A DNA stretch of 64,000 nt, taken from contig JBKHCL010000002.1 of the NCBI GenBank assembly GCA_046541875.1, forward strand, positions 3,811 through 67,810, in the 5' to 3' direction. The number at the start of each line of letters is the position of its first letter. Position 1 is the first letter of the stretch. A program made the position numbers and the translations under genes. Positions 1-64,000 of this stretch are shown in pieces. The stretch comes from Phycisphaerae bacterium (lineage in GTDB: Bacteria > Planctomycetota > Phycisphaerae > SM23-33). Under the pieces are notes generated by a model. The model ran no database searches. It saw nothing but the letters and a program-made list of their open reading frames with translations, and was not told the origin of the DNA.

Positions 1-3
1 GGC

Positions 4-2463
4 TTGCCCGATCGCTACGTGAACTCGCAGATGAACGGGGTTCGCCTTCCGACGGCCGACGCCGAAAAACGGGCGGTGCAACTGGACCAGTTTCCTTCGG
101 ACGTGATCGAGAGCGTGCAGGTCAGCAAGACGTTCACACCGGATCAGCAGGGGGACGCCTCGGGGGGGGCGGTAAACGTGGTGCTCAAGGGCATTCCCGA
201 GGAGTCTATCCTTGGTTTCAGCATCGGCTATTCGGTCAATACACAGGTTCTTGAGAATCGCGACAGGTTCCTCACTGACAAAGGGGGTGGGGTCAATGTC
301 TGGGGGCTTAACAAAGGTCGTGAAGTCCAGACGCAAAGGATAGGAGAGAGTTGGACCGGCGCAGCGGGCGGAACGCCTGTTACGGCGCCTCATGAATACA
401 GTTGGTCACTGTCTGCCGGCGGAAGGCATGCGTTCGCGAACGGCCTTATCCTCGGAGCATTCGGAAATTTTCACTACGACAGGGGGGCGTCATATTCCGG
501 GGATGGTTTCGACGACCGCTATTGGGTTGAGGACCAGGACACCAAAGAGATTGTGCCCAAGGTCACCGGTTCAGAGGGCGAACGACGATCATCGCTCTAT
601 GACATTCGTCGAGCCTCGGAGTCCGTCCAGTGGGGAGGGCTTGGCGTCCTGGGTTTGGAGTTTGAGGACCAGGCACTGACTCTGGCCTACATGCGAACGC
701 AAAACACTGCGAATGAGGTCACGATTGCGGAGGACACACGAGGAAAAGAGTTGGAATATCCGGGATACGATCCAACAGATCCAATGCACCCGGGTAACCA
801 AGAGGGCGACGACCTCCCTTATCTTCGTACCGAGTCAATTGTCTACACCGAACGCGTCACCGAGACCTTTCAGCTCAGTGGATCTCATACACTGCCTACC
901 CCAGAGATCGGGATCGGTTTTCCCCATCTGGGAGTTGACGAGTTCCTCACGTTTCTGTCACCAGAGATACGGTGGGTGTACGCGAAAAGTCAAGCATCGA
1001 CGGATGAGCCGGACAAGAGGCTGTTTGGTGAGCGGTGGATTGGCCCAAGAGACGTGATGGGTTTTTTCGTGATTCCGTCCACGCACATGCAATACAAGCC
1101 GTCGGCAAACATCAATATGGGAAACCTGCAGCGAATCTGGAAAGACATCTCGGAAACCAGCGACCAGTATTCTCTGGGCCTGAAGATCCCGTTTCGTCAG
1201 TGGACGGGACATGAGGGGTATATGAAGTTTGGTGTCTTCCGGGATGAGGTGCATCGTGAGTACAATCAGGAATCCTACACAAATGCGGCGGACACGGGTG
1301 TTGACTCAGACTGGGAGGCCCCGTGGAATCAGCGTTGGAGCCAGGTATTTCCGCAGCAGGTACACCCGATCCAATCGGTCGAGCTTGATGTAGATTATAT
1401 TGGCGAACAAGAGATATCAGCCTGGTATCATATGATCGATATTCCATTGTGCAGGTCCGTGAAAGTATTGGGTGGAGCTCGCTATGAGTCGACGTCTCTT
1501 GTTATGGTGAATGATGCAGAAGAGAATGTGACGTGGTTCCCACCTGAGGGGGGAATAAAGACCCTTGAACCCGGCGAAGCAGACGTCGCATTCGAGCAGG
1601 ATGACGTACTGCCTTCGATTGGGGTTGTGATAACGCCGTTCGACCAGATCACGATCCGGGCGTCGCGGTCGGAAACCGTGGCGAGGCAGACGTTCAAGGA
1701 ACTGTCTCCTATCCTGCAGGCCGAGTATCTCGGGGCGGACGTGTTCGTCGGCAATCCCAACCTTAAAATGAGTTCATTGACCAACACGGACCTTCGGTTT
1801 GACTATCGCCCCTCACAAACAAGCCAGAGTCTTATCTCGGTATCGTGGTTCAAGAAAGACGTGGTGGATCCAATTGAGTATATTCAGCGATACCAGAGTG
1901 TCCTGTATACCACGCCCTTGAACTATCCGGAGGGCTCGCTGACCGGTTGGGAATTCGAAGTGCGCAAGGATCTTGGTGAAATTCATGAGGCCCTTACGGG
2001 ACTTGTCCTGGGAGGAAATGCAACATTCATACAGTCAGAAGTGACGCTGGCGAAGGAGGAACAGGAAAGGTTGGCGGCGGATAACGTCAAGGCACCCATG
2101 GTGAGTCGAGATATGATGAATGCTCCCGAACACCTGTACAATTTATATATGACCTATGACGCCAAGGAACTTGGCACCAAGGTCGGGCTCTTCTATACCG
2201 TCCGGGGGGATACGCTTGTAGCCGGGGCCGGTCAGTCCAGCGGGAACTTCATTCCCAACGTCTACGAGACGGAGTATGGCACGTTGAACTTCACGTTGTC
2301 CCAGAAGCTCAACGACCACTGGACGCTCAAATTCAAGGCCAAGAACCTCCTGAATCCGAAGATTCAGACGGTATATCGGTCCGAGTACATTGGCGATGAC
2401 GTGGTGCGCAGCTCGTACCGCAAAGGAATCGACTTCTCGGTGAGTCTCGGGGCGGAGTGGTAG
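4..2463 (+). CDS. TonB-dependent outer-membrane receptor, C-terminal portion (5' end truncated by window edge)
   Basis: ORF runs from the window edge. It has a plug/beta-barrel-like composition and ends ...SLGAEW, the aromatic C-terminus typical of TBDT barrels. It sits immediately upstream of an ExbB/ExbD/TonB operon. Confidence 0.7.
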   Translation: MPDRYVNSQMNGVRLPTADAEKRAVQLDQFPSDVIESVQVSKTFTPDQQGDASGGAVNVVLKGIPEESILGFSIGYSVNTQVLENRDRFLTDKGGGVNVWGLNKGREVQTQRIGESWTGAAGGTPVTAPHEYSWSLSAGGRHAFANGLILGAFGNFHYDRGASYSGDGFDDRYWVEDQDTKEIVPKVTGSEGERRSSLYDIRRASESVQWGGLGVLGLEFEDQALTLAYMRTQNTANEVTIAEDTRGKELEYPGYDPTDPMHPGNQEGDDLPYLRTESIVYTERVTETFQLSGSHTLPTPEIGIGFPHLGVDEFLTFLSPEIRWVYAKSQASTDEPDKRLFGERWIGPRDVMGFFVIPSTHMQYKPSANINMGNLQRIWKDISETSDQYSLGLKIPFRQWTGHEGYMKFGVFRDEVHREYNQESYTNAADTGVDSDWEAPWNQRWSQVFPQQVHPIQSVELDVDYIGEQEISAWYHMIDIPLCRSVKVLGGARYESTSLVMVNDAEENVTWFPPEGGIKTLEPGEADVAFEQDDVLPSIGVVITPFDQITIRASRSETVARQTFKELSPILQAEYLGADVFVGNPNLKMSSLTNTDLRFDYRPSQTSQSLISVSWFKKDVVDPIEYIQRYQSVLYTTPLNYPEGSLTGWEFEVRKDLGEIHEALTGLVLGGNATFIQSEVTLAKEEQERLAADNVKAPMVSRDMMNAPEHLYNLYMTYDAKELGTKVGLFYTVRGDTLVAGAGQSSGNFIPNVYETEYGTLNFTLSQKLNDHWTLKFKAKNLLNPKIQTVYRSEYIGDDVVRSSYRKGIDFSVSLGAEW

Positions 2464-2506
2464 TCCGAGGCAGCATCAGCGCGGAGAACCCCGCAGGAAG
2501 CCAAGC

Positions 2507-3358
2507 ATGAAGGAAGCAGAAATGGAATCAAAGTCGCAATGGATATCCCGGCCACACCGGATCGGGCTGGTCGTGACGGGCGCAGCGCTGGTGGTCTGCC
2601 TGCTGGGTTCGGGGGCGCTGCTGGCCGAGAAGGACTCCGGCCAGGAGCAATTGGGCACCACGCGCGAGGCCTTGCGGAAGTGGGTAGACACGCGAAAGAC
2701 CATCTCGCGGACCAAGCACGATCTCGATGAGACCGTGCAGATGCTCAAGGAGCGGATCGGGGTGGTTCGGGGCGAAGTCCAGTCTCTCAAGCGCAAGACG
2801 GAAGAATCCCGATCCGTCATCGCCGAGCAGGAGAAGAAGCGCGATGAGCTCAAGGCCCGCCTGGAGACGCTCGCCGGCGCTGCCGACTCGCTCAAGCCCA
2901 CCATCGAAACGCTCGAGAATCGCACCGTTGCGCTTCTCGATCGGCTGCCCGCCCACGTTCGCGAGGACCGGATGATCTCCACGTTGAGCAAGACCTTCCG
3001 GGGCGATCCGAACGACCCGAATGGCGTCAAGAAGGGTTCGTTGTCTCAGCGGTTTCAGAACGTCGTGGGCGTGTTGAACAAGCTCAATGAGCTCAGTCGC
3101 GAGATCAAGGTTCTTCCTCAGCGGGTGCTGCTTCCGGATGGCAGGGAGGCCGAGGTGCAGGCCGTCTTCCTTGGTTTCGGACAGGCGTACTATCTGGGCG
3201 GTCGTGGCAAGACCGCTGGAATCGGACGGCTTTCGGATGACGGAAAGTGGACGTGGGTGCCGGCCAACGAGTCGGCCGAGGAGATCGCCCGCGTGATGGC
3301 CATCCTGGAAGACGAAAAGCCCGCCGCATTCGTGCAGGTTCCCATCGAGATCAAATAG
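2507..3358 (+). CDS. Coiled-coil periplasmic protein, DUF3450/TtpB-like
   Basis: N-terminal hydrophobic segment followed by long heptad-like coiled coil. This is the usual position upstream of the long MotA/TolQ/ExbB paralog in TonB2-type clusters. Confidence 0.55.
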   Translation: MKEAEMESKSQWISRPHRIGLVVTGAALVVCLLGSGALLAEKDSGQEQLGTTREALRKWVDTRKTISRTKHDLDETVQMLKERIGVVRGEVQSLKRKTEESRSVIAEQEKKRDELKARLETLAGAADSLKPTIETLENRTVALLDRLPAHVREDRMISTLSKTFRGDPNDPNGVKKGSLSQRFQNVVGVLNKLNELSREIKVLPQRVLLPDGREAEVQAVFLGFGQAYYLGGRGKTAGIGRLSDDGKWTWVPANESAEEIARVMAILEDEKPAAFVQVPIEIK

Positions 3359-3376
3359 GCAGGAAGAGACACCCCC

Positions 3377-5107
3377 ATGAAACGGAAGATCGTACTGTTG
3401 TTGTTGATTCTGTCGGCTGGTCCGCTGGTGCTTCTCGCCCAGGAGGCTGACCCTGCCGAGCAAGGTCAGAAACTCACGGACGTCGCCGAGGTCGATCCGA
3501 ATGTGGACCTCTCCGACGCCAACGGAGCCGAGATGGATCCCAACGCCGTGGCGGACCCGAACGCCCCCCGGGAGCGAGAGGATTCCGGCGTGCAGTTTCG
3601 CCGGGCGGCCAATCGGATCCACCAACAGCTGCGTGAGGCGCTGGCCGAGCTGGACGCCCTCAATCAGCACGCCAAAGAGGTGAAGATCCCCCTCAGCAGA
3701 AAGCTCAATGAGCTTCAGGCCGAGCTGAAAGCCGCCCGCAAGGAGAACCTGCAGGCCGCCCGACTGGAAGGCGACCGGAAGCTCGAGGTCAGCAACCTCG
3801 AATCGAAGATCGCCGCGCGGAAGGAAGAGGCCGCCTACCTCACCAACCTCATGGGCGAATACGTCCGCAATCTCGAATCGGTCCTGCATGTGGCTGAGAA
3901 GCAGAGGTACGCCGACCCGATCGAGGCCGTCAAGCAGGCGGCCGACAGTGAGAATCTCCCCCAGCACGAGGTGTACACAACCCAGGCGGACTTCCTGGTG
4001 CAGACCATCGATCGCCTGGACGAGACGCTGGGGGGTTCTCGCTTCAAAGGCGAGGTGCTGGATGCCAACGGCATCGTGAAGACCGGCACGATCGCCATGG
4101 TTGGCCCGGTGGCGATGTTCCGGTCCACCGATGGGAACGTCGTGGGCAGCGTCGAGCAGAAGCTCGGCTCGGAGCAACCTGCGGTCCTGGCCTACAGCGA
4201 CCCGGCCCACCGTAAAGCCGCCTCCGAGGTCGTCAAGACCGGGCGGGGCACGTTCCCGTTCGACCCGTCACTGGGCAACGCCCGGAAGATCGAGGAAACC
4301 CAGGATACGATCCTGGAGCACATCAGCAAGGGCGGGCCGGTCATGTACCCCATTCTCGGGATGGCCGGTGCGGCAATGCTGGTGGTGCTCTTCAAGTGGG
4401 TCACCCTGATGATGACGCCCACGCCCCGCCGCCGGCAGGTCGACGCGCTGCTGCAGACCGTCTCGCGCGGCGACCAGAGCGGCGCCCGCGAACTGGTCGA
4501 GCGGATTCGCGGGCCGATCGGGCAGATGCTGAAAGTCGGCGTCCAACACCTTCGCGAACCGCGTGAGCTGATCGAAGAGGTGATGTACGAAACCATCCTG
4601 TCCACGAAGCTCAAGCTCCAGCGCCTGCTGCCGTTCGTGGCGATCGCGGCTGCCTCGGCCCCGCTGCTGGGCCTGCTGGGTACGGTGACGGGCATTATCA
4701 ACACCTTCCGCATGATCCGGGTTCACGGGGCCGGCGACGTCAAGTCGCTCTCTGGCGGCATTTCCGAAGCCCTGATAACCACGGAGTTCGGGCTCATCGT
4801 GGCCATTCCGTCGCTGCTGCTTCACGCCTTCCTGTCGCGGAAGGCCAAGGGCATGAGCAACGAGATGGAAAAGACGGCCGTCGAGTTCGTCAACCAGGTG
4901 AGCAAGTCCGATATCACCTCCCGCAATGCGGTGATGGCAGCCGACGCGTCCGAGGTTCTCCCGGGCGACGACTCGGCAAAAACCGAGGGCTCCGACCGGA
5001 CGCCGCCGCCCGCTCCCAAGCAAGCATCGGCCGAGGACAAGGACGCCGGGGAGCAAGAGGACTCGACAGACAAACAGGATGATTCGACCCATGAGGAAGA
5101 CCGGTAG
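3377..5107 (+). CDS. Long MotA/TolQ/ExbB-family proton-channel protein with large N-terminal periplasmic coiled-coil domain (TtpC-like)
   Basis: Signal-like N-terminus. C-terminal MotA/ExbB signature segments LLGLLGTVTGIINTF and GISEALITTEFGLIVAIP. Confidence 0.8.
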   Translation: MKRKIVLLLLILSAGPLVLLAQEADPAEQGQKLTDVAEVDPNVDLSDANGAEMDPNAVADPNAPREREDSGVQFRRAANRIHQQLREALAELDALNQHAKEVKIPLSRKLNELQAELKAARKENLQAARLEGDRKLEVSNLESKIAARKEEAAYLTNLMGEYVRNLESVLHVAEKQRYADPIEAVKQAADSENLPQHEVYTTQADFLVQTIDRLDETLGGSRFKGEVLDANGIVKTGTIAMVGPVAMFRSTDGNVVGSVEQKLGSEQPAVLAYSDPAHRKAASEVVKTGRGTFPFDPSLGNARKIEETQDTILEHISKGGPVMYPILGMAGAAMLVVLFKWVTLMMTPTPRRRQVDALLQTVSRGDQSGARELVERIRGPIGQMLKVGVQHLREPRELIEEVMYETILSTKLKLQRLLPFVAIAAASAPLLGLLGTVTGIINTFRMIRVHGAGDVKSLSGGISEALITTEFGLIVAIPSLLLHAFLSRKAKGMSNEMEKTAVEFVNQVSKSDITSRNAVMAADASEVLPGDDSAKTEGSDRTPPPAPKQASAEDKDAGEQEDSTDKQDDSTHEEDR

Positions 5108-5119
5108 CGAGCGATCGGG

Positions 5120-5779
5120 ATGGACGCACTGACCCAGGAAATCACCAAACTGTTCGAACAGGCCGTCGGGCTTTGGCTCATGGGCGGCTGGGCGATGATC
5201 CCCATTGCGATCAACGCGCTGGTGATGTTCGCGCTGTCGGTGACGGTCTATCTCCGCCTGCGGGAGACCGGGTTTCGCTCGGTCCGCGAGAAGACCTGGC
5301 GGGGATGGATCGATCGCCCCCAGGAGCGTCGCGGGCCCGTCGGTGAACTGTTGGACTTCGCGATGGGCGCCCAGACGCTGAAGGACATCGAGATTAACTT
5401 TGAGGAAATCCGGGCCACCGAGATCGCCCCGTTCCAGCGCGACCTGCGCGTGGTTCGCATCTGCGTTGCCGCCGCTCCGCTGCTGGGGCTGCTGGGCACG
5501 GTGACGGGCATTCTGGCGACGTTCGATGCCCTCTCGAAGGGCTCGGGTGGTGAGCAGACCATGGGCATGATCGCCGCCGGGATTTCCGAGGCGCTGGTGA
5601 CCACCGAGACCGGGCTGATGATCGCCATTCCGGGTCTGTTCCTCCAGCACGTGCTGTCCCGGAACACCGAGCGGTACAGGGCGTTCCTGGCCCACCTGGA
5701 GACCGTCTGCACGCAGACCGTTTACCAGCGACTGAAACAGCGAAACCGTACTGCCGACGTGTCGGCCGGGACGCGGTGA
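5120..5779 (+). CDS. exbB: ExbB/TolQ biopolymer transport protein
   Basis: Three-TM MotA/TolQ/ExbB motifs LLGLLGTVTGILATF and GISEALVTTETGLMIAIP. 219 aa. Confidence 0.85.
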   Translation: MDALTQEITKLFEQAVGLWLMGGWAMIPIAINALVMFALSVTVYLRLRETGFRSVREKTWRGWIDRPQERRGPVGELLDFAMGAQTLKDIEINFEEIRATEIAPFQRDLRVVRICVAAAPLLGLLGTVTGILATFDALSKGSGGEQTMGMIAAGISEALVTTETGLMIAIPGLFLQHVLSRNTERYRAFLAHLETVCTQTVYQRLKQRNRTADVSAGTR

Positions 5780-5807
5780 TTCAAGAACCTTACGCAGAGG
5801 AAGCCTG

Positions 5808-6218
5808 ATGGGACGCTTTCGGCAATCGACAGACGATGAATCCGACTCGGGCGGGATTGATATTTCCCCGCTGATGGACGTCGTGTTCATTCTGCTGATC
5901 TTCTTCATCGTGACCACGACGTTCGTGGAGGAGACCGGCGTGGAGGTGGACAAGCCCCAGGCAGCGTCCAGCCAGATGCTCGAGAAGACCAGCATCATGA
6001 TCGCCATCACCACCGACGGTGAGGTCATTTACGGCGGGCGGAAGATCGGCCTGGGCGGCGTTCAGCCGTTGGTGAAACGCGAACTGGCGAAGGAAGAAGT
6101 CCCGGTCATCGTGCAGGCCGACCAGGCGGTTCCCTCGGGGCTGATGGTGCAGGTGATCGACGAGGCCAAGCGAGGCGGCGCCCGGAAGGTGAGCATTGCC
6201 ACCAGGAAGGGCGAGTGA
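5808..6218 (+). CDS. exbD: ExbD/TolR biopolymer transport protein
   Basis: 136 aa with single N-terminal TM helix (PLMDVVFILLIFFIV), typical of ExbD. Confidence 0.85.
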   Translation: MGRFRQSTDDESDSGGIDISPLMDVVFILLIFFIVTTTFVEETGVEVDKPQAASSQMLEKTSIMIAITTDGEVIYGGRKIGLGGVQPLVKRELAKEEVPVIVQADQAVPSGLMVQVIDEAKRGGARKVSIATRKGE

Positions 6219-6221
6219 CCC

Positions 6222-6896
6222 ATGAATCACAGGAAGAGACGCTCCATAGGCCGTTCGATTTTCTACCGCTTCCTGGCGGTGGTCGGGGCGGTTGCGCTGA
6301 CGCTGGCGTTCTTCCTGTTGCTTCCGGTCATGCAGCATATCCAGGATGCGATGGACGACGATGACATGATCGTCCGGGAGGTAGCGACCGCCGAGATCGA
6401 GCCGCCCCCTGAAATCGAGGAAGAGGAAGAACCCCCGCCCGAGGAAGAACCCAAGGAAGAGCCCAAGCTGGACACCCAGCCTCAGCCGGCGTCGCTGGCG
6501 GAGCTGGATCTCGCACTGGGCGACGGAATGGGCGCCGGGACCGGGGCCGGGCAACTGAAGATCGACGTGGCGGATATGCAGACCGTCGCCGGCGACGGTG
6601 GAGCCGAGCTGTTCAGCATGGCCGACCTCGATCAGAAGCCCCGACCGGTGTTTCAGCCCAGCCCACGCGTTTCGGGCAAGCTGCGACGTCGCACACCCGC
6701 GACGGTATATGTGATTTTCATTGTCGACGAGAACGGCCGCGTCGTTCAGCCCAAAGTGCAACGGTCCACAGACCCCGCCTTCGAACGACCCGCGTTGAAC
6801 GCGATCAAACGGTGGCGATTTGAACCCGGCAAGCGGGGCGGCGAGCCCGTCCGGTTCCGCATGCGTGTCCCTATTACTTTCCCGAAATCCAGATAG
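6222..6896 (+). CDS. tonB: TonB energy transducer
   Basis: N-terminal TM anchor, Pro/Glu/Lys-rich spacer (EIEPPPEIEEEEEPPPEEEPKEEPK), C-terminal TonB domain. The start overlaps the exbD stop. Confidence 0.8.
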   Translation: MNHRKRRSIGRSIFYRFLAVVGAVALTLAFFLLLPVMQHIQDAMDDDDMIVREVATAEIEPPPEIEEEEEPPPEEEPKEEPKLDTQPQPASLAELDLALGDGMGAGTGAGQLKIDVADMQTVAGDGGAELFSMADLDQKPRPVFQPSPRVSGKLRRRTPATVYVIFIVDENGRVVQPKVQRSTDPAFERPALNAIKRWRFEPGKRGGEPVRFRMRVPITFPKSR

Positions 6897-6898
6897 CT

Positions 6899-8518
6899 AT
6901 GAGCCCATTGAGAGTGCGACGTTCTGATAATGTGTCCTGTTCAGCGGCCGGGTCGATCGGTGCATCGGCGCCTCGGCTGGCGTGGTGTCTTGCGGCGCTG
7001 CTGTGCGTGGCGGTGGGGGGGTGTACGCTGACCATCGACGGCGAGCCGGTCGTGGAAGTGTCGGACTTCCTCGCGCTGTCCCAGGAAAAGCCCGAGCCCG
7101 ACGCCAACGAAATCTCGCCCACCAGCGATGAGCTCACCCGGAAGTACCGGCAGTACAAGATGACCGACGCGGAAAAGGCCGCCTGGAGCGACCCGAACTT
7201 CAAACGTCGGTTCGTCGAGAGTTACATCGCCGAGACCGAGGTCGAGCCGCCCCTGCGGGAGATGGAACGCCAGCGCGTCGCCGAGATCTTGCCATTGATG
7301 GAAGATGGCGAGCTCGACCAGGCCGAGAAGCTCCTCCAGCGATACCGCGGCGAGGCCTCCAGCGCCGTGTTCGATTACCTGCTGGGAAACCTGTACTTCC
7401 AGCGGGAGCAGATCGACCAGGCCGTCGCGGCGTACAAGGAGGCCACGAAGAAGTACAGGAAGTTCCGCCGGGCCCATCGAAACCTCGGGCTGATCTACGT
7501 CCGCATCGGCGAGCACGATAAGGCGGTGGCCGCCTTGACCCGGGTGATCGAGCTGGGCGGCGGCGACGCGGTGATGTACGGGTTGCTGGGGTTCTCCTAC
7601 TCGATGACGGAGAAACCGATATCGGCCGAGAGTGCCTACCGGATGGCCATCCTGATGGACCCCGAAACCGTCGACTGGAAACGCGGACTCGCCAGCAGCT
7701 TCTTCCGGCAGAAACGATTCGCCGAAGCGGTGGCCATCTGCGATCGGATCATCCAGGACGACCTGGGCAACGCCGAGATCTGGATGCTCCAGGCCAACGC
7801 GTACATCGGCATGGGCAAGCCCCTCCAGGCGGCTGAGAATTACGAATTCGTCGATCGGTTGGGCAAGAGCAACATCGCAAGCCTCAGCATGCTGGGCGAT
7901 ATCTACATCAACGAGAAACTCTACGAGATGGCCGCCAGTTCGTACGTCCGTGCGATGGAGAGGACGCCTTCGGCAGATACGAAGGATCCCAACGCCCAGG
8001 CGAAGGTCGCCGGGATGCTCGAGCGGAATACCGACCGGATCATCCGGGCGGCGAAAGTGATGGCCGCCCGCGGCGCACTCGATGCCACCGAGACCCTCCT
8101 GCAGACCCTCCGAGAGCAACGGCGGGAGTATCTCGAGAAGGGCGATCGGAAGGACCTGCTCAAACTCGAAGCCCGTATCGCGGTGGCCCGCGGCGCCGAC
8201 GAGAAACAGGTGAAGATTCTTGAAGAAATCGTCCGCCTGGACCCCATGGACGGCGAGGCCCTCATGCTGCTGGGTCGACACTACGCCAACGCGCCGGGAG
8301 ACAAACGGGACATCGAAAAGGCGATCTTCTACTACGAACTGGCGGAGAAGAACGAGAAATTCGAAGCCGACGCCAAGGTGCAGCACGCACAGCTTCTGGT
8401 GCGGGAAGAGGAATACGACAAGGCGATCCCGCTGCTGAAGAGCGCCCAGTCGATCCAGTACCGCGACAACGTGCAGAAGTACCTCGAACAGGTCCAGCGT
8501 ATCGCCAAGCAGCGATAG
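6899..8518 (+). CDS. TPR-repeat lipoprotein (TtpD-like accessory of TonB2-type systems)
   Basis: Lipobox-like CVAVGGC followed by multiple TPR-like repeats. Directly follows tonB with a 2-nt gap. Confidence 0.6.
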   Translation: MSPLRVRRSDNVSCSAAGSIGASAPRLAWCLAALLCVAVGGCTLTIDGEPVVEVSDFLALSQEKPEPDANEISPTSDELTRKYRQYKMTDAEKAAWSDPNFKRRFVESYIAETEVEPPLREMERQRVAEILPLMEDGELDQAEKLLQRYRGEASSAVFDYLLGNLYFQREQIDQAVAAYKEATKKYRKFRRAHRNLGLIYVRIGEHDKAVAALTRVIELGGGDAVMYGLLGFSYSMTEKPISAESAYRMAILMDPETVDWKRGLASSFFRQKRFAEAVAICDRIIQDDLGNAEIWMLQANAYIGMGKPLQAAENYEFVDRLGKSNIASLSMLGDIYINEKLYEMAASSYVRAMERTPSADTKDPNAQAKVAGMLERNTDRIIRAAKVMAARGALDATETLLQTLREQRREYLEKGDRKDLLKLEARIAVARGADEKQVKILEEIVRLDPMDGEALMLLGRHYANAPGDKRDIEKAIFYYELAEKNEKFEADAKVQHAQLLVREEEYDKAIPLLKSAQSIQYRDNVQKYLEQVQRIAKQR

Positions 8519-8571
8519 GCTCAGGCCGACGCCGTCGCGACCGGCGACGGTGGGAACGGGAGGTCAGTGAC

Positions 8572-10785
8572 ATGAGAGAGATGAACGGACAACGGAGGAT
8601 TGGTCTGTTGTGCGCAGCCGTTGCGCTTTGCCTCGCGACGATGCCCGCGTTGGTTCGCGCTGCGCCCGACGAAACGTCCGAGCAGGGGCTGATCAAGCTG
8701 AACTTCCCCGAACAGCTCGATCTGAAGGATCTGATCGACTACATCTCCAAGCGGAACAAGGTCAACTTCCTGTACGACGTGCGCCACGTCACCGGCAAGA
8801 GCGTGACGCTCATCGCCCCGCAGAAGGTGCCCGCCGACTCGCTGATGACGCTGCTGGACAGCATCCTTCGCATGAAGGGACTGCAGCTGACGAAGGACGA
8901 GACGGGCATGCTGCGAATCACGATGGCCCAGTCGGTGACTGCCACCTCCAGCGGATTGCGCAAAGATCCCAACGCCGCCGACGTCCCTGGTCGGGCGGTG
9001 ACGCGGGTGTTCACGCTGGAACACGCCAAACCCGAAACCGTCGAGGGCGTCATCAAGCCCTTCCTCGCCGCCGCAACCGCCAACGTCATCGAGCTGCCGC
9101 AGCACCAGCGAATGATCGTGACCGATTACGCCTCGAACATGAAACGCGTCGCCGAGATGGTCGCCCTGGTCGATCAGCCCGCTCGCGAGGCGACGCTGCG
9201 GTTTGTGTCCATCCGCAACGTCGAGGCCAAGACGATTGCCGCCGATGTCAGGAAGCTGCTGCAGGGGAAGGGGCAGACCAGCGGAACGACCAACGAAGCG
9301 TCGCTGCATCCAGATGATCGGGGCAACCGCGTGGTCGTTATCGGGAGCGAATCGGACGTCTCGGAAGTCCTGGATCTGATCCGCTCGCTGGATGCGCCTC
9401 TGAATCGCAAGAAGACGATCTATCGCTTTGAGGTGGCCTCGGCGGGTCGCGTGGACGACCTGGTCCGGAAGCTCATCGGCAAGGTGGCGGCCCAGCAGTT
9501 CTACGAGGCTGCCGTCGATGCCGAATCCAATGTACTGATCGTCACCGCCACGCCGGAGGTCCACCAGCAGATCGAACTGGTCCGCGAGATGGTCGACAAA
9601 CCCACGCCCCAGACGCAGAGCCCCATCCGCTTCTACAAGCTGGAGAACGCCAAAGCCGCCGATGTGCTGGGCACGCTGCGGAATATCGAGGGCGAAGGCG
9701 GCCTGGGCGAGGCGAACCTTGAGGGGGCCAGCGGAAAGGACGAGGACGGACTGGCCATCGAAGGACCCACGCCGCGAAAGGTCAACCGCCCGTCCAACGG
9801 CGGCTATGAGGAGCTTCGGGGTGGCAACCAGAAGGGCGGGGCGGTGCGGATGGGCGAGGCCCGTCTGTTGGCCGACGAGGCGACCAATACGATCATCGTC
9901 GTCGCCACGCCCTCCATGCACGCCCTGTACCGCAAGCTCATCGAACGGCTGGACGTGCGACGCCCGCAGGTGCTGGTCGAAGCCACCGTCGTCACGCTGG
10001 ACACCACCGATGATTTCGCCCTGGGCGTGGAGGTCTCCTGGGGCAACGACGTGGACAGCGGCGCGGGCAGGGTGCTCACGTTCAGCTCGTTCGGACTGTC
10101 CACCGTTGACGCCTCGACGGGTCGACTGGCCATCACCCCGGGGACGGGCTTCAACGGGGCGCTGATCAGCGCCGACGTAGCCGACGTGGTCATCCGGGCC
10201 CTGCAGACCGACAAACGCGCGAAGGTCGTCTCCCGCCCCAGCGTGCTGATCAACGACAACGCCACCGGTACGCTGGTGTCCGAGAGCGAGGAGCCATTCG
10301 CCAGCGTCAACGCGTCCAACACGGTGGCCACCACGAGCTTCGCCGGCTACACCGCAGCGGGAACGAAGATGGTGATTACCCCGCAGATCAGCGAGGGCGA
10401 GCACCTCAAGCTGGAATACGAGATCACGCTGAGCAGCTTCGGCGAGGACGCCTCCGAATCGCTCCCGCCCTCGCGCCAGACCAACTCGCTGGCCAGCGAA
10501 GCGACCATCCCCGACGGACATACCATCATCGTCGGCGGCCTCACTCGGGAAGACTTCAACGAGACCGTCGACCGGATCCCGATCCTGGGCGAGATCCCGA
10601 TTCTCGAATATCTCGCCTCCAACCGCGATGTTAACAAACGCCAGACCACGCTGTTCGTGTTTCTGCGGGCCGTGATTCTGCGGGACGACCAGTTCCGCCG
10701 TCTCAAAAGCCTCTCCGAAGCCAGCGTCCGCGAGGCGAAGCTCCAAAGCCGCCTCCCCCACAGCGACCCGGTCACGATTCCGTAA
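8572..10785 (+). CDS. gspD: Type II secretion system secretin GspD
   Basis: 737 aa with signal peptide, N0/N1-like domains and C-terminal secretin domain. A good RBS (GGGAGG) sits upstream. Confidence 0.88.
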   Translation: MREMNGQRRIGLLCAAVALCLATMPALVRAAPDETSEQGLIKLNFPEQLDLKDLIDYISKRNKVNFLYDVRHVTGKSVTLIAPQKVPADSLMTLLDSILRMKGLQLTKDETGMLRITMAQSVTATSSGLRKDPNAADVPGRAVTRVFTLEHAKPETVEGVIKPFLAAATANVIELPQHQRMIVTDYASNMKRVAEMVALVDQPAREATLRFVSIRNVEAKTIAADVRKLLQGKGQTSGTTNEASLHPDDRGNRVVVIGSESDVSEVLDLIRSLDAPLNRKKTIYRFEVASAGRVDDLVRKLIGKVAAQQFYEAAVDAESNVLIVTATPEVHQQIELVREMVDKPTPQTQSPIRFYKLENAKAADVLGTLRNIEGEGGLGEANLEGASGKDEDGLAIEGPTPRKVNRPSNGGYEELRGGNQKGGAVRMGEARLLADEATNTIIVVATPSMHALYRKLIERLDVRRPQVLVEATVVTLDTTDDFALGVEVSWGNDVDSGAGRVLTFSSFGLSTVDASTGRLAITPGTGFNGALISADVADVVIRALQTDKRAKVVSRPSVLINDNATGTLVSESEEPFASVNASNTVATTSFAGYTAAGTKMVITPQISEGEHLKLEYEITLSSFGEDASESLPPSRQTNSLASEATIPDGHTIIVGGLTREDFNETVDRIPILGEIPILEYLASNRDVNKRQTTLFVFLRAVILRDDQFRRLKSLSEASVREAKLQSRLPHSDPVTIP

Positions 10786-12440
10786 TGATTGCCGACGAGG
10801 TGAGCACCATGCCACCACAACTCAACAGCAGCCCAGCGGCGACGAACCAAAGCGGCCAGGCCGGCGGTTCGCCCGACGATTCCGCCCCCGCCCCGGCGGG
10901 CAGGTCGGCGTCGTTGTCCCGCGTGGACCTCGCCGGGGAGCACCCCTCGGCCCGCTTCGTTTCGCGCGTGCCGATCCATTTCGCCCGATCAAGGCAGGTG
11001 CTCGGGCTCGCCGGCGACGACGACGCACCCATGCGCGTGGCGATGGTCGATCCGTCGGACCGCCAGACGCGCGACGTGCTGCGCCGCTGGCTGGGCCGGG
11101 CGATCACACCCGTTCCCGCCGGCGCTCAACAGCTTACCGTGGCCATCAACCAGGCGTATGGCCGGCAGTCCGGGGCGGCCCAGGAGTTCGTCCAGCAACT
11201 CGACCGCGACGAGGTCATCAAAGACATCACCGACCTCGATTCCCGCGAGGACCTGCTGAACGTCTCCAACCGCGCGCCGGTGATCAAGCTGGTGAACCTG
11301 GTGCTCTTCGAGGCCGTCCAGCAGGAAGCCTCGGACATCCACATCCAGCCCTACGAAGATCGCCTGGTGGTTCGAATGCGGATTGACGGGGTGCTGTTCG
11401 ACACGTTCAACCTGCCCTCGGGCGTGCAGGACGAACTCGTCAGCCGAATCAAGGTGATGAGCAAGATGAACATCGCCGAGAAACGCCTCCCACAGGACGG
11501 CCGGGCCACCGTGCAAGTGGGCGATCGGGTGATCGACCTGCGCGTTTCGAGCGTCCCGGCCAGCCACGGCGAGCGCGTGGTGATCCGCCTGCTGGACAAA
11601 AGCGCCCGCCTCTACACGCTGGACGAACTGGGGATGGATCCAGAGACACTCCGCCGCTTCGGCCGACTCATCGGCGTGGAGCACGGGCTGATCCTCGTGA
11701 CGGGCCCGACCGGGTCCGGCAAGACCACCACACTCTACGCCGCCCTCGGGCAGATCAACTCCACCCAGAGCAACATCATCACGCTGGAGGACCCCATCGA
11801 GTACCAGCTCGACGGGATCAGCCAGATCCAGATCGCCCGCAAAAAGGGCATGACCTTCGCCAGCGGCCTGCGGAGCGTGCTGCGCCAGGACCCGGATATC
11901 GTCATGATCGGTGAGATCCGCGACCACGAAACGGCAGTGATGGCCATCCAGTCGGCGTTGACCGGTCACCTGGTGTTCTCGACGCTGCACACCAACGACG
12001 CCGCCAGCGCGGTCACCCGTCTGCTGGACCTGGGTATCGAACCGTACCTGGTGGGCAGCTCGCTGGTGGGTGTGCTCGCACAACGACTGGTCCGTCGCAA
12101 CTGCGAACACTGCGCCGAACCGACCGAGCCCGACCCGGCCGATCTGGAAATGCTCGCCTTCTCGCCCACCCACGAGCAACGCTCGACGTTCCGCCGGGGC
12201 GTGGGCTGCCCCCATTGCCGTGGGACCGGTTATCGGGGCAGGGCGGGTTGCTTCGAGTTGCTGACGACCAACGAGGAGGTCCGCCAACTCGTCGCCCGTC
12301 GCGCCGCAGCCAGCGAGATCGACCTCGCCGCCCAGCGCGGCGGTATGCGGACGCTCTCGGAGGACGGGCTGGCGAAGGTGCTCTCGGGCAACACGACGCT
12401 CAAGGAAGTCCTGCGGGTCTCCGCCAAGGCGGTGATCTGA
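10785..12440 (+). CDS. gspE: Type II secretion ATPase GspE
   Basis: Walker A GPTGSGKTTT, Asp/His boxes and tetracysteine motif CEHC...CPHCRGTGY. The start overlaps the gspD stop (TAATG). Confidence 0.92.
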   Translation: MIADEVSTMPPQLNSSPAATNQSGQAGGSPDDSAPAPAGRSASLSRVDLAGEHPSARFVSRVPIHFARSRQVLGLAGDDDAPMRVAMVDPSDRQTRDVLRRWLGRAITPVPAGAQQLTVAINQAYGRQSGAAQEFVQQLDRDEVIKDITDLDSREDLLNVSNRAPVIKLVNLVLFEAVQQEASDIHIQPYEDRLVVRMRIDGVLFDTFNLPSGVQDELVSRIKVMSKMNIAEKRLPQDGRATVQVGDRVIDLRVSSVPASHGERVVIRLLDKSARLYTLDELGMDPETLRRFGRLIGVEHGLILVTGPTGSGKTTTLYAALGQINSTQSNIITLEDPIEYQLDGISQIQIARKKGMTFASGLRSVLRQDPDIVMIGEIRDHETAVMAIQSALTGHLVFSTLHTNDAASAVTRLLDLGIEPYLVGSSLVGVLAQRLVRRNCEHCAEPTEPDPADLEMLAFSPTHEQRSTFRRGVGCPHCRGTGYRGRAGCFELLTTNEEVRQLVARRAAASEIDLAAQRGGMRTLSEDGLAKVLSGNTTLKEVLRVSAKAVI

Positions 12441-13648
12441 TGCCCGTCTACGCCTACACCGCCAGCTCCGCGGGGCAGTCGGCTTCGCCGGTGCGCGGTA
12501 CGATCGTCGCCGATTCACCGCGCCAGGCACGCGATCAACTCCGCGCCCAGGGGCTGAGCATTCGCGACGTCGCCGAGCAGACCGCCACCCGCGCCTCGTG
12601 GTACGAGCGGTACCTCGTCGGTCGACAGGTCGCCAAGGTCACCGGCCTGCTGCAGGAGATGGCCACGCTGCTGGCAGCGGGCATCCCCCTGACCGACGCG
12701 CTGGATACCATCACCCGCCAGCACACCGGGCGGTTCCACCAGAGCATCCTGCTGCTGCGCGACCACGTCGTCGCCGGCGGTTCGCTCGCCGAGGCGATGG
12801 CCCTTCAGCCGATGCTGTTCGACGAACTCTCGCGCAACATCGTGGAGGTCGGCGAGAACGCCGGCACGCTGGACACCGCCCTGGCGCGCCTCGTGGAATA
12901 CCGCCGCAAGACCTCTGGCCTGAAGAACCGCGTCGCCTCGGCCCTGATGTATCCCAGCATCGTGCTGGCGGCGGGGCTGGGCGTGAGCGTGTTCCTGATG
13001 ACCTACGTCGTGCCGAACCTTCTCGGTGTGCTCGCCGCCAGCGGGAAAGACCTGCCCTTCGCCACGGTGATGGTCAAGGCGATTTCCGACGCCCTGTTGG
13101 GCTGGTGGTGGGCGATCCTCCTTGCAGCGGGCTTGGCCGGGGTCGGCCTGACGGCGGTTCTGCGCAGCGAGAAAGGGTCGATGGCGTGGCACCGCCTGCA
13201 ACTGAAGATTCCGCTGCTGGGCGACCTGATCCGCAAGCAGGCAATCGCACGGATATCCATGGTGATGGCTACGCTGCTCAAGAGCGACCTGCCGTTTGTC
13301 CGGGCGGTGCGCATTGCTCAGCGAACGGTTCACAACCGAGTGCTGCGAGGCGCCCTGGAAACCTGCGAGCAGGCCGTCATCGGCGGCAGGGACATTTCGG
13401 TGGCCCTGGAGCACACCGGGGCCTTCCCGCCGCTGGTGATCCAGGTCTTCGCGGTCGGCCAGGCGTCAGGTCGCCTGGAAGAAATGCTCGAAGACCTCGC
13501 CGCCGACTACGACACACAGGTGGAGATCTCAACCAATCGTCTCACGACGCTGCTGGAACCGCTGATGATGATCCTGCTGGCGATTGTCGTGGGGTTCATC
13601 GCATTCGCAACCATTCTACCCATTCTGGAGGCAGGAGATGTCCTGTAA
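12440..13648 (+). CDS. gspF: Type II secretion inner-membrane platform protein GspF
   Basis: GspF/PilC two-repeat architecture. The start at Met76 of track ORF 12215..13648 overlaps the gspE stop, so the upstream extension is rejected. Confidence 0.85.
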   Translation: MPVYAYTASSAGQSASPVRGTIVADSPRQARDQLRAQGLSIRDVAEQTATRASWYERYLVGRQVAKVTGLLQEMATLLAAGIPLTDALDTITRQHTGRFHQSILLLRDHVVAGGSLAEAMALQPMLFDELSRNIVEVGENAGTLDTALARLVEYRRKTSGLKNRVASALMYPSIVLAAGLGVSVFLMTYVVPNLLGVLAASGKDLPFATVMVKAISDALLGWWWAILLAAGLAGVGLTAVLRSEKGSMAWHRLQLKIPLLGDLIRKQAIARISMVMATLLKSDLPFVRAVRIAQRTVHNRVLRGALETCEQAVIGGRDISVALEHTGAFPPLVIQVFAVGQASGRLEEMLEDLAADYDTQVEISTNRLTTLLEPLMMILLAIVVGFIAFATILPILEAGDVL

Positions 13649-14072
13649 CCACAAGACAACCCAAGCCCGCATCGCCGCCGGGCGACGCCGTCGCGGCGGA
13701 TTCACGTTCATCGAGGTGATGGTCGTTGTCGTTATCATCGGCATGCTGGCCGGTGCGGTGACGCTGAAAGTCGGCCAGTACATGGACGAAGCAAAAATCA
13801 GCCGTGCCAAGTCCGACATCACGACCATCGTCAAAGCCATCGAAGCCACCAGCCTCAAGGGCGACGGCAAACACCCCTCCAACGCCGAGGGACTCAGCAA
13901 ACTGAATGTCGACATCAAGCGAGACCCCTGGGGCAACGAGTACCAGTACAACGACAGCGGCCCGGACGGCGAACCCTTCGAGGTGTACACGCTCGGAGCC
14001 GACGGTGAACCGGGCGGCGACGGCGTCGATGCGGACATCTACTCCTGGCAGATCGGTAAGGAAGAGGACTGA
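13638..14072 (+). CDS. gspG: Major pseudopilin GspG
   Basis: Prepilin leader ending RRRGGFTFIEVMVVVVIIGMLAG (class III signal, G-F-T-x-x-E). 144 aa. Confidence 0.88.
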   Translation: MSCNHKTTQARIAAGRRRRGGFTFIEVMVVVVIIGMLAGAVTLKVGQYMDEAKISRAKSDITTIVKAIEATSLKGDGKHPSNAEGLSKLNVDIKRDPWGNEYQYNDSGPDGEPFEVYTLGADGEPGGDGVDADIYSWQIGKEED

Positions 14073-14075
14073 CCG

Positions 14076-14636
14076 GTGACCCGCCGCGGGTTCACGTTCA
14101 TCGAGGTGATCGCGGTGGTCGCGCTGCTGGGCATCCTGGCCGGCGGGACGGCGTACTACCTGGCCGACCAGGTGCAGGCCTCCTCCTCCGATAGTGCGAT
14201 CGGTCAGCTCGCCTACGCCGACCGCCTCACCCGCCTTCGGGCACGACGGCTGGGCCGGGAGTGCGTGCTCCGGATCGACCTCGACGAGCAGGCCGTCACC
14301 CGGTTCGAGAACCACAGCGGCGAGATGCAACGCCGATCAGCGGGGCTGAACGTGCCGGTCCGCTGCCGCATCGAGCAGGTCTGGACGGTCGGGTTGGTCG
14401 ACCAGACAGAGACAAACGCCCCGGGACAACTGGCGAAACATGACACCGGCGTGGTGGATGTAACGTTCTCGCCGGCAGGACGCAGCGCGACCTACGCGCT
14501 GAAGCTGGTCTCCGGGCCGTCGACCGTCTGGGTCGTGGTGGCCGGTCTTACCGGCGAAGTGACCGTGGAAGAAAATGAAAAGCAACTGCACAACTTGTTC
14601 ACGACGCTCGCGACGGGTCGGCCTGACGCTGATTGA
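14076..14636 (+). CDS. gspH: Minor pseudopilin, GspH-like
   Basis: GTG start. N-terminal MTRRGFTFIEVIAVVALLGILAG prepilin-type motif. Confidence 0.7.
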   Translation: MTRRGFTFIEVIAVVALLGILAGGTAYYLADQVQASSSDSAIGQLAYADRLTRLRARRLGRECVLRIDLDEQAVTRFENHSGEMQRRSAGLNVPVRCRIEQVWTVGLVDQTETNAPGQLAKHDTGVVDVTFSPAGRSATYALKLVSGPSTVWVVVAGLTGEVTVEENEKQLHNLFTTLATGRPDAD

Positions 14637-15042
14637 AGTCGTCGCGGCGATCGTCATCCTGGGCACGATTCTGGTGGGCGTGGTGCTCGCCCGATCGCGC
14701 CATACGCGCCAGATCCGCCTGGCCGGGCGAAAGGCGACGGCCGTTCAGGTAGCCGATCGTCTTCTGACCGGCTGGTGGACCGATCCCAACGGCGTCCCGG
14801 TAGGGCGCAGCGGATCGGCAGGCGAGAACGGCACGTTCGTATGGGAAACCCGGGAGCTGCCCCACCGTGATTCCCGCGCACTGGGCGGACGCGTGGTGGA
14901 GCTGACCATTCGCAACGCGGAGGTGAACTCCGCCTTTCCCACGGCCGGGCCTCTTACCCGTGTGCAGCTCGTGCTGCCCTTGCCCCCCGAAGAGGGCGAC
15001 GACGCCAACGCCGCGCCATCGAGCCGGGAGGAGAGACCATGA
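14575..15042 (+). CDS. gspI: Minor pseudopilin, GspI-like
   Basis: N-terminal ...RRVGLTLIEVVAAIVILG prepilin-type motif. The start is uncertain (ATG at 14575 overlaps the gspH 3' end). Confidence 0.5.
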   Translation: MKSNCTTCSRRSRRVGLTLIEVVAAIVILGTILVGVVLARSRHTRQIRLAGRKATAVQVADRLLTGWWTDPNGVPVGRSGSAGENGTFVWETRELPHRDSRALGGRVVELTIRNAEVNSAFPTAGPLTRVQLVLPLPPEEGDDANAAPSSREERP

Positions 15043-16040
15043 CAGCCGCTCGCGGATTCACGCTGCTGGAACTGTTGCTGGCGACGGTGCTCTCGGTGAT
15101 GCTCATGCTCGGCGTGCTGGCTGTGGTGACCGATCTCTCGACCGATCCGGAGACGATTCCGTCCCGCGGTGAGAGATCCGGCGCCCTGCAGATCCAGACG
15201 CTGGACGCCTGGGTTCGGTTGCTGCGCGGCGACCTGACCCACGCCATTCAGGTCGACGCCGAGACCCCCAGCCGGGTGGAAATGCTCGGCAGCGGCGCCC
15301 TGGACGAGGTCGGCCGATCGCGAACCCATCGGCCGGTGAAGGTGATCTACTCGCTGGAAACACTCGATGGGCGGCGCTGGCTGGTCCGCCGACAGACGGC
15401 CCAGGATTCACTCGTCGCGCACGCCACGCAGCGCGACCTGGTCTGCCGGGGCGTGCGGAAGTTCGAACTCATCGCCGAAGGCTCGTCCCCCACCACGCTG
15501 CAGGACGCCCAACCCGCTTCCGGCGTGACGAGCCCGACGAACGCCGCCTCGGGCGACTCATCGGGCGACGACCAGGCGAACGCGCCCGAAGAGGCGTCCC
15601 GCGAGAAACCAAACGTCGACGCGCCGGCCGACGCGGTCACCGAGGCCCCCGACCATGCCCGCAACTTTGATGACGATGACAAGGCCCATCTCGAGTTCGG
15701 CCGGGCCGGGGGGTTCGACACCGTCTACAACAAGAGCAGCGGAGAGATATCAATCTTCGTCAACGGGCTGTGGTTCTACCCGCGATACGCTCCGAAGTGG
15801 GCCCGCGAGAAGTACTACACCGAAACCGGCCGAAAGGACCCCGCCGCGAAGGGCTCATCACCCTCCGGCGACGCCAACGCCCCCGACGGCGAAGGCTCGG
15901 CCGGTAGCGACGACGGCCACGACGCATCCGACGGGCCTTCCAGCGTGGGAGTCACCTGGCGGATTCGAGTGTGGTTCGAGGACACAGCCGAGCCGGGCTA
16001 CGACCGTATCGTCACGGTTCAACTCAGCGGGGGCGCATGA
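15039..16040 (+). CDS. gspJ: Minor pseudopilin, GspJ-like
   Basis: MTAARGFTLLELLLATVLSVML prepilin-type N-terminus. ATGA overlap with the upstream gene. Confidence 0.65.
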   Translation: MTAARGFTLLELLLATVLSVMLMLGVLAVVTDLSTDPETIPSRGERSGALQIQTLDAWVRLLRGDLTHAIQVDAETPSRVEMLGSGALDEVGRSRTHRPVKVIYSLETLDGRRWLVRRQTAQDSLVAHATQRDLVCRGVRKFELIAEGSSPTTLQDAQPASGVTSPTNAASGDSSGDDQANAPEEASREKPNVDAPADAVTEAPDHARNFDDDDKAHLEFGRAGGFDTVYNKSSGEISIFVNGLWFYPRYAPKWAREKYYTETGRKDPAAKGSSPSGDANAPDGEGSAGSDDGHDASDGPSSVGVTWRIRVWFEDTAEPGYDRIVTVQLSGGA

Positions 16041-16912
16041 GACATCCACGATCCCATCGCGGCTTTGCGTTGCTCATGACGCTCGCGTTGGTGCTGTTGG
16101 CCGGTGCGGCGATGGTGGGGCTCGCTCAGCGGAGTCTCGCCGACGCGCTCGAGGCCCGGTCGGCCCAGCGGGAGCTGCAGCGCCGCTGGGCGGTGGCGTC
16201 CCTGCGGGCCACGCTCCTGGGGCGCCTCGAATCGCTCCAGGTCCGGCAGGAAGACATCGACCCAAACGCGCCGTCCGGCGATTGGCCCGACCCGAGCACG
16301 CGGCAGGAGTTCGCCATTGAGCTGGGCGGGCGCGAGTACCGCATCGTCCTCACCGACGAGCAGGCCAAGCTCAACGTAAACGCCCTGTTGAGGTCCAACA
16401 CGCCCGGCGAGACCGAGTCGATCGTGCGGGGTCTCACCCCTCGCCCGAGCGGCGGCGGATTGGTGCGAATCCGCCCAACCCGGGGCGTGAAGGCGGTATT
16501 CGGGTACGGGCAGGTGTTCGAAGGCGTTTCGCCGGCGGAACTGGTGGGGGGCGGCCGGGGCGAGGGGCTGGCGGGCAACGTTACCTGCTGGGGTGACGGG
16601 AAGGTGAACATCACCCGGGCGTCGGATCAGACAATCCGTCGGGCCATCGAGCGCGAGGTGGGCCCGCGCGTGGTACGCCTGCTGCTGGAGCATCGCCGCC
16701 GTCATCGCGCCGACGGACTGAATGGCCTGCTCAAACGAATCGACAAACTCAGTGATACCGACCGACGCACGCTGGGGCGATTGCTGACCGACCAATCGTC
16801 CTGCCACGGGCTGTGGATCATCGCGCGCGGCGACCAGCGGGAATGGCACACCCTCGCCGTCAGCGTGACGGCCGGCGGGCGAGTGGTTCAATGGTACGAG
16901 TTCGCGTGGTAA
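16037..16912 (+). CDS. gspK: Minor pseudopilin, GspK-like
   Basis: MRHPRSHRGFALLMTLALVLLAG N-terminus, roughly 290 aa, ATGA overlap with gspJ. This position and size fit GspK. Confidence 0.6.
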   Translation: MRHPRSHRGFALLMTLALVLLAGAAMVGLAQRSLADALEARSAQRELQRRWAVASLRATLLGRLESLQVRQEDIDPNAPSGDWPDPSTRQEFAIELGGREYRIVLTDEQAKLNVNALLRSNTPGETESIVRGLTPRPSGGGLVRIRPTRGVKAVFGYGQVFEGVSPAELVGGGRGEGLAGNVTCWGDGKVNITRASDQTIRRAIEREVGPRVVRLLLEHRRRHRADGLNGLLKRIDKLSDTDRRTLGRLLTDQSSCHGLWIIARGDQREWHTLAVSVTAGGRVVQWYEFAW

Positions 16913-16916
16913 CCAG

Positions 16917-17447
16917 ATGACGATCCGAGAGAAGAAAACCGCTCTGGTGTTTGGCTCGATCCTGCTTGCCCTGGCGTGCGTCGCCGTGGTGGCCGGCGGG
17001 GTGTTGCTGCCGGTGCGCGTCGAAGCCGACCCGCCCGACGACCTGCCCGAACTCGCGTCCGGGGGGCGCTCTGACCCCAATGATGCGCCGTCCGACCCGA
17101 ACCGGATGTCGCGCGTGTTCGCCGACCTGCAGCGCCTGGTCCGGATGGACCTTCGTCGGCCTCTGGTGAAGAAGGACGTTCCCCGTAAGACCTCTACCAA
17201 GAGCACCCCCAAGCCGCGCCTGCAGCTGAGGCTGTTGGGCACGGCGGAGGAACCCGGGCGTTCGCTGGCGTACTTCCAGGAACGCGATGGGTCCACGGTG
17301 TGGCTGGCGGAGGGCGAACGCCTCAAGACGCCCGTCGGCGAGGTCGTGGTGAAGACCATCACCTCCGAGCGGGTGACCATCACCCTCGGCGATCAGACCA
17401 TCGAACAGAAAGTCCCGCTGCGCTCCTGGCAGGAGGAGACGCCATGA
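16917..17447 (+). CDS. Membrane-anchored T2SS-associated protein (GspC/GspN-like candidate)
   Basis: Single N-terminal TM helix and D/P-rich linker (SDPNDAPSDPN). It is inserted between the gspK-like and gspL-like genes and its stop overlaps the gspL start. Confidence 0.4.
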   Translation: MTIREKKTALVFGSILLALACVAVVAGGVLLPVRVEADPPDDLPELASGGRSDPNDAPSDPNRMSRVFADLQRLVRMDLRRPLVKKDVPRKTSTKSTPKPRLQLRLLGTAEEPGRSLAYFQERDGSTVWLAEGERLKTPVGEVVVKTITSERVTITLGDQTIEQKVPLRSWQEETP

Positions 17448-18811
17448 GCCGATCAGTCGTCATTTTCGCCGCGGAGAGCGGCCCGTGGCGCGTTGGCTTC
17501 CAAGCCGCTCAGGGCCCGACCCATCGGGACGTGTCGATTGCTCCGGACGCCACCAGCGCCGAGACGGCTGAGGCAATCGCTGCTGTTCTCGGCGAGATCG
17601 GCTGCGATGATCAGCCGGCGGTGCTGGCGATTCCGTCCGAGTGGTGCCTTGCCGCGGAGATCTCCACCGACGATCTCGGACGCGGGGGCCGACATCGTGC
17701 GATGACCTTTCGCCTGGAGGAGCATCTGCCGCTTTCCGCCGAGGATATGGTCGCCGATTTCGTCGAGGCGCGAAAAGGCTCGGCCCTGGGGATTGCCGCG
17801 GAACTCGGCCGGCTGACGGAGTGGCTGGATGCATTGGGGTCGGCGGGGATCGCGGTGGGCTCGATCGTACCGACGGCCCTGCTGGCTGCGCGAGCGGCTG
17901 CGCGCGAGGTCGGCGCCGTTGATGCGGTCCTCGTGGCCCAACCCTCTCACGAGGGCGATGGACCCGCGACGGTCGACTGGATCGAGCTGCACAAAGGCAA
18001 GCCCGTCCGCTGGCGATGGTTCGCCGACGACCGGTCGGCCCTTCGCGAGGCGGTCGCCGAGTTGGACCGACAGGACGATCCATCGCGAGTGGTCCTGGTC
18101 GGTGAGGCGGACGGGGCGCGTCTTGGCATTGAGGAAGCCAACCACACTGAGTGGGTAGGCGACGCCGGTTTGGACGTGTTTGCCCGGGCCCTGGGGGAGG
18201 CTGAGGGCGTGTTGAACCACTCCGACCCGCCGTGGGTGGAGTTGCGTCGCGGGCCGATCGCCGCGCCGGATCACAACCAGCCCTGCCGGGGCCCGCTCGT
18301 TGCGGTGGTGACGGCGGCAGCGGTGCTCCTGGTGTTGCTCGCCGTGGTGTTCACGTGGCGCGGGATGCAGTACGACCGGCTCGCCAGCCGACACCGGCGC
18401 GAGCAGTTGAAGGCTTTCCGCGAGGCGGTTCCCGACCAGCGCCCGCCGATCGACATCCTTGGTCGGATGCGATCGGAGTATCGCAAGCTGGCCGGCATCG
18501 GCGGCGAAACGCTCGACGCCGACACGTCGTCGGCGGCCTTGCCTGCATCTGCACTGGTACACCTGCGGAACGTACTGGCGAGCCTGCCCGGGCAGATGCG
18601 GTTCCGGATTCTGGAAGTCGAGATCGGGCCCGGGAGCGTAGATGTTCGAGGCCAGGCGAAATCATATGCCGACGCCGAACGCATCGCCGCCGCATTGCGG
18701 GATACGAAGCTGTATGCCGTGGAGATGCACGAGACCCAGCGCCTCCGCGAGGAGGGCGTGAGCTTCCGGTTCACCGCGACCCCGGTCCGGACGGAAGGGG
18801 GCCGCCCATGA
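17444..18811 (+). CDS. gspL: GspL-like type II secretion protein
   Basis: Start at Met49 of the track ORF. The approximately 455-aa size, operon position and an internal TM segment (LVAVVTAAAVLLVLLAVVF) fit GspL. Confidence 0.5.
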   Translation: MSRSVVIFAAESGPWRVGFQAAQGPTHRDVSIAPDATSAETAEAIAAVLGEIGCDDQPAVLAIPSEWCLAAEISTDDLGRGGRHRAMTFRLEEHLPLSAEDMVADFVEARKGSALGIAAELGRLTEWLDALGSAGIAVGSIVPTALLAARAAAREVGAVDAVLVAQPSHEGDGPATVDWIELHKGKPVRWRWFADDRSALREAVAELDRQDDPSRVVLVGEADGARLGIEEANHTEWVGDAGLDVFARALGEAEGVLNHSDPPWVELRRGPIAAPDHNQPCRGPLVAVVTAAAVLLVLLAVVFTWRGMQYDRLASRHRREQLKAFREAVPDQRPPIDILGRMRSEYRKLAGIGGETLDADTSSAALPASALVHLRNVLASLPGQMRFRILEVEIGPGSVDVRGQAKSYADAERIAAALRDTKLYAVEMHETQRLREEGVSFRFTATPVRTEGGRP

Positions 18812-19341
18812 GCCCCCGGAAACGGCAGAGAATCCTGGTGGGCATCATGCTGGCGATGCTCGCGGTGGCGGCGCTGTGGAGCCTGAGCTACCTGTTTGAG
18901 CAACGGGCCGACGCCGAACGCGCCGCCGGTGAGCTGTCGGCCTGCAGGGTGTTGGCCCGGCGGATGACCGCTCTGCGCGACAAGCCGGCCGTCGCCTCGG
19001 CCAAGGACGTGGGCGTCCGCGAGCTGGGCACACGGATCGACGCCGCCTCCGCCAAGGCGAGGCTGGGTCGCCAGGCGCTTCGCAGCGTGGACCCCGGTTC
19101 GCCCAGGGCGATGGACGACACGCCGTACCTGCTCAAACCCACTACGCTCGAACTGCAGGGCGTGACCCTCCCGCAATTGACGAGCTTCCTGTATCATCTG
19201 ACCAGCGAGCCCGGGCTGGTCGTGCGGGATCTGCGGATCCGAAACCCCCGCCGCGACAGCGAGGGGGCCGACTGGAACGCCGAGGCAACACTGACGTGGC
19301 TGATCTACTCGCCCCAGCGGGCGAAGGAGCTGAACCGGTGA
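18808..19341 (+). CDS. gspM: GspM-like type II secretion protein
   Basis: Start MSPRKRQRILVGIMLAMLAVAALWSL gives a bitopic protein of about 177 aa. Its start overlaps the gspL stop. Confidence 0.5.
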   Translation: MSPRKRQRILVGIMLAMLAVAALWSLSYLFEQRADAERAAGELSACRVLARRMTALRDKPAVASAKDVGVRELGTRIDAASAKARLGRQALRSVDPGSPRAMDDTPYLLKPTTLELQGVTLPQLTSFLYHLTSEPGLVVRDLRIRNPRRDSEGADWNAEATLTWLIYSPQRAKELNR

Positions 19342-19952
19342 AACGTCGTGCGAGGTACATCGCGATTCCGTTGGCGCTGATGGTGGCGCTGGCTGTCCTG
19401 GCTGTCGGTTGCAGCAACGACACCCGGCAGGTCCGGTCCAACTATCGGACCATCACCACCGAGCCCCTGCGCGACACGGACGCCGCCCGCGCCGCCAACC
19501 AGCGCGGTGTGGAGCATCTCCGTGACGGCGAACTGGACAAGGCCGAGGCCAAGTTCATCCGCGCCTGCGAGGAGGACGTCGAGTTCGGCCCGGCCCACAA
19601 CAACCTCGGCGAGGTGTATTACCGCCAGGACGACCTGTACAAGGCAGCTGTCGAGTTCGAGGCCGCCCGCAAGTTCATGTCCGATCACCCCGGTCCGCTG
19701 AATAACCTCGGGTTGGTCCACGAGCATGGCGGCGAGTACGGCCGCGCGATCGAGTACTATCGCAAGGCCATCGAACTCGACCGCGACAACATCGAGTACG
19801 CCGCGAACCTCGCCCGGGCCATGACCCGCCGAGGCGACCGCAGCGACGAACACCGCGACCTGCTGCGACGCATCCTCGCCGAGGACAAACGCCCGGAATG
19901 GCTGATGTGGGCCAAACGCGAGCTGGCCGAGAAGTACGGCCGATCGGAGTGA
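19338..19952 (+). CDS. TPR-repeat lipoprotein
   Basis: GTG start overlapping the gspM stop. Lipobox LAVGCSN and TPR-like repeats (AHNNLGEVYYRQDDLYKAAVEFEAA...). Confidence 0.55.
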   Translation: MKRRARYIAIPLALMVALAVLAVGCSNDTRQVRSNYRTITTEPLRDTDAARAANQRGVEHLRDGELDKAEAKFIRACEEDVEFGPAHNNLGEVYYRQDDLYKAAVEFEAARKFMSDHPGPLNNLGLVHEHGGEYGRAIEYYRKAIELDRDNIEYAANLARAMTRRGDRSDEHRDLLRRILAEDKRPEWLMWAKRELAEKYGRSE

Positions 19953-20004
19953 ACCCTGCCGGGCGGCTTGAGTTTGCCGGGCGAGGTGGGGCATAATCGG
20001 GGGC

Positions 20005-20628
20005 ATGAGCGATGAGCGACCCACACCGTATCGCTGGGTGGTCCGCCTGGCTGTCCTGGCCGGGGTGTGCTACCTCGCGTGGATGCTGATGGTCTGGTTC
20101 GGGCGGAACCTCACCGAGACCGACCGCGCCACCGAGGCCCGCAAGCACACCTGGTTGGTTCTCGTCGATGCCAATACCGCCCGATCCGACGCCACCGAAA
20201 TCGACGTGCGTCGGCCTCGCGGTGAGTCGCTGGCAAACGTCGCCGCCGCCCTGGAACCGCTCTGGGACGCCAACGAGCCCGGCCGGGTCCGCGTGGTACT
20301 CAAGGCCTGGCAGCAGGACCCCAACGCGATCCGTCACAGCGCTTGGGGGGAAGGGGTGAAAATGCTCGACGCGCTCTGCGCCCCGCCCGCCTGGAGCATT
20401 CAGCCCGCCGGCGGACAGCTGCGCGTGAGCGTCCCGGCCGATCCGAACGTGCCGGCCGTCGGTTACCCCGCCGACGTCTCGGGTCGATCGGCGTTGGCTG
20501 CGAGGGTCTACGATACCGTGCTGGAATCGCACCGGGCACTGGCGCCGAACTTCGCCCGAAACGCCCCGCAGGTGCCCAACCCCAAGAACCGCGAAATGGA
20601 CCGCATCCCCGAGCCCCTGAGCCCATGA
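20005..20628 (+). CDS. Hypothetical membrane-anchored protein
   Basis: N-terminal TM helix, no recognisable family, contains D-P-N/D-A-N motifs. Its stop overlaps the selB start. Confidence 0.45.
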   Translation: MSDERPTPYRWVVRLAVLAGVCYLAWMLMVWFGRNLTETDRATEARKHTWLVLVDANTARSDATEIDVRRPRGESLANVAAALEPLWDANEPGRVRVVLKAWQQDPNAIRHSAWGEGVKMLDALCAPPAWSIQPAGGQLRVSVPADPNVPAVGYPADVSGRSALAARVYDTVLESHRALAPNFARNAPQVPNPKNREMDRIPEPLSP

Positions 20629-22577
20629 GCGAGCGACGCAACATCATGCTCGGAACCGCCGGCCACGTCGACCACGGGAAAACGGCGCTGGTCAAGCTGC
20701 TCACCGGCTGTGAGACCGATCGGCTGGACGCCGAAAAGCAGCGGGGGCTCACCATCGAACTGGGGTTCGCCCCCTGCACCATGAGCGACCGCCGCATCGT
20801 GGGCATCGTGGACGTACCAGGGCACGTGGACTTCATCCGCAACATGGTCGCCGGGGCCCACGGCGTGGATGTGGTCATTTTCGTGATCGCCGCGGACGAT
20901 TCGGTCATGCCGCAGACCCGCGAGCACATGGACCTGCTGACCATCCTCGGCTGCGAGGCGGGACTGGTCGCCCTGACGAAGATCGACCTGATCGACGCTG
21001 AACTGCGCGAGATGCTCCTCTCCGAGGTGCGGAGCTTCACGGCCGAGACGTTCCTGGCGGACGCCCCGATCTGCCCGGTGAGCAACGTCACCGGGGAGGG
21101 ATTCGACGAGTTCTTCGCCGCCCTGAACCGTGTCGTTGACGCGGCGCAGCCTCGCGCGGGCGGCGGGCGATTCCGCCTGTGGTCGGAACGAAGTTTCAGC
21201 GTGAAGGGGTTCGGCACGGTCGCCACGGGAATCCCGTCGGCCGGCGAGGTCTGCCGGGGCGATACGCTGGAGGTCCTTCCCGCCGGGCGGACGGCGCGCG
21301 TCCGGTCGCTGGAGGTGTATGGCGAATCAAGCTCGGTTGGCAGAGGTGGCGAGTGCGTGGCGCTGAATCTTTCCGATATTGACGCCGACCACGTCGGACG
21401 CGGAACCGTGCTCTGCCGGAGCGGCGCCTGCCGCACCGTCACCATGTGCGAGGGCGAGCTGACGCTGCTGGACCGCCTGCCCAGTCCGCTGCCCGATAAC
21501 ACTGAGGTGCATCTCCACGTGGGCACCGCCGAGGTGATGGCGAAAGTGGCGATTCTCGACGGCGGAAAGCACCTCTCTCCCGGCGAGTCGCGCCTGGTTC
21601 AGCTGCGATTGCGCGACCCGCTACCCCTCGCCGCCGGCGACCGGTTCGCCATTCGTGGAACGCTGGCGGGCCTGGCCGGCGGACGCATGACCACGCTCGG
21701 CGGCGGGCGAGTGCTGGACGTCAGCGACATCAAGCTGCGGCGCAATCGGCCCTGGACCATCCAGAAACTCTCGGCCCGGCGCGACGCGCTGGACGACCCG
21801 GGCCGATGGACGGCACGAATCCTGCGCGAATCACCCGACCCGATCTCGCCTGATGAGTTGGCCCGGCGAGCGAACCTCCAGCCGACGGTGGTCGCTGAGA
21901 TACTCGCGGACCTCGTCGGCCGGGAGGAGGCGATCGAACTGGGCGGGCGGTTCCTGCACGCCGAGGCGGTGAGGGAGCTGGCCGAGAGTGTTATCGAGGT
22001 GCTTGGTGAGTTCCACGACGCCAACCCACTTCGGCAGGGGCTCGCGCCGGAGGAGTTGGCAAGCGGGCTGGGCGCATCGGACCAGACGCTGGCTGCGGCG
22101 CTGGATTGGCTGGGACGTCGAGGCCGACTGGAGAAGCGCGGGAATGTGCTCGCCCTGCAGGGTCACGCAGCCGCCCTGAGCGAGGCCGACATCGCCGTGT
22201 GCGAGCGGATTCGTGAAACGCTGAAGGCGTCCGGTGTCACCCCGCCGCTGCCGGCAGAGCTGGCCGACCAGGTGAACCTGGACGAGACGACGTTCGATAA
22301 GTTCGTTACGCTGTTGGCCGACAACGGCGATGTCCTTCGGCTGGATGAGAAAGTTCTGGTGCATCCCTCGGCCGTCGAGCGTGCCAAGGCCGTCGCGCTG
22401 GAACTGTTCCACGCCGCCAGCGGATTCACGACCACGGAGTTCCGCGACGCGTTGGGCGTCTCGCGCAAGTACGCCGTGCCGCTGCTGGACTACCTCGACA
22501 GCATCAAGTGGACGGTGCGGTCGGCCAACCGCCGCACGCCGGGGTCGGCTGCCCGGGAGAAGTTGCCCCGACACTGA
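20625..22577 (+). CDS. selB: Selenocysteine-specific elongation factor SelB
   Basis: GTP-binding G1 AGHVDHGKT, G3 DVPGH and NKID-like TKID. Multiple C-terminal winged-helix domains. Starts at Met95 of the track ORF. Confidence 0.88.
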   Translation: MSERRNIMLGTAGHVDHGKTALVKLLTGCETDRLDAEKQRGLTIELGFAPCTMSDRRIVGIVDVPGHVDFIRNMVAGAHGVDVVIFVIAADDSVMPQTREHMDLLTILGCEAGLVALTKIDLIDAELREMLLSEVRSFTAETFLADAPICPVSNVTGEGFDEFFAALNRVVDAAQPRAGGGRFRLWSERSFSVKGFGTVATGIPSAGEVCRGDTLEVLPAGRTARVRSLEVYGESSSVGRGGECVALNLSDIDADHVGRGTVLCRSGACRTVTMCEGELTLLDRLPSPLPDNTEVHLHVGTAEVMAKVAILDGGKHLSPGESRLVQLRLRDPLPLAAGDRFAIRGTLAGLAGGRMTTLGGGRVLDVSDIKLRRNRPWTIQKLSARRDALDDPGRWTARILRESPDPISPDELARRANLQPTVVAEILADLVGREEAIELGGRFLHAEAVRELAESVIEVLGEFHDANPLRQGLAPEELASGLGASDQTLAAALDWLGRRGRLEKRGNVLALQGHAAALSEADIAVCERIRETLKASGVTPPLPAELADQVNLDETTFDKFVTLLADNGDVLRLDEKVLVHPSAVERAKAVALELFHAASGFTTTEFRDALGVSRKYAVPLLDYLDSIKWTVRSANRRTPGSAAREKLPRH

Positions 22578-22615
22578 GAGCCTTCCCGCCCCATGGGCCC
22601 GACAGGAGAAACACC

Positions 22616-24280
22616 ATGCCGCAGAACGTAGACCTCGCCAAACGCCGACGCATCATGCAGCGATCGATGAAGCTCGGCCATTGCATCTGCGATCCGAAAC
22701 GACCGTGTCCGTGCAATGTCTTCACACAGGATGGCTACTGCCCCTGCGCCGGGGAACGACCCGACACCGCGCCGGCCGACAACGTGAAGCTCACCGAGTT
22801 GGTCCACAATGCCGGCTGTGCGAGCAAAATCGCGCCGGCGGACCTGGAGACCGTGCTCAAACGCCTCCCACCGGTATCCGACCCGGCTGTGCTTTGCGGC
22901 CTGCCCGCCGGGGACGACGCCGGCGTCTATCGCCTGCCCGACGGGACCTGCCTGGTGCAGACCGTCGACGTGATGACGCCGGTGGTCGACGACGCCGAGA
23001 CGTTCGGGCGGATCTGCGCGGCCAATTGCCTCTCGGACATTTACGCGATGGGCGGAACGCCGCTGACCGCGCTGAGCATTCTGGCGTTCCCCTCCGAGAC
23101 GCAGGACGGCGAGCTGATGTACCGCATGATGAAGGGCGCGATGGACGTGCTGGGCGAGGCGGGGGTGGCCCTGATCGGCGGGCACAGCGTGAAAGACGAG
23201 GAAATCAAGCTCGGGTTCGCGATCACCGGCACGATCGACGCCGAGGCGGCTGTCTCGCACGGCAGCGCGAAGGTGGGCGATGTGCTCGTGCTCACCAAAC
23301 CGCTCGGGGCCGGCGTGCTGAACTTCTGCCGCCAGATCGGGCGGAATGCTCCGGGGCTGGCCGAGGCGGAGGCGTCGATGGCTACGCTGAACCGCGACGC
23401 GGCGGAGGCGATGAACGCGGTGGGCGTCTCGGCGGCGACGGACGTGACGGGCTTCGGGCTTTACGGGCACCTGATCAGCATGGCGCGTCATTCGGGGGTG
23501 ACCGCACAGGTCTGGGCCGATCGGCTGGGGGCGTTTCCCGGGGCGATCGAGGCTTTGGAGGACGACGTGGTCCCCGGGGCGATCGAGCGGAATCGTGAGT
23601 TCGTAGCCGACGATATCGCCATCGCCTCCGACGTCGCAGCCGGTGCGGGATTGCTGGGCTTCGACGCCCAGACCTCCGGCGGATTGCTGATGGCTGTGCC
23701 CGAGGCGAAACTGGCGGACCTGCGCGAGCAGTTGCAGCGGCGGAATACCCCGGCGATGGTCATCGGAAAGGTGGTGGCCGAGTCCGATGGCAGGATCGTC
23801 GTGACGACGGCGAAGGAGGCGGTCGAGTCGGCTGGGCTCAGGGACATCGTGGATACACCCGGAGGTGAGCAGGGCCGGAAGGCGAGTTGCGGCGGCGCCC
23901 AATCCGGCGAGAGTTCCTGCTGCCCGGGGAGCGAACCCGACGAGGCGAGCGGCGCGTGCTGCTCGGCCGGCAGGGAGGCGGGTACGGCCGGCGACTCGCT
24001 CAAGGCGTTCGGCGCGCTGATGCGATCGGCAGGGGCCGGCGGTACGATCGACGAGACGGCCAAGGAACTGATCACCTTCGCGCTGGTGCTGCTGAGCAAG
24101 TGCGAACCGTGCTTCGAGGCCCATTGGGCGAAGGCGGCGAACATGGGCATCTCCCGGGAGCAACTGGACGAAGCCGCCTGGTGCGCCATCGCCATGGGCG
24201 GGGCGCCGGTGCGGATGTTCTACGAGCAGATGAAATCCCGGGTCGACGCCGACCACGTGCCGGGCAGGGGATGCTGCTGA
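22616..24280 (+). CDS. selD: Selenide, water dikinase SelD fused to N-terminal Cys-rich segment and C-terminal AhpD-like domain
   Basis: SelD core with HNAGCASKI active-site loop. Cys codon TGT, not TGA. The N-terminal 50 aa carry HCICDPKRPCPCNV...YCPC. The C-terminal 150 aa have SCC...CC plus CEPCFEAHW, an AhpD/CMD-like CxxC helix. Confidence 0.85.
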   Translation: MPQNVDLAKRRRIMQRSMKLGHCICDPKRPCPCNVFTQDGYCPCAGERPDTAPADNVKLTELVHNAGCASKIAPADLETVLKRLPPVSDPAVLCGLPAGDDAGVYRLPDGTCLVQTVDVMTPVVDDAETFGRICAANCLSDIYAMGGTPLTALSILAFPSETQDGELMYRMMKGAMDVLGEAGVALIGGHSVKDEEIKLGFAITGTIDAEAAVSHGSAKVGDVLVLTKPLGAGVLNFCRQIGRNAPGLAEAEASMATLNRDAAEAMNAVGVSAATDVTGFGLYGHLISMARHSGVTAQVWADRLGAFPGAIEALEDDVVPGAIERNREFVADDIAIASDVAAGAGLLGFDAQTSGGLLMAVPEAKLADLREQLQRRNTPAMVIGKVVAESDGRIVVTTAKEAVESAGLRDIVDTPGGEQGRKASCGGAQSGESSCCPGSEPDEASGACCSAGREAGTAGDSLKAFGALMRSAGAGGTIDETAKELITFALVLLSKCEPCFEAHWAKAANMGISREQLDEAAWCAIAMGGAPVRMFYEQMKSRVDADHVPGRGCC

Positions 24281-24334
24281 GGCCCGTACCATCAGAATTG
24301 CCTGGCAGTTTTTCAAGCTTTCGCGAATAGAGGG

Positions 24335-24362
24335 TTGACTTCTGATCGCCGGGGGATAGAGT
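24335..24362 (+). promoter_or_regulatory. Putative sigma70-like promoter for tRNA-Leu (TTGACT-N16-TAGAGT)
   Basis: Read directly, about 40 nt upstream of the tRNA 5' end. A short hairpin (atctcgc..gcgagat) lies in the leader. Confidence 0.25.
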
Positions 24363-24400
24363 GGGGAATCTCGCTTCGCGGCGAGATCGCCGAACAACCC

Positions 24401-24484
24401 GCGGCCGTGGCGGAATTGGCAGACGCGCAGGCTTCAGGTGCCTGTTCCCTTCGGGGAGTGAAGGTTCGACTCCTTTCGGCCGCA
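24401..24484 (+). tRNA. tRNA-Leu (anticodon CAG)
   Basis: Cloverleaf read by eye. Acceptor GCGGCCG/CGGCCGC, D-arm GCGGAATTGGCAGACGC (near-identical to E. coli tRNA-Leu), anticodon stem CAGGC/GCCTG with loop TTCAGGT, long variable arm TCCC-TTCG-GGGA, T-loop TTCGACT. Confidence 0.85.
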
Positions 24485-24611
24485 ATGAGAACACCGCCGA
24501 CTCTCCCGGGTCGGCATTTTTGTGCGCATCGGGCAGTATCCGGGGGCGTTGCCTTCAGGGCGTCTCCGTGATATGCTTCGCCCGCACAGACTGTCCTAAA
24601 GGAGTGATCGC

Positions 24612-25064
24612 ATGTCCCCCATGGGCGAATCGCTGAAGCGTCAATTCGGCCAGGCGTTCGACGTGCTGGAGGCGGCGGTTCGATTGCTGGATGACTCGCA
24701 GTGGCGGCAGGGCGGGTCGCCCTACGACGGACCGGCCCGGGGGACGCTGCACGCACTGCAGGCAGCCGAGTACTACACGCATGGCCGGAGCGAGGTGTTT
24801 CGCTGGCAAGGCAAGGGCGTGTGGGAAATGGACAGCCACGAGTTGCCCGACCAGCAGGAAATGCTGGATTACCTCGCGGCAGTGCGATCGATCAACGACG
24901 AATGGATCGCTTCGCTCGACCGGGGACCTCTTGCTGTCGGCGGAGAACAGGCCGGACAGGCGCTGGACCGGGCCGTCTACGCCGTTCGCCATCTCCAACA
25001 CCACACCGGCGAGGTCTGCGCCTGGATGAAGCAGTTCGGCCATCCGCAGGAAACGTGGGTCTGA
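24612..25064 (+). CDS. DinB/YfiT-like (DinB_2 superfamily) protein
   Basis: 150 aa, His-containing four-helix-bundle-like pattern. Weak family assignment. Confidence 0.45.
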   Translation: MSPMGESLKRQFGQAFDVLEAAVRLLDDSQWRQGGSPYDGPARGTLHALQAAEYYTHGRSEVFRWQGKGVWEMDSHELPDQQEMLDYLAAVRSINDEWIASLDRGPLAVGGEQAGQALDRAVYAVRHLQHHTGEVCAWMKQFGHPQETWV

Positions 25065-25242
25065 GCGGTCCGGCAGGCGAAGCGTGCAGCATCTATAAGA
25101 TTCATTTATCGCATCGGCGGGGGGCTCTCGACGTTGGACCTCAAAAGGGGTAGTAAGATAAAGGCGATTCGGCTACACTGGGGGCTGTTGGTCGATAAGA
25201 ACTCCTTGTAAGCCGGAGCCACTGCCCTTGCATACCGATGTG

Positions 25243-26115
25243 ATGAAGACCTTCTGCGACCTCGTGGACGCCGGGAGTTTCTCCAAGGCCGCCGAGATGA
25301 ATTTCATTTCGCAGTCGGCGGTTTCGCAGCAGTTGGCGAAGCTGGAGCGCGAGCTGTCGGTGCAGTTGATATCGCGGGGCGGCGGGTTGGTCGCTCCCAC
25401 CGAGGCCGGCCGGGCGTTTTATGACGGCTGCAAGGACATCATCCGCCGCCACGAGCAGCTTCTGGGCGAGGTGCGGGCCGCTGCCGACGCCGTTCGCGGC
25501 GTGCTGCGGGTGGGCACGATCTATTCGGTGGGCTTCTACCTGCTGGACCCGTACGTGCGCGAGTTTCTCCAGGCCCACGCGGAGGTCAACCTGCACGTGG
25601 AGTACACCCGCTGGAACCGCATCAACGCAGCCATCGTCTCCGGCGAGATGGACCTGGGAATCGTCGCCTGCCCCGAGAAGCAGCGATCCATCGAGATCCT
25701 CCCGCTGACCAGCGAAGAGATGGTTGCGGTCTTCGCGCCGGGCCATCCGCTGGCAGGGCGAGACTGCATTGGCGTCGAAGAGCTCGAAGGCGAGACGGTG
25801 GTGGCCTTCGAGGCGGGCATCCCGACGCGCGTGTTTATCGACAAGCTCCTCAGGAAGCACGGCGTGACGGTGAACATCGAGATGGAGTTCGACAACATCG
25901 AGCTGCTCAAGCGGGCCCTGGAGGTCGGCTCGGGGGTGGGCATCCTGCCGGTCGGGAACATCCAGCGGGAGGCCGACCGGGGCGACCTGGCGTTCGCACG
26001 CATCGACGGCGATGAGTGGCGACGCCCGATCGCGATACTCCGGCGCCGCGGGAAGGCGGCCAGTCCCGCCGAGCGCATGTTTCTCTCGGTGCTGCGCGAA
26101 GGGCACGAGGCGTAG
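25243..26115 (+). CDS. LysR-family transcriptional regulator
   Basis: N-terminal HTH (FSKAAEMNFISQSAVSQQLAKLE) and C-terminal substrate-binding domain. ATG at Met6 of the track ORF. Confidence 0.88.
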   Translation: MKTFCDLVDAGSFSKAAEMNFISQSAVSQQLAKLERELSVQLISRGGGLVAPTEAGRAFYDGCKDIIRRHEQLLGEVRAAADAVRGVLRVGTIYSVGFYLLDPYVREFLQAHAEVNLHVEYTRWNRINAAIVSGEMDLGIVACPEKQRSIEILPLTSEEMVAVFAPGHPLAGRDCIGVEELEGETVVAFEAGIPTRVFIDKLLRKHGVTVNIEMEFDNIELLKRALEVGSGVGILPVGNIQREADRGDLAFARIDGDEWRRPIAILRRRGKAASPAERMFLSVLREGHEA

Positions 26116-26194
26116 GCGGGGGCGCATAGAAAACCGCGCGTCGAGGAAGGTATGCACCCGCTCGACGCGCGGCCGATTCCGTCTCCGGCGGGCG

Positions 26195-26356
26195 TCAGTC
26201 GACCGGCGAGAACTCGCTCTTGTCGGCGCCGCACTCGGGGCAGACCCAGTCGTCGGGAATGTCCTCGAAGGCGGTTCCGGGTTCCACGCCATTGTCGGGG
26301 TCGCCCACGGCCGGGTCGTACTCCCAGCCGCACAGATCGCAAACGTACTTCTTCAT
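26195..26356 (-). CDS. Rubredoxin (53 aa; absent from the ORF track because it is under 60 aa)
   Basis: Minus-strand translation [53 protein letters not shown], with canonical CxxCG...CPxCG rubredoxin motifs. Coordinates verified against flanking track ORFs. Confidence 0.85.
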
Positions 26357-26491
26357 GTTGGCACCTTTCTTTCGGTTGGAGTCAAAACGTCGTTGCTGCT
26401 GAATGTTGGTTACCGGGTCAGGCTGTAAAAGTCAACGCAGCCGTCGATCGTTGCACGCGTCAACACGGGCAGGATGCCCGGGCTGTGTCTC

Positions 26492-26998
26492 TCACGGCGT
26501 TTCCGGTGGTGTATCGGTGGTTTCTTCGGGCTGGATTCCCAGCAGCTCGACCAGATCGGCCGGCTCGATGCGGTATCGGCTGCCCCGGCCCTGGAAGAAG
26601 CCGTGCTCGCGCACCAGGTGCACCGAGAGAGGCGTGTATCGCTGAACGACCTCGCCGGTTTTGGGGTCGGTCAGCTCGACCTCGCCCTTACGGAAGACCT
26701 TGCCCCCCCAAGGGGACGGGATCTTTCCCATCGACTCGCGATAGGTCGCCACCAGCCCGCGCCCGCCGGCCGTCGTGACGGTCACGGGGGCGCCGAACGT
26801 GTTGACCGCCGCGCTGAGAATGCGTTCCATCTCGTCGGCGATCCGGTCTTTCGTGATACCGAGATGGTCCAGTTCGTGGGCGTCGTTCTCGATGATCTCG
26901 TGCAGTGTGCGGTGATCGTGTCCGAGAAAGCCCTCGCGGCAGAGAACGCCCGGGGCCATCCGTTTCATCAGTCGGTCTTCGTCGGGGAGTTTTTTCAT
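26492..26998 (-). CDS. Hypothetical conserved protein between nqrF and rubredoxin
   Basis: 168 aa, no TM. His/Glu-rich N-terminal half (HDHRTLHEIIENDAHELDH). No recognisable family. Confidence 0.5.
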   Translation of the reverse strand: MKKLPDEDRLMKRMAPGVLCREGFLGHDHRTLHEIIENDAHELDHLGITKDRIADEMERILSAAVNTFGAPVTVTTAGGRGLVATYRESMGKIPSPWGGKVFRKGEVELTDPKTGEVVQRYTPLSVHLVREHGFFQGRGSRYRIEPADLVELLGIQPEETTDTPPETP

Positions 26999-27013
26999 GC
27001 GGAGGCTCCGGGG

Positions 27014-28126
27014 CTAGGCGAACTTGTCGTAGAAGCGGCGGTCTTCGATGATGCCCTTGCCATCGAGCACTTCGGCTGCGGCGTCGATCATGCCCGGCGA
27101 GCCGCAGAGGTACGCCTCCATCTCGGCCCCGTCCTTCACGCGGCGGTCGAGCACATCGGTAATCAGCCCGGTCTCGCCGCTCCAGTCGTCCGGCGGGTCC
27201 TGGCAGGACAGCGCGGGCACGTACTCGAACCACTCCAGTTCGTCGGCCAGGGCGTAGAGTTCCTCGGTGAGGAACATGTCACGCGGGTTGACCGCGCCGA
27301 AGAAGTAGGTGCATTTCTTGCGGAGGTCGTGTTCCTTCATGTGGCGAATCATCGACCAGAACGGGGCCATACCCGATCCGCCGGCGATCCAGACCATTTC
27401 GCGATCGGTCTCCTGCAGGCGGAAATCGCCGTAGGGGCCCGAGAGGGTCACCTCGTCGCCCTCGGAGACGTGCTCGAACACCCACGTCGTGCAGATGCCC
27501 CCGGGCACGAGGCGGATCATCAGTTCGATGTAGCCGTTGTCCGATGGTTTGGACGAAATCGAGTACGCCCGGTAGACCGGCTCGGGGTTGTCCCCGTAGG
27601 CGGGGGCTTCGAGCTGCATGTATTGGCCGGCGACGAAGTCGATGGTCTCCGGCTCGATCAGCTTGATGCGCAGCTCCTTGATATCGTGCGTCAGGTCGCG
27701 GATCTGCTCGACCCGGCCGCGGAATTCCTTGATCGAGAACAGCTCCTCGGGGATCTCGATGGCCATGTCGTTGCGGACCTTGACCTGGCAGGAGATCCGG
27801 ATGTTGTTCTCTTTCTCGGTTTCGTCCAGGAGAGGGTCTTCGGTGGGTACGACCGGGCCGCCGCCGTCAAGAATCTTGCACTTGCAGTATGCGCAGGTCC
27901 CCCGGCCGCCACAGGCGGAGGGAATGAACAACCCCTCGCCCTTGAGCGATGCCAGCAGACTTTCGCCGCCCTCGACCTGCAGTTCCTTCTCGCCGTTGTT
28001 GATCGAAATCGTGCAGATCCCGTAGTTGACGAGATACTTCTCGGCCAGCAGCAACAGCGCCGCCAGCACGGTGGACAGTACGCAGGCCGTCAGGGCCGCC
28101 AGAAGTACGCCGGTTACCAGGTTCAT
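27014..28126 (-). CDS. nqrF: Na+-translocating NADH:quinone oxidoreductase subunit F-like (2Fe-2S ferredoxin/FAD/NADH)
   Basis: N-terminal TM, plant-type 2Fe-2S motif CGGRGTCAYCKC, RxYS FAD motif (YRAYSISS), NAD-binding GGSGMAPF. Confidence 0.88.
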   Translation of the reverse strand: MNLVTGVLLAALTACVLSTVLAALLLLAEKYLVNYGICTISINNGEKELQVEGGESLLASLKGEGLFIPSACGGRGTCAYCKCKILDGGGPVVPTEDPLLDETEKENNIRISCQVKVRNDMAIEIPEELFSIKEFRGRVEQIRDLTHDIKELRIKLIEPETIDFVAGQYMQLEAPAYGDNPEPVYRAYSISSKPSDNGYIELMIRLVPGGICTTWVFEHVSEGDEVTLSGPYGDFRLQETDREMVWIAGGSGMAPFWSMIRHMKEHDLRKKCTYFFGAVNPRDMFLTEELYALADELEWFEYVPALSCQDPPDDWSGETGLITDVLDRRVKDGAEMEAYLCGSPGMIDAAAEVLDGKGIIEDRRFYDKFA

Positions 28127-28139
28127 CGAGTCGCCTCGC

Positions 28140-28805
28140 TCACAGTTTGATCATTCCCTGGAAGACGGTGAACGCCATGGCCATGATGCCGGTGATAATC
28201 AGCGTAATCCCCGGGCCCTCCAGCGCGGCGGGAATCTTCGCCTTGCTCAGCCGTTGGCGAATGCCCGCCATGATGACGATCGCCATGAACCAGCCCAGTC
28301 CGGAACCGAGCCCGAAGACGAAGACCTCCGGCAGGCCGTACCCTTTGGAGAGCACGTCGTTGACCATGAACAGGCTGGCCCCGAGGATCGCGCAGTTGAC
28401 GGTGATCAGCGGCAGGAAGATGCCCAGCGAGTAGTACAGCGGTGTCGAAATCCGCTCGATGAGCATCTCCATCAGCTGCACGAACGCGGCGATGACCACG
28501 ATGAACAGGATCAGCTTGAGGCTCTCCGCCGGGACGCCATAGGGTTCGAGCGGCTGAAGCACATACACGTACAACAGGTAGTTCAGCACGCAGGTGCACG
28601 TCGTGACGAACAGCACCGCCAGCCCCATTCCCACCGACGCCTTGAGCTGTCGGCTGATCGAGAGGAACGGGCACATTCCCAGAAACCGCGTCAGCAGGAT
28701 GTTGTTGGTCAGCGAGGCGGAAACCAGGATGAGCACCATTCCCGCGGTGAAGCCCACATCGGGCGTGGCGCCCTGGGCCTGCATCTGGGCGAGCAGGGGG
28801 GTCAT
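28140..28805 (-). CDS. nqrE: NqrE/RnfA-family membrane subunit
   Basis: Six-TM NqrDE/RnfAE family with conserved Cys in TM segments. Operon position between nqrD and nqrF. Confidence 0.85.
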   Translation of the reverse strand: MTPLLAQMQAQGATPDVGFTAGMVLILVSASLTNNILLTRFLGMCPFLSISRQLKASVGMGLAVLFVTTCTCVLNYLLYVYVLQPLEPYGVPAESLKLILFIVVIAAFVQLMEMLIERISTPLYYSLGIFLPLITVNCAILGASLFMVNDVLSKGYGLPEVFVFGLGSGLGWFMAIVIMAGIRQRLSKAKIPAALEGPGITLIITGIMAMAFTVFQGMIKL

Positions 28806-29482
28806 GCGGCACCTCCTTCAGCGGCTGCTTCGCGTTTGAGGGAATACCACCGGGCCACCCAAACGGCGATCGCCAGCAGGAAAAACGCTCCGGGGGGCAT
28901 GACCATGATCGTCCAATGTCGCCACGCCGTCTCGTGCACGCCCGGCTGGTACGCCCGGAGGAAGTCGAAGGTGATCTGCCACGACGTGCCCTTCAGCAGC
29001 GTTCCGAACCCGAGGACCTCGCGGACGATCGCGATGCTCATGAGCACCAGGCTGTAGCCCAGCCCGGCCCCGAGCCCGTCGGTGAGGGCGGGGAGGGGTT
29101 TGTTCTTGTTGGCGAACGCTTCCAGCCGACCCAGGACGATGCAGTTGGTGATGATCAGCCCGACGTAGGCGGCGATGTCCTTGTGGGTATCGAAGAAGAA
29201 CACCCGGAAGACGATGTCCACCACGATGACGAAGACGGCGATGATGAGCACCTGCACCATGATGCGGACGCGGTTGGGCGTGAAGTTTCGCAGCAGGCTG
29301 ACGGTGAGCGAGGACATCGTCGTCGCCCAGATGAGCCCGACGCACATCAGCGCGGTGTTGAACACGAGGTTCGTCACCGCCAGGGCCGAGCAGATGCCCA
29401 GCACCTGCCGGAAGATGGGGTTCTCCGCCCAGAACTGGGTCTCCAGCGCCTCTCGGGCGGTGAGTGTATCCTGCGGGGGCAT
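28802..29482 (-). CDS. nqrD: NqrD/RnfE-family membrane subunit
   Basis: NqrDE/RnfAE family membrane protein. ATGA overlaps on both sides. Confidence 0.85.
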   Translation of the reverse strand: MPPQDTLTAREALETQFWAENPIFRQVLGICSALAVTNLVFNTALMCVGLIWATTMSSLTVSLLRNFTPNRVRIMVQVLIIAVFVIVVDIVFRVFFFDTHKDIAAYVGLIITNCIVLGRLEAFANKNKPLPALTDGLGAGLGYSLVLMSIAIVREVLGFGTLLKGTSWQITFDFLRAYQPGVHETAWRHWTIMVMPPGAFFLLAIAVWVARWYSLKREAAAEGGAA

Positions 29483-30246
29483 TACACGCCTCCTTCCACG
29501 TCAGGAGCGTTGGCGTCGGGCGACGATGCGCTCTTGAGCAGGCCTTTGGCCCGGGCGGCCCGGCGGAACTGCTCGATGCGGGTATTCACGAACGCCTCGA
29601 CGGCGGTGCTGGTTCCGGTGGCGCCGGTGATGGCGTCCACGTGCCTGCCGTAGGCCGATTCGCCTTCATCCGGGCTGGACTTGGTGATGTAGATGATCTG
29701 GTCGGCCTCGGTGGGCGGTGAGATATCCAACCCCTCGAACTGCTCGGCGAAGGTCTCCTCGGTGATGCGTCCGCCCAGCCCGGGCGTTTCCTGGTGGGCC
29801 AGGAACACCGCGCCCAGCGACTTGTTCATGTCCGGGGCGACTGCGAGGATCCCGTCGATCCGCGCCCAGAAGCCGATCCCCCAGATGGGCATCGCGTAGC
29901 CGATGAGCTTGCCGCCCGCGTCGGGGTCGGTGTCGTAGGCCTGGTACGTCTGCAGCCGGGGGTCGGTGGGGTGGTTGAAGTTCACGCCGGATTCCGGGTC
30001 GATCAGGTCTCCCTCGACCTTGCGAATGTGGGTGTTGTAGAGCTCCTCGATGCGGGCATCGGACGGTTCGGGCGTCTCGGCCAGTTCGAAAACGCTCACC
30101 AGCGCACTCATCCGCGCCAGTTGCTCGTTGCGTTTGACGATATGCTGCGTCGAGGCGTGCAGCGTCATGATGGCCGCGGTGAACAGCGCGGAAACGACGG
30201 CGGCGTAGAGGATGACGTAGGTGGGATTCTTGGTATTCAGTTTCAT
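29482..30246 (-). CDS. nqrC: NqrC (FMN-binding) subunit
   Basis: N-terminal TM. Covalent-FMN attachment motif ITGATGTS near the C-terminus. Confidence 0.85.
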   Translation of the reverse strand: MKLNTKNPTYVILYAAVVSALFTAAIMTLHASTQHIVKRNEQLARMSALVSVFELAETPEPSDARIEELYNTHIRKVEGDLIDPESGVNFNHPTDPRLQTYQAYDTDPDAGGKLIGYAMPIWGIGFWARIDGILAVAPDMNKSLGAVFLAHQETPGLGGRITEETFAEQFEGLDISPPTEADQIIYITKSSPDEGESAYGRHVDAITGATGTSTAVEAFVNTRIEQFRRAARAKGLLKSASSPDANAPDVEGGV

Positions 30247-31379
30247 TGGTCACCCTTCCCGGCGGCGGCCCGGGCTTTTCGCCGGTCCTCCCAGGAGCCC
30301 ACGCCCAGTTCGATCAGCGGGGCGAGCATGTTGCCCAGCAGGATGCTGAACGTCGCGGCGGCGATGAACGGGCCCTTCCAGCGGAGGAAGACCAGCAGGA
30401 AGCCGATGACGAACGCGTAGATCAGCCGGGCCGAGTTCTTTCGCGGCGCGGAGACCGGTTCGGTCACCATGAAGACCATCGCGTACAGCGTGGTCCCGCT
30501 GAGCACCTGCCACGCCAGCGGGGGCACCTGTCCGACGTCGGTGTACCCCAGTCCCTGGCGGAACAGCAAACTGGCGGCCGTCACGCCGATGAGCCCGCCG
30601 AGCATGAGTCGCCAACTGGCGGTTTTCGTCACCAGCAGGTAAATCGCACACAGCAGGATGATCACGCCGCACCCCTCTCCGATACTGCCGGCCGCGAGGA
30701 TCTCTTCGCTGCCGCTGGGCGTCTGGAAGATCCCGCCGATGGTCCCCCACGCCATGTCCCACAGCGTGGCGCCCTGGCCGTTGTTGACGATGGCTTCGCT
30801 GCCGTACTTGGTGCCCACGAACATGGGGCTGGCCTGGGTGACCGCGTCGGCGACGGTCTCGCCGCCGGCCTGGAGATACTCGGGCAACTGCTTGAGCGAC
30901 TTGAACGACCAGTGTGCGAACCCGCCGGGAAAGCCCTGGAACGCGGGCACGAACCGCCCGGTGAGGTCCTGCGGGAAGCAGATGTACACGAACGCGCGTC
31001 CGACGATGGCGGGGTTTACCCAGTTTCGCCCGAACCCGCCGTAGACTTCCTTGCCGAACAGGACCGCGACAGCCGCCCCCACACCTGCCACCCACAGCGG
31101 TGTGGTGGCCGGCAGCGAGAGCGAATACAGCAGAATCGTCACGAACAGGGCGGTGGACACGGGTTGACCGCGATGTTGCGCGGAGACGTACTCCACCGCG
31201 AAGCCCACCAGCAGGCAGAACGCCACGATCGCCGCCACGACCCACCCGAAGAAGTAGATCCCGGTGAGCATCACGGGGATCAGGGCGTAGATCATGCGCA
31301 GCATCTGGGGCTGCTTCATGAGAAGCTTTTTGGGTTTCTTCTTTTTGGCGGCGGATCCGCCGGATGCTTGTGCGCTCAT
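30243..31379 (-). CDS. nqrB: NqrB/RnfD-family membrane subunit
   Basis: Polytopic protein with GQGATLW FMN-attachment-like motif and C-terminal VTEPVSAP...LFANL-like region resembling NqrB. Confidence 0.82.
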   Translation of the reverse strand: MSAQASGGSAAKKKKPKKLLMKQPQMLRMIYALIPVMLTGIYFFGWVVAAIVAFCLLVGFAVEYVSAQHRGQPVSTALFVTILLYSLSLPATTPLWVAGVGAAVAVLFGKEVYGGFGRNWVNPAIVGRAFVYICFPQDLTGRFVPAFQGFPGGFAHWSFKSLKQLPEYLQAGGETVADAVTQASPMFVGTKYGSEAIVNNGQGATLWDMAWGTIGGIFQTPSGSEEILAAGSIGEGCGVIILLCAIYLLVTKTASWRLMLGGLIGVTAASLLFRQGLGYTDVGQVPPLAWQVLSGTTLYAMVFMVTEPVSAPRKNSARLIYAFVIGFLLVFLRWKGPFIAAATFSILLGNMLAPLIELGVGSWEDRRKARAAAGKGDQ

Positions 31380-31476
31380 GCGGTCTCGTTTGTCCCAAGG
31401 CGTGTCGTTGCAGTGCGTCCATCAGCCATCAAGGCGGGCATCCCCTCGCCCGTGTGGATCCGTGGCGGACGGGCCG

Positions 31477-32694
31477 TTACTTCACTTCGGCGAGTTGGGC
31501 GTGCAATCTTTCGCCGATTGTCTTTCCCAGCTCCCGGCAGGAGGCCAATTCTTCGTTGGTGGGCACATATCGGCAGCGGACCGGGTCGGCCACCACGTCC
31601 ACGTCCATCTCTTCCAGCAGGGCGGTGAGGAGCTTGGGCGCTTCGCCGCTCCAGCCGAACGACCCGAAAGCGGCGCCGATGAGGTTCTTCGGCTTGAGCC
31701 CTTTGAGATAGGTCATGCAGTCGGCCAGCGTGGGGAAGATGTTGTTGTTCAATGTGGGCGAGCCAACGATCAGCGCGCCGGCTTCGAGAACCTCGGTCGC
31801 CACGTCGCTTCGGTGTGATCCGTTGAGGGGCATCAGGCGAACGGCGATGTCCTTCTCGCCCAGCCCCTCTGCCACCAGGCGGGCCATCTTCGCGGTGCTC
31901 TGCCACATCGTGTCGTAGACGATGACGGCCTTGTCGGTCTTCTCCTGGGCACTCCAGCGGGCGTAGCTGTCCAGGACGTAATCGATGTCCGAGGCGTTGC
32001 GGTAGATCGGGCCATGGTCGGGAGCGACGATCTCGATCTGTTCGCGCAGGGGCCCGAGCTTGTCCAACGCCTTGGAAATGAACGGCGCCAGGTGCATCAG
32101 GATGTTCGCGTAGTACTTGGTCAACTCGTACTGCAGCACGGACGATTCGATCTGGTCGGCGAACCGCTCATTGCCGGCCAGGTGCATCCCGAAGGCGTCC
32201 TGGCTGAACAGGAGCTTGTCCTCCTTCAGGAAGCTGACCATGCTGTCGGGCCAGTGGCACATGCGGGTTTCGTAGAACGCCAGGTGCACGCCGCCCAGGT
32301 CGATCTCCTGCCCGTCTTCGACCACGGTGACGTCCTCGATGATGTGATGCTCCGAGAGCGCGCGGGCGCCCTGCCTCGAGGCGTAAACCGTCGAGACGCC
32401 CAACTCCCCAGCCAGTTCGCCCACCAGTCCGCTGTGGTCCATCTCGGAGTGGTTGGATACAATCACATCGATTTCGCCGGGATCGGCGACCGAGGCGATG
32501 CGCTCGAGCATCTCGCTCTTGAAGGGTGCCTTGACCGTGTCGATCAGTGTGAGCTTGTCCGCTTTGACGAGAAACGCGTTGTACGTGCTGCCACGGCTGG
32601 TCGCATAGCCGTGGAAGTCCCGCAATGCCCAGTCGATCGCGCCGACCCACCAGACGTGCTCACTGACCTTTATCGCTTTGTACGTCTCAGCCAT
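31477..32694 (-). CDS. Flavodiiron protein (class A FDP; O2/NO reductase, ROO/FprA-like)
   Basis: Metallo-beta-lactamase-like diiron motif HSEMDH (FDP-type HxExDH). C-terminal flavodoxin domain VIVYDTMWQSTAKMA. 405 aa. Confidence 0.88.
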   Translation of the reverse strand: MAETYKAIKVSEHVWWVGAIDWALRDFHGYATSRGSTYNAFLVKADKLTLIDTVKAPFKSEMLERIASVADPGEIDVIVSNHSEMDHSGLVGELAGELGVSTVYASRQGARALSEHHIIEDVTVVEDGQEIDLGGVHLAFYETRMCHWPDSMVSFLKEDKLLFSQDAFGMHLAGNERFADQIESSVLQYELTKYYANILMHLAPFISKALDKLGPLREQIEIVAPDHGPIYRNASDIDYVLDSYARWSAQEKTDKAVIVYDTMWQSTAKMARLVAEGLGEKDIAVRLMPLNGSHRSDVATEVLEAGALIVGSPTLNNNIFPTLADCMTYLKGLKPKNLIGAAFGSFGWSGEAPKLLTALLEEMDVDVVADPVRCRYVPTNEELASCRELGKTIGERLHAQLAEVK

Positions 32695-32751
32695 CCGCTT
32701 GGTCCTCGCTGTCGGCCGACCCGGCCCATGACCGATCGGCTCGACGGGTTG

Positions 32752-33270
32752 TCACTTCTCTTCATCGCGCAACTGCATCAGGAGGTTCTTGAGGCTCGTT
32801 GCGTGCCCCATCTCCTGGTGGATGATGTCGTCGATTTTCGCTCGCTGGTCGGCGTTGGGCACGTATTCCTTGAGCCCGACGTAGAAGAGGATCGAGTCGC
32901 TCTCCATCTCGACGGCCCTGGCGATCACGTCGGTCAGGCGCTCCTGGCCGGTCCACGTTTTGGCGGGTCCGCCGGCCGGGTCGAACAGGCGATCGCTCGC
33001 CAGCATTTCCAGGTAGCTGCGGACGGACTCGTCGGGCTGGGCCGCCTGGTCGCCCTCGGCGGCTGCGCTTTGGCGGGCCAGCCAGTTCTCCTTCATCGCG
33101 GAGAACACCTGGAGATGATCCTCTTCCATCACCGCCAGCTGGCGGAGAAACTGCTCAGCCTTGGGGTCGCTCGCCAACTCCGCTGAGCGACGATAGAACT
33201 CCACACCATTGCTCTCCACCTGGCAGGCCAGGTCCAGCAGGTCCGCAGCGCTCATCTCATTGACAGCCAT
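32752..33270 (-). CDS. Ferritin-like diiron-carboxylate protein (rubrerythrin/ferritin-like superfamily)
   Basis: Two E..EEDH/E..H helices (VMEEDHLQVF, HQEMGH). 172 aa. Confidence 0.55.
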   Translation of the reverse strand: MAVNEMSAADLLDLACQVESNGVEFYRRSAELASDPKAEQFLRQLAVMEEDHLQVFSAMKENWLARQSAAAEGDQAAQPDESVRSYLEMLASDRLFDPAGGPAKTWTGQERLTDVIARAVEMESDSILFYVGLKEYVPNADQRAKIDDIIHQEMGHATSLKNLLMQLRDEEK

Positions 33271-33276
33271 CCGTGG

Positions 33277-33798
33277 TTACTCTCCTTCGCCTTCAGCCGG
33301 CGGCGGGGTGAAGCTTCGCTGTCCCAGCTCACGATCGATCATGAACAGCGCGCCGGGCGCTTCCTTGCTGAGCTTGAGCTGCTGGACGATCTGGTCCACG
33401 GAGGCCTCTTCCTCGACCTGTTCGTCGGTGAACCACTGCAACATCGACTCGCAGGCGTAGTCCTTCTGCTCGCGGGCGAGGGTCACCAGGTCGTCGATCC
33501 GCTGGCTGATGTACTGCTCGTGCTTGTAGGCAGCCTCGAAGGCGGCCAGCGGCGAGTCCCACTCGGTCTGAGGCGCCTCGATGGCGGTGAGCTTCACGGT
33601 CCCACCACGCTCGTTGATGTGGTGGAAGAACTTCATCGCGTGGACCATCTCCTCCTGGGCCTGGGCACGCATCCACGCAGCCGCCCCGGAGAGATTCATC
33701 GTCTCAAACCACGCCGACATGCTCCAGTACAGGTAGGCCGAGAACGTCTCAGCGTTGATCTGCTCATTGAATGCCTTCTCAATCGGCTCCTTCATCAT
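33277..33798 (-). CDS. Non-heme ferritin
   Basis: MMKEPIEKAFNEQINAETFSAYLYWSMSAW... is a canonical bacterial ferritin N-terminus with ferroxidase Glu/His residues. The start is chosen at the first ATG after an AAAGGGA RBS. Confidence 0.85.
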   Translation of the reverse strand: MMKEPIEKAFNEQINAETFSAYLYWSMSAWFETMNLSGAAAWMRAQAQEEMVHAMKFFHHINERGGTVKLTAIEAPQTEWDSPLAAFEAAYKHEQYISQRIDDLVTLAREQKDYACESMLQWFTDEQVEEEASVDQIVQQLKLSKEAPGALFMIDRELGQRSFTPPPAEGEGE

Positions 33799-33826
33799 CG
33801 TTTTGATCCCTTTCAGGTCTGTTAAT

Positions 33827-34204
33827 TCAGCTTTTCCACAGGCCATGCACGTTGCACAGCTCCCGGGCGGACAGCTCGCCGTCCACAGCCGGGAACGTAG
33901 CAGCCGGCTCGTCGTCCGGCGTCAGACGCTTGTACATTACAACGTCGCCGGCCGTCAGTTCGATCCACTGGATGAAGTGCTTGTCCTCCATCGGATGGGC
34001 GGTTTCCTTGCCCACGCGGACCTCCACCCCCTCGGCCGTTCGCTCGATGTACGGAACGTGCTTCTCGTTGGAGGCGTCCTCGGTCTTCGCTTCCAGCAGC
34101 GTCATCGGTTGGCCGCAACAGACCGGCTCGCCGGCGCCGCCTTCGATCGCCTCGACGACGATCCCGCAGACTTCACACTTGTAGACTTCCTTCGGTTTGG
34201 TCAT
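33827..34204 (-). CDS. dfx: Desulfoferrodoxin (2Fe superoxide reductase)
   Basis: N-terminal desulforedoxin CEVCG...CCG and C-terminal SOR domain (HVPYIE...H...C..H). 125 aa, start at Met88 of the track ORF. Confidence 0.88.
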   Translation of the reverse strand: MTKPKEVYKCEVCGIVVEAIEGGAGEPVCCGQPMTLLEAKTEDASNEKHVPYIERTAEGVEVRVGKETAHPMEDKHFIQWIELTAGDVVMYKRLTPDDEPAATFPAVDGELSARELCNVHGLWKS

Positions 34205-34230
34205 GGGTCCTTCCCGGTCGGGTCCGGCTG

Positions 34231-34755
34231 TCAGCTCTGCTCGGTTGCCTGCCTGACGGCCGCCAGGGCAGCGTCGTAGTTCGGCTCGTCGGTCATCTCT
34301 TCCACCAACTCCTTGTAGACGACCCTGCCGCCGGTGTCCACCACCAGCACCGCACGCGCAAGAAGTCGCAACTCCTTGATCAACAACCCGTACTTCGTGG
34401 CGAAGTCCGCGTCGCGATGGTCCGAGAGCGTCACGATCCTGTCGGCGTCCTGCCGGCCGCACCATCGCGCCTGGGCAAAGGGCAGGTCCATCGAGAGGGT
34501 GAGAATCACGACGTTGTCGCTCAACTCCCCGGCGGCGTCATTGAACTTTTTGGTCTGCGTGGAGCAGACGCTCGTATCCAGCGAGGGCACCGATGAGAGG
34601 ACAATCACCTTGCCCGACCAGTCGGACAGAGACTTCTCCGAGAGATCGTTGGCAATCGCCGTGAAGTCCACCGCCTGATCGCCCACGCTGACGTCCTGCC
34701 CGATCAGTGTCAGCGGGTCGCCCTTGAATGTAATTGCGCCTTCCTGTTCAGCCAT
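34231..34755 (-). CDS. tpx: Thiol peroxidase Tpx (atypical 2-Cys peroxiredoxin)
   Basis: Near-collinear with E. coli Tpx, including SVPSLDTSVC peroxidatic Cys and DLPFAQARWC resolving Cys. Start at Met27 of the track ORF. Confidence 0.88.
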   Translation of the reverse strand: MAEQEGAITFKGDPLTLIGQDVSVGDQAVDFTAIANDLSEKSLSDWSGKVIVLSSVPSLDTSVCSTQTKKFNDAAGELSDNVVILTLSMDLPFAQARWCGRQDADRIVTLSDHRDADFATKYGLLIKELRLLARAVLVVDTGGRVVYKELVEEMTDEPNYDAALAAVRQATEQS

Positions 34756-34874
34756 CGTCGTCACTCCTTGTGCTGTGCATGGGTTGCGGTGCAACCGGCC
34801 GCCGGAGAGAACCCTCCCCGGCGGCGTCGGCACCTTGATTCATCCTATGCACCTGCCGCGTACAATTGACCGAT

Positions 34875-35426
34875 TCAGGCGGCGAAAGCGATGTACTTCG
34901 CGCCGTCGGCGCTGCAGATGGGACACTTGTCCGGGGCGTCGCCTTCCAGCGTGTGGCCGCAAACCGGGCAAATCTGTACCGTCCCCAGCGCCAGGTCTTC
35001 GCCGTTGTCGACGGCCGTCTTGGCGTCGTGGAACATCTTCGCGTGAATCTTCTCGGCCGAGATCGCGTAATGCATGCTGCGCTGGGCGCCGCTTTCGTCC
35101 TGCATCTCCGCCACCGCCAGATAGGCCGGGTACATCTCATTGATCTCGAATTCCTCGCCGCCGATGGCGCCGGAGAGGTTCTCGGAGGTGCTCGCCAGCC
35201 CGAACCCCGCCATCGAGGTCACCGGGTGGTCGCCCCCGACATCTTTCATCGCGCGGAAATGCCCCGTCGCGTGGGCCTGCTCGGCCCGGGAAATCGCCCG
35301 GAACAACCGGGCGACGTTCGGAAATCCGTCCTTCTCGGCCTTGTCGCCCCAGATCATGTAGCGCATATGGGCCTGGGATTCGCCCCCAAAAGCACTGCGA
35401 AGGTTCTCAGCGGTCATGTCATGCAT
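34875..35426 (-). CDS. rbr: Rubrerythrin
   Basis: Diiron four-helix bundle (E..H pairs) plus C-terminal rubredoxin-like CPVCG...CPIC. Alternative start at Met4 (35417). Confidence 0.88.
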   Translation of the reverse strand: MHDMTAENLRSAFGGESQAHMRYMIWGDKAEKDGFPNVARLFRAISRAEQAHATGHFRAMKDVGGDHPVTSMAGFGLASTSENLSGAIGGEEFEINEMYPAYLAVAEMQDESGAQRSMHYAISAEKIHAKMFHDAKTAVDNGEDLALGTVQICPVCGHTLEGDAPDKCPICSADGAKYIAFAA

Positions 35427-35516
35427 GTGTTGCTCCTCTCTGTGGAAATAGCCCTTGCGGGCATCCTCGATACCAACTGGTTCCGTGAAATCATCCCCGG
35501 GCAGAATGCCCGGCAG

Positions 35517-35948
35517 CTATGCCGTCTCGTCGGCCTTGCGGTCATCGAGGCAGGACGGGCAAACCCCGACGTACTCGATGCGATAGCCCTGTACATCATA
35601 CCCACCGGCATCTTCCAGCAGATCGACGGCGGCGGGAATTTCCCGGACCTCGACGTCGTCCACCCGGCCACACTGCTCACAACGGATGTGCACGTGCGGA
35701 TACAGGTCGGCGTCGTACCGCCGCTGGGGACCACCCTCGATCCGCTTGATCGCACCGCACTCGGCGAGCACTTCCAGGTTGCGATACACCGTCCCGAGGC
35801 TGATGCGAGGCAGCGTCCGCCGAACCGCCCGGTACACATCGTCGGCGGTGGGGTGGGCGTCGGTCGCCTGGAGCTCCGAGAGAATCAGCCGACGCTGACG
35901 CGTCATCCGCCGACCCTGACCTCGAAACTCGTTCTCTTTGTCGCTCAT
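35517..35948 (-). CDS. perR: Fur-family peroxide-responsive repressor (PerR-like)
   Basis: Fur-family HTH, regulatory H..H.H site and structural zinc site CEQCG...CPSC. Leads the redox-stress gene cluster. Confidence 0.75.
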   Translation of the reverse strand: MSDKENEFRGQGRRMTRQRRLILSELQATDAHPTADDVYRAVRRTLPRISLGTVYRNLEVLAECGAIKRIEGGPQRRYDADLYPHVHIRCEQCGRVDDVEVREIPAAVDLLEDAGGYDVQGYRIEYVGVCPSCLDDRKADETA

Positions 35949-35952
35949 AGGA

Positions 35953-35975
35953 ATTCTTATTGATTAGAATAGCCC
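35953..35975 (-). promoter_or_regulatory. AT-rich inverted repeat ATTCT-N8-AGAAT plus GGGCTATT element immediately upstream of perR (candidate PerR/Fur-type operator)
   Basis: Conspicuous AT-rich 18-mer in a GC-rich background, overlapping the perR RBS region. The GGGCTATT element, about 20 nt upstream of the perR ATG, recurs about 21 nt upstream of the rbr ATG. Confidence 0.3.
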
Positions 35976-36123
35976 CTGAAACTACGGCAAGCAAGGGAAT
36001 ACCCGAAGAATTCGCCTGTTTCAAGTACTCTTTAAGGTATATCCGTGTGAATGCGTGCATCCGACCCCGTCAACCCGGAAAAATCGCGTCGGCTGGGGGG
36101 CCACGGCCACGGGCTGGCGCGGG

Positions 36124-36669
36124 CTATCCGCTGTCCGAAATGTCGCCGGGGGTTGCCTCGCCCGCTTCGCTCAGCAGCGCGCGATAACTCTCGGCGGGCT
36201 TGGCCCCGACGATCCAGCGTTCCGGTTGGCCGTTGCTGAACAGCACGACGGTCGGGGTGTACTTCACGCCGTACTCCATCGCCAGGTTCGGCCGCGCTGC
36301 GACATCCACCTTCACGATGCGAGCCCGACCGGCATATTCGTCGGCCAACGCCTCCAACGTCGGCGCCAGCCGGGCGCAGGGCGGGCAGCCGTTCTTGTAG
36401 AAATCCACCAGGACGGGCACGTCGGCATCGAGCACGTCCGAGCGGAACTGCTCCGGGGAAGTGATCTGTGCGACGTTCGGGCCGTAACCGCCGGTAAGCA
36501 GGGGCAGGATCTGGGCCCCGACGCCTCCCAGCAGGGCCCCCACCAAGGCGGCACGCACGGGCCAGCCGCGAGGCCGGGCCTTCCCACCGCTCTGACGGGC
36601 GCGCGTCAGATACGCGAACAAACCGCCGATTACCGCCCCCGCGATCATGCCCAGCAACAGCACACCCAT
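36124..36669 (-). CDS. Membrane-anchored thioredoxin
   Basis: N-terminal TM helix and thioredoxin fold with CPPC active site (DFYKNGCPPCARL). Confidence 0.8.
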   Translation of the reverse strand: MGVLLLGMIAGAVIGGLFAYLTRARQSGGKARPRGWPVRAALVGALLGGVGAQILPLLTGGYGPNVAQITSPEQFRSDVLDADVPVLVDFYKNGCPPCARLAPTLEALADEYAGRARIVKVDVAARPNLAMEYGVKYTPTVVLFSNGQPERWIVGAKPAESYRALLSEAGEATPGDISDSG

Positions 36670-36922
36670 CGGCCAACCGTCCTTCCGTCATGGAACCTTC
36701 AATGGAGACAACTCACCCGCATCGTCATCCTATACGGGCTGCCATGGCAAACGGTTCCACGACGATCCGCCCCAGGGCGGCAACTTGTTGCGGGCGGAAT
36801 CGCTAACGAGGCGACCCGACGTGACACGGGCTTCCAGTTGATAATCCTGAGCGAAGCCGAAGGCCTCGTGATCGGCGAAATACGGCCCCGTCGCCTGTCA
36901 TTGAGCGTTCCAACGTCCGCTC

Positions 36923-38233
36923 TTACTCACCGGCCGGCTGAGTAGTGACTACTTTGGGGACCTTCGGGACGTGCACACGCTGCCTTTCTTCGTCATTGAG
37001 AGTCACCGCCACAAGCTCTGAGTCCTTCCGCAGCCACCAAGTCGCCTTACCGTCTTTGATCAGGCAGACGCCATCGTCCAATATACCCCCGAACCGTTCA
37101 TATTCAAAAGGAACCACCGTTCTACACTCTCCATTCAACACACCCCATCGGTCGCCTTTCCGCGCTGCGTACAGATCACCACAGGCGAGGAACACCCTGT
37201 TGTATTCACGGGGGATCACCCAATTCCCTTCTCTGTCAATGACGCCATAGAGATCGTCCCGCATGACGCCGGCCACTCCACCCTCAAAGTGATTGGCCAT
37301 TCTGAACAGATCATTCGTAATCCGTGATCCATCTGTACGAATATACGTCCAGTAGGCAACGCCATTTTCCAGCAACGCCGCCCGCGCCCGCTCTTCTGAA
37401 AATGGGCTGGCGACCATGTACCGGGGTTCTATCCTCGTTGTCCCATTTGCATCAACATAGCCCCACTTGTTTCCGATCTTCATGTTGATTAACCCGCTTC
37501 GCGAAATGCGCTCATACTCTTCATCATGTGCGTCATCAATCGGGAATCTGGGCTTCACCTTCCAACGACCTTCACCGTCAATGATACCCCACTTATCCCC
37601 AGCCTGAACCACGGCAACCCCCTCGGACATCGCACAGGCCCCGTCGTACTTCGGTTCGATGACCCAATTGCCCTCAACGTCAATAACCCCCCACTTGCCA
37701 TTGTAGCTAACAGCAACATACCTGCCATCCCAAATACGAACATCATCGTACTGCGGACGGCGCACCCAACGGCCATGGTAGTCTGTCAGCCCCCATTTCC
37801 TGTCTTTCAGCACAAGAATAGCATTGCCATCTAATCCAGACCCAATCAGGTTTGTGAACACCGGAGGAAGCACGTATGCCCCATTCCTGTCAATCACAGC
37901 GCCAGGCCCGAATTCGGCAACGCTCACAATAGCAACACCACATTTGAAAGACGACGCAAGGGCATATCGTGGCTCGATGGCCCAAGTGCCGTCCATGTGA
38001 ATATACCCATACAGTAGACCCCTCAAAGGATACTTCGCGGACGGATCCACTACTAACGGGTAGGGCAGGAGTCTCTCATCAGTCTTGCGGCCTTCATGCT
38101 TTGCGGCATCGCTGTCCGGTCGACTATCGGAGCAACCTGTCAGCAATAGCGCAACCATGTACACGCCCATACACCAAAGCCGCGTAACAGTTACAGATGA
38201 GGCCAACTGTGGCGTTTTTGCCTGTTGTATCAT
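36923..38233 (-). CDS. WG-repeat (KWG-like) lipoprotein
   Basis: Lipobox LLLTGCSDS. At least eight tandem repeats with a GxWG core (KWGLTD, KWGVID, KWGIID, KWGYVD, RWGVLN...). GGAG RBS upstream; start at Met78 of the track ORF. Lower GC than the surroundings. Confidence 0.65.
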   Translation of the reverse strand: MIQQAKTPQLASSVTVTRLWCMGVYMVALLLTGCSDSRPDSDAAKHEGRKTDERLLPYPLVVDPSAKYPLRGLLYGYIHMDGTWAIEPRYALASSFKCGVAIVSVAEFGPGAVIDRNGAYVLPPVFTNLIGSGLDGNAILVLKDRKWGLTDYHGRWVRRPQYDDVRIWDGRYVAVSYNGKWGVIDVEGNWVIEPKYDGACAMSEGVAVVQAGDKWGIIDGEGRWKVKPRFPIDDAHDEEYERISRSGLINMKIGNKWGYVDANGTTRIEPRYMVASPFSEERARAALLENGVAYWTYIRTDGSRITNDLFRMANHFEGGVAGVMRDDLYGVIDREGNWVIPREYNRVFLACGDLYAARKGDRWGVLNGECRTVVPFEYERFGGILDDGVCLIKDGKATWWLRKDSELVAVTLNDEERQRVHVPKVPKVVTTQPAGE

Positions 38234-38453
38234 TTCGGCTCCTTTTTTCGCAGACGTTATCGGGGGACACCATACGGGTGTTCCACGTTGCAGTCCTGCT
38301 TGCCGCCGCCATGCTCCGAGACAATCTGCCCTGGAACCCACAAGACGCCTGAATGTCAAGACACTCGCTACGAACTGGAGGAATAATTCGTCTACCAGTG
38401 CCCTGGATTCGCCATGATCTGTCCGACACAGGGAGAAGCCACGACACGAGTCT

Positions 38454-38729
38454 TCATAGAGCAAGGCAGTCGCATGCTCTCGCTACCAGTGGAATTACGC
38501 CACAGATGGCCAAGCCAATCAGGATACACTTAAGCCATGGCCCCACGGACCGCCCAAAGGCAATCGCCAGCACGACGCCTGCGATCCACGCGACAGATGC
38601 ACACGCGAACACCCCGGTCCTGGCCTGAGGAACATATGTGGCCCACGCCATGCCGGCACCTGTTATGAGGCACACAACCGACAGCTCAATGGGTACTCTG
38701 CGGAGTGTTACTCGTGTGTCCGGGGTCAA
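38454..38729 (-). CDS. Small two-TM hypothetical membrane protein
   Basis: 91 aa with two hydrophobic helices. Same strand as and just upstream of the WG-repeat gene. Weak. Confidence 0.3.
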   Translation of the reverse strand: MTPDTRVTLRRVPIELSVVCLITGAGMAWATYVPQARTGVFACASVAWIAGVVLAIAFGRSVGPWLKCILIGLAICGVIPLVARACDCLAL

Positions 38730-39202
38730 CTTCTGAATCCTCTTTGGGAGTCGGATCCTGCCGTGTGCGGGGCGTCACGGCCGGGTCTGCCGCGGACGAA
38801 GATGTGTGCCCGTACGATCAGCGGTTTGCGGATGTCGGCTGCGGTCATGGGCGACCCCTTGCTTGTGGCCAGCTATTCTCCCGCGCTGTTGGCCGATCCG
38901 CAAGAGCAAATCCCTGCCAGTCCATCGCGCATCGACGATGGGAGCATATGCGGTAAGGGAAGCCCCCAGCGTGAGCTGGGGGGGGGATCGGGCACTACCA
39001 CCCTCGACGGCCGAAAACCATCGTAATGCCCGCAGCTTCTTGCGGGCCTGCTTGTCGGCAGGCAGGCGGAATCGCGGGCGGGGAGCCTCATCGCTCGGGA
39101 AGGTGAGCGCTGCCCGTTCGAGAAGTCGGCCGACGCTGCCTTGACGCCAGGCTTCGGGGGTGCTAGCGTCTGGGTATTGTTCCTTCGAAGGGAGAGCACG
39201 CC

Positions 39203-40024
39203 ATGAACGGGCGAATCATGCAAACGGGGATCTGCTTTGTGCTTGCAGCCATGCTGGTGAGTTCCGCCGCGGGTCAGCAAGGGGGGTTCGAGATCCAGCG
39301 ACCGGACGGCAAAGAGAACTTCATCACCGACCAGGCAGGCCTGATCAGCGAAGCCGACGCCAACGAGATCAACACTCTGTGCCGTACGTTGCTCACCGAG
39401 AAGGCCACGCCGATCATCGTGGTGACGATCGACTCGATGGGTGACGCCGGTCGAAGCGGGATTCGCATTGAGACGTTCGCCCACATGCTGTTTGACAGCT
39501 GGGGCATCGGCCACGAGAAACTGACCATCAACGGCGAGGAGAAGGTCTGGAACACGGGCATTCTCCTGCTGGTGAGCAAGGGCGACCGCAAGGCCCGGAT
39601 ACAACTGGGAGGCCATTGGGGTCACCGTCACGATGAGTTCTGCCAGAGAATCATGGACGAGGCGATTATCCCGCATTTCAAGGAGGGTGAGTTCTCCGGG
39701 GGGATTCTCGCGGGCGTCCAGTCGCTGGCGTCGATGGCCCGGGACAAGCTGGAGATCCCCGCCGCGGCGCGGAAGCCCAGGCCTTGGTGGCATTACGCGT
39801 TGGTGGTCGGGGCGATTGGCCTGGCGATTTTCACGGTGGTTTCTCTTGTGCGTCGCGGCAGTGGCGGCTGGGCTTGGCTGCTGTGGGGTGCGGTGTTCGC
39901 CATCGTCGGATTCATGCTCTACCAGATGCTCACCAGTTCGAGTCGTGGTGGTGGAGGCGGTTTCAGCGGCGGGTCGTTCGGTGGCGGGTTTTCCGGCGGC
40001 GGCGGAGCGACGGGGTCGTGGTAG
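39203..40024 (+). CDS. TPM-domain (TLP18.3/Psb32/MOLO-1) protein with C-terminal TM and Gly-rich tail
   Basis: Signal peptide, TPM-like core, TM helix, then SSSRGGGGGFSGGSFGGGFSGGGG tail (YgcG-like architecture). Confidence 0.65.
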   Translation: MNGRIMQTGICFVLAAMLVSSAAGQQGGFEIQRPDGKENFITDQAGLISEADANEINTLCRTLLTEKATPIIVVTIDSMGDAGRSGIRIETFAHMLFDSWGIGHEKLTINGEEKVWNTGILLLVSKGDRKARIQLGGHWGHRHDEFCQRIMDEAIIPHFKEGEFSGGILAGVQSLASMARDKLEIPAAARKPRPWWHYALVVGAIGLAIFTVVSLVRRGSGGWAWLLWGAVFAIVGFMLYQMLTSSSRGGGGGFSGGSFGGGFSGGGGATGSW

Positions 40025-40046
40025 GTCCATCAGCGGGAGCAGACAG

Positions 40047-40730
40047 ATGAAACGCGCATCGAACGTGTTGAGCGGCGAGCAGAAAGAGGCCATCGAACAG
40101 GCAGTGCGGGATGCCGAGAATCGCACAGCCGCCGAGGTCGTGCCGGTGCTGGCAACGGCGTCGGGACGGTATGATCGTCCCGAGGACGTGGTGGGCCTGT
40201 GGGTGGGAGGAATCGGAATTGCAGTGGCCTGGTTCCTGCTTCCGACGGTCGAGTCGGCCGACGCCACCGGGGGCTGGGGTGGCTGGCCGGGCTGGGCGAA
40301 CCTGCTGATCCTGCTGGCTGTGCTGGTGGCGGGGTTCATGCTCGGGGCGACCGCGGGCTCGAAGATCCCCTGGCTGCGACGGCTGTTCACCCCGCGGCAG
40401 GAGATGGTGGACGAGGTGACCGATCACGCTGCGACCGTGTTTGCCACCCGTGGAATCTACCGTACCGAGGGGGCCACCGGATTACTGGTGTATGTCTCGC
40501 TGTACGAGCGGATGGCCGTCGTGCTGGGCGACGAACGCGTGCTGGAGACCGTCGGGCAGCCCTTCCTGGACGAATTGCGAGACGTGCTGGTAGAGAAACT
40601 CCGCGAGGGCGACGTGGCCGGGGCATTCACCGTCACAATCCGGAAGGCGGCCGACCGCTTGGCCGACGCTCTGCCGGTGGCCGACGACGACCGCGACGAA
40701 CTCCCCAGCGAGTTGGTGATTCTGGACTGA
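40047..40730 (+). CDS. Second TPM-domain-like membrane protein
   Basis: Start at Met139 of the track ORF. EAIEQAVRDAENRTAAEVVPV pattern resembles the TPM N-terminus, with internal TM segments. Confidence 0.5.
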   Translation: MKRASNVLSGEQKEAIEQAVRDAENRTAAEVVPVLATASGRYDRPEDVVGLWVGGIGIAVAWFLLPTVESADATGGWGGWPGWANLLILLAVLVAGFMLGATAGSKIPWLRRLFTPRQEMVDEVTDHAATVFATRGIYRTEGATGLLVYVSLYERMAVVLGDERVLETVGQPFLDELRDVLVEKLREGDVAGAFTVTIRKAADRLADALPVADDDRDELPSELVILD

Positions 40731-41137
40731 CCCCATCCGCGCGTCGGCCTGAAGGACGGACGACGGCGGACGAATCAGCCGGGTTCCAGAGCGCGGACAT
40801 TGACGCCTCAATGTTTGCGGGAAAACACCAGACGCTGGCTGACACCTGAGCATTCGGGCAGCAGGACACTTCGGCTGAGAGTGCCCCCATCACATCCCTT
40901 CAAGGGCTTACGGACCTTACCTGCCCAAGGGCAATTCCTCCCTGCATCCGCGCGCATTCTCCGGGGACACGTTGAAGAAATGATTCGCCCCGCAGGTGAG
41001 GACGATGCGGCAGAAAGGGATTTTGTGTTGGGATTGGATTAAGAAAGCGATAAAATCCGATTAGAAAGTAAGAGTCGGCACGGGAACGGCATGGCCGCTT
41101 CGGAGCCGACAAATACACGGATGGGAAGGAGTTGCCC

Positions 41138-41620
41138 ATGGAATCTGTACTGATGAACATTCTGATGATCGTGGTTCTGGGGACGATCGTGTTCTGCGTT
41201 GGCATGGCGATGGGGTTCGACGCCGAGCCGATGCTCACGGCCGCCCGTCCGTACGCGTGGGTGCTTATTGGCGTGATGGCGGTCTACATCATCGTGCGAA
41301 CGGTGCAGCACGTCCGGGCGCGGAGCCGTTTCAGCCGGGGCGACCACGTGATCTACTACAAGCTGAAGTTCTCGGACCACCCCGGCCAACGGGCCGAGAA
41401 CGTCGAGCCGGCGCGTCATGGGGAAGGATACAGTTACGTCGTTCGTAAGCCCTGGACCGTCGTGGCCGCCCACGACGAGGAAACCATTGAGGTCGTCACG
41501 CCGGGCGGGAAGCATCATGTCCTGGAGGCCGACGACCCGAAGCTGCACCGTGCCGGACTGCTGGAGACAATCATAATGCGGATGAAGTGGCGTAAGCAGT
41601 TCCCCTCGGCCGACGTCTGA
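41138..41620 (+). CDS. Hypothetical two-TM membrane protein
   Basis: GGAAGGAG RBS 7 nt upstream of the ATG. No recognisable family. Confidence 0.5.
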   Translation: MESVLMNILMIVVLGTIVFCVGMAMGFDAEPMLTAARPYAWVLIGVMAVYIIVRTVQHVRARSRFSRGDHVIYYKLKFSDHPGQRAENVEPARHGEGYSYVVRKPWTVVAAHDEETIEVVTPGGKHHVLEADDPKLHRAGLLETIIMRMKWRKQFPSADV

Positions 41621-41715
41621 GAAAGCTGAGGGCGGGGCTCGACCAGCGGCCCGCGATGTATCGCGAGCTTGTGGGTTGACCCGTCGCGGCGGACAACCGA
41701 TGAGACGTATACGGA

Positions 41716-41747
41716 GCCCAGGGCGATGCCTTGGGCTTCTGCTTTGT
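41716..41747 (+). terminator. Rho-independent terminator candidate
   Basis: Hairpin GCCCAGGG-cgatg-CCTTGGGC followed by TTCTGCTTTGT. Confidence 0.35.
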
Positions 41748-41785
41748 CCCGCTGCGGGTTTCGGACGCCGTGGCAGCAGCGGCGC

Positions 41786-42481
41786 TTACAGGCCCATGTA
41801 CAGCAGTGCCATCGCCCGGGAGATCGCGAACGAGAACATCACGCCGATCGGGTCCAGCCACGGGTGTAGCTCCATCAGTTGTGGGTTGACCGTCTCGATG
41901 ACTCGCGGACCCACCAGCAGCCCCAGCAGGGCGAATTGCCCGTAACGGTGCTGCCACTCCATGAATCGCTGCTTGCCCAGCGGCGAGAGTTGCTCCCGCA
42001 CGATATGATGGCCGTCCAGGGGGAACAACGGCAGCATGTTGAACACGCACAGTGCGATGTTCACGATCATCGTGATCATGAGCATCTGGTGGACGTGCCC
42101 CAGCGTCGTGCCCTTCTCGGGCAGGCCGAGTTGCGAATAGAACACACGCAGTGCGACGCCGCAGAGGATGGCGATCAGCAGATTGCTCACCGGCCCGGCC
42201 AGCGAGACCATGACATCGCCCAGGCGTGGCGGGTGGAGGTTGTGGGGGTTTACCGGGACTGGCCTGGCCCAGCCGAACCTCGCGAAGATCAGGCACAACG
42301 TGCCGATCGGGTCCAGGTGGGCCATCGGGTTGAGCGTCAATCGCCCCTGGTCGCGCGCGGTCGTATCGCCGAACGCCAGGGCGGTGCGCGCGTGGGCGTA
42401 TTCGTGAATGGTCAGGCTCAGCAGCAGCGGGGGCAGCAGGAACAACTGCTCGATGAGCCATTGGGTGTTCGCGAAAGGCAT
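41786..42481 (-). CDS. Site-2 protease family (peptidase M50) membrane metalloprotease
   Basis: HEYAHA HExxH motif in the first TM and a multi-TM body. Start at Met25 (track ORF begins at a GTG). Confidence 0.72.
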   Translation of the reverse strand: MPFANTQWLIEQLFLLPPLLLSLTIHEYAHARTALAFGDTTARDQGRLTLNPMAHLDPIGTLCLIFARFGWARPVPVNPHNLHPPRLGDVMVSLAGPVSNLLIAILCGVALRVFYSQLGLPEKGTTLGHVHQMLMITMIVNIALCVFNMLPLFPLDGHHIVREQLSPLGKQRFMEWQHRYGQFALLGLLVGPRVIETVNPQLMELHPWLDPIGVMFSFAISRAMALLYMGL

Positions 42482-42564
42482 GCGTTCCTTGTACTTGACC
42501 GGGGCCTGTGCGACAAGCGATAATGCTGCGTCACTCGAACCGCACGGACGCACAGCGAGGACTC

Positions 42565-43569
42565 ATGGACAACGCGACGCCGAATCTGGACGTAGCCCGA
42601 CGCGCACTGGCGGTGGAACACCAGGCCGTCGGGTCGCTGGCGGATACGATCGACGAGTCGTTCGCCGACGCCTGCCGGGCGGTCTGCGCCTGCGGGGGCA
42701 AGGTGGTGCTCACGGGCATCGGCAAGGCCGGCGTCATTGCCCGGAAGATCTCCGCGACGCTCGCTTCGACCGGGACGCAGAGCATTTTTCTCCATCCGGT
42801 GGAGGCGTTGCATGGGGATCTCGGTCGGCTGCAGCGGGGAGATGTGGTTCTCGCGCTGTCCCACAGCGGGGCGAGCGAAGAAATCGTCCGTTTGCTGGAC
42901 CACATCAAGGCCCGCGGCGCGACGCTGATCGCGATGACCTCCGACGGTCAATCGCCGCTCGGTCGCCACGCCGATATCACCCTCTGCTACGGGCAGATCG
43001 AGGAAGCCTGCCCCATGCAGCTGGCGCCGACCGCGTCGACCACGTGCATGCTCGTGTTGGGCGATGCCCTCTCGCTGACCGTGATGGACATGCGGGAGTT
43101 CGGCCCGGAGCAGTTTGCCGAGCACCACCCGGGCGGTTCGCTGGGTCGGCAGTTGATCCGGGTTCGCGACGCGATCGTTTTCAAGGCCGGCGAGCGGTTG
43201 ACGCCGGCGGACGACTCGCTTTCGCTCGGGGACGCCCTGGAAGAGGCCCAGCGCGGCGACGTGCGACGGTCCGGGGCGATGCTCCTGGTCGATGCGGACC
43301 GGCGATTGAGCGGGATCCTCACCGACGCCGATCTGCGACGGTGCATCCTGGCCCACCGCGGGGAAGATATCATGTCCCGTCCGGTGCGGGATTTTATGAC
43401 GGCAGAGCCCAAGGCCGTCGGGCAGGACGAACTGGCCAGCACGGCGCTGGCGATTATGAACGAATATCGCCTCGATGAGCTGCCCGTGCTCGACGGCGAC
43501 GGCAAACCCGTCGGCGTCATCGACGTGCAGGACCTCCTCGGGCTCAAGACGTTGGGAGGGTCGCAATGA
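42565..43569 (+). CDS. kdsD: Arabinose-5-phosphate isomerase KdsD (SIS + tandem CBS domains)
   Basis: SIS domain VVLTGIGKAG...LALSHSGASEE, then two CBS domains. Start chosen at MDNATPNLD. Confidence 0.85.
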   Translation: MDNATPNLDVARRALAVEHQAVGSLADTIDESFADACRAVCACGGKVVLTGIGKAGVIARKISATLASTGTQSIFLHPVEALHGDLGRLQRGDVVLALSHSGASEEIVRLLDHIKARGATLIAMTSDGQSPLGRHADITLCYGQIEEACPMQLAPTASTTCMLVLGDALSLTVMDMREFGPEQFAEHHPGGSLGRQLIRVRDAIVFKAGERLTPADDSLSLGDALEEAQRGDVRRSGAMLLVDADRRLSGILTDADLRRCILAHRGEDIMSRPVRDFMTAEPKAVGQDELASTALAIMNEYRLDELPVLDGDGKPVGVIDVQDLLGLKTLGGSQ

Positions 43570-44165
43570 CCCATGACGAAGACGCCCTTACCACCCACCG
43601 ATCGGGGAAGCAGGACACGCTCCTCCGCCACGTGACCGACTACCGCCGGCTGCAACTGCTCGTGCTGGACGTGGACGGGATTCTCACCGATGGGAGCATC
43701 ACGCTGACCGAGTCGGGCGAGGAGATCAAGACGTTCCACGTGCGGGATGGGTCGGGCATCAAATACTGGATGCGGCTGGGCAAGAAGGTGGCGATCATTT
43801 CCGGGCGCGGCTCTCCGGCGGTGAATCGCCGGGCGGGGGAACTCGGCATCGAGTGCGTTCGTCTCAACTGCAAGCGGAAGCTGCCCGTTTATGAGGACGT
43901 CTGCCGCGAGATGGGCGTCAGCGACGAGCAGGTGGCGGTCATGGGCGACGATCTGACGGACATCCCGATGCTGCGGCGTGCGGCGGTGGGCATTACCGTC
44001 GAGCAGGCACCGCTCGAGGTCAAAGAGGTCGCGACGTTCGTGACCCGCGCGCCCGGCGGAAAGGGGTGCGTGCGCGAAGCCATCGAGATGATGCTCCGCA
44101 ACAGCGGCGAGTGGAATCGCATCCTCGAACGATACAACGAGAATCCTCCCAAGGACGCCCTATGA
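43566..44165 (+). CDS. kdsC: KDO-8-phosphate phosphatase KdsC (HAD family)
   Basis: HAD motif I LVLDVDGILTDG and KdsC-like length. ATGA overlap with kdsD. Confidence 0.85.
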   Translation: MTHDEDALTTHRSGKQDTLLRHVTDYRRLQLLVLDVDGILTDGSITLTESGEEIKTFHVRDGSGIKYWMRLGKKVAIISGRGSPAVNRRAGELGIECVRLNCKRKLPVYEDVCREMGVSDEQVAVMGDDLTDIPMLRRAAVGITVEQAPLEVKEVATFVTRAPGGKGCVREAIEMMLRNSGEWNRILERYNENPPKDAL

Positions 44166-47100
44166 AGCGCAAGATCATCCTGCTGCTGGTCGGTCTGGCG
44201 GTGACATTCTCGATGTACTTCGGCTACCGGGCGATATCCGGCACGGTGGAACAGACTCGCGTGGAATTGCCGGACCCCAACATGACCGCTGCGCCCAATG
44301 ACAGCCCGGGAACAAACCAGGCGGGCGGCAAGGGGTTCTTCTACGTCCGCAACGATCCGAAGACCAACCGGCGCGAATTCACCCTCGCCGGCAAGCAGTG
44401 GGAGAAGCGGGAGGACGACAGCTTCCGCTTTACCGATCCGAATGTGCAGATCTTCCTGGCCAACGGCGGGCGGCTGCAGGTGCTCGCCGATCGCGGTGTG
44501 GCGTACGTACGCGAGGTGGGCGACAGTTTCCAGCCCCGGCGGGGTCGGCTGGACGGCAACGTGCGGATCTTCTACTACCGTCGCGCGTCCGAGCGGACCT
44601 CCGCGCGCCGGGAGGCGAACGTGGTGCGGATTTTTACCGACAGCCTCAGCTTCGATAACGAAATGCTCCTGCTGAGCACCGACGCCCCGATCACGCTCTG
44701 GTCGCGGGAGGCCGACATGCTCGGAACCGGGCTGACCCTCCGCTGGAACGAGGGGCCCGGCGAGCTGGACGTGCTCCGCATCGAGAAGGGCCAATACATG
44801 GCCGTCTACGCCATGCCCGGCGGGATGGACGCGCTGGGCATGGGTGGCGGCAATGACGAGTCGACCGGCGATCGGCCCGGTCGCCGGACGACCACCGCCG
44901 CCACCGACGCATCCGGCCGCGGAGCGTCTGCCCCGTCACCGGCCACCACCCAGCCGGGAGGGGAGGGCGAGAAGCGCCCGGCGATGAACAAGTACGCCGC
45001 GACGTTCAACGACGACGTCCGCGTGATCGCCTCCGACGGGTCGGCCACCGGAATCGAATCGCTCTCGCTGATGTTCGAGTGGCAGGCGGAGCTGGACGAC
45101 GAAGGCCGCGCCGCTCGGCCAACACGACGCCGGCCGCAGCGCGACGTGCCTGCCGACGCCAACGCTGCCGCCCCGCGTGCCGACGACGATGAAAAGACCG
45201 ACGACCGGGCCGACCAGCCGCTGACGGTTTACTGGTCCGGGCCGTTGGAGGTAGTCCCGACCGGGTTCACCGGGACCCCGTCGTCCAAGCGATGGGCCAT
45301 TCACGGCAAGGGGCGGCGGGTGCTGCTCAACGGCACCGACTACCGCGCCCGCTGCCGGCGGTTTTCGTATGTCTCCGATCCGAACAAGCAGATCGGCAAG
45401 CTCGAAGGCTCGCCCGATCAGCCCGTCCGCATGGTGATGGCCGGCGGCCAGCGGGCCACCGCCCCGGTGGTGCTGTTCGATCGCCTCTCGGCCGACCCGA
45501 ACACCAGCAAGGTTTTCCTGGTCGGGCCCGGGCGCATGAGTCGGCCGACGGACGCCAACGCCCACGACGTGATGCTCCTGGATCTCGAAGAGGACGCCCG
45601 GGACGCCAACGCGGCTGAGAGCATCACCTGGAACGAAGAAGTCGAAGTCGTCTTCCGCCAGGGCGATGATCCCAACGCCCAACCGGCGCTGCAGCGGGCG
45701 ACGTTCACCGGCGAGGTGGATTTCCGCCGGGCATCGGACGATACCGACATCCGCACGCCGTGGCTGCGCATCGAGACGGGGCAGGTCCGGCGGACCGACT
45801 CCACCGGCGGGGAGGCGAAGACCGAGACCTATCCGCGGGAGATCATCGCCCGCACGCTCAAGCCCGGCCAGCGCCTCACGGCCCGGCAGTCCGGCAGCCG
45901 AATCGACGCCAACGAGGTGACGCTCGCCTTCGCCGCCCCAGATCCGAAGGCAGAGCCCAACAGCCCCGCCGCCGAGGCGCGCCCGGCCGGCGTGAGAGCG
46001 TCCGGCAACGTTCGGCTGCGAAGCCGGGGCGACCCCAACGATCCGAACTCGGCGATCCTGGCGACCTGCCGGACGCTGGAGTCCAACCTGCTGGACGGCA
46101 GCGCGACACTGCGCGGCAAGCCCGCCCGCATTCTGCAGGATGCCAACCAACTCACCGGTGAGACGATCTACCTCGAACGCGGCGCAGGCCAGGACGCCCC
46201 CAACACCACCCACGAACGGCTGGAGGTTCGCGGGGCCGGCAGCATGACCTTTCGGACGGATCGTGACCTGGAAGGCAATCAGCTCCCCAGCGCCCGATTG
46301 GTGACGGTCGGCTGGGCCAAGCACATGAAATTCATCGGGGCCGACGACCAGGCCACCTTCACCGGAACGGTGCGCCTGCGCTCCCAGGCCGAGGAGATGG
46401 ACTGCGAAACCATGGTCGTGCAGTTCGACCGGGTGGATGCGAACAGCCCGGCCGACGCCAACGCGACGGCGGATGGTAAGCAGGGCCCGGACGTGCTGGA
46501 GATGGGCTCGGATTCATTCGCCCAGCGGCGCATCCGCGAGGTGATCGCCACGCGGAAGGTCCGACTGTTCAGCAAGCAGGAGGACCCCAACGCCCGAATG
46601 CTCTGGCGGTTCACGCTGGTGACGCCCAGGCAGTTGACCTTCGACGCCAATGCCCGGACGATGCAGGTCTCGGGTGAGGGGAAGCTCGCCATCGAGGACT
46701 ACCGCGCCCCGCAGCGCCGCGAGAGATCGACCGACGGCGACGACGCCTATCTCGTGAGCCCTTCGCAGACGGCGTTCGAGTGGGACAAGAGCATGTCTCT
46801 CTCGCAGGACGATCTGACGGTGATCATGGAGGGCGACGTCGGCGTGGTCCATCGCAGCGGGAAGAATGTCGTGCTCACCAAGGGCCTCAAGGTGCCCTTC
46901 GTCATGGCCGATGCGCCGGCCGGTCGGGAGACGATTCTCGGGTGCGACTGGCTGACGGCGACGTTCTCGCAGCCTGCCGACGCCAATGACGTTTCGAGGA
47001 CGAAGGGCGAGGAAGGCAAAGCCGACGGGGTGTTCGGGCTCAGCGGCCGACTCGATCGGTTCGCCGCCCGACGGGGCGTGACGCTGCGCGACGGCCGGGC

Positions 47101-47326
47101 CCGCGTGGACGACTGCGAGCTGCTCACGTACGACCGCGTGGAAGACCTGGTGGTGCTGGACGGTTCGCTGGGCGACGAGCGTCGCGGGGGCAACGTTTAT
47201 CTGCGGTATCGCGATCGCAATGGGGGCCTGCAGCAGAAATCGGCGTCGCGCATCATCTGGCGACCGGGGAAGAAGATCGCCCGGGCGGTGGATGTCTCGG
47301 GGACGGGCACCAGGGCGTCGGAGTAG
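44162..47326 (+). CDS. Giant (1054 aa) membrane-anchored LptC/LptA (OstA)-like protein with reiterated D-[PA]-N motifs
   Basis: N-terminal TM anchor like LptC. OstA/LptC-like N-terminal region (FTLAGKQWEK...VQIFLANGGRLQVLADRGVAY). Sits at the lptC-lptA position after kdsD-kdsC. At least 16 DPN/DAN tripeptides. Confidence 0.55.
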   Translation: MKRKIILLLVGLAVTFSMYFGYRAISGTVEQTRVELPDPNMTAAPNDSPGTNQAGGKGFFYVRNDPKTNRREFTLAGKQWEKREDDSFRFTDPNVQIFLANGGRLQVLADRGVAYVREVGDSFQPRRGRLDGNVRIFYYRRASERTSARREANVVRIFTDSLSFDNEMLLLSTDAPITLWSREADMLGTGLTLRWNEGPGELDVLRIEKGQYMAVYAMPGGMDALGMGGGNDESTGDRPGRRTTTAATDASGRGASAPSPATTQPGGEGEKRPAMNKYAATFNDDVRVIASDGSATGIESLSLMFEWQAELDDEGRAARPTRRRPQRDVPADANAAAPRADDDEKTDDRADQPLTVYWSGPLEVVPTGFTGTPSSKRWAIHGKGRRVLLNGTDYRARCRRFSYVSDPNKQIGKLEGSPDQPVRMVMAGGQRATAPVVLFDRLSADPNTSKVFLVGPGRMSRPTDANAHDVMLLDLEEDARDANAAESITWNEEVEVVFRQGDDPNAQPALQRATFTGEVDFRRASDDTDIRTPWLRIETGQVRRTDSTGGEAKTETYPREIIARTLKPGQRLTARQSGSRIDANEVTLAFAAPDPKAEPNSPAAEARPAGVRASGNVRLRSRGDPNDPNSAILATCRTLESNLLDGSATLRGKPARILQDANQLTGETIYLERGAGQDAPNTTHERLEVRGAGSMTFRTDRDLEGNQLPSARLVTVGWAKHMKFIGADDQATFTGTVRLRSQAEEMDCETMVVQFDRVDANSPADANATADGKQGPDVLEMGSDSFAQRRIREVIATRKVRLFSKQEDPNARMLWRFTLVTPRQLTFDANARTMQVSGEGKLAIEDYRAPQRRERSTDGDDAYLVSPSQTAFEWDKSMSLSQDDLTVIMEGDVGVVHRSGKNVVLTKGLKVPFVMADAPAGRETILGCDWLTATFSQPADANDVSRTKGEEGKADGVFGLSGRLDRFAARRGVTLRDGRARVDDCELLTYDRVEDLVVLDGSLGDERRGGNVYLRYRDRNGGLQQKSASRIIWRPGKKIARAVDVSGTGTRASE

Positions 47327-47366
47327 GAAGCAGCGAGAAAATCCCCTCTCGTCGGGATAAAATGGC

Positions 47367-47396
47367 TTGACGGAAACGTCGGCATCAGGGTAATCT
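47367..47396 (+). promoter_or_regulatory. Putative sigma70-like promoter of the rpsB-tsf-pyrH-frr operon (TTGACG-N18-TAATCT)
   Basis: Read directly, about 140 nt upstream of the rpsB start. Confidence 0.3.
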
Positions 47397-47534
47397 ACCG
47401 TGCTTTACGCAGCCGGCGGGGAGATTGTATCTCCGCGTCAACGCAGGCTGCGTTCTCGTTTTGAACCCCATGTAACACGTGATGCGACCTTGGGTATGGA
47501 TGCTTGAATCCTGCCGCCACGTGGAGGTGCACCA

Positions 47535-48458
47535 GTGAACACGACGGAATTGGTAAAAGAGCTGATCGACGCGGGAATCCACTTCGGGCATCGGGCGAGC
47601 CGATGGAACCCGAAGATGAAGCCGTACATCTATGGCAAGCGGAACCTGATCCACATCGTGGATATCAAGGAAACGCTCAAGGGGCTGCTGCTGGCGAAGA
47701 AGTATCTCGCCCGGGTGGTCTCCCAGGGCAAGGACGTGGTGTTCGTGGGCACCAAGCGACAGGCCCACAAGAGCGTGGAGACCCACGCCGCCCGCGTCGG
47801 GATGCACTGGGTGACCGACCGCTGGCTGGGCGGGACGCTGACGAACTTCCGTGAAATCCGCAAGCGCATCGGCCGACTGGAAGAGCTCGAGAAGCTGGAC
47901 GCCGAAGGCCGAATGGACCAGTACTCCAAGAAGGAAGGCGCCTCGCTTCGTCGCGAGATGCGCAAGATCCAGCGGAACCTCGGCGGGATCCGCAAGATGA
48001 CCAAGCTGCCCGGCGCGATGGTCGTGATCGACGAGATGCGCGAGATCATCGCCGTCCGCGAAGCCCGTAAGATCGGCATCCCGGTGGTCTGCCTGCTGGA
48101 TACCGACTCGGACCCCGACCAGGTGGACATCCCGATTCCCGGCAACGACGACGCGATGCGCGGGATCGAGCTGATCGTCCGCGAGCTGGCCAGCGCGATC
48201 GAGGAAGGCATCAAGGGGCGTGGCCAGGCCGACGCGACCCCCGAGGAAGAGGGCAAGCCCCGCCGTCGCAGCCAGCGGGCCACCACCGCCCGGGCCGAGG
48301 ACGTCGCTGCCGAAGCCGCCCAGGAGCTCAAACCCGAAGACGGCCCGAAATCCGAGACCAACGCCACCGAGAAGCCCGACAAGACCGAAATCGGCGAGAA
48401 GACGCCCGAGCCGGCCCCGGCCAGCGAGGTTTCGCCGTCGCAGGAACCGGCTTCGTAA
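47535..48458 (+). CDS. rpsB: 30S ribosomal protein S2 (with Glu/Lys/Pro-rich C-terminal extension)
   Basis: Canonical S2 N-terminus ELIDAGIHFGHRASRWNPKMKPYIYGKRNLIHIVDI. Confidence 0.95.
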   Translation: MNTTELVKELIDAGIHFGHRASRWNPKMKPYIYGKRNLIHIVDIKETLKGLLLAKKYLARVVSQGKDVVFVGTKRQAHKSVETHAARVGMHWVTDRWLGGTLTNFREIRKRIGRLEELEKLDAEGRMDQYSKKEGASLRREMRKIQRNLGGIRKMTKLPGAMVVIDEMREIIAVREARKIGIPVVCLLDTDSDPDQVDIPIPGNDDAMRGIELIVRELASAIEEGIKGRGQADATPEEEGKPRRRSQRATTARAEDVAAEAAQELKPEDGPKSETNATEKPDKTEIGEKTPEPAPASEVSPSQEPAS

Positions 48459-48557
48459 GTCCCGCCCGGCAGTACGAGTAACGAACCGGCGCGCCCGCCA
48501 GAATGACCGGGCGGACGCCCCCGATCCCGACACGCATAGACACCAGGAGCAATAATC

Positions 48558-49349
48558 ATGGCTGAGATTACCGCATCGATGGTCAAGTCCCTCCGGGAAG
48601 AGACCGGACAGGGCATGATGGAATGCAAGAAGGCCCTCACCGAGTGCAACGGTGACATGGAGGCCGCCCAGGACCTCCTCCGCAAGAAGGCCGGCGCCAA
48701 GGCCGAGAAGAAGGCCGAGCGCGAGACGAAGGAAGGCCTGGTCGCCATGTCCATCAGCGACGACAGGACCAGCGGTACGATGGTCGAGGTCCGCTGCGAG
48801 ACGGACTTCTGCGCCCGCAACGAGGTGTTCATCGAGATGGTGGACGACGTTCTGGAAAAGGCCCGGGCCGCCGCGAACGAAGGCCCCATCGAGGCCACCG
48901 AGGACATCTCCGCCGCCGTTCAGGAAGCTTTCTCCAAGATCGGCGAGAACATGAGTTACGGCCAGGGCGTGAAGATCACCGCGACCAAGGTGGGCGGCTA
49001 CAAGCACCACAACAACAAGGTGGGCGTGCTGGTGGGCGTCGATAAGGACGTGGACGACGAGACCCTCACCGGCGTGTGCATGCACATCGCGTTCTCCGAC
49101 CCGATGGGCATCACCGTCGAGGACATCCCCGAGGAGCTGGCGGAGAAGGAGCGGAAATTCGCCGTCGAGCAGGCGATGGAATCCGGCAAGCCCCAGGAAA
49201 TCGCCGAGAAAATGGTCGAGGGCAAGATGCGCAAGTTCCTCGAGCAGAACGCCCTGATGGAGCAGAAGTACGTCCGCGACGAGTCCAAGACGGTCAAGGA
49301 AGTGCTCGGCGGGGCCATGGTGACGTCCTTCGCGCGGTTCGCACTGTAG
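48558..49349 (+). CDS. tsf: Elongation factor Ts
   Basis: UBA-like N-terminus MVKSLREETGQGMMECKKALTECNGDMEAAQDLLRK, typical of EF-Ts. Confidence 0.95.
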   Translation: MAEITASMVKSLREETGQGMMECKKALTECNGDMEAAQDLLRKKAGAKAEKKAERETKEGLVAMSISDDRTSGTMVEVRCETDFCARNEVFIEMVDDVLEKARAAANEGPIEATEDISAAVQEAFSKIGENMSYGQGVKITATKVGGYKHHNNKVGVLVGVDKDVDDETLTGVCMHIAFSDPMGITVEDIPEELAEKERKFAVEQAMESGKPQEIAEKMVEGKMRKFLEQNALMEQKYVRDESKTVKEVLGGAMVTSFARFAL

Positions 49350-49384
49350 CCCTTGCCTGACGGCCAGAGGAGATCGGTCCGCGG

Positions 49385-50119
49385 ATGACCCGCCAGCCCT
49401 ATCAACGCGTGCTTGTGAAGCTCTCCGGCGAGATGCTCTGTGAGGGCTCGGCCGGCGGGGTACACTCAGCCGCTTTGGCCCGGGTGGTGGACGAGATCGC
49501 CGCGGTGGTCCGCGAGGGTACGCAGGTGGCCGTCGTCGTGGGAGCAGGCAACCTGCTCCGCGGGCGGGACCTCATCGAAGACCCTCACATCGCCCGCCCG
49601 ACGGCCGACGCGATGGGCATGATGGCGACGATCATCAACGCCTTGGCGCTGCGGGATTCGCTCACCGGGCGGGACATTCCCGCCGTGGCGATGGGTGCTT
49701 TCCGTGCGGGGCAGTATCTGCCCGAGTTTTCCCGCGAGGCGGGCATCGCGGCGCTGGAGGCCGGCCAGGTCGTCCTCTGTGCCGGCGGGACGGGAAATCC
49801 GTACTTCACCACCGACACCTGCGCCACGTTGCGGGCGGCGCAGCTGGGATGCGAGGTGGTGCTCAAGGCCACCAAGGTCGACGGCGTGTACGATCGCGAC
49901 CCTCAGAGGCACCCCGAGGCGGAGAAGTTTGAGATGTTGACGTTTTCCGAGGCGCTGGAGCGCAACCTCGGAGTGATGGACGCAGCCGCCTTCAGCATGT
50001 GTCGCGACAGCGGCCTGGAGGTGCTGGTGTTCCGCTTTGCCGACGCGGGAAACCTGCTCAGGGCGGTCCGCGGTGAGCCGGTCGGAACGCTGGTTTGCGG
50101 CACAGAACGCAAGGAGTGA
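49385..50119 (+). CDS. pyrH: UMP kinase
   Basis: YQRVLVKLSGEML...VVVGAGNLLRG amino-acid-kinase-fold motifs. Confidence 0.92.
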   Translation: MTRQPYQRVLVKLSGEMLCEGSAGGVHSAALARVVDEIAAVVREGTQVAVVVGAGNLLRGRDLIEDPHIARPTADAMGMMATIINALALRDSLTGRDIPAVAMGAFRAGQYLPEFSREAGIAALEAGQVVLCAGGTGNPYFTTDTCATLRAAQLGCEVVLKATKVDGVYDRDPQRHPEAEKFEMLTFSEALERNLGVMDAAAFSMCRDSGLEVLVFRFADAGNLLRAVRGEPVGTLVCGTERKE

Positions 50120-50124
50120 CCACG

Positions 50125-50685
50125 ATGGCGATGGACGAGATCCTTCTGGAAACCGAAGAGGCGATGGAATCGGCTGTGGGCTACCTCAAGCAGGAGTTCC
50201 GCGGGATTCGCACCGGTCGGGCCAGCGGCGGGTTGGTGGAGCACATCAAGGTGGATTACTACGGCTCGCCGACCGACCTGCGCCAGTTGGCGAACATCTC
50301 CACGCCCGAGGCGAACCTGATCGTCATCAAGCCCTTCGACCCCAACAGCCTCAAAGACATCGAGCGGGCAATCCACGCCAGCGACCTGGGCATCACGCCG
50401 GCCGCCGACGGGAAAGTGATCCGCCTGACGATTCCGCCGCTGTCCGGCGAGCGCCGCCAGCAACTGGTCACGCAGGTCAAGAAAATGTCCGAGCAGACCC
50501 GCGTAGCCATCCGGAACGCCCGGCGGGACGCCAACAAGGATATCGACAAACAGCAGAAGGACGGCGAGCTTACCGAGGACGAGGCCAAACGCGGCAAGGA
50601 CGAGGTCCAGAAGCTTACCGATAAGTACGAGGCCGAGGTCGACAAACTCCTCACCGCCAAGACCGCGGAGATCGAAGAACTGTAA
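50125..50685 (+). CDS. frr: Ribosome recycling factor
   Basis: LKQEFRGIRTGRAS...IKVDYYG signature. Start chosen at MAMDEIL after the pyrH stop. Confidence 0.9.
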   Translation: MAMDEILLETEEAMESAVGYLKQEFRGIRTGRASGGLVEHIKVDYYGSPTDLRQLANISTPEANLIVIKPFDPNSLKDIERAIHASDLGITPAADGKVIRLTIPPLSGERRQQLVTQVKKMSEQTRVAIRNARRDANKDIDKQQKDGELTEDEAKRGKDEVQKLTDKYEAEVDKLLTAKTAEIEEL

Positions 50686-50693
50686 GCACATAG

Positions 50694-50720
50694 CATGGGC
50701 TTTAAGCCCATGGCTGTGCT
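50694..50720 (+). terminator. Rho-independent terminator candidate after frr
   Basis: Palindrome CATGGGC-tttaa-GCCCATG followed by GCTGTGCTTTGTT. Confidence 0.4.
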
Positions 50721-50781
50721 TTGTTATCATGCAACAGACAGTGCCTGCTTCGCCTTGGGCGAGCGGGTAAGAATCGCCCTC

Positions 50782-50853
50782 GGGAGGGTAGCTCAATGGT
50801 AGAGCAACGGCCTTTTAAGCCGTAGGTTCTGGGTTCGAGCCCCAGCCCTCTCA
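50782..50853 (+). tRNA. tRNA-Lys (anticodon TTT)
   Basis: Cloverleaf by eye. Acceptor GGGAGGG/CCCTCTC (one G-U), D-arm GCTC-AATGGTA-GAGC, anticodon stem ACGGC/GCCGT with loop CTTTTAA, T-arm CTGGG-TTCGAGC-CCCAG. Confidence 0.82.
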
Positions 50854-50985
50854 GTTCAGCGGAACCCCCGCGAAAAAACGTGAAAACAGCCCCCGAATAA
50901 GCCGATGAAGGGGTTGATTCACAGCCGATTGGCAGTATCATGTTTCCTCCACGCTGCAACCTGTGCAGCTGGGACCGCACCATGT

Positions 50986-51058
50986 GGCCCCATCGTCTAG
51001 TGGCCTAGGACACCGGGTTTTCATCCCGGCAACCGGAGTTCGAGTCTCCGTGGGGTCA
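50986..51058 (+). tRNA. tRNA-Glu (anticodon TTC)
   Basis: Near-collinear with E. coli tRNA-Glu. TCGTCTAGTGGCCTAGGAC D-arm, anticodon stem CCGGG/CCCGG with loop TTTTCAT, T-arm GGAG-TTCGAGT-CTCC, acceptor GGCCCCA/TGGGGTC. Confidence 0.88.
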
Positions 51059-51066
51059 GGAACGAA

Positions 51067-51104
51067 CGCCCCGTCAGAGAACCCCTCTGGCGGGGCGTTT
51101 GTGT
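51067..51104 (+). terminator. Rho-independent terminator after the tRNA pair
   Basis: CGCCCCG-N17-CGGGGCG stem followed by TTTGTGTT. Confidence 0.5.
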
Positions 51105-51117
51105 TGAGGTCGTCCGC

Positions 51118-53340
51118 TTGATGCCCCATGGCCAACCACTCGGCCGCCGTGAAAAGAGCATCGGCCATGACACCTCCGGGTCGATGCGATACAATCCGTC
51201 CGTGAACGAGACAGCCTTTGACAGCCTGCACGCCCGCCAAACCTCTCCCGCCGTCCGATGGACGGGGCGACTCGCTGCGCTGCTGGCCCTGATCGCGTGC
51301 GTTACGCTCGGCGTGCGTCAGTTCACGGCCGCTGATATCGGCTACCACCTCTACTACGGCAGAGAGTTCATCCAGACCGGCCGAATCATCACCACGAACC
51401 ACGAGGACATCTACGCCCTGCCGCCCAGGGACCTCCCGCCCGAGCAACGGCCCGAGCCCGGGCCCGGCGCGTGGTACGATGAGGACGGCGTGTATCGCTT
51501 CATCAACGCCAACTGGGGCACCCAGGCGCTGATCGGGACAGCCTGGTGGCTGGGCGGCGAGGACGGCGTGCAATGGCTTCGCGTCGGTTGGACGGTGGTG
51601 CTCTTCGCATGTCTGCTGGCGGCCATGCGCCGCTCGCGGGTTGGTTGGGCGTTGGCGGGCGGCGCGATCCTGCTGGCGGCGGGGGCTGCCTACGGACAGA
51701 TGCACGTCCGCTCCGGCATGCTGGGGGTGGTCGTGCTGGCCGGGCAACTGGTGGTGCTCCTGCCGTTGACCGACCCGGCCCGGCGGCTCCGCCGGCGCGA
51801 CGTGATTGCCCTGGGATTGCTGCAACTGCTGCTGGTGAACATTCACAGCTACTTCCTGCTGGGCGTGGCGCTGACGGGTACGATTCTCATCGGCCGATGC
51901 GTTCGTTGGGCTTGGTGGCGCTGGCTTCGTCGCGACGCTCGCCTCGCCCGTCACGTCGGGCGGGATGCTGCCCTCGCCGCTGCTGCGGTGGGCGGCCAGC
52001 TCCTGGCATGTCTGGCGAACCCCTGGACGTGGCGGCTGGCGGTGATGCCCATCGAGACGCTGCTGTACATGCGAAAGCACAGCATCGCCGGGGCCGAGCC
52101 GGGCAACGTCGTCGGCCACCCTTGGTCGCGCATCGCCGAGTTGTACAGCACGTGGGCGACGCTCGGGACGCGCGAGACCCTCGCCGACAGCGTGCTGATC
52201 GTGCTGCTGATCGCCGCGGCGGGGAGTGTCCTGATCGCCTTGCTGCACCGGCGATGGGCCCTGGCGCTGATGCTCGGCGGGATCACGATGGTCACGCTGT
52301 CGGTCCGACGGAACATCACGCCCGGGGCATTGATGCTGGCTCCGATGATCGCGGTGAGTTTCTCGCTGGTGGTGCGGTGGCTGGCGGGACGAATGCACAC
52401 GGTCGGCCGATCGCTGGCGGGTGTCGCAGCGGCGGCGGCAGTGAGCGTTTTGGCCGTCACGTTGTTCGTCGCGGCCGTTACGCACTGGCTGTTCGTGGCC
52501 GAGCGGTCGCACGAGCGGATCGGGTGGGGATGGAACCGGATGGCCGTGCCCGTCTCGGCGGCCGAATGGATCAACGCACACCAGCCCGACGGGCGAATGT
52601 GGGCGGACTTCAACAGCTCCAGCAACCTGCTCTGGCTGACGGGGCGACCAACCCCCGGCGTGACCAATACCTGGGCCTATCCGCCAGAGCTGATGAGCGA
52701 AGAGACGGATTTCCAGTTCGGCCTGACCAGCTATCGCGCCTTCGACGAGATGGTGCGCCGGCGTGGCGTGGAGTTCGCGGTTCTTCACGTCAGCCGGGTC
52801 TCAGGCAAACTCGCGCGGAACATCACGGGCGATCCGAACTGGGCCCTCGTCGACATCTCACCGCGTCATGTCACCTGGCTGCGAACCGACGGACCCAACG
52901 CCGAGCCGGCAGCGCGCTCGGCCATCACGCCCGAAACGTTGGACGTCGAGCCACTCGTGGCCCGACTCGCCGCTGCCGATCCGGCCAAACACATCGGCAT
53001 TTACGAAGGCGGGCTGACGCTCTACCACATCGGCTGGTATGCCCGGGCGGCCGAGGTCATCGGGGCGTCGTTGAAGATCGCCCCGGACTACCACCGCGCC
53101 TGGCTGATGCGGGGCGAATGTCTGGGTCTGGCGGGCACGCGGCGGATGCTCCACGGCGACCCGGCCGGCAGGGAGGAGTTGGTCAAGGCCCGGCAATGCT
53201 TCGAGCACGCTCTTCGGCTGAAGGGCGGAGACTATCCCGAAGCCGCCGAGAACCTCGAGTACGTCAAACGACAGTTATCCGAGTTGGAGCAGGGGCGGAT
53301 CCTGTATCCCGAGGATCTTCTCAGCCCGCCGGGCCCTTGA
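51118..53340 (+). CDS. Large polytopic membrane protein with C-terminal TPR repeats (GT-C-like glycosyltransferase/PMT-like candidate)
   Basis: Ten or more predicted TM helices in the first 500 aa. The C-terminal soluble domain has TPR-like repeats (YHIGWYARAAEVIGASLKIAPDYHRAWLMRGECL). Start uncertain. Confidence 0.5.
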   Translation: MMPHGQPLGRREKSIGHDTSGSMRYNPSVNETAFDSLHARQTSPAVRWTGRLAALLALIACVTLGVRQFTAADIGYHLYYGREFIQTGRIITTNHEDIYALPPRDLPPEQRPEPGPGAWYDEDGVYRFINANWGTQALIGTAWWLGGEDGVQWLRVGWTVVLFACLLAAMRRSRVGWALAGGAILLAAGAAYGQMHVRSGMLGVVVLAGQLVVLLPLTDPARRLRRRDVIALGLLQLLLVNIHSYFLLGVALTGTILIGRCVRWAWWRWLRRDARLARHVGRDAALAAAAVGGQLLACLANPWTWRLAVMPIETLLYMRKHSIAGAEPGNVVGHPWSRIAELYSTWATLGTRETLADSVLIVLLIAAAGSVLIALLHRRWALALMLGGITMVTLSVRRNITPGALMLAPMIAVSFSLVVRWLAGRMHTVGRSLAGVAAAAAVSVLAVTLFVAAVTHWLFVAERSHERIGWGWNRMAVPVSAAEWINAHQPDGRMWADFNSSSNLLWLTGRPTPGVTNTWAYPPELMSEETDFQFGLTSYRAFDEMVRRRGVEFAVLHVSRVSGKLARNITGDPNWALVDISPRHVTWLRTDGPNAEPAARSAITPETLDVEPLVARLAAADPAKHIGIYEGGLTLYHIGWYARAAEVIGASLKIAPDYHRAWLMRGECLGLAGTRRMLHGDPAGREELVKARQCFEHALRLKGGDYPEAAENLEYVKRQLSELEQGRILYPEDLLSPPGP

Positions 53341-53532
53341 GCTTTCCGCAGCATGGGCATCCCGCCCATGTCCGAAAGATCGCACGGGCAGGATACCATG
53401 CCACGGCCGGCGCGGTAGACATCCCCCATTGCGGGTGCTAGACTTTAGCGACTCTCCCCTCGGGAGAGCGACGCCGCCCGGTGAGCGCCGGGCGATACCC
53501 CCGAACGCAAACGCTGGAAGGAAATCGCAGCT

Positions 53533-55200
53533 ATGTCCAAGCCTCTGGTTCTTCTCATTCGCGACGGGTGGGGCATCGGGCCCGACCACGAGGGCAACGC
53601 CGTCCGCGCTGCCGACACGCCCAACTGCGACCGCCTGCTGCAGGAATACCCCAACACGGTTCTGGAGGCGTCCGGCGAAGCCGTCGGCGTTCGGACCGGT
53701 TCGCAAGGGTCCAGCGAGGTCGGCCACCTGAACATGGGGGCAGGCCGCATCGTGGAACAGGAGATCGTCCGCGTGGACAAGATGATTCGCGACGGCTCGC
53801 TGTTCGAGTTGCCCAAGTACACCGAGGCGGTCGAGCACTGCAGGCAGAGCGGCGCGAGGTTCCACCTGATGGGACTCGTGCAGGACCAGGGCGTCCACGC
53901 CACGCAGGAGCATCTTTTCGCGTTCCTGCGGAACCTCGCCGAGGCCGGGCTGAAGAAGGAGCAGGTCTGCGTGCATTTCTTCAGTGACGGGCGAGACACC
54001 CCGCCGCGAAGCGCGATTGTGTATCTCGACGCCCTGGAGAAGGTTATGGACGAGTGCGGCGTGGGCGTGGTCGCCAGCGTCATGGGGCGGTTCTGGGCGA
54101 TGGACCGCGCGGAGAACTGGGAACGCACCGAGATTGCCTTCAACGCGCTGACGCGCGGCGAGGCGCCGTTTACCGCATCCAGCGCAGGCGAGGCCATCGA
54201 GCAGGCCTACGCCCGGGCCGATGAGCAGATCGAGAAGAAGCAGGACAACCCCGAGACCGACGAGTTCATCCGCCCGACGCTGATCGTGGACCAGTCCGGT
54301 GAGCCCCTCGGCGTGATGCAGTCCGGGGACGCCGTCCTGCACACGAACTACCGCCAGGACCGCGCGATCCAACTGACCCAGGCCTTCGTGGAAGACGACT
54401 TTGAGGGGTTCGATCGCGATGGCGGAAAGCCCGACGTGATCTATCTCGGGCTCACGCGGTACTATGACGAGTTCAGCTCCGCACTGGTCCCGCCGATGAA
54501 CATGGCCCGGCTGTTGGGGGAGGTGCTCTGCGAGAATCGGCTGCGACAGCTGCGGATCGCCGAGTTTCAGAAGTACCGCCACGTCACGAGCTTCTTCAAC
54601 GGCAAGGAACTCGAACCGTTCGGCGGCGAGGACCGCGTGCAGGTCGACAGCATCACCGTGCCCGAGGATCAGAAACCCGAGATGAGCGCCTACGAGGTCA
54701 CCGACCTGGTCCTCAAGGCCGTCCAAGACGGCGTGGCCGCTCTGCGGGACGAGGCTGAATCGCTGGATTACGCCCATCTGACTGTGGGCAAGGAGATGGA
54801 GGGGTTCTGCCCGGCCGAGGAGACCTACGACGTGATCGTGGTCAACTACGCCAACGGCGACATGGTCGGACACACGGGCGTCTTCGAGGCGGCCCGCAAG
54901 GCCATCGAAGCCGTCGACGAGTGCACAGGGAAGGTCGTGGACGCGGTGCTCGCCAAGGGTGGAACGCTGCTGGTGACGGCCGACCACGGCAATGCCGAGA
55001 CCATGCTGGACCCCGAGACGGGTAGCGTGCAGACCGCCCACACCACCAGCCTCGTGGAGTGCATCCTGGTCGGCGAGGAGACGAAAAATCGCGAACTCAT
55101 CGACAAGGGCAAGCTCTCGGACCTGGCTGTAACCATGCTGGAAATCCTGGGGATCGAGAAGCCCGCGGAGATGACGGCCCAGAGCCTGCTGGCCGATTAG
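53533..55200 (+). CDS. gpmI: 2,3-bisphosphoglycerate-independent phosphoglycerate mutase
   Basis: iPGM metalloenzyme motifs (LLIRDGWGIG, SSEVGHLNMGAGR, TADHGNAE). Confidence 0.92.
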   Translation: MSKPLVLLIRDGWGIGPDHEGNAVRAADTPNCDRLLQEYPNTVLEASGEAVGVRTGSQGSSEVGHLNMGAGRIVEQEIVRVDKMIRDGSLFELPKYTEAVEHCRQSGARFHLMGLVQDQGVHATQEHLFAFLRNLAEAGLKKEQVCVHFFSDGRDTPPRSAIVYLDALEKVMDECGVGVVASVMGRFWAMDRAENWERTEIAFNALTRGEAPFTASSAGEAIEQAYARADEQIEKKQDNPETDEFIRPTLIVDQSGEPLGVMQSGDAVLHTNYRQDRAIQLTQAFVEDDFEGFDRDGGKPDVIYLGLTRYYDEFSSALVPPMNMARLLGEVLCENRLRQLRIAEFQKYRHVTSFFNGKELEPFGGEDRVQVDSITVPEDQKPEMSAYEVTDLVLKAVQDGVAALRDEAESLDYAHLTVGKEMEGFCPAEETYDVIVVNYANGDMVGHTGVFEAARKAIEAVDECTGKVVDAVLAKGGTLLVTADHGNAETMLDPETGSVQTAHTTSLVECILVGEETKNRELIDKGKLSDLAVTMLEILGIEKPAEMTAQSLLAD

Positions 55201-55338
55201 CAGGGAGGCCGGCGGAAAAGTCGGCCGACTACGCTGCATCTTGCGACGGGTCGTGGCGGCATTATTGTGGCAGGATGCTTTGCGATTGTCTGTGTTCGAT
55301 GACCCTGTGGCGAACTTCTGAGGAAAGGAATAGGACTG

Positions 55339-55926
55339 ATGAATCGACGGATGAAGTTGTTCTCGGCGGCGGCGGTACTTCTCGCGTGGTCCGGTGTGGC
55401 GTCGGCCCACGTGGGTCACGAGGACGCGACGTTCGGAAACGGTCTGGCTCACCCGTTCGGCGGGCTGGATCACCTTCTGGCCATGGTGGCGGTGGGGCTG
55501 CTGGGCGCCAAGTGCGGCCTGCGCTGGCGCTACCTGCTTCCGGTCAGCTTCGTGGCCGGTCTGGGCCTGGGCGGTCTGCTCGGGGCGTTCCACGTCGGTC
55601 TGCCGGCGGTGGAACTGAGTATCTCGCTGTCGGTACTGCTGTTCGGTGGGCTGCTGGCAGCTTCCACGCGCGTCTCACCTTGGGTCCTGGCGGGTATTGT
55701 GTTGGTCGCCGGAATCCCCCACGGCCACGCCCATCTTACCGAAGCCGGTGCCGGGTCGGTCGTCGGCTACGGGGTCGGCATGGTGCTGGGAAGCGCGTTG
55801 TTGCACGCCGGTGGATTGCTGCTTGGGTTGGCGATCGGCCAAGCCAAGGTCCTGCGAGACCGCTGGCAGTGGGTGGCCGGGCCGGCCATCGCTTGCGCCG
55901 GACTCTTCCTGGCCGTGACGCTGTAG
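55339..55926 (+). CDS. HupE/UreJ-family metal (Ni/Co) transporter
   Basis: Signal peptide then HVGHED...HLLAMVAVGLL and repeated His-containing TM helices (AGIPHGHAH), typical of HupE/UreJ. Confidence 0.78.
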   Translation: MNRRMKLFSAAAVLLAWSGVASAHVGHEDATFGNGLAHPFGGLDHLLAMVAVGLLGAKCGLRWRYLLPVSFVAGLGLGGLLGAFHVGLPAVELSISLSVLLFGGLLAASTRVSPWVLAGIVLVAGIPHGHAHLTEAGAGSVVGYGVGMVLGSALLHAGGLLLGLAIGQAKVLRDRWQWVAGPAIACAGLFLAVTL

Positions 55927-56005
55927 GAGAGTCCGTGCTACGGTAATTTCTTCTGCAGACCCCCGGCGTGGCCGAGCGATGAGTGGCGTGTTCACGGCGC
56001 TCTGT

Positions 56006-56040
56006 CCCCCTGCTGAGGCAGGGGCTTGCTTGTGCTTTGT
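56006..56040 (+). terminator. Rho-independent terminator candidate downstream of the HupE-like gene
   Basis: CCCCTGC-tgag-GCAGGGG followed by CTTGCTTGTGCTTTGTGG. Confidence 0.4.
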
Positions 56041-56114
56041 GGAGGCGACCGTGGCAACGGCGATAATGGTTTGCCCGCCTGACAGGCGAGACGTCTGTCG
56101 TACTGGAGAAAAGC

Positions 56115-56150
56115 AAAGCCCGCCTCGGATCGCTCCGGGGCGGGCTTTTC
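56115..56150. terminator. Bidirectional rho-independent terminator (shared by the convergent hupE-like and pfk transcripts)
   Basis: AAAGCCCGCC-N14-GGCGGGCTTT with a T-run on the plus side (TTTTCC) and an A-run on the 5' side, i.e. a T-run on the minus strand. Confidence 0.5.
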
Positions 56151-56259
56151 CAAGCTTTCTATCTGGTCGGGTCCGCGGCAGATGCCCAATGCCGCAGCCC
56201 GCATGGGCAGGATGCTCATGCCACAGAATCCTCCCGGCGAAGGGAGAATGGGTCGTCGT

Positions 56260-57495
56260 TTAGAACAGTTTGCCGATTTCCGGCAGGCCGCCGGTGAGCG
56301 GCTCGGCGTACTTGCGGAAGCTGCCGGTGATGTTGTTGCCGGCCTTGTTGATGAACTTCTTGGGCAGGTCCTTGGTGTGGCGGGCGACGTCGGCCAACTC
56401 GGCCCGTTCGAAGGTGATCTTGTACTTGGTGGTCTTAGCGCGTTTCATGACGATGGTCCCGTCGATGTCACCGCGCATCGCCAGCTCGGCCGCCCTCTGT
56501 CCGCAGGTGCGGGCTTCTTCCTGGTCCACCTGCGAGGCGTACCCCGCGAAGGATCGCTGGAGATACCCGTAGGTGTCGGCCCGCACGCGGAGCTTTCGCT
56601 TGCCGCCGTCCTTGCCCTGCAGGTTGACCTCGGCCTTGATGTACTCGGCGAGGAAGTCGCCCAGGGCGCCGGACCCGGACAGTTGCACGTTGCCGTGGCT
56701 GTCGCGTTCGACGCTGTGGCCGAGACGTTCGGCGAGGTTGACGGCCATCGGCGTGCCGGTTTCGTCGGAGATGCCCTCGGAGACGGCCACCAGGCAGCGG
56801 CCATACTTGTCGTAGCACTTCTTGATGTCGTCGGTGAACTTCTTGATGTCGAAGGCGACCTCGGGGACGTAGACCAGGTGCGGGCCGTCCTTCTGGCGGT
56901 CGCGGCAGAGGCTGGCGGCCGCGGTGAGCCAACCGGCGTTTCGCCCCATCACGACGGATACTTTCACGCCGGGCAGGGCGGCGTTGTCGCGGTCTTCCCC
57001 GGCGAAGGCGGAGGCCACGAACCGGGCGGCCGAGCCGTATCCGGGGGTGTGGTCGGTCACGCGGAGGTCGTTGTCGATGGTCTTGGGTACGTGGAACGTT
57101 CGCAGCTCGTAGTCCGCGTCGTTGGCCATCTCGTTGACGATGCGGGCCGCGTCGGCCGAGTCGTTCCCGCCGATGTAGAAGAAGTATCGCACGTCGTTTT
57201 TCTTGAAGACCTCGAAGATCTTCTCGCAGTAGGCCTCGTCGGGCTTGTCGCGGGACGAGCCCAACGCCGAGGCGGGGGTCCCGGCGACGGCTTCGAGGGT
57301 CTTCTTGTCGACCTTGCCCAGGTCGATGAAGTCTTCCTTCACGATACCGGCCACCCCGTGGTGGGCGCCCAGGATCTTCGGGATGGATTTGCTGCCCTTG
57401 AGCGTCTCGACGACGCCCACGAGTGACTGGTTGATGACGGCTGTCGGTCCGCCGGACTGCCCGATGACCGCGTTGCCCTTGATCATTTTGCTCAT
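56260..57495 (-). CDS. 6-phosphofructokinase, PfkA family (long, likely PPi-dependent type)
   Basis: GGPTAVINQSL (GGDGS-like), PKTIDNDL and MGR motifs. 411 aa. Confidence 0.85.
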   Translation of the reverse strand: MSKMIKGNAVIGQSGGPTAVINQSLVGVVETLKGSKSIPKILGAHHGVAGIVKEDFIDLGKVDKKTLEAVAGTPASALGSSRDKPDEAYCEKIFEVFKKNDVRYFFYIGGNDSADAARIVNEMANDADYELRTFHVPKTIDNDLRVTDHTPGYGSAARFVASAFAGEDRDNAALPGVKVSVVMGRNAGWLTAAASLCRDRQKDGPHLVYVPEVAFDIKKFTDDIKKCYDKYGRCLVAVSEGISDETGTPMAVNLAERLGHSVERDSHGNVQLSGSGALGDFLAEYIKAEVNLQGKDGGKRKLRVRADTYGYLQRSFAGYASQVDQEEARTCGQRAAELAMRGDIDGTIVMKRAKTTKYKITFERAELADVARHTKDLPKKFINKAGNNITGSFRKYAEPLTGGLPEIGKLF

Positions 57496-57561
57496 GGTTG
57501 TGTTCCTCTGTATATCGTTCGCGTTGGGGTGAATCGGCGAGGCGAGCCCGCCGCGGTGACC

Positions 57562-58905
<1,344 letters not shown>

Positions 58906-58927
58906 TCGGCGAATCCTTTCGGCCGGG

Positions 58928-59401
58928 CTACGGCTTGACGCGGAAGAGGACCTGTCCGTACTCGACGGGCTGGGCGTTCTGCACGCAGACCTCGACGATG
59001 GTTCCGGCGACCTCGGCCTTGATTTCGTTCATCACCTTCATCGCCTCGACGATGCAGACGACGGTCTCGGGGGTGACCTTGTCTCCGGAAGAGACGAACG
59101 GGTCGCTGTCCGGGGAAGGGGCCGAGTAGAACGTCCCGACCATCGGGCTGATCACCTCGATGAGGTTGTCGGCCGGTGTGGGCGCCGCCGCTTCGGTCGC
59201 CGCGGGGGCGGCCTGCTGGGCCGGTGCGGGTCCCGCCGATGCGGACATCGCCTGGGGCTGCGGGGCGGCCATCACGATGGGTTGCTCGCCCGGACCTCGC
59301 TTGAGGTGCACCCGATTGTGCTCACCGTCGGTGATCTCCAGTTCGCTCAGGTCACACTCGACCATGAGCTTCACCATCTGTTTGATTTCTTTGATGTTCA
59401 T
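58928..59401 (-). CDS. accB: Biotin carboxyl carrier protein
   Basis: Ala/Pro-rich linker and biotinyl-lysine motif EAMKVMNEI. Confidence 0.88.
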
Positions 59402-59456
59402 CCGCTTCCTTGCTTCCGGCGGGGTTCCGCCACCGCCAGGCTGCCGACTTTTCCCG

Positions 59457-60581
59457 TCAGCCCAGCTTCATGGCCTCGATATCTTTCGGCAGCGAGGACA
59501 GCACGCGCTTGCCCTTCGCTGTGACCAGTACGTCGTCTTCGATTCGCACGCCGCCGATTCCGGGCAGGTACACGCCCGGCTCGACGGTGAAAATCATCCC
59601 GCTCCGCAGACGCTCGTCGACGCGCCCGGCCACGTGAGGCCGTTCGTGAATCTCTCGGCCGATCCCGTGACCCAGCCCGTGGCCGAACGCCTCGCCGTAC
59701 CCGGCGTCGTCGATGACGCTCCGGGCCGCGGCGTCTACCGTTTTGCAGGCGACGCCGCTTTTGATCGCGGCGATGGCGGCCTTCTGCGCGCGGAGCACAA
59801 CCTGGTAAATGTCCGCCAATTCGGGGCGGATTGTACCGGTGAACACCACCCGGGTCAAGTCGCTGCAGTATCCCTCGACCAGGGCGCCCCAGTCGATCAG
59901 AACCGGGTCGTTCGGTTCGATCGTTCGGGCCCCGGGGCGGTAGTGCGGGCGGGACCCGTTCTCGCCGGCGGCGACGATGGTCTCAAACGCCGACCCGGCC
60001 GCGCCGCGCTGGCGCATGCGATAGTCCAACTCGGCGGCCAGCTCCTGCTCGGTGCGCCCCACGAAGGCCGATCGACCCTGGCTGAGAAGGTCGCCCATCG
60101 CGTCCTGCGCCACGGCAATGCTGCGGCGGATGGCCTTGATCTCGGCGGTGTCTTTGACCGCCCGAAGCTTGCGGATCACGTCGCTGATCGACGCGATAGA
60201 CTTTCGGCCGATTTCCTTACCGAGCATCTGGTACGTCCGGGCAGTGAGGTGCATGCTCTGGATGCCCAGCGTCCCTGCCTTTCGCTGCGAGAGTTGCTCG
60301 ACGATCTCGGGAAGGACATTTTGCGTGCGGACCAAAACCTCCGTTCCGCTGCATTCTTCGCCGGCCTGTTCGGCGTAGCGCGAATCGGTGATCAGAACCG
60401 CCCACTTCGCGCCGATCAGGGCGAGGCTGTCTTCTCCGGTAAAGCCGGTCAACCAACTGATATCCTCCGGCCTCGAGATGAGAAACGCATCGGCCTTGGC
60501 TTCGCGACGCATCGCCTTGACGGCGTCACGGCGACGCCGGGCATGGACGGATTCTGAGTTTCGACGGCGGGCAGCGGGCAT
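59457..60581 (-). CDS. pepP: Xaa-Pro aminopeptidase (M24B)
   Basis: Creatinase-like N-domain and pita-bread metal ligands (DxGA...HGLGHGIG...E...E). Confidence 0.82.
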
Positions 60582-60846
60582 CGGCGGATCCTTTCAGGTC
60601 TCCAACTCGCCCAGAGCGTACCCGGTCCGGCTGTAGCGCTCAACGGGAAAGCCCCCGGCGTGATCGGCGGGTCTACGATGCGGATGCGCGGAGGATGCCC
60701 GGCCCACCTGCAACCCACCCCCGCCGGGCTTGCACCTGGAGGAATCGCTGCCCCATCGCCGGCGATCTCTTTGCTCTCGGTGGTTTGCTATTCCGGTTCC
60801 GCCCGCTATGATGCGTTCTTCACTCAAACCGAAAAGAGAGTACCTC

Positions 60847-62148
60847 ATGTCGCAGGATGTGAAGATCGTGGCGATCGGTGCGGGGAGTTATGTCTTCGGG
60901 CCGGGTGTGTTGGAAGGCATCATTCGAACCCATCGCCTCCCGGGCATCGAGCTGGCGCTGGTGGACATCGACGCGGACACACTGGCCGGGATGGCCGGCG
61001 TGGCTGAGCGTATGGGGCGCGAGGTCGGCAGCGACGTTCGCATTCACTCGCATACGGACATCGCCGAGGCGCTGGGGGGCGCGGATTTCGTGCTCTGTGC
61101 AGCCGCCATCGACCTGCGGGCCCGCTTCGCGACCGATTGCGAAATCATCACCCGCCACGATCCGACCCACGTGATTACCGAGTTCGGCGGTGTGGCGGGT
61201 CTGGCGTACTCGGCCCGGCAGATCGCTTTCATGCGGTCCATCGCCGAACAGATGAAATCCCGCTGCCCGGACGCATGGTTCCTGACCGTCTCGAACCCGC
61301 TGCCGCGGACCTGCCAGGCGATGCACGAGTTGGGAATCCGGACGGCCGGGTTCTGCTCGGCAGCCATGGAAGGGTATGCGATGCTCTGGCGAGCCTTCGA
61401 GGATGAGGAGATCCGATTCCCCTTCACCGCGGCCCGGGAGCGTTGGGACGTGACGATGGGCGGGCTGAACCACTTCAGTTGGGTACATCGTCTGATCGAT
61501 CGCAAGAGCGGGCGCGATGACCTGCCCGAGCTGATCCGCCGCCTCAACGCCGGCGCCACGACAGGTTGGCCCAACAGCGACCGCATCAGCCGTCAGGTCG
61601 GGGCGCTGCTGGTGCCCAACGACCATCACACGCAGGACTTCCTGCCGCGGCGCGAGAATGCGGTCAATCGCGACCACGCTTCGCACGGGGGCGAGTCGCA
61701 GCGGCGCGAACGGATCGACACGCTTCGTGCGGTCGCTTCGGGCGAGCTGCCACTGGAGACGGTCACGGATCAGGCCTCCTGGGAGAAACCGGTGGATATG
61801 ATCGCCGGGCTGCTGGGAGTAAGCGAGGTGTCCTACGACGCGTTGAACCTCGCCAACGCAGGCCAGGTTCCTCAGCTGCCGCGTGGCGTGTTCGTGGAGA
61901 CCTCCGCCCACGTCACGCCGAATGGGCCTCAACCCGAGCAATTGGAGCTGCCCGAGGCGGTTCTGGCGTATCTCAAACCGTCGGCCGACCAGCACGACGC
62001 GATCGTCAAAGCCTGCCTCGCCCGCAGCCGGGCGGCGCTGCTGGACTGCCTCGCCGATGAGCCGACCGTGACGGATCCGGACGCCTGCCGGGCTGCCCTG
62101 AGCGAATGTTTGGATGCCCACGAAGACCTGCTGGACGAGTGGAGTTGA
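60847..62148 (+). CDS. Glycoside hydrolase family 4 (NAD+/Mn2+-dependent glycosidase)
   Basis: N-terminal Rossmann KIVAIGAGSYVFGP and GH4-type Cys/His-containing core. Start at Met40 of the track ORF. Confidence 0.78.
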   Translation: MSQDVKIVAIGAGSYVFGPGVLEGIIRTHRLPGIELALVDIDADTLAGMAGVAERMGREVGSDVRIHSHTDIAEALGGADFVLCAAAIDLRARFATDCEIITRHDPTHVITEFGGVAGLAYSARQIAFMRSIAEQMKSRCPDAWFLTVSNPLPRTCQAMHELGIRTAGFCSAAMEGYAMLWRAFEDEEIRFPFTAARERWDVTMGGLNHFSWVHRLIDRKSGRDDLPELIRRLNAGATTGWPNSDRISRQVGALLVPNDHHTQDFLPRRENAVNRDHASHGGESQRRERIDTLRAVASGELPLETVTDQASWEKPVDMIAGLLGVSEVSYDALNLANAGQVPQLPRGVFVETSAHVTPNGPQPEQLELPEAVLAYLKPSADQHDAIVKACLARSRAALLDCLADEPTVTDPDACRAALSECLDAHEDLLDEWS

Positions 62149-62166
62149 CCGCCAAGCGGCCTGGCG

Positions 62167-63063
62167 GTGGGGAAGATTGTTTCAAGACTGAACACGACGC
62201 CCGCCGTTGCCGATATGAGCAGACCGATGAGCAACTGGATTGACGAACTTCCCGAGGAACTCAGCGACAAGGCCGCCGCCTGCCTGGCGGTGCTGCGCAT
62301 GCTGCGCAGTGTGGTCATCGGCTACTCCGGCGGGACAGACTCGACACTGCTGACCGCCCTGGCGCTGGAGGCGCTGGGGGCGAAGAACGTGATCGCCGCG
62401 ATGGCGACCGGGCCGATTTTCCCCTCGACCGAGCAGCAACTGGGCCGACAGATCGCCGAGAAGCTCGGGGTCGAGCTGGTCTCTTTCAACGTCCGTCCGA
62501 TGGACGACGCAGTGTTCGTCGCCAATCCGCCCGACCGCTGCCTGCACTGCAAGAAGTTGATCTTCCACATCATCCGGGACCTGGCCGGCGGGCGGGGCGT
62601 GAATGTCATCTGCAGCGGCACAAACGCCGACGACCCGGGCGATTATCGACCCGGACTCAAGGCCGAGAAGGAACTGCAGGTGCGTCAGCCTCTGCTGGAG
62701 GCCGGTCTGAGCAAAGCCGACGTCCGCGAGATCAGTCGGGCGATGGGGCTGGAAACCGCCGAGTTGCCCGCCCAGGCGTGCCTCGCCAGTCGCATTCCGT
62801 ACGGCCGGAAGATCACCGCCCAGAAGCTCGAACGCATCGACCGGGTCGAAGAGCGTCTCCGCGAACTGGGCCTGGGGCAGGTTCGGCTGCGCGATCACGA
62901 CCCGATCGCCCGCGTGGAGTTCAATCCAGCCCAAATCCCCGAAGCCGTCCGGTACGCCAAAGAGATCATCGCCGCCGTCAAGGCGGAGGGCTACCGCTAT
63001 GTGACGCTGGACCTGGAAGGCTACCGCACCGGCTCGCTCAACGAAGAACTTCCTCCACGGTAG
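62167..63063 (+). CDS. PP-loop ATP pyrophosphatase of the LarE/TIGR00268 type (candidate sacrificial sulfur transferase)
   Basis: PP-loop SGGTDS and DYRPGLKA. LarE-like ACLASRIPYG segment with the Cys aligned to LarE's sacrificial Cys. C-terminal YRYVTLDLEGYRTGSLNE matches LarE RYVTLDLGGFRSG. Start could be an internal Met. Confidence 0.72.
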   Translation: MGKIVSRLNTTPAVADMSRPMSNWIDELPEELSDKAAACLAVLRMLRSVVIGYSGGTDSTLLTALALEALGAKNVIAAMATGPIFPSTEQQLGRQIAEKLGVELVSFNVRPMDDAVFVANPPDRCLHCKKLIFHIIRDLAGGRGVNVICSGTNADDPGDYRPGLKAEKELQVRQPLLEAGLSKADVREISRAMGLETAELPAQACLASRIPYGRKITAQKLERIDRVEERLRELGLGQVRLRDHDPIARVEFNPAQIPEAVRYAKEIIAAVKAEGYRYVTLDLEGYRTGSLNEELPPR

Positions 63064-63293
63064 ATGGCCGGGGCGCATACATCGGCCGCCACGCCGGGGA
63101 GGGTGAAGCAGACCAAGGGCTGACCCGGCGAAGCGGCCTTCATTGCTCATCTACAGAAATTGTACGCATCACGCATGCATCTGCCCCAATTCCGCTGACC
63201 AGAAACAGCAGAGGCCCTCGATCAAAGAACCGGCCCGTGGGCGTCCAGGGACACCCACGTCGGCCGGCGACACAGTACGTAAGGGTCAGGTCA

Positions 63294-63980
63294 TTACTTC
63301 TTGCTGCCGCAGGACGTTTTGGCTCCGCAGCTGCTGTCGCTCTTGAGGGCTTCTCCGACGGTATGGGCGGCGTCGGAGGTCTCGGGGGCGACGAACTTCA
63401 CGTCTTTGCTGTCCGCGTGGGAGAATGTCACGCCGGCGGAGGCAAGTTTCTCGACCTTTTTGGCGTCCGAGAGCTTGTCCCACGCCGCAGGGCAGCCGCC
63501 GCAGCAGAACGCCACGCCCTTGCCCTTGAAGGTGCGATAGAGATTGGCGGGAACCGCGTCGGCCTTGACCGTATTGCCCATGATGGGGCATTTCTTGTTC
63601 GCCACGGCAGGGCGAACTGTCTGGTAGGCCGAGGCGACCATCTTGCGGGCTTCCTGGATCGCTTTGCGGGCGTGCTTGGTTTTGCCGTTCTTGAGGGCAT
63701 TTTCGGCGTCATCGAGCTTCGCCATCGCCTTGTGCAGATGGTCGGCAGAGGCAGCGTTGTGCCCGGCGTGCGATTTCATCGCATCTTTGCCGTGCTTGTG
63801 CTTCATGCCCTCTTCGCGCGTGGTGCACTGCTTGCTGCCGTCCTCGCGCATCGTACATTGTTTGCCGTTCGAGTCGCCGTCTTTGTGCTTGTCGGCTGAG
63901 GCGGTCAGCACGAGTCCGCTGGTGAAGACCACCGCCGCGGCGATCATGATTGCCATCCGTGTGTTCAGTACTTTTGCCAT
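63294..63980 (-). CDS. Secreted His-rich metal-binding protein with YHS-like domain
   Basis: Signal peptide and His/Lys-rich region (HKHGKDAMKSHAGHN). YHS-like CPIMGNTV...YRTFKGKGVAFCCGGCPAAW. Cys-containing C-terminus. Confidence 0.55.
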   Translation of the reverse strand: MAKVLNTRMAIMIAAAVVFTSGLVLTASADKHKDGDSNGKQCTMREDGSKQCTTREEGMKHKHGKDAMKSHAGHNAASADHLHKAMAKLDDAENALKNGKTKHARKAIQEARKMVASAYQTVRPAVANKKCPIMGNTVKADAVPANLYRTFKGKGVAFCCGGCPAAWDKLSDAKKVEKLASAGVTFSHADSKDVKFVAPETSDAAHTVGEALKSDSSCGAKTSCGSKK

Positions 63981-64000
63981 CGTTGTTGCCTCCTGTCGCT

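What the first reader, a model, noticed from the sequence alone, without database searches (positions are those of the whole stretch)
22616..24280. Tripartite SelD: Cys-rich N-terminal extension + selenophosphate synthetase core (Cys, not Sec) + C-terminal AhpD/CMD-like CxxC domain
The selD gene encodes 554 aa instead of about 345. The first 50 aa carry HCICDPKRPCPCNV-x8-YCPC, with five or more Cys in CxC/CPC spacing. The last 150 aa begin with a Cys cluster (SCGGAQSGESSCCPG...GACCS) followed by an AhpD-like helix with CEPCFEAHW (CxxC), and the protein ends in GRGCC. The catalytic loop HNAGCASKI uses a TGT Cys codon. Fusing a thiol or selenol redox/delivery module to SelD could channel selenide, or protect it, on the way to selenophosphate synthesis. 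I do not recognise this domain combination as a described SelD architecture.
Basis: partly seen in the sequence, partly recalled or inferred. Interest (0 to 1): 0.55.

Follow-up and report, generated by a model that had tools for sequence, protein, structure and literature searches.

The report
SelD with built-in thiol modules
This is a real, intact selenophosphate synthetase gene carrying an unclassified six-cysteine module at its front and a flexibly tethered AhpD-type CxxC domain at its back; the layout is common in uncultured Planctomycetota and Verrucomicrobiota, I found no paper describing it, and it may be a built-in system for handing selenium to the enzyme.

Summary
Window 22616-24280 (+) is one uninterrupted 554-aa ORF directly after selB. 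It has four parts: an N-terminal six-Cys module with no Pfam, NCBIfam or PDB match; a complete Cys-type SelD core; a disordered ~60-aa linker with vicinal CC dyads; and a CMD/AhpD-fold domain with E-x11-CxxC-x3-H, ending in CC.

It is not an assembly artefact or a one-off. Three independent assemblies encode the identical protein. At least 179 clusters (90% identity) and 68 GTDB species genomes from several phyla, all MAGs, share the architecture, usually next to selA/selB. All six N-terminal Cys, the catalytic Cys and the CxxC are invariant. None uses Sec.

A sister clade (named Kiritimatiellia) has the N-module and SelD but no CMD. The searched literature lists only N-terminal SelD fusions (Ndh, NifS, methyltransferase).

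The best-supported mechanism is inferred, not shown: a thiol relay (CxxC, CC dyads, possibly the N-module) that captures and reduces selenium and passes it to Cys68. It parallels NifS-SelD, Se/S-carrier-SelD, Trx-dependent selenite assimilation and PRDX6-to-SEPHS2 delivery.

Verdict: new variant of a known kind, of moderate interest.

The parts
20625..22577 (+). selB (selenocysteine-specific elongation factor, 650 aa), immediately upstream and on the same strand
   Evidence: TIGR00475 selB scores 303.5 bits against a cutoff of 242. The gene call and Pfam SelB domains on the identical contigs L001 and L002 agree.
22604..22609 (+). Shine-Dalgarno-like AGGAGA, 6 nt upstream of the selD ATG
   Evidence: Read directly from the sequence.
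22616..24280 (+). Complete tripartite selD ORF (554 aa plus the TGA stop)
   Evidence: The protein is 100% identical to P0001, which is found on 3 independent assemblies.
22616..22777 (+). N-terminal module (aa 1-54): a basic helix (aa 7-20) followed by the six-Cys motif GHC-x-C-x5-CPC-x8-CPC (Cys23, 25, 31, 33, 42, 44)
   Evidence: All six Cys are invariant in 120 clusters. AF2 pLDDT is 80-95. There is no Pfam hit at E<=10, no NCBIfam model covers it, and there is no PDB profile hit at E<=10.
22778..23806 (+). Selenophosphate synthetase (SelD) core, aa 55-397
22805..22831 (+). Catalytic glycine-rich loop HNAGCASKI, with Cys68 (TGT at 22817-22819) and Lys71
   Evidence: Aligns to the E. coli loop HGAGCGCKI. 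G67, C68, A69, S70 and K71 are invariant. No relative examined has Sec here.
23807..23986 (+). Disordered low-complexity linker (aa 398-457) with vicinal Cys dyads: C435-C436 (23918-23923) and C448-C449 (23957-23962), plus C425
   Evidence: pLDDT is below 50 for aa 414-453. C435/C436 are 93% conserved. Linker length varies from 30 to 127 aa, yet a CC dyad is present in 109 of 117 family members and 58 of 60 genome loci.
23987..24250 (+). CMD/AhpD-fold five-helix domain (aa 458-545) with E484-x11-C496-E-P-C499-x3-H503 (CxxC at 24101-24112)
24251..24277 (+). Flexible C-terminal tail ending in the vicinal pair Cys553-Cys554 (24272-24277)
   Evidence: pLDDT is below 50 for aa 548-554. A CC tail is present in 85 of 120 clusters and 30 of 70 genome loci. 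Members without the tail end at genuine stop codons.

Best explanation
The gene encodes this bacterium's working selenophosphate synthetase for selenocysteine synthesis. It is a Cys-type SelD that has gained two thiol-rich accessories. The first is an N-terminal six-Cys module of unknown fold class, attached about 24 residues before the mobile catalytic loop. It probably binds a metal or Fe-S cluster, or binds selenium directly. The second is a C-terminal AhpD-type CxxC thiol-disulfide domain, held on a roughly 60-residue disordered tether that itself carries vicinal Cys-Cys dyads and, in most members, ends in a Cys-Cys tail.

Proposed mechanism (inferred). The CxxC domain and the CC dyads capture selenium at the selenite, selenotrisulfide or perselenide level from cellular thiols or donors. 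They supply the two reducing equivalents needed to reach the selenide level and become a disulfide. The tether then swings the bound selenium to Cys68 in the SelD loop, where ATP converts it to selenophosphate without release of free toxic selenide. An external reductant then re-reduces the disulfide.

What is shown: the ORF is intact, the SelD core is complete, the C-terminal domain has the CMD fold with the AhpD catalytic signature, the linker is disordered, the cysteines are strictly conserved, the family is widespread, and the gene sits in sel operons.

What is inferred: selenium binding, selenium reduction, hand-off to Cys68, and any role for the N-module.

For: Role in the Sec pathway: selB-selD in this window, selA-selB-selD in L004 and L087, and selA/selB near selD in L005. 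In the flank census of 82 loci, selB lies upstream 52 times and selA 35 times.

CMD/AhpD domain. E-x11-CxxC-x3-H is present in 118 of 120 clusters.

Tether: pLDDT below 50, length 30-127 aa, yet a CC dyad is almost always kept. That is the pattern expected of a functional swinging arm rather than a spacer.

Selection: six N-terminal Cys plus the CxxC are invariant down to 41% identity (P0122, P0125, P0129, P0133, P0136).

Recurrent theme: other SelD lineages carry NifS, Se_S_carrier (DUF3343) or a genuine FTR catalytic domain at the same N-terminal position, and Ndh-SelD is known (PMC2398784, PMC4561486). This points to repeated selection for attaching selenium-delivery or reducing modules to SelD.

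All tripartite members are Cys-type. In mammals, Cys-substituted SEPHS2 could not compensate for loss of the selenide carrier PRDX6, whereas Sec-SEPHS2 could (PMC11327102). This suggests Cys-type enzymes depend more on a carrier.

A CxxC protein (TrxA) performs the first step of selenite assimilation for bacterial selenoprotein synthesis through a Trx-Se intermediate (PMC8538045).

From general knowledge, not tested here: MerA and ArsD use a tethered CxxC domain and vicinal CC pairs to pass Hg(II) or As(III) to a catalytic site.
Against: There is no biochemical evidence of any kind. No model coordinates or PAE were available, so I could not test whether the CxxC or the CC tail can reach Cys68.

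The CMD domain is dispensable in a large sister clade (at least 58 clusters of about 398 aa, named Kiritimatiellia) that keeps the N-module and sits in selA-selB-selD operons.

The CC tail is missing in about 30-55% of members.

In the deepest clusters the Glu, or the His, of the AhpD signature is replaced.

The CMD domain is no closer to selenoprotein AhpD families than to the generic AhpD core model (31.6 against 33.8 bits).

The N-module has no detectable homologue of known function.
Confidence: 0.45

Rival explanations
1. Redox maintenance rather than selenium delivery. The AhpD-type CxxC domain, helped by the CC dyads, acts as a built-in disulfide or sulfenate reductase. It keeps the exposed catalytic Cys68 and the six N-terminal cysteines reduced, or repairs them after oxidation, in an oxygen-sensitive anaerobe. 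It never binds selenium itself.
For: The AhpD signature E-x11-CxxC-x3-H belongs to a thiol-disulfide oxidoreductase. The organism is an anaerobe with a large O2-stress island a few kb downstream: rubredoxin, flavodiiron protein, rubrerythrin, desulfoferrodoxin and AhpC. Cys-type SelD has an exposed reactive thiol. The N-only clade shows that SelD with the N-module works without the CMD, which fits an auxiliary protective role.
Against: It does not explain why vicinal CC dyads are conserved in a disordered tether and tail, since such dyads are typical soft-metal or metalloid ligands. Cells already have thioredoxin-type systems for general repair. Other SelD fusions (NifS, Se_S_carrier) are selenium donors or carriers, not repair enzymes.
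Confidence: 0.25
2. The Cys-rich parts are metal sites with a structural, electron-transfer or regulatory role. The N-module binds Zn or an Fe-S cluster, possibly acting like an FTR-type [4Fe-4S]/disulfide centre fed by ferredoxin. The CC dyads bind metal. The CMD domain is an independent antioxidant or regulatory activity that was fused because it is co-expressed.
For: Three CxC motifs recall the CPC/CPC/CHC set of the FTR catalytic subunit. Some members have CHC as the third motif. One SelD lineage (P0251) carries a genuine FeThRed_B domain at the same N-terminal position (51.3 bits). The N-module is predicted as a compact, confident unit (pLDDT 80-95). It persists without the CMD domain.
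Confidence: 0.2
3. Artefact: two or three adjacent genes were joined by a sequencing, assembly or frameshift error, or an N-terminal extension was mis-called.
For: High-GC MAG sequence produces many long spurious ORFs. One relative (L037) does have the CMD part separated from the SelD ORF.
Against: The identical 554-aa protein appears in three independent assemblies. At least 179 clusters and 68 species genomes have the same uninterrupted architecture. An SD-like site precedes the ATG. The six-Cys module is invariant, which would not hold for untranslated sequence.
Confidence: 0.01

Closest known systems
Canonical bacterial SelD (selenide, water dikinase; E. coli 3u0o, A. aeolicus 2yye)
   Same: The core (aa 55-397) has the same fold, Gly-rich loop with Cys and Lys, Asp ligands and sel-operon context.
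   Different: It carries about 210 extra residues: the N-terminal six-Cys module, the CC-dyad linker and the C-terminal CMD/AhpD domain.
Described SelD fusions: Ndh(PNDR)-SelD, NifS-SelD, methyltransferase-SelD (PMC2398784, PMC4561486)
   Same: A Cys-type SelD is joined to a redox or selenium-supplying module, and the organisms decode Sec. The presumed logic is the same: coupling selenium supply or reduction to activation.
   Different: The partner domains differ. The CMD/AhpD partner sits at the C-terminus, whereas Mariotti et al. state that every fusion they found was N-terminal. TIGR04369 (oxidoreductase/SelD fusion) scores only 122.7 bits against a cutoff of 700. Here there are two accessories at once.
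Small single-domain CMD/AhpD-core proteins (TM1620 1p8c, Lpg0406 5dik, TIGR00778 ahpD_dom)
   Same: They share the five-helix fold, with the CxxC at a helix N-terminus and the Glu and His of the AhpD proton relay.
   Different: This domain is not free-standing. It is tethered to SelD. It is not an orthologue of M. tuberculosis-type AhpD (TIGR00777 scores 13.3 bits against 192). No AhpC partner is implied.
C-terminal AhpD-domain fusions to metalloid methyltransferases (NCBIfam MduS NF045649, ArsM/AhpD NF041537) and AhpD-like selenoproteins (CxxU)
   Same: An AhpD-core domain is placed C-terminal to an enzyme acting on a soft metalloid. The alignments cover aa 457-546.
   Different: Those are selenoproteins with CxxU. 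Here both positions are TGC Cys in every member. The scores are far below those models' cutoffs, so this is a resemblance, not membership.
Selenium carriers to selenophosphate synthetase: PRDX6 to SEPHS2 (PMC11327102), TrxA-Se intermediate (PMC8538045), DUF3343/Se_S_carrier (PMC5322559)
   Same: The proposed function is the same: a reactive Cys or CxxC protein from a peroxide or thiol redox family binds selenium and feeds SelD/SEPHS2.
   Different: Those are separate proteins of different folds. Here the candidate carrier is covalently fused. No selenium binding has been shown.
Ferredoxin:thioredoxin reductase catalytic subunit (PF02943)
   Same: It has three CxC motifs with an x8 gap before the last one, and a true FeThRed_B-SelD fusion exists (P0251).
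   Different: No detectable homology. The module is half the size, and the first spacing is x5 against x13-16.

Membership tests
SelD (selenide, water dikinase; TIGR00476) | Score above the curated equivalog cutoff | tested here: met
   322.8 bits against a cutoff of 125, covering aa 58-364. Note that PRK00943 scores 276.4, below its cutoff of 299.
SelD (selenide, water dikinase; TIGR00476) | Gly-rich N-terminal loop with a catalytic Cys or Sec and a Lys (E. coli Cys17 and Lys20) | tested here: met
   HNAGC68ASK71 aligns to E. coli HGAGCGCK and is invariant in 117 sequences.
SelD (selenide, water dikinase; TIGR00476) | AIRS/PurM-superfamily fold with conserved Asp metal and ATP ligands | tested here: met
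SelD (selenide, water dikinase; TIGR00476) | Genomic association with the Sec machinery | tested here: met
   selB lies directly upstream here. In the 82-locus flank census, selB lies upstream 52 times and selA 35 times.
SelD (selenide, water dikinase; TIGR00476) | ATP-dependent selenophosphate synthesis | not testable with these tools
   Needs an enzyme assay or complementation of an E. coli selD mutant.
CMD / AhpD-core domain (PF02627, TIGR00778) | HMM score above the gathering or curated cutoff | tested here: met
   PF02627 scores 41.5 bits (44.8 for the domain alone) against 23. TIGR00778 scores 33.8 against 27.8.
CMD / AhpD-core domain (PF02627, TIGR00778) | All-alpha CMD fold | tested here: met
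CMD / AhpD-core domain (PF02627, TIGR00778) | AhpD catalytic signature E-x11-C-x-x-C-x3-H | tested here: met
   E484...C496-E-P-C499...H503. The signature is present in 118 of 120 clusters and 60 of 70 genome loci. Only the CxxC is universal in the deepest clusters.
AhpD sensu stricto (TIGR00777, partner of AhpC) | Score above the subfamily cutoff; two-domain AhpD of about 177 aa | tested here: not met
   13.3 bits against a cutoff of 191.95. This is a single ~90-aa core domain.
AhpD-like selenoproteins (CxxU; MduS NF045649, ArsM_AhpD NF041537, GSU3128 NF041047) | In-frame TGA (Sec) in the redox motif and a score above the model cutoff | tested here: not met
   Both positions are TGC. Scores of 31.6, 28.2 and 19.3 bits fall far below cutoffs of 380, 510 and 110. 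No U was found in any relative.
Oxidoreductase/SelD fusion (TIGR04369; Ndh-SelD) | N-terminal pyridine-nucleotide disulfide oxidoreductase domain and a CxxC in the SelD loop | tested here: not met
   122.7 bits against a cutoff of 700, matching only the SelD half. The loop is G-C-A-S-K, not CxxC.
Ferredoxin:thioredoxin reductase catalytic domain (PF02943) for the N-module | Sequence or profile similarity to FeThRed_B; CPC...CPC...CHC ligating a [4Fe-4S] cluster plus a disulfide | tested here: not met
   No Pfam hit at E<=10. No PDB profile hit at E<=10. hhalign probability is 2.8% against Synechocystis FTR and 8% against the FTR domain of P0251. Cluster binding is not testable here.

The most novel reading that the evidence does not exclude
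The protein is a self-contained selenium assimilation machine. The six-Cys N-module is a new type of metal, Fe-S or selenium-binding fold sitting on the catalytic loop. Together with the CC-dyad swinging arm and the AhpD-type CxxC it forms an intramolecular relay that takes selenium from selenite or thiol-bound Se(0/II), reduces it, and delivers enzyme-bound selenide to Cys68 without any free selenide or separate carrier protein. That would make it the first bacterial case in which the long-sought selenium delivery step to SelD is physically encoded in the enzyme.
Probability: 0.25. Interest if true: 0.75.

Novelty: new variant of a known kind. Interest (0 to 1): 0.5.

Why it matters
How reactive, toxic selenide reaches selenophosphate synthetase is an acknowledged open question. 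The 2024 PRDX6 paper (PMC11327102) states that carrier proteins had been hypothesised but not yet identified.

Gene fusions are strong natural hints about partners. Here a whole clade of Cys-type SelDs, widespread in uncultured Planctomycetota, Verrucomicrobiota, Lentisphaerota and other phyla, has a CxxC domain and vicinal-Cys arm covalently attached, plus an unclassified six-Cys module next to the catalytic loop.

That gives a single polypeptide in which selenium capture, reduction and activation can be dissected by truncation and Cys-to-Ser mutants. It also suggests that free-standing CMD/AhpD-like proteins, including the very abundant AhpD-like selenoproteins of unknown role, might act in selenium or metalloid handling.

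It further extends the catalogue of SelD fusions: the first C-terminal one, a new N-terminal module, and, noticed in passing, an FTR-SelD fusion and Se_S_carrier-SelD fusions. It also flags that automated annotation hides this diversity under the plain name 'SelD'.

Tried and rejected
1. FTR homology of the N-module. The motif resemblance (three CxC) led me to test it. Pfam gave no hit at E<=10. The profile against PDB gave no hit. hhalign gave 2.8% against the verified Synechocystis FTR core and 8% against the FTR domain of P0251. I rejected it as homology and kept it only as a positional and functional analogy.

2. Single-sequence AF2 of aa 1-62 gave pLDDT 51, which is unusable. No separate fold search of the N-module was therefore possible.

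3. Fold search against afdb50 was unavailable.

4. Hidden Sec in members lacking the CC tail. I checked read-through of their stop codons. L004 ends in TAA and L005 in TGA followed by further stops, so I rejected this. No Sec was seen at the catalytic position or in the CxxC in the loci and clusters checked.

5. Rosetta-stone check for a separate CMD gene next to the SelDs that have only the N-module. None was found. Only L037 shows a split or frameshifted CMD.

6. A homology search with the N-terminus of P0251, meant to build an FTR-SelD profile, found nothing.

7. The flank census for a conserved extra partner gene found only selA and selB, a Fer4_5 membrane protein (about 20 loci), an unknown ~400-aa protein (35 upstream occurrences) and HGD-D (about 10 loci). 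None is clearly linked to the fusion.

8. selA and tRNA-Sec in the window: absent.

9. SelD+CMD without the N-module. P0126 probably has a mis-called or truncated start, because its first residues match the sequence just after the N-module of P0127. P0151 is a degenerate paralogue. I therefore could not establish an intact form lacking the N-module but carrying the CMD domain.
Full report
1. OBSERVATION

Window 22616-24280 (+) is a single ORF of 554 codons (ATG ... TGA). An AGGAGA site sits 6 nt upstream.
- The N-terminal motif is GHCICDPKRPCPCNVFTQDGYCPC. It has six Cys, and the spacing is CxC-x5-CPC-x8-CPC.
- The catalytic loop is HNAGCASKI, with Cys68 encoded by TGT at 22817-22819.
- The linker contains SCGGAQSGESSCCPG...GACCS.
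- The C-terminal domain contains CEPCFEAHW, with both Cys encoded by TGC.
- The protein ends in GRGCC.

The same 554-aa protein is encoded on three independent assemblies: two NCBI MAGs and one Logan run. A sequencing frameshift joining separate genes is therefore excluded.

2. WHAT THE PARTS ARE

SelD core. Pfam finds AIRS (aa 99-206), AIRS_C (aa 219-396) and CMD (aa 461-532; 41.5 bits against a gathering cutoff of 23). NCBIfam calls aa 58-364 a SelD equivalog (TIGR00476, 322.8 bits against 125) and aa 477-526 an AhpD core domain (TIGR00778, 33.8 bits against 27.8). Against the PDB, aa 55-396 align to E. coli SelD (E 1.8e-58) and aa 462-537 to the CMD-family protein Lpg0406, deposited as 'AhpD' (5dik; E 4.8e-7).

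Structure model. An AlphaFold2 model built on a 117-sequence family alignment has mean pLDDT 87.8 and pTM 0.75.
- The N-terminal 60 residues are confident (pLDDT 80-95), with a helix at aa 7-20 followed by Cys-rich loops.
- The SelD core is above 90.
- Residues 414-453 and 548-554 are below 50, so they are predicted disordered.
- Residues 458-545 form five helices at pLDDT 91-98.

AhpD signature. The domain carries the full AhpD signature E484-x11-C496-x2-C499-x3-H503. It is nevertheless not an AhpD orthologue (TIGR00777 scores 13.3 bits against 192). It is also not a member of the Sec-containing AhpD fusion families that it weakly resembles (MduS, ArsM/AhpD, GSU3128).

N-module. The N-terminal module has no match in Pfam at E<=10. 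No NCBIfam model covers it. A 30-sequence profile of it finds nothing in the PDB at E<=10.

3. A FAMILY, NOT A CURIOSITY

Abundance.
- All 120 best clusters (90% identity) returned for the protein have CMD+AIRS+AIRS_C. They are 514-616 aa long and share 57-100% identity. Where a source names them, the name is 'selenide, water dikinase SelD', from Planctomycetota, Phycisphaerae and Armatimonadota MAGs.
- A second search seeded from a relative adds 59 more tripartite clusters.
- At 50% clustering the architecture persists in at least six deep clusters, down to 41% identity.
- A scan of 185,579 species genomes with the N-module profile found it in 187 genomes. All 80 fetched loci were MAGs, labelled Planctomycetota, Verrucomicrobiota, Lentisphaerae, Armatimonadota, Myxococcota, Spirochaetota, Fibrobacteres, Firestonebacteria, Acidobacteriota and 'Deltaproteobacteria'.
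- Among those 80 loci, all of the roughly 70 complete ORFs carry the CMD domain. Only L037 has it split off from the SelD ORF.

Conservation.
- Cys23, 25, 31, 33, 42, 44, 68, 496 and 499 are invariant.
- The linker varies from 30 to 127 residues and is hardly alignable. It still keeps at least one vicinal CC dyad in 109 of 117 family members and 58 of 60 genome loci, and up to 8 CC dyads follow the SelD core in one protein (L076).
- A terminal CC is present in 85 of 120 clusters and 30 of 70 loci. Members without the tail end at genuine stop codons, not at a hidden Sec codon.
- No member has Sec at the catalytic site or in the CxxC.

4. CONTEXT

- The gene follows selB directly (TIGR00475, 303.5 bits).
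- Relatives show selA-selB-selD or selD-x-selA-selB.
- In the flank census of 82 loci, selB lies upstream 52 times and selA 35 times.
- This is therefore these organisms' SelD for selenocysteine synthesis, not a stray paralogue.
- No selA or tRNA-Sec lies within this 64-kb window.
- The host is evidently an anaerobe: rubredoxin, Rnf/Nqr subunits, a flavodiiron protein, rubrerythrin, desulfoferrodoxin and AhpC lie just downstream.

5. MODULARITY

- A sister clade of about 398-aa proteins has the six-Cys module and SelD but no linker, no CC dyads and no CMD domain. It has at least 58 clusters, and the members that carry a name are labelled Kiritimatiellia. It still sits in selA-selB-selD operons with no CMD gene nearby.
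- The N-module is thus the older feature that defines the clade. The CC linker and CMD domain come and go together as one accessory unit.
- I could not establish an intact form with the CMD domain but no N-module. P0126 looks N-terminally mis-called. P0151 is a degenerate paralogue (GFASK and SEPC).

6. WHAT EVOLUTION KEEPS ATTACHING TO SelD

- Among the other representatives I found NifS-SelD (P0143), Se_S_carrier/DUF3343-SelD (P0243, P0181) and one genuine ferredoxin:thioredoxin-reductase catalytic domain fused N-terminally to SelD (P0251; PF02943, 51.3 bits; CPC-x13-CPC-x12-CEC followed by a CPGC active loop).
- Ndh-SelD is documented in the literature (PMC2398784).
- All of these are selenium donors, selenium carriers or disulfide-reducing modules.
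- The FTR-SelD fusion made me retest whether the six-Cys module is a minimal FTR. hhalign gave probabilities of 2.8% and 8%, so homology is not supported. Only the position and the three CxC motifs are shared.

7. MECHANISM (INFERRED)

- SelD needs selenium at the selenide level. Free selenide is reactive and toxic, and carrier proteins have long been postulated.
- PRDX6 was recently shown to carry selenium as a Cys perselenide to SEPHS2. Notably, Cys-substituted SEPHS2 could not compensate for PRDX6 loss, whereas the Sec enzyme could (PMC11327102).
- In bacteria, the thioredoxin CxxC reacts with selenite through a Trx-Se intermediate and is needed for selenoprotein synthesis (PMC8538045).
- Against that background, the most economical reading of a Cys-type SelD with an AhpD-type CxxC on a disordered, CC-studded tether is a built-in thiol relay. 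The relay would capture selenium, reduce it and present it to Cys68.
- From general knowledge, not tested here, the design resembles mercuric reductase (a tethered NmerA CxxC domain and a C-terminal CC pair feeding the catalytic site) and ArsD (vicinal CC pairs feeding ArsA).
- The N-module begins 24 residues before the mobile catalytic loop. It could be a metal or Fe-S site, or the final selenium acceptor.
- I give this relay model a probability of about 0.45. The main rivals are a pure redox-repair role for the CMD domain (0.25) and a metal, structural or electron-transfer role with no selenium binding (0.2).
- No coordinates or PAE were available, so reachability of the active site could not be checked.

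8. COMPARISON WITH WHAT IS KNOWN, AND NOVELTY

- Zhang et al. 2008 list Ndh-SelD and NifS-SelD.
- Mariotti et al. 2015 surveyed 8263 prokaryotic genomes for SelD fusions and extensions. They state that in all cases the extension is N-terminal. Neither their text nor their supplements mention AhpD or CMD.
- Lin et al. 2015 and later reviews and surveys (2021, 2022, 2026) do not mention it either.
- No NCBIfam model exists for the fused form.
- The architecture is therefore abundant in databases but, as far as I could search, undescribed.
- I rate it a new variant of a known kind: SelD fusion proteins, with a new partner, a new (C-terminal) position and an additional unclassified N-terminal module.
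- Interest is moderate (0.5). It is not categorically new, but it offers a tractable single-polypeptide system for the open question of selenium delivery to SelD.

Noticed in passing
P0251 (450 aa; not in the window): A genuine ferredoxin:thioredoxin reductase catalytic domain (PF02943, 51.3 bits; CPC-x13-CPC-x12-CEC) is fused N-terminally to a SelD whose active loop is CPGCASK. It appears rare: a search with its N-terminus found no relatives. I found no description of an FTR-SelD fusion in the papers I searched.
   Followed up: partly
P0243, P0181, P0215, P0143, P0242 (representatives): Further SelD fusions turned up. P0243 and P0181 are Se_S_carrier (PF11823/DUF3343)-SelD by Pfam, and P0215 has a similar N-terminus that I did not scan. 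P0143 is NifS(Aminotran_5)-SelD. P0242 is a SelD with an unannotated C-terminal extension of about 150 aa.
   Followed up: partly
P0132, P0271-P0310 and others; loci L087 and L088: A sister clade of about 398-aa SelDs, named Kiritimatiellia where a name is given, keeps the six-Cys N-module but has no linker, CC dyads or CMD domain. P0132 sits in selA-selB-selD operons in L087 and L088. It shows that the N-module is independent of the CMD add-on.
   Followed up: yes
P0151 (499 aa): A degenerate SelD-CMD paralogue without the N-module. The catalytic Cys is replaced (GFASK) and the CxxC is reduced to SEPC, so it is probably catalytically dead or repurposed.
   Followed up: no
L037 5345-5611: In one Planctomycetota MAG the CMD domain lies just after a 471-aa SelD ORF, in a separate reading segment. 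This is either a frameshift or assembly error, or a natural split of the fusion.
   Followed up: partly
window 25228-26115 (+): A LysR-family regulator lies two genes downstream of selD. Its best NCBIfam hit is the selenium-metabolism-associated LysR (NF040786), but at 149.9 bits it is below the cutoff of 250 and barely ahead of CynR. Membership of the 'LysR_Se' group of Lin et al. 2015 is therefore unresolved.
   Followed up: partly
window 24401-24484 (+): tRNA-Leu(CAG) lies about 120 nt after the selD stop codon. There is no tRNA-Sec and no selA anywhere in the 64-kb window, although selB and selD are adjacent.
   Followed up: yes
window about 26195-34465 (-): An anaerobe oxygen-stress and redox island: rubredoxin, an NqrF-like Fer2/FAD/NAD protein, Rnf/Nqr subunits, a flavodiiron protein, rubrerythrin, ferritin, desulfoferrodoxin and AhpC. 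The annotation comes from gene calls on the identical contig L001.
   Followed up: no
window 24612-25064 (+) and 20005-20628 (+): Two small ORFs flank the selB-selD pair. The 150-aa downstream ORF has weak, sub-threshold DinB-family similarity. The 207-aa upstream ORF has no family match and overlaps the selB start by 4 nt.
   Followed up: partly
loci L006-L085, flanks of selD: Recurrent neighbours of the tripartite selD besides selA and selB: a membrane Fer4_5 polyferredoxin-like protein, antisense and downstream (about 20 loci); an unannotated protein of about 400 aa upstream (35 occurrences; its representative has a hydrophobic N-terminus suggesting a signal peptide); HGD-D (about 10 loci; an HGD-sel association is also noted in PMC5322559); and an AhpC/TSA-like thioredoxin-fold protein, apparently with a signal peptide, downstream (12 loci).
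   Followed up: partly
window 22616-24280, aa 134 and 138: Two extra Cys inside the SelD core motif ICAANCLSD are invariant in the close family (at least 57% identity). They are absent from E. coli SelD and from the deeper tripartite clusters. Their role is unknown.
   Followed up: no

Follow-up and report, generated by a model that had tools for sequence, protein, structure and literature searches.

An NqrA-less NqrBCDEF-type gene cluster with a conserved sixth protein, set in a rubredoxin-containing oxidative-stress island of a Phycisphaerae bacterium

Introduction

Chains in which a soluble NADH:rubredoxin oxidoreductase (NROR) reduces rubredoxin, and rubredoxin in turn a flavodiiron protein (FDP/ROO), are known from Desulfovibrio gigas and Clostridium acetobutylicum, the known NRORs being soluble FAD enzymes with the pyridine-nucleotide-disulfide oxidoreductase fold. 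In canonical NQR (NqrABCDEF), NqrA is a cofactor-free subunit that anchors NqrF (PMC9325719, PMC12174285), holding it electrostatically (PMC9325719), while NqrA itself is bound by the N-terminal segment of Vibrio cholerae NqrB, which also makes up the korormicin/aurachin pocket (PMC9325719). According to a 2025 review, quinone is reduced directly in the membrane, with electrons passing to ubiquinone (PMC12174285).

Clusters of nqrBCDEF without NqrA are themselves already noted in the literature, with an acceptor called unknown, in Thermotogae and Clostridium ultunense (PMC4148951, PMC5924567). Salinispira pacifica, with neither quinones nor cytochromes, possesses a five-gene Nqr-like complex together with rubredoxins, rubrerythrin and superoxide reductase, and an NADH:rubredoxin oxidoreductase was not found in it (PMC4511686). 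These genome papers (PMC4148951, PMC5924567, PMC4511686) mention neither the sixth protein described below (protein X) nor a link to rubredoxin. Here we analyze a locus of a Phycisphaerae bacterium that is predicted from its sequence to encode an NqrA-less complex, distinct within the NQR/RNF redox-pump superfamily and composed of six conserved proteins, B to F and X.

Results

The window, that is, the whole stretch of DNA analyzed (64,000 nucleotides of contig JBKHCL010000002.1), carries the following features.

35517..35948, minus strand: Fur/PerR-family regulator, at the island head (Pfam FUR, 93 bits)
34875..35426, minus strand: rubrerythrin with C-terminal rubredoxin-like domain (Pfam Rubrerythrin and RUBY_RBDX)
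34231..34755, minus strand: Tpx-type thiol peroxidase, start codon approximate (Pfam Redoxin and AhpC-TSA)
33827..34204, minus strand: desulfoferrodoxin, a superoxide reductase (Pfam Desulfoferrod_N and Desulfoferrodox)
33277..33798, minus strand: ferritin (Pfam Ferritin, 145 bits)
32752..33270, minus strand: RbrL, rubrerythrin-like diiron protein that has no rubredoxin domain of its own (Pfam Rubrerythrin, 44 bits)
31477..32694, minus strand: class-A-type FDP, 405 aa (Pfam ODP, metallo-beta-lactamase-like, and Flavodoxin_1)
30243..31379, minus strand: NqrB/RnfD-like membrane subunit (Pfam PF03116, NQR2_RnfD_RnfE)
29482..30246, minus strand: NqrC/RnfG-like subunit, one transmembrane helix and FMN-binding domain (Pfam FMN_bind)
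28802..29482, minus strand: NqrD/RnfE-like subunit (Pfam Rnf-Nqr)
28140..28805, minus strand: NqrE/RnfA-like subunit (Pfam Rnf-Nqr)
27014..28126, minus strand: NqrF-like NADH-oxidizing subunit (Pfam Fer2, FAD_binding_6 and NAD_binding_1)
26492..26998, minus strand: protein X, soluble, 168 aa (matches no family)
26195..26356, minus strand: rubredoxin, 53 aa (Pfam Rubredoxin, 90 bits; NF045768, 102 bits, cutoff 90)
26128..26173, minus strand: terminator-like hairpin with U-tract just past the rubredoxin stop codon (folding)

Coordinates and domain searches confirmed the gene order that the original prediction had read on this strand (FDP, B-C-D-E-F, X and rubredoxin), and its placing of rubrerythrin, desulfoferrodoxin and FDP in one island with the cluster is borne out by Pfam matches upstream of B on the same strand. 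A 97-bp spacer separates the FDP from B; B/C, C/D and D/E overlap by 4, 1 and 4 bp, respectively, and spacers of 13, 15 and 135 bp lie between E and F, F and X, and X and rubredoxin. Upon folding, no significant structure was found in the X-to-rubredoxin spacer (z = 0.3); the hairpin 3' of rubredoxin showed a 13-bp GC-rich stem followed by UUUUCU, its 72-nt region reaching -36.6 kcal/mol (z = -3.0). Domain searches detected no rubredoxin domain in the FDP, whose best NCBIfam match was flavorubredoxin NF008887 (373 bits, cutoff 635), and identified F as the only NAD(P)H-binding module of the island. PerR-like genes recur close to related clusters.

Searching the window and 80 related loci by tblastn with V. 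cholerae NqrA (checked to be 100% identical to PDB 7xk3_A) yielded no match below E = 1.2, and the same probe did detect NqrA, at identities as low as 24%, in the canonical clusters of a metagenome sample. The reported lack of nqrA in the window is thereby confirmed, and comparative genomics across many loci indicates that the NqrA-less arrangement is a real type rather than a window artefact. Nonetheless, the designation of NqrA as "the quinone-site subunit" had to be corrected, NqrA being cofactor-free and the inhibitor pocket lying in the NqrB N-terminus (PMC9325719, PMC12174285). Since NqrA has no cofactor and quinone, according to the 2025 review, is reduced in the membrane (PMC12174285), loss of NqrA alone is insufficient to exclude quinone reduction. 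The case that the canonical quinone site has been lost rests more firmly on NqrB: residue 50 of the B-like subunit aligns with NqrB residue 131, and ~80 N-terminal NqrB residues are missing.

Subunits B to F all score best against Nqr models, yet under the NCBIfam equivalog cutoffs. The best NCBIfam match of C-like is nqrC (87.5 bits, cutoff 144), and F-like reaches 278 bits against nqrF TIGR01941 (cutoff 295) and 226 bits against 8a1t_F, with only 35-40% identity to the canonical NqrF of the metagenome sample. D-like scores 156 bits to 7xk3_D versus 107 to RnfE, and E-like 163 bits to 7xk3_E.

As judged from alignments, the cofactor ligands of B to F are all conserved. F-like displays an N-terminal transmembrane helix followed by 2Fe-2S, FAD and NAD domains, its four Cys being conserved in 71/71 family members. 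C31 and C114 of D-like align with NqrD C29 and C112 (kept in 59/60 and 60/60 members) and its D135 with D133, while C45 and C138 of E-like align with NqrE C26 and C120 (63/63 members), E95 being conserved. The FMN site of C-like contains the DAITGAT motif, with Thr210 kept in 53 of 54 members, and at the FMN attachment position of B-like, Ser184 takes the place of V. cholerae NqrB Thr236 in the alignment (T/S in 51/51 members). Residues that we take, in part, to form the riboflavin site (NqrB T162, N200 and N203; D346 replaced by E) and the acidic residues presumed for the ion path (NqrB D397 replaced by E, NqrD D133, NqrE E95) are kept as well. These roles are described in part elsewhere (PMC9325719).

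The BCDEF-X set is a widespread family and not a local oddity. Among X-seeded loci, 49 of the 55 contain B-C-D-E-F-X in order, with X following F, and they derive from Planctomycetota, Fibrobacterota, Lentisphaerota, Kiritimatiellota, Thermodesulfobacteriota, Thermotogota, WOR-3, Bacillota and Spirochaetales. In an NqrD-seeded sample of metagenome clusters, drawn independently of the X-seeded loci, 16 clusters have X without NqrA, 12 NqrA without X, none both and five neither (Fisher p = 2e-5 for the exclusion, a value that overstates the support because loci are phylogenetically non-independent). Regarding the earlier description of X as a "168-aa unknown", the lack of a family held, X giving no match in Pfam, no fold relative in the PDB, no conserved Cys/His cluster and no recognizable cofactor site; however, X is not incidental, but the conserved, family-defining sixth gene, exclusive with NqrA.

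X is probably an accessory protein associated with F. The gene tracks F and not the membrane subunits, as reflected by F-X pairs of soluble type that lack B, C, D and E (L035, L049, L054 and L074), in which F lacks a transmembrane helix; one of these pairs, L054, has an FDP 1.4 kb upstream. Fibrobacterota F-X pairs share upstream neighbors with full clusters, which points to secondary loss of B to E. Moreover, X is found fused to a rubrerythrin-like protein of the RbrL type (L081) and to a nitroreductase, both fusions directly following F. X may stand in for NqrA, either to anchor F or to dock the acceptor.

Rubredoxin is the commonest family flanking BCDEF-X clusters (18 loci), and occurs within 1.5 kb in 15 of the 44 loci with both flanks visible. 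Its copies concentrate near the clusters, 18 at ≤2 kb versus 1 beyond (binomial p = 1.7e-8, similarly overstated by the non-independence of loci). Rubredoxin-linked loci are distributed over at least four clades of the F+X tree with differing arrangements, the rubredoxin often lying 3-100 bp past X, and rubredoxin appears again in the NqrD-seeded sample (L095, L101, L118 and L120). On the contrary, none of the 12 canonical nqrABCDEF clusters has rubredoxin or oxidative-stress genes beside it. About two-thirds of BCDEF-X loci have no nearby rubredoxin, including those of Fibrobacterota, Thermotogota (cultured Mesotoga among them) and many Planctomycetota. Of the synteny expected in relatives, rubredoxin adjacency recurs in several phyla, while FDP adjacency is much less conserved. 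The proposed link of an Nqr-type complex to rubredoxin appears, accordingly, partly supported, as a genomic association.

Discussion

We see about equal reason to accept and to doubt that the NqrA-less complex, together with X, oxidizes NADH to feed rubredoxin and, subsequently, the neighboring detoxifying enzymes. NADH would be oxidized at F, through FAD and then 2Fe-2S, the D/E 2Fe-2S center would carry the electrons across the membrane to the C FMN, and the B FMN and riboflavin would return them to the cytoplasmic face, where they would exit without NqrA and without the NqrB N-terminal quinone/inhibitor pocket. The likeliest physiological acceptor would be the putatively co-transcribed rubredoxin, which would then reduce the adjacent FDP, rubrerythrin(-like) proteins and desulfoferrodoxin, the island forming a self-contained chain from NADH to O2, NO, H2O2 and superoxide, probably controlled by the PerR-type regulator. 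NQR working with menaquinone generates a sodium-motive force in Prevotella (PMC10739449). Export of Na+/H+ by the present complex is plausible, given that the acidic residues of the ion path are conserved and that the redox span resembles that from NADH to menaquinone.

Planctomycetes generally produce menaquinone, and the complex might instead be a minimal NADH:quinone (menaquinone) oxidoreductase working without NqrA, rubredoxin being reduced elsewhere and the island location reflecting co-regulation of NADH re-oxidation/respiratory protection with detoxification. We consider this rather unlikely, because BCDEF-X clusters occur in Thermotogota, for which we know of no respiratory quinones, and because the enrichment of rubredoxin beside NqrA-less clusters is strong and specific. 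The conserved riboflavin site of B, the cofactor-free NqrA with electrons going straight to ubiquinone in the membrane (PMC12174285), and the many family loci without adjoining rubredoxin favor quinone reduction, against which stand the missing NqrB inhibitor/quinone pocket segment (PMC9325719) and the five-gene complex of the reportedly quinone-free Salinispira (PMC4511686).

There is also a small probability that F and X form the true unit, a soluble-type NADH:acceptor reductase in which X docks the acceptor (rubredoxin or the fused/neighboring enzymes) at the F 2Fe-2S center, while B, C, D and E serve for anchoring, as a second outlet to periplasmic FMN, or for gradient-driven modulation. 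Since X tracks F and soluble F-X pairs exist, electrons might exit from F and not from B; the position of X next after F in nearly all loci, the lack of a transmembrane helix in F of those pairs, the FDP near one of them, the fusions of X to acceptor-like enzymes, and the electrostatic anchoring of NqrF by NqrA in canonical NQR (PMC9325719) fit such an exit. However, in 49 of 55 loci all the membrane subunits are retained and none of their cofactor ligands is lost, which argues that the transmembrane path is used, and a pump whose electrons left directly from F would be short-circuited.

Operation as an RNF in reverse, with the ion gradient driving NADH electrons to ferredoxin/flavodoxin, or with periplasmic export through the C FMN, is very improbable despite homology to the reversible RNF, a second Rnf-like cluster alongside in one locus (L046) and the one-way outward electron flow proposed for partial NQR/RNF-like systems (PMC8238504), since RnfB- and RnfC-type 4Fe-4S modules are missing, ferredoxin or flavodoxin is no recurrent neighbor, and the D/E and B half-paths are both kept, suggesting that electrons return to the cytoplasm.

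The NqrA-less complex, proposed to feed rubredoxin, can be set against described systems. With V. cholerae NqrABCDEF (PDB 7XK3/8A1T), it shares homologous B to F in the same order, best scores to Nqr models, and conserved covalent-FMN, D/E 2Fe-2S, NqrF cofactor, riboflavin and ion-path sites; it differs in having no NqrA, the shorter B, the added X, subunits all below equivalog level, and a neighborhood of rubredoxin and oxidative-stress genes. With RNF (RnfABCDGE; ferredoxin:NAD+ oxidoreductase), it has in common the D/G/E/A-type membrane core, an RnfD-like N-terminal length of B and anaerobic hosts, but RnfB and RnfC are missing, NADH enters by an NqrF-type subunit, and PDB scores are higher to Nqr. 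Judging from their five-gene descriptions, the systems of Pseudothermotoga lettingae, P. thermarum, Clostridium ultunense and Salinispira pacifica share its gene set and NqrA absence, and BCDEF-X was found in a Pseudothermotoga MAG (L058) and in cultured Mesotoga (L083). The flavinylated systems of Meheust et al. 2021 are likewise partial NQR/RNF derivatives, but consist of NqrB-NqrF-domain fusions, mainly from Actinobacteria and CPR, with one half-path only; because that study took NqrF alone as the mark of NQR, it did not set NqrA-less clusters apart (PMC8238504). Finally, the reaction proposed here, from NADH to rubredoxin and on to FDP, rubrerythrin and superoxide reductase, is that of the soluble NROR chains, but with an FNR-like NqrF, built into a membrane complex, as its NADH module; unlike soluble NROR, such a complex could conserve energy.

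Gene Organization of the Cluster and Its Surroundings

The gene order originally predicted for the minus strand, consisting of a flavodiiron protein (FDP), a 97-bp gap, five Nqr-like subunits (B-C-D-E-F), an ORF of 168 aa (here named X), and a rubredoxin, matches the ORF map base for base, with neighboring genes from B through X being separated by start/stop overlaps or spacings of 13-15 bp. Pfam and NCBIfam support all assignments of FDP, B-F, and rubredoxin, and return no family match for X.

Genes of the cluster (window coordinates from the ORF map; FDP, B-F, and rubredoxin assigned by Pfam/NCBIfam)
31477-32694, minus strand: FDP, followed by the 97-bp gap before B-like
30243-31379, minus strand: B-like
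29482-30246, minus strand: C-like
28802-29482, minus strand: D-like
28140-28805, minus strand: E-like
27014-28126, minus strand: F-like
26492-26998, minus strand: X, 168 aa
26195-26356, minus strand: rubredoxin, 53 aa

Upstream of FDP, the same strand carries genes for a rubrerythrin-like protein, a ferritin, a desulfoferrodoxin, a Tpx peroxidase, a rubrerythrin, and a Fur/PerR-family regulator, which heads the island. FDP itself (405 aa) shows ODP/Lactamase_B and Flavodoxin_1 domains together with an HSEMDH motif, and scores below the norV equivalog cutoff. Having metallo-beta-lactamase-like diiron and flavodoxin domains and no fused rubredoxin, it falls in class A of flavodiiron proteins, and an external rubredoxin is therefore its predicted donor. 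A strong hairpin with a U-tract, spotted by eye and then folded (z = -3.0), directly follows the rubredoxin stop codon, and folding of the X-to-rubredoxin spacer gave no significant structure, so that the unit appears to end with rubredoxin. The promoter scan detected no sigma-70-like promoters, and scanned terminator-like sites were at chance level.

The nearest relatives are Planctomycetota/Phycisphaerae MAGs, and the whole island is common to one relative (L005, CAZFPT01), with proteins 88-100% identical to those of the window. Despite such identity of the flanking proteins, the X-to-rubredoxin spacer measures ~386 bp in L005 (10504-10890) versus 135 bp in the window (26357-26491). Directly upstream of the PerR-like gene lies a membrane-anchored thioredoxin-domain protein (window 36124-36669), with a WG-repeat protein (36923-38464) beyond it. 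At window 13584-16912, a series of small genes with prepilin-type N-termini (G-F-T-L/F-I-E motifs) suggests type II secretion or pseudopilin genes. A selenium-utilization module (window 20343-26115) also adjoins the island, no tRNA-Sec being found within the window.

Features of the selenium-utilization module (window coordinates)
~20643-22577: SelB
~22613-24280: SelD (selenophosphate synthetase) with a fused CMD/AhpD-like domain
24401-24484: tRNA-Leu(CAG)
24612-25064: DinB-like protein
25228-26115: LysR regulator, best NCBIfam match of the selenium-metabolism-associated type (149.9 bits, below the cutoff of 250)

Absence of NqrA and Shortening of the B Subunit

The predicted absence of nqrA from the window was borne out with V. 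cholerae NqrA (identical to PDB 7xk3_A) as the probe, which gave no credible match, and nothing better than E = 1.2, across the window and 80 related loci. The same probe picks up the NqrA of 12 canonical nqrABCDEF clusters, with identities ranging from 24 to 57%. A window-edge or assembly artefact as the cause is ruled out, the same NqrA-less order being present in dozens of contigs.

Residue 50 of the B-like subunit pairs with NqrB residue 131, and the NCBIfam alignment begins at model position 114. Its N-terminal length is that of RnfD, with the NqrB N-terminal extension missing. In V. cholerae, NqrB Phe34-Leu54 is intertwined with NqrA, and the N-terminal extension provides NqrA binding and the inhibitor/quinone pocket (PMC9325719). 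A B-like subunit devoid of this extension would be unable to hold NqrA in the known way and, judging from these alignments, the canonical quinone/NqrA site has been structurally lost in this NqrA-less cluster followed by X (BCDEF-X). Subunits B-F each score highest against Nqr models, yet all remain below the NCBIfam equivalog cutoffs (score/cutoff of 182/414 for B, 87/144 for C, 223/235 for D, 200/248 for E, and 278/295 for F).

Cofactor Sites and Electron Path

Cofactor positions of B-F are essentially invariant among 51-71 family members. In the DAVTQAS motif of B, Ser184 pairs with NqrB Thr236, the covalent FMN site (T/S in 51/51 members), while C contains a DAITGAT flavinylation motif with Thr210 (T/S in 54/54 members), the expected counterpart of NqrC Thr225 as assigned by motif rather than by NqrC alignment. 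All four intramembrane 2Fe-2S cysteines of NqrD/NqrE are kept in the alignment: C31/C114 of D pair with NqrD C29/C112 (conserved in 59/60 and 60/60 members), and C45/C138 of E with NqrE C26/C120 (63/63 and 63/63). F displays Fer2, FAD_binding_6, and NAD_binding_1 domains in Pfam, the four 2Fe-2S cysteines, a transmembrane helix (hydrophobic residues 1-19), and 226 bits to 8a1t_F. Riboflavin-site residues T162, N200, and N203 (NqrB numbering) are kept in B, with D346 replaced by E, and charge is conserved at the acidic residues NqrB D397, NqrD D133, and NqrE E95.

This conservation of cofactor and acidic residues indicates that both transmembrane half-paths are retained, which favors an acceptor located at the B end, either in the cytoplasm or in the membrane. 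Were that acceptor a quinone, BCDEF-X would be a minimal quinone reductase, a reading we consider unlikely; the canonical quinone site is the very part judged to be lost.

Protein X and the BCDEF-X Family

Homologues of X comprise ~150-170 aa and are all annotated as "hypothetical". Genome scanning seeded with X recovered 76 loci from many phyla, and the order B-C-D-E-F-X was found in 49 of the 55 loci whose upstream sequence was long enough to show it; the window cluster fits this definition, with B-C-D-E-F, an X homologue directly after, and no NqrA. A metagenome scan seeded with D provided a sample independent of the X seed, with only clusters having both ends visible being counted. Sixteen of them had X and no NqrA, 12 were canonical with NqrA and no X (F only 35-40% identical), 5 from low-GC organisms had neither, and none had both, indicating mutual exclusion of NqrA and X (Fisher p = 2e-5), X being present in 16/21 NqrA-less clusters. 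The five clusters with neither (L104, L106, L126, L131, and L136, on low-GC, Firmicutes-like contigs) make up a third class, which may be of the C. ultunense type.

The fold of X is confidently predicted (pLDDT 91) and its predicted structure has no PDB relative, so the fold is possibly new. The family alignment contains no conserved Cys/His cluster, its signature being an invariant HGF(Y/F)QGRGxxYR(I/L)EP loop. A profile search retrieved 1,882 representatives of 50% identity clusters at E<=1e-3. Tandem X repeats occur in the long proteins P0117 (885 aa), P0138 (2506 aa), P0232 (945 aa), and P0237 (385 aa), which makes X a broader uncurated domain family, newly defined here. These long proteins show no other Pfam domain, their neighborhoods (L165, L166) consist of unannotated genes, and the genomic contexts of the multi-X proteins P0117 and P0261 were not informative.

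X is associated more tightly with F than with the membrane subunits. Pairs of F and X lacking B-E, with F devoid of its transmembrane helix, occur in Fibrobacterota, Stahlbacteria, and Verrucomicrobiota (L035 8768-10438; L049 2340-3909; L054 3570-5206; L074 ~4147-5627). In L035 and L049, the pairs keep the upstream DUF2400 and 551-aa protein seen at full clusters of related Fibrobacterota, pointing to secondary loss of B-E by deletion. Such soluble pairs are what one would expect if F-X were the true soluble-type reductase and the membrane core served something else, a reading that seems to us quite improbable. A role of X in anchoring F is an attractive candidate. X is also fused to a rubrerythrin-like protein after F in L081 (463-1395, P0190) and to a nitroreductase after D-E-F in L082 (2080-3081, P0165). 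A fusion with pterin-4a-carbinolamine dehydratase (P0361) is indicated by precomputed annotation only, and P0187 was rejected as an X-rubredoxin fusion, its rubredoxin part being frameshifted and treated as adjacency in a low-quality contig.

Association with Rubredoxin and Oxidative-Stress Genes

Upon clustering all flanking ORFs of X-seeded loci into families, the most recurrent ones were rubredoxin (18 loci), FDP (10), rubrerythrin-like (9), DUF2400 (9), Tpx (7), desulfoferrodoxin (6), ferritin (6), and PerR (5), with no recurrent NqrA-, RnfC-, or ApbE-like family among them. The DUF2400-like gene (TIGR02757-type; Pfam-confirmed only in L003) recurs beside the cluster in Fibrobacterota, Planctomycetota, and Spirochaetales, being upstream in L003, L023, L032, L035, L049, L055, and L063 and downstream in L011 and L069.

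Among the 44 X-seeded loci with both flanks visible, rubredoxin lies within 1.5 kb in 15, and some oxidative-stress gene within 3 kb in 18. Rubredoxin density per kb is ~38-fold higher within 2 kb than beyond (18 vs 1, p = 1.7e-8, for loci that are not phylogenetically independent), which rules out chance adjacency. Rubredoxin-linked loci spread over at least 4 clades of the F+X tree and differ in arrangement (directly after X, upstream with Tpx, or divergent), the spacing from X often being 3-100 bp. The D-seeded sample added further linked loci (L094, L095, L101, L118, and L120), with such neighbors at 0/12 of its canonical clusters. These neighborhoods provide strong genomic support for a BCDEF-X/rubredoxin association, and the X fusions to rubrerythrin-like protein and nitroreductase point the same way. 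Approximately two-thirds of BCDEF-X loci have no rubredoxin nearby, and the association falls short of proof.

Proposed Function and Significance

The original prediction of an Nqr-type complex retargeted to rubredoxin is thereby partly supported and also sharpened, with X as the key new element and the canonical quinone/NqrA site as the part lost. In the proposed mechanism, F would oxidize NADH, electrons would then pass through the D/E 2Fe-2S center to the FMN of C and on to the FMN and riboflavin of B, rubredoxin would accept them at the B end, and X, associated with F, would serve either to anchor it or to dock the acceptor. That NADH electrons reach rubredoxin via B-F, and from it FDP, rubrerythrin(-like) proteins, and desulfoferrodoxin, is in our estimation evenly balanced between true and false. 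The potential span from NADH to rubredoxin is similar to that from NADH to menaquinone, which makes ion export by BCDEF-X plausible. In Prevotella, NQR working with menaquinone pumps Na+ (PMC10739449). More tentatively, and with the balance against it, BCDEF-X as a whole might be an ion-pumping NADH:rubredoxin oxidoreductase, a quinone- and cytochrome-free "respiratory" entry in which X replaces NqrA by anchoring F and/or docking the protein acceptor, and the missing rubredoxin reductase of anaerobes with no findable soluble NADH:rubredoxin oxidoreductase (NROR).

The characterized branches of this ancient redox-driven ion-pump family are two, NQR and RNF. A third widespread branch with another exit partner would answer what NqrA-less NqrBCDEF reduces, a question open in genome papers since 2014, small but real, to which rubredoxin is a concrete and testable answer. 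If true, it would explain rubredoxin reduction in anaerobes with no recognizable NROR. With ion pumping, strict anaerobes would conserve energy as their rubredoxin-dependent enzymes reduce O2, NO, H2O2, and superoxide, and the removal of O2 and peroxide by these "strict" organisms would be a source of energy instead of merely a drain on reducing power. BCDEF-X is found in a cultured Mesotoga (L083), making experiments feasible.

Comparison with Known Systems

Literature searches turned up no earlier account of X and no paper connecting Nqr with rubredoxin. NqrBCDEF without NqrA was reported in the Thermotoga (Pseudothermotoga) species thermarum and lettingae, with the other reactant given as "unknown" (PMC4148951), and in C. 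ultunense, whose complex was suggested to use an acceptor of more negative potential than quinone (PMC5924567). In Salinispira pacifica, an Nqr-like complex of five genes occurs together with rubredoxins, rubrerythrin, and superoxide reductase (PMC4511686). The NqrA-less branch is not discussed in a 2014 evolutionary study (PMC4014512) or a 2025 review (PMC12174285), and the "NQR/RNF-like" systems (PMC8238504) are NqrB-NqrF fusions, different from BCDEF-X.

With Na+-NQR, the window cluster has in common the FMN sites, the D/E 2Fe-2S cysteines, and the NqrF domains and transmembrane helix, but it lacks NqrA and the NqrB N-terminal extension and falls below the NqrB-F equivalog cutoffs. With RNF it shares the Pfam families of the RnfD/G/E/A membrane core, although Rnf models score below both Nqr models and cutoff. 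RNF-like reverse or outward electron flow would draw on this shared core, and is very improbable for BCDEF-X; RnfC (NADH/FMN/4Fe-4S) and RnfB (polyferredoxin) are absent here, with no Fer4-type domain in B-F or X. In a Desulfovibrionales MAG (L046), a second, more distant Rnf/Nqr-type cluster (6283-9421; 24-38% identity to B-E of the window) lies ~2.7 kb downstream of BCDEF-X, so that two systems coexist. Finally, unlike NROR, with its FAD-dependent pyridine-nucleotide-disulfide oxidoreductase fold, the island has the FNR-like F as its only NAD(P)H module, and any likeness of BCDEF-X to NROR would be functional only.

Follow-up and report, generated by a model that had tools for sequence, protein, structure and literature searches.

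The most informative feature of the analyzed locus is an Nqr-like module that lacks NqrA and is extended by a protein designated X. The locus is seen as a chromosomal oxidative-stress operon of the PerR type in an uncultured Phycisphaerae-type planctomycete, in which the conserved core of flavodiiron protein (FDP), NqrB'C'D'E'F', X and rubredoxin (Rd) would form one electron-transfer chain, and this joint reading is judged to be fairly probable. If true, it suggests an answer to a published question, namely what NqrA-less Nqr complexes reduce; all of the evidence is comparative. NqrA-less nqrBCDEF genes have been noticed in Clostridium ultunense and Pseudothermotoga, and an acceptor more negative than quinone was suggested (PMC5924567, PMC4148951).

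A chromosomal cluster of 15 genes

The whole stretch of DNA that was analyzed, the window, has a length of 64 kb. The predicted limits proved exact: the cluster extends from the ATG of a membrane-anchored thioredoxin (position 36669) to the final nucleotide of the stop codon of rubredoxin (26195), and every gene is on the minus strand. The gene order, 5' to 3', is trx, perR-like, rbr, tpx, dfx, ftn, erythrin-like, FDP, nqrBCDEF-like, X and rd (Table 1). Eighteen genes had been announced, but 15 were counted, and the list given in the original prediction also sums to 15; three extra genes are excluded because the largest gaps (175, 135, and 119 bp) are too small. The junctions, which had been described as short, indeed range from a 4-base overlap to the 175-bp gap, and all families that had been named were matched by Pfam.

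Table 1. Genes and putative signals of the cluster, in 5' to 3' order.
Feature	Position	Strand	Evidence or remark
Thioredoxin-fold protein, membrane-anchored, CPPC (trx)	36124..36669	-	Pfam Thioredoxin 6.8e-23
Promoter-like element TTGCTT-N17-TATTCT, 5' of perR	35966..35994	-	read from sequence
AT-rich imperfect palindrome ATTCTAAT-CA-ATAAGAAT, candidate PerR/Fur-type operator	35953..35970	-	overlaps -10 element
PerR-like Fur-family regulator	35517..35948	-	Pfam FUR 1.5e-26
Hairpin CCGGGCATTCTGCCCGG, just 3' of perR stop codon	35497..35513	-	-13.8 kcal/mol
Rubrerythrin (Rbr)	34875..35426	-	Pfam Rubrerythrin 3.9e-27, RUBY_RBDX 7.6e-09
Thiol peroxidase, Tpx-type peroxiredoxin	34231..34755	-	Pfam Redoxin 4.9e-26, AhpC-TSA 1e-19
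Desulfoferrodoxin (2Fe superoxide reductase, Dfx)	33827..34207	-	Pfam Desulfoferrod_N 3.5e-15, Desulfoferrodox 1.5e-19
Bacterial ferritin (Ftn)	33277..33798	-	Pfam Ferritin 1.6e-42
Erythrin-like diiron four-helix protein	32752..33270	-	Pfam Rubrerythrin 3.7e-11
Class A flavodiiron protein (O2/NO reductase)	31477..32694	-	Pfam ODP 2.4e-14, Flavodoxin_1 1.6e-11
NqrB/RnfD-like subunit, short RnfD-like N-terminus	30243..31379	-	Pfam NQR2_RnfD_RnfE 6.2e-68
NqrC/RnfG-like FMN-binding subunit, transmembrane anchor	29482..30246	-	Pfam FMN_bind 2e-12
NqrD/RnfE-like membrane subunit	28802..29482	-	Pfam Rnf-Nqr 2.2e-53
NqrE/RnfA-like membrane subunit	28140..28805	-	Pfam Rnf-Nqr 1.2e-52
NqrF-like NADH-oxidising subunit	27014..28126	-	Pfam Fer2, FAD_binding_6, NAD_binding_1
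X, soluble, 168 aa, sixth gene of NqrA-less module	26492..26998	-	conserved 3' of NqrF
Hairpin 3' of X stop codon	26464..26482	-	-14.3 kcal/mol
Promoter-like element TTGACT-N17-TAACCA, 5' of rd	26407..26435	-	arrangement also in L006, L008, L009
Rubredoxin, 53 aa	26195..26356	-	Pfam Rubredoxin 8.4e-26
Intrinsic-terminator-like hairpin, GTTTTCT tail, cluster end	26128..26171	-	11-bp stem, -27.2 kcal/mol

The predicted anaerobe-type non-haem-iron toolkit against O2 and ROS is present, i.e., Rbr, 2Fe-SOR, class A FDP and Rd, together with Tpx and ferritin. The CPPC motif of the thioredoxin was seen in the translation, and its N-terminus has two hydrophobic segments on either side of an Arg/Lys-rich loop. 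In rubrerythrin a diiron domain precedes the rubredoxin-like domain at the C-terminus, and the erythrin-like protein belongs to the same family without the rubredoxin domain. The Tpx start at the ATG at 34755 agrees with a 174-aa orthologue in the relative L006, in which the ferritin orthologue has 173 aa. The FDP exhibits the HxExDH motif as NHSEMDH and matched an NCBIfam flavorubredoxin-type model with 1.1e-111, which is under the model cutoff. Within the 64-kb window, neither a catalase nor an SOD or haem oxidase was encountered, and the largely anaerobic lifestyle that had been proposed for the host is plausible.

The composition of the cluster (GC 0.62-0.65, GC3 0.80-0.89) is like that of the neighbouring genes, and the setting is core chromosome, with T2SS/SelB/SelD genes on one side and rpsB-tsf-pyrH-frr on the other. 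A mobile island was therefore rejected in favour of a conserved gene cluster.

The NqrA-less module and protein X

The cluster contains NqrB-, C-, D-, E- and F-like genes without NqrA, which the original prediction had missed. The NqrB-like subunit has nearly equal scores with the rnfD and nqrB models of NCBIfam, and it is collinear with RnfD (8ahx_D) from end to end (26-374 versus 22-348). Residue 131 of Vibrio cholerae NqrB aligns with residue 50 of NqrB', and about 80 N-terminal residues of the V. cholerae protein, which make up the quinone/inhibitor pocket and serve to anchor NqrA (PMC9325719), are absent. Of the residues compared with V. cholerae NqrB, G140 and E144 are retained, while G141 is replaced; the positions of D346 and D397 are occupied by D or E. 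NqrB' carries the motif DAVTQAS (family-wide DA[VI][TS][AQ]A[TS]P), and DAITGATGTS of NqrC' aligns with the flavinylation motif DAVSGATMTG of NqrC. The NCBIfam scores were below the cutoffs for the NqrD-like (222.6 bits, cutoff 235), NqrE-like (199.6 bits, cutoff 247.6) and NqrF-like subunits (278 bits, cutoff 295). Both cysteines are kept in the NqrD-like as well as in the NqrE-like protein. The NqrF-like subunit consists of a transmembrane anchor followed by 2Fe-2S, FAD and NAD domains, and it matched V. cholerae NqrF (8a1t_F) with E 7.5e-66. Across the Nqr' family, the ligands of the cofactors along the NQR/RNF electron path are conserved, and the ion-translocating core with its acidic residues is retained. 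NqrF' is the only one of the cluster's proteins that oxidises NAD(P)H. Rd and FDP are normally accompanied by a soluble NROR-type Rd reductase; none was found in the cluster or among the scanned ORFs of the window.

X, which had been listed as an "unknown protein", indeed has no Pfam or NCBIfam match, but it is the conserved sixth gene of the module, and this had also been overlooked. The family comprises 1901 representative clusters. The AF2 model of X has a pLDDT of 86 and did not match any solved fold, and the sequence contains no cofactor-binding or redox motif. Of 35 species-level genomes, about 30 have the X gene directly 3' of NqrB-C-D-E-F; they belong to Planctomycetota, Verrucomicrobiota, Kiritimatiellia, Lentisphaerae, Fibrobacterota, Eisenbacteria and Spirochaetota. 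The remaining loci are truncated or degraded. None of the annotated flanks contained an NqrA domain, the module has no gene for a ferredoxin, a flavodoxin, RnfB or RnfC beside it in any examined locus, and all-vs-all clustering of the neighbours yielded no further recurrent neighbour. About 25 of the 35 loci are devoid of Rd or FDP within 10 kb, so that Rd may not be the acceptor of every X-type complex; their neighbours include murI, HEAT-repeat and two-component genes.

Rubredoxin is encoded directly 3' of X in six loci (L010, L011, L012, L014, L015, L045). The order Tpx-Dfx-Ftn-erythrin-FDP-Nqr'-X-Rd is kept in L010, L012 and L014, at NqrF identities of 96-67 % and with differing flanks, and in L014 trx, perR and rbr are absent 5' of tpx. 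Three types of natural X fusions exist. X-Rd fusion proteins (207-213 aa) form 22 distinct 90 %-identity clusters with four invariant Rd cysteines, an X-erythrin fusion is present in P0318, its diiron domain being homologous to the erythrin-like protein of the cluster (E 1e-7), and X is also fused to a nitroreductase. Every fusion with an examined locus is encoded directly 3' of NqrF, including the compact operon FDP-NqrBCDEF-[X-Rd] of L051, with an FDP-NqrB gap of 12 bp. A fixed interface between X and Rd cannot be deduced from the AF2 model of an X-Rd fusion (pTM 0.72, linker pLDDT 69). In a tree of NqrE+F+X the X-Rd fusion clade branches most deeply from the clade of the window. FDP and Rd are thus linked to Nqr'-X in two deeply separated clades, and therefore the linkage is ancestral or evolved twice. 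The Rd-linked Phycisphaerae loci are essentially one clade and therefore represent about one evolutionary event in addition to the fusion clade. On this comparative evidence X is functionally tied to rubredoxin, and the fusions and the gene order led us to propose that it is an adaptor that docks electron acceptors.

A putative NADH:rubredoxin oxidoreductase and its alternatives

On the best reading, the reductant of the operon would be supplied by a membrane-bound, possibly ion-pumping NADH:rubredoxin oxidoreductase. NqrF' would oxidise NADH via FAD and then 2Fe-2S, and as in Na+-NQR/RNF the electrons would pass the 2Fe-2S of NqrD'/E', the covalent FMN of NqrC', and finally the two flavins of NqrB', covalent FMN and riboflavin. 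They would leave on the cytoplasmic face to the putative acceptor Rd, positioned at the exit site by X, and neither to quinone via the NqrA/NqrB pocket nor to NAD+ via RnfC. Reduced Rd would then serve FDP in reducing O2 to H2O or NO to N2O, desulfoferrodoxin in converting superoxide to H2O2, and rubrerythrin or the erythrin-like protein in turning H2O2 into H2O, while Tpx and ferritin would handle organic peroxides and free iron. The potential drop from NADH to Rd is estimated to be about 0.3 V, and because the ion-translocating core has kept its acidic residues, this step may export Na+ or H+.

It appears rather unlikely that Nqr' is instead a respiratory NADH:(mena)quinone oxidoreductase of the usual kind, with X as a cofactor-less substitute for NqrA that stabilizes NqrB or positions NqrF. 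The place in the ROS cluster would then reflect co-regulation, e.g., keeping up NADH oxidation and membrane potential during O2 exposure, and not electron delivery to Rd. NqrA has neither a cofactor nor an assigned catalytic role, reviewers attribute only a stabilizing role to it, and in NQR the riboflavin of NqrB passes electrons straight to quinone (PMC12174285); therefore X could take its place structurally while electrons still go to a quinone. The many X-type operons without Rd or FDP nearby, the missing redox motif of X, and the retained G140 and E144 are in line with this. However, the fusions of X to Rd, erythrin and nitroreductase directly after NqrF, and the compact operon in a deeply separated clade, would be left unexplained, and the loss of the N-terminal pocket region together with the replacement of G141 (PMC9325719), as well as the lack of a soluble Rd reductase in the cluster, speak against this reading.

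An even smaller probability is assigned to a reversed or alternative RNF that uses or makes an ion gradient as electrons are exchanged between NADH and ferredoxin, flavodoxin or a similar low-potential acceptor, while another enzyme reduces Rd and FDP. This highly improbable scheme would agree with the more negative acceptor proposed for NqrA-less nqrBCDEF (PMC5924567, PMC4148951). It is also in accord with the RnfD-like features of NqrB', but genes for ferredoxin, flavodoxin, RnfB or RnfC do not accompany the module in the examined loci. Moreover, the fusion partners of X are high-potential or FMN acceptors and not low-potential ferredoxins. It is likewise very unlikely that the 15 genes are uncoupled stress and respiration genes that merely lie side by side in independently transcribed units (trx, perR-rbr, tpx through FDP, nqr'-X, rd). 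Gaps of 90-175 bp at trx/perR, perR/rbr, rbr/tpx, FDP/nqrB and X/rd, the hairpins after perR and X, the promoter-like element before rd, the single candidate operator, and the shortened cluster of L014 would fit such an arrangement. Yet the order from Tpx to Rd has been kept down to 67 % NqrF identity in differing flanks, the linkage and the X-Rd fusion recur in a separate deep clade, and functional coupling is compatible with separate promoters.

The PerR-like regulator and transcription signals

The assignment of the regulator was supported by its top PDB match, Bacillus subtilis PerR (2FE3, E 3e-23); the alignment revealed that all five regulatory ligands (H37, D85, H91, H93, D104) and the four Zn cysteines are kept. 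The top NCBIfam models were also PerR, with 105 bits under a 180-bit cutoff. The start codon is uncertain, as the annotation of a relative is about 11 codons shorter. The promoter-like stretch 5' of perR was not called by a consensus promoter scan; it is near-identical in L006, an 88-98 % relative. The candidate operator is the sole Fur-type palindrome in the 64-kb window (<=4 mismatches), and it is kept in L006 at the same position with 1 mismatch. The ligand signature and this conserved palindrome over the -10 element are consistent with PerR control of the locus, and the PerR-like protein probably acts as repressor of the operon that encodes it.

The view that the cluster is led by thioredoxin was not upheld. 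Because trx lies upstream of the perR promoter-like element, across the 175-bp gap, it is probably a transcription unit of its own and not the operon leader. A single regulatory unit, which had also been proposed, appears doubtful in view of the signals: there is only one palindrome, trx is upstream of it, rd has its own promoter-like element, and hairpins with an identical core follow perR and X. Three relatives (L006, L008, L009) also have the TTGAC[AT]-N17-TA.. arrangement of the rd element between X and rd. The terminator-like hairpin at the cluster end is common to a convergent LysR gene.

Gene content and chromosomal setting of the cluster

The original prediction for this region was a set of 18 genes that form an anaerobe-type, PerR-associated defence against reactive oxygen species. 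Instead, 15 co-directional genes were found on the minus strand, and each of the named families was confirmed by Pfam. Apart from the gene count the observation was thus essentially right, and its interpretation is partly supported. At the junctions the genes overlap by up to 4 bases or are up to 175 bp apart, composition and codon bias are like those of the flanks, and the neighbors on both sides are ordinary chromosomal genes. The locus is a conserved gene cluster and no mobile island. The positions of the features discussed below, in the window and in related loci of other genomes (L-numbers), are compiled in the table.

Features of the window and of related loci
Sequence	Position	Strand	Feature
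Window	36669 to 26195	-	Cluster, in the order thioredoxin-fold protein, Fur-family regulator, rubrerythrin, Tpx, desulfoferrodoxin, ferritin, erythrin-like diiron protein, class A FDP, NqrB-, NqrC-, NqrD-, NqrE- and NqrF-like proteins, X (168 aa), rubredoxin (53 aa)
Window			Neighbors on one side: TonB/ExbB, type II secretion, SelB, SelD, tRNA-Leu, DinB-like, LysR
Window			Neighbors on the other side: WG-repeat protein, TPM, rpsB-tsf-pyrH-frr, iPGM, PFK, accBC
Window	36124-36669	-	Thioredoxin-fold gene
Window	35953-35970		Candidate operator, AT-rich 8-2-8 palindrome ATTCTAAT-CA-ATAAGAAT, overlapping the -10 of the perR promoter-like element
Window	35497-35513	-	Hairpin core directly 3' of the perR stop
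Window	26464-26482	-	Hairpin core directly 3' of the X stop
Window	20343-24280	+	SelB (744-aa ORF), then SelD (590 aa)
Window	36923-38464	-	WG-repeat gene, directly upstream of trx
Window	44066-47326	+	ORF of 1086 aa
Window	51118-53340	+	ORF of 740 aa
L002	137-949		DUF2400 gene
L014	~10556-11614		DUF2400 gene
L045	8547-9380		DUF2400 gene
L017	4472-5720		Nickel superoxide dismutase and pterin-4a-carbinolamine dehydratase genes
L017	11180-11506		Hemerythrin-like gene
L039	9742-10486		NqrD-like fragment abutting truncated X
L006	10508-10889		X-rd spacer
L008	9009-10502		Glucose-6-phosphate dehydrogenase gene
L009	5298-6851		Glucose-6-phosphate dehydrogenase gene

The FDP (405 aa) comprises the Pfam domains ODP and Flavodoxin_1 without extra domains, and its translation contains the HxExDH motif as NHSEMDH, which assigns it to class A. 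The desulfoferrodoxin matches Desulfoferrod_N (3.5e-15) and Desulfoferrodox (1.5e-19) and has the CxxC...CC pattern in its translation, as is characteristic of a 2Fe superoxide reductase.

Several features of the surroundings were also inspected. The SelD encoded next to SelB is extended at its N-terminus by a Cys-rich stretch, and at the C-terminus it has a carboxymuconolactone-decarboxylase/AhpD-like domain that contains a CxxC motif. The adjoining SelB and SelD genes had raised the idea that the cluster contains selenoprotein genes, which was rejected, as none of the 15 ORFs needs TGA read-through to be intact; neither tRNA-Sec nor SelA was found in the window. Rfam matches in the window were limited to three tRNAs; neither a riboswitch nor an sRNA was detected in the cluster. 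An OxyR-like role was considered and dismissed for the convergent LysR gene located 3' of rd, in which the OxyR-type cysteine pair is not visible, and which is not kept beside the cluster in L008 and L009, where a glucose-6-phosphate dehydrogenase gene takes this place. The WG-repeat gene has a GC3 of 0.56 versus about 0.85 in neighboring genes, and in the 36-39 kb region the GC content falls to 0.56-0.59; this may be a foreign insertion beside the cluster. The two long ORFs at 44-53 kb have a gene-like codon bias and no Pfam match.

An Nqr-like module without NqrA and its sixth protein

The five Nqr-like genes correspond to five subunits of the Na+-NQR (NqrABCDEF; V. cholerae structures 7XK3 and 8A1T), and they have the same order, B-C-D-E-F. 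In contrast to the Na+-NQR, NqrA is missing, and the module has an additional conserved gene after the NqrF gene, termed X, that is linked or fused to rubredoxin. NqrA (domains NQRA and NQRA_SLBB) was found neither in any scanned ORF of the 64-kb window nor within 10 kb at the annotated related loci. The NCBIfam equivalog scores of all five proteins were below the respective cutoffs (NqrB 182/414, NqrC 87.5/144, NqrD 222.6/235, NqrE 199.6/247.6, NqrF 278/295), although the ligands of the electron path are intact.

The NqrF-like subunit (NqrF'; primes denote Nqr-like subunits) has the Pfam domains Fer2, FAD_binding_6 and NAD_binding_1 and a hydrophobic N-terminus (transmembrane anchor), and it aligns from residue 7 with 8a1t_F (E 7.5e-66). 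As in NqrF of the Na+-NQR, the 2Fe-2S cysteines CGGRGxCxxC...C are present, and they are kept family-wide. In all loci the cysteines were retained in the motifs LGICSALA and ITNCIVLG of NqrD' and LGMCPFLS and TVNCAILG of NqrE', like the four NqrD/NqrE cysteines that hold an intramembrane 2Fe-2S cluster (PMC9325719). NqrC' contains the flavinylation motif ITGAT, and an ApbE gene is absent from the cluster. The putative flavin motif of NqrB' is DAVTQAS (family-wide DAxTAATP / DA[VI][TS][AQ]A[TS]P), and it thus differs from that of the Na+-NQR, with T[QA]A[ST] where the latter has SGAT; the Thr/Ser acceptor is kept and Gly is replaced. Acidic counterparts, D or E, of NqrB D346 and D397 are conserved.

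The N-terminus of NqrB' is about 80 residues shorter, because residue 131 of V. cholerae NqrB aligns with residue 50. In V. cholerae, NqrB's N-terminal portion (Met1-Lys54) intertwines with NqrA and makes the quinone/inhibitor pocket (PMC9325719). This stretch, and with it the NqrA-binding part, is missing from NqrB'. In addition, of the functional glycine pair G140/G141 the former is retained, and F takes the place of the latter.

The module was also compared with the RNF complex (RnfABCDGE; 7ZC6, 8AHX, 9ERK), which is likewise found in anaerobes and shares the membrane core; NqrB' is collinear with RnfD from the N-terminus. The output of RNF goes to a soluble cytoplasmic acceptor via a peripheral subunit that is docked on RnfD (PMC12174285). 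In contrast to RNF, the input position is occupied by NqrF, and thus NADH serves as donor, instead of the polyferredoxin RnfB, and RnfC with its FMN and two 4Fe-4S clusters is missing. Genes for RnfB and RnfC were found neither in the window nor in the related loci, and the position after NqrF is taken by X, which, unlike RnfC, has no cofactor motif and is unrelated to it in sequence and predicted fold.

X is a soluble protein. With a word index 116 homologues were detected, and a full profile search yielded 1901 representative clusters, of which 860 had E <= 1e-10. None of the 1901 clusters had a Pfam domain or an informative name, and no match to an NCBIfam model or a solved fold was found. 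Three motifs are nearly invariant, PG...EGFLG.D.R, E[SA]MG.IP[SC]P and HGF[FY]QGRGSRYRIEP, and a conserved cysteine is absent. A scan of species-representative genomes revealed 35 X loci, all of them in MAGs, from Planctomycetota/Phycisphaerae, Verrucomicrobiota, Kiritimatiellia, Lentisphaerae, Fibrobacterota/Chitinispirillaceae, Eisenbacteria and Spirochaetota. X-carrying MAGs include GCA_964521005.1, GCA_964642855.1 and GCA_964397565.1. In about 30 of the 35 loci X lies directly 3' of NqrB-C-D-E-F, and the remaining ones end at a contig edge or, in one case, are a remnant. The latter (L039) had been a candidate for an X gene without Nqr, but it turned out to be a remnant left by a deletion: the X gene is devoid of its first ~20 codons and directly adjoins an NqrD-like fragment. 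All-versus-all clustering of the ORFs of 33 loci revealed no other recurrent neighbor except shadow ORFs, and DUF2400 in a few loci. Thus, NqrBCDEF-X is a self-contained six-gene unit, in which, judged by gene order, X fills the role of the sixth subunit.

The DUF2400 genes occur in Fibrobacterota and in two planctomycete loci. In L017, a locus of a related planctomycete that is devoid of rubredoxin and FDP genes, the nickel superoxide dismutase and pterin-4a-carbinolamine dehydratase genes are just upstream of NqrB, and the hemerythrin-like gene is just downstream of X. Two to four X-like stretches each were found in four long proteins of the X family, P0237 (885 aa; hydrophobic, signal-peptide-like N-terminus), P0269 (2506 aa), P0349 (945 aa) and P0358 (385 aa), and one internal X domain in a fifth, P0384 (660 aa). 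All five are without a Pfam domain, and therefore the X fold may be a general module that is also used outside the Nqr context.

Operons of nqrBCDEF without nqrA have been mentioned in passing for the anaerobes Pseudothermotoga lettingae, P. thermarum, Clostridium ultunense and 'Ca. Izimaplasma', and the authors called the electron acceptor unknown (PMC4148951, PMC5924567, PMC6256511). The Pseudothermotoga operons comprise Tlet_0865-0869 and Theth_1137-1141. The gene content is like that of the module described here, but the reports mention neither a sixth gene nor a link to rubredoxin or FDP. The 'NQR/RNF-like' system of Meheust et al. (2021) was considered as well and is different, as it is an NqrB-NqrF fusion. 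Nothing was found in the searched literature on X or on a link between Nqr and rubredoxin. As judged from gene content and sequence motifs, the module represents a variant of the NQR/RNF family that has not been described before; its sixth protein is new and is linked to rubredoxin and to flavodiiron proteins. Genome papers have asked since 2014 what the acceptor of NqrA-less NqrBCDEF is, and the module suggests a concrete answer that can be tested. It also provides a first functional hypothesis for the large unannotated X family.

Linkage of X to rubredoxin and the putative electron path

The rubredoxin gene directly follows X in L010, L011, L012, L014, L015 and L045, and the FDP gene directly precedes NqrB in L010, L012 and L014. 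In the latter three loci the whole block Tpx-Dfx-Ftn-erythrin-FDP-Nqr'-X-Rd is kept (NqrF 96, 76 and 67 % identical), while the flanking genes differ. These rubredoxin-linked loci are situated in one region of the tree, and so they represent approximately one event. Independent support for the link to rubredoxin comes from longer members of the X family that are gene fusions. P0296 consists of X followed by a complete rubredoxin, P0318 of X and a diiron domain of the rubrerythrin type, a homologue of the erythrin-like protein of the cluster, and P0287 of X and a nitroreductase. A search with P0296 yielded 22 distinct clusters of X-rubredoxin fusions of 207-213 aa, down to 49 % identity, with all four rubredoxin cysteines invariant. 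At every fusion locus examined, the fusion gene lies directly 3' of NqrF. One of these loci, L051 (on a 165-kb contig), contains a compact FDP-NqrB-C-D-E-F-[X-Rd] operon with a gap of 12 bp between FDP and NqrB. The fusion clade represents the deepest split from the clade of the window (50 % identity for NqrF, 32 % for NqrB). In an AF2 model of the X-rubredoxin fusion both domains were confident (pLDDT 89.6), and the pTM of 0.72 together with a weak linker makes the model uninformative on the interface. The natural fusion proteins can be used for biochemical work and cryo-EM without further engineering.

The terminal enzymes and their clustering resemble those of the soluble NROR-Rd-FDP (ROO) chains and of the clusters of rbo-rub-roo type in Desulfovibrio, Clostridium and Moorella, in which electrons flow from NADH via rubredoxin to FDP, superoxide reductase and rubrerythrin. 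The NADH:rubredoxin reductases known so far are soluble flavoproteins. In the known systems, flavodiiron proteins, superoxide reductases and rubrerythrins receive their electrons from soluble reductases, with dissipation of the redox energy. In contrast to these chains, the cluster has only one NADH-oxidizing component, an NQR/RNF-type membrane complex that is encoded by six genes. A soluble NAD(P)H:rubredoxin oxidoreductase (pyridine-nucleotide-disulfide-oxidoreductase type) was found neither in the cluster, including the vicinity of the rubredoxin and FDP genes, nor in the scanned ORFs of the window. Because none is encoded in the cluster, NqrF' is its sole entry point for NAD(P)H. FDP fusions with rubredoxin and NROR domains are described in two reports (PMC9364112, PMC6033852), and the former characterizes the known FDP systems as not membrane bound.

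In the proposed mechanism, NADH would be oxidized at NqrF', and the electrons would take the conserved NQR/RNF route across the membrane and return on the cytoplasmic side of NqrB'. At this site X would hold the acceptor, i.e., rubredoxin, or erythrin or nitroreductase in other lineages, and reduced rubredoxin would deliver the electrons to FDP, desulfoferrodoxin and rubrerythrin. The potential of NADH is about -320 mV, and rubredoxins have potentials of roughly -60 to +30 mV. The NADH-to-menaquinone span drives the Na+-NQR in anaerobes, and the NADH-to-rubredoxin span is comparable. Therefore, ion translocation by the module would be thermodynamically possible, and the acidic residues of the ion path are kept. 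It is conceivable, albeit somewhat doubtful, that FDP-NqrB'C'D'E'F'-X-Rd constitutes a complete haem-free and quinone-free respiratory chain for O2 (or NO) with a Na+- or H+-pumping NADH:rubredoxin oxidoreductase. X would then replace NqrA/RnfC as the acceptor-docking subunit, representing a third type of output of the NQR/RNF family, and 'strict' anaerobes of the PVC group, Fibrobacterota and related phyla would conserve energy during O2 detoxification. If the complex indeed supplies the electrons, detoxification of O2 and reactive oxygen species could be coupled to an ion gradient in many uncultured anaerobes, and the boundary between 'defence' and 'respiration' would be blurred.

According to the main alternative, X only substitutes for NqrA structurally, with menaquinone still being reduced by the enzyme. 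This reading agrees with the fact that NqrA itself is without a cofactor or an assigned function (PMC12174285), and with the many X-type operons that have no rubredoxin gene nearby. However, it leaves the recurrent fusions of X with rubredoxin, erythrin and nitroreductase as well as the FDP-Nqr'-[X-Rd] operon unexplained. It seems less likely that the module acts like RNF in reverse, with an acceptor of low potential, or that unrelated transcription units are merely juxtaposed.

Regulation of the cluster

The closest solved relative of the Fur-family regulator is PerR of B. subtilis (2FE3, E 3e-23). All five PerR ligands (H37, D85, H91, H93 and D104 in B. subtilis numbering) align in the regulator, and the equivalents of C96, C99, C136 and C139 of the structural Zn(Cys)4 site are all present. 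The best NCBIfam models were PerR models with 105.3 and 100.6 bits, below their cutoffs of 180 and 200. The regulator is termed PerR-like.

A promoter-like element, TTGCTT-N17-TATTCT, is located directly before perR, and the candidate operator is the sole such palindrome in the 64-kb window at <=4 mismatches; it is kept with one mismatch in L006, the closest relative. No further PerR boxes were found before rbr, tpx, FDP, nqrB or rd at <=4 mismatches. A gene for a Fur-family protein with PerR ligands beside rbr and an AT-rich palindrome over its own promoter are reminiscent of the PerR regulons of B. subtilis, Clostridium acetobutylicum and Desulfovibrio vulgaris, and the gene set resembles the clostridial regulons, which contain rbr, dfx, FDP and rd. 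Unlike the 7-1-7 PerR box, the palindrome has an 8-2-8 structure, and only one site is present in the cluster.

A scan of the 25-38 kb region for consensus promoters and terminators gave counts no better than shuffled sequence, with nothing called inside the cluster; the elements described here were recognized on visual inspection and in comparisons with the relatives. The hairpins after the stop codons of perR and X have an identical core, CGGGCAT[TC]CTGCCCG, of which two exact copies and five matches at <=2 mismatches were found versus 1.0 expected by chance. The shared hairpin could be involved in RNA processing, RNA stability or attenuation. The rd gene is preceded by a TTGACT-N17-TAACCA element with a counterpart in the X-rd spacers of three relatives, and it is probably also transcribed from a promoter of its own. 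The spacer has 383 bp in L006 and 135 bp in the window, the difference stemming from duplicated palindromic (REP-like) elements. A strong terminator-like hairpin is present at the end of the cluster.

The trx gene had been proposed to lead a single regulatory unit, but it lies upstream of the promoter-like element of perR, and therefore it is probably not the leader of the operon. Its position, the two internal hairpins, the rd element and the terminator-like hairpin at the end argue against one simple operon. One PerR regulon is therefore no more than plausible for perR through X. The thioredoxin-fold protein has a CPPC motif and two N-terminal hydrophobic segments, between which a strongly basic loop (RARQSGGKARPRGWP) is situated. 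According to the positive-inside rule, the thioredoxin domain with the CPPC motif may face the periplasm, and so the protein is perhaps not the cytoplasmic reductant of Tpx.
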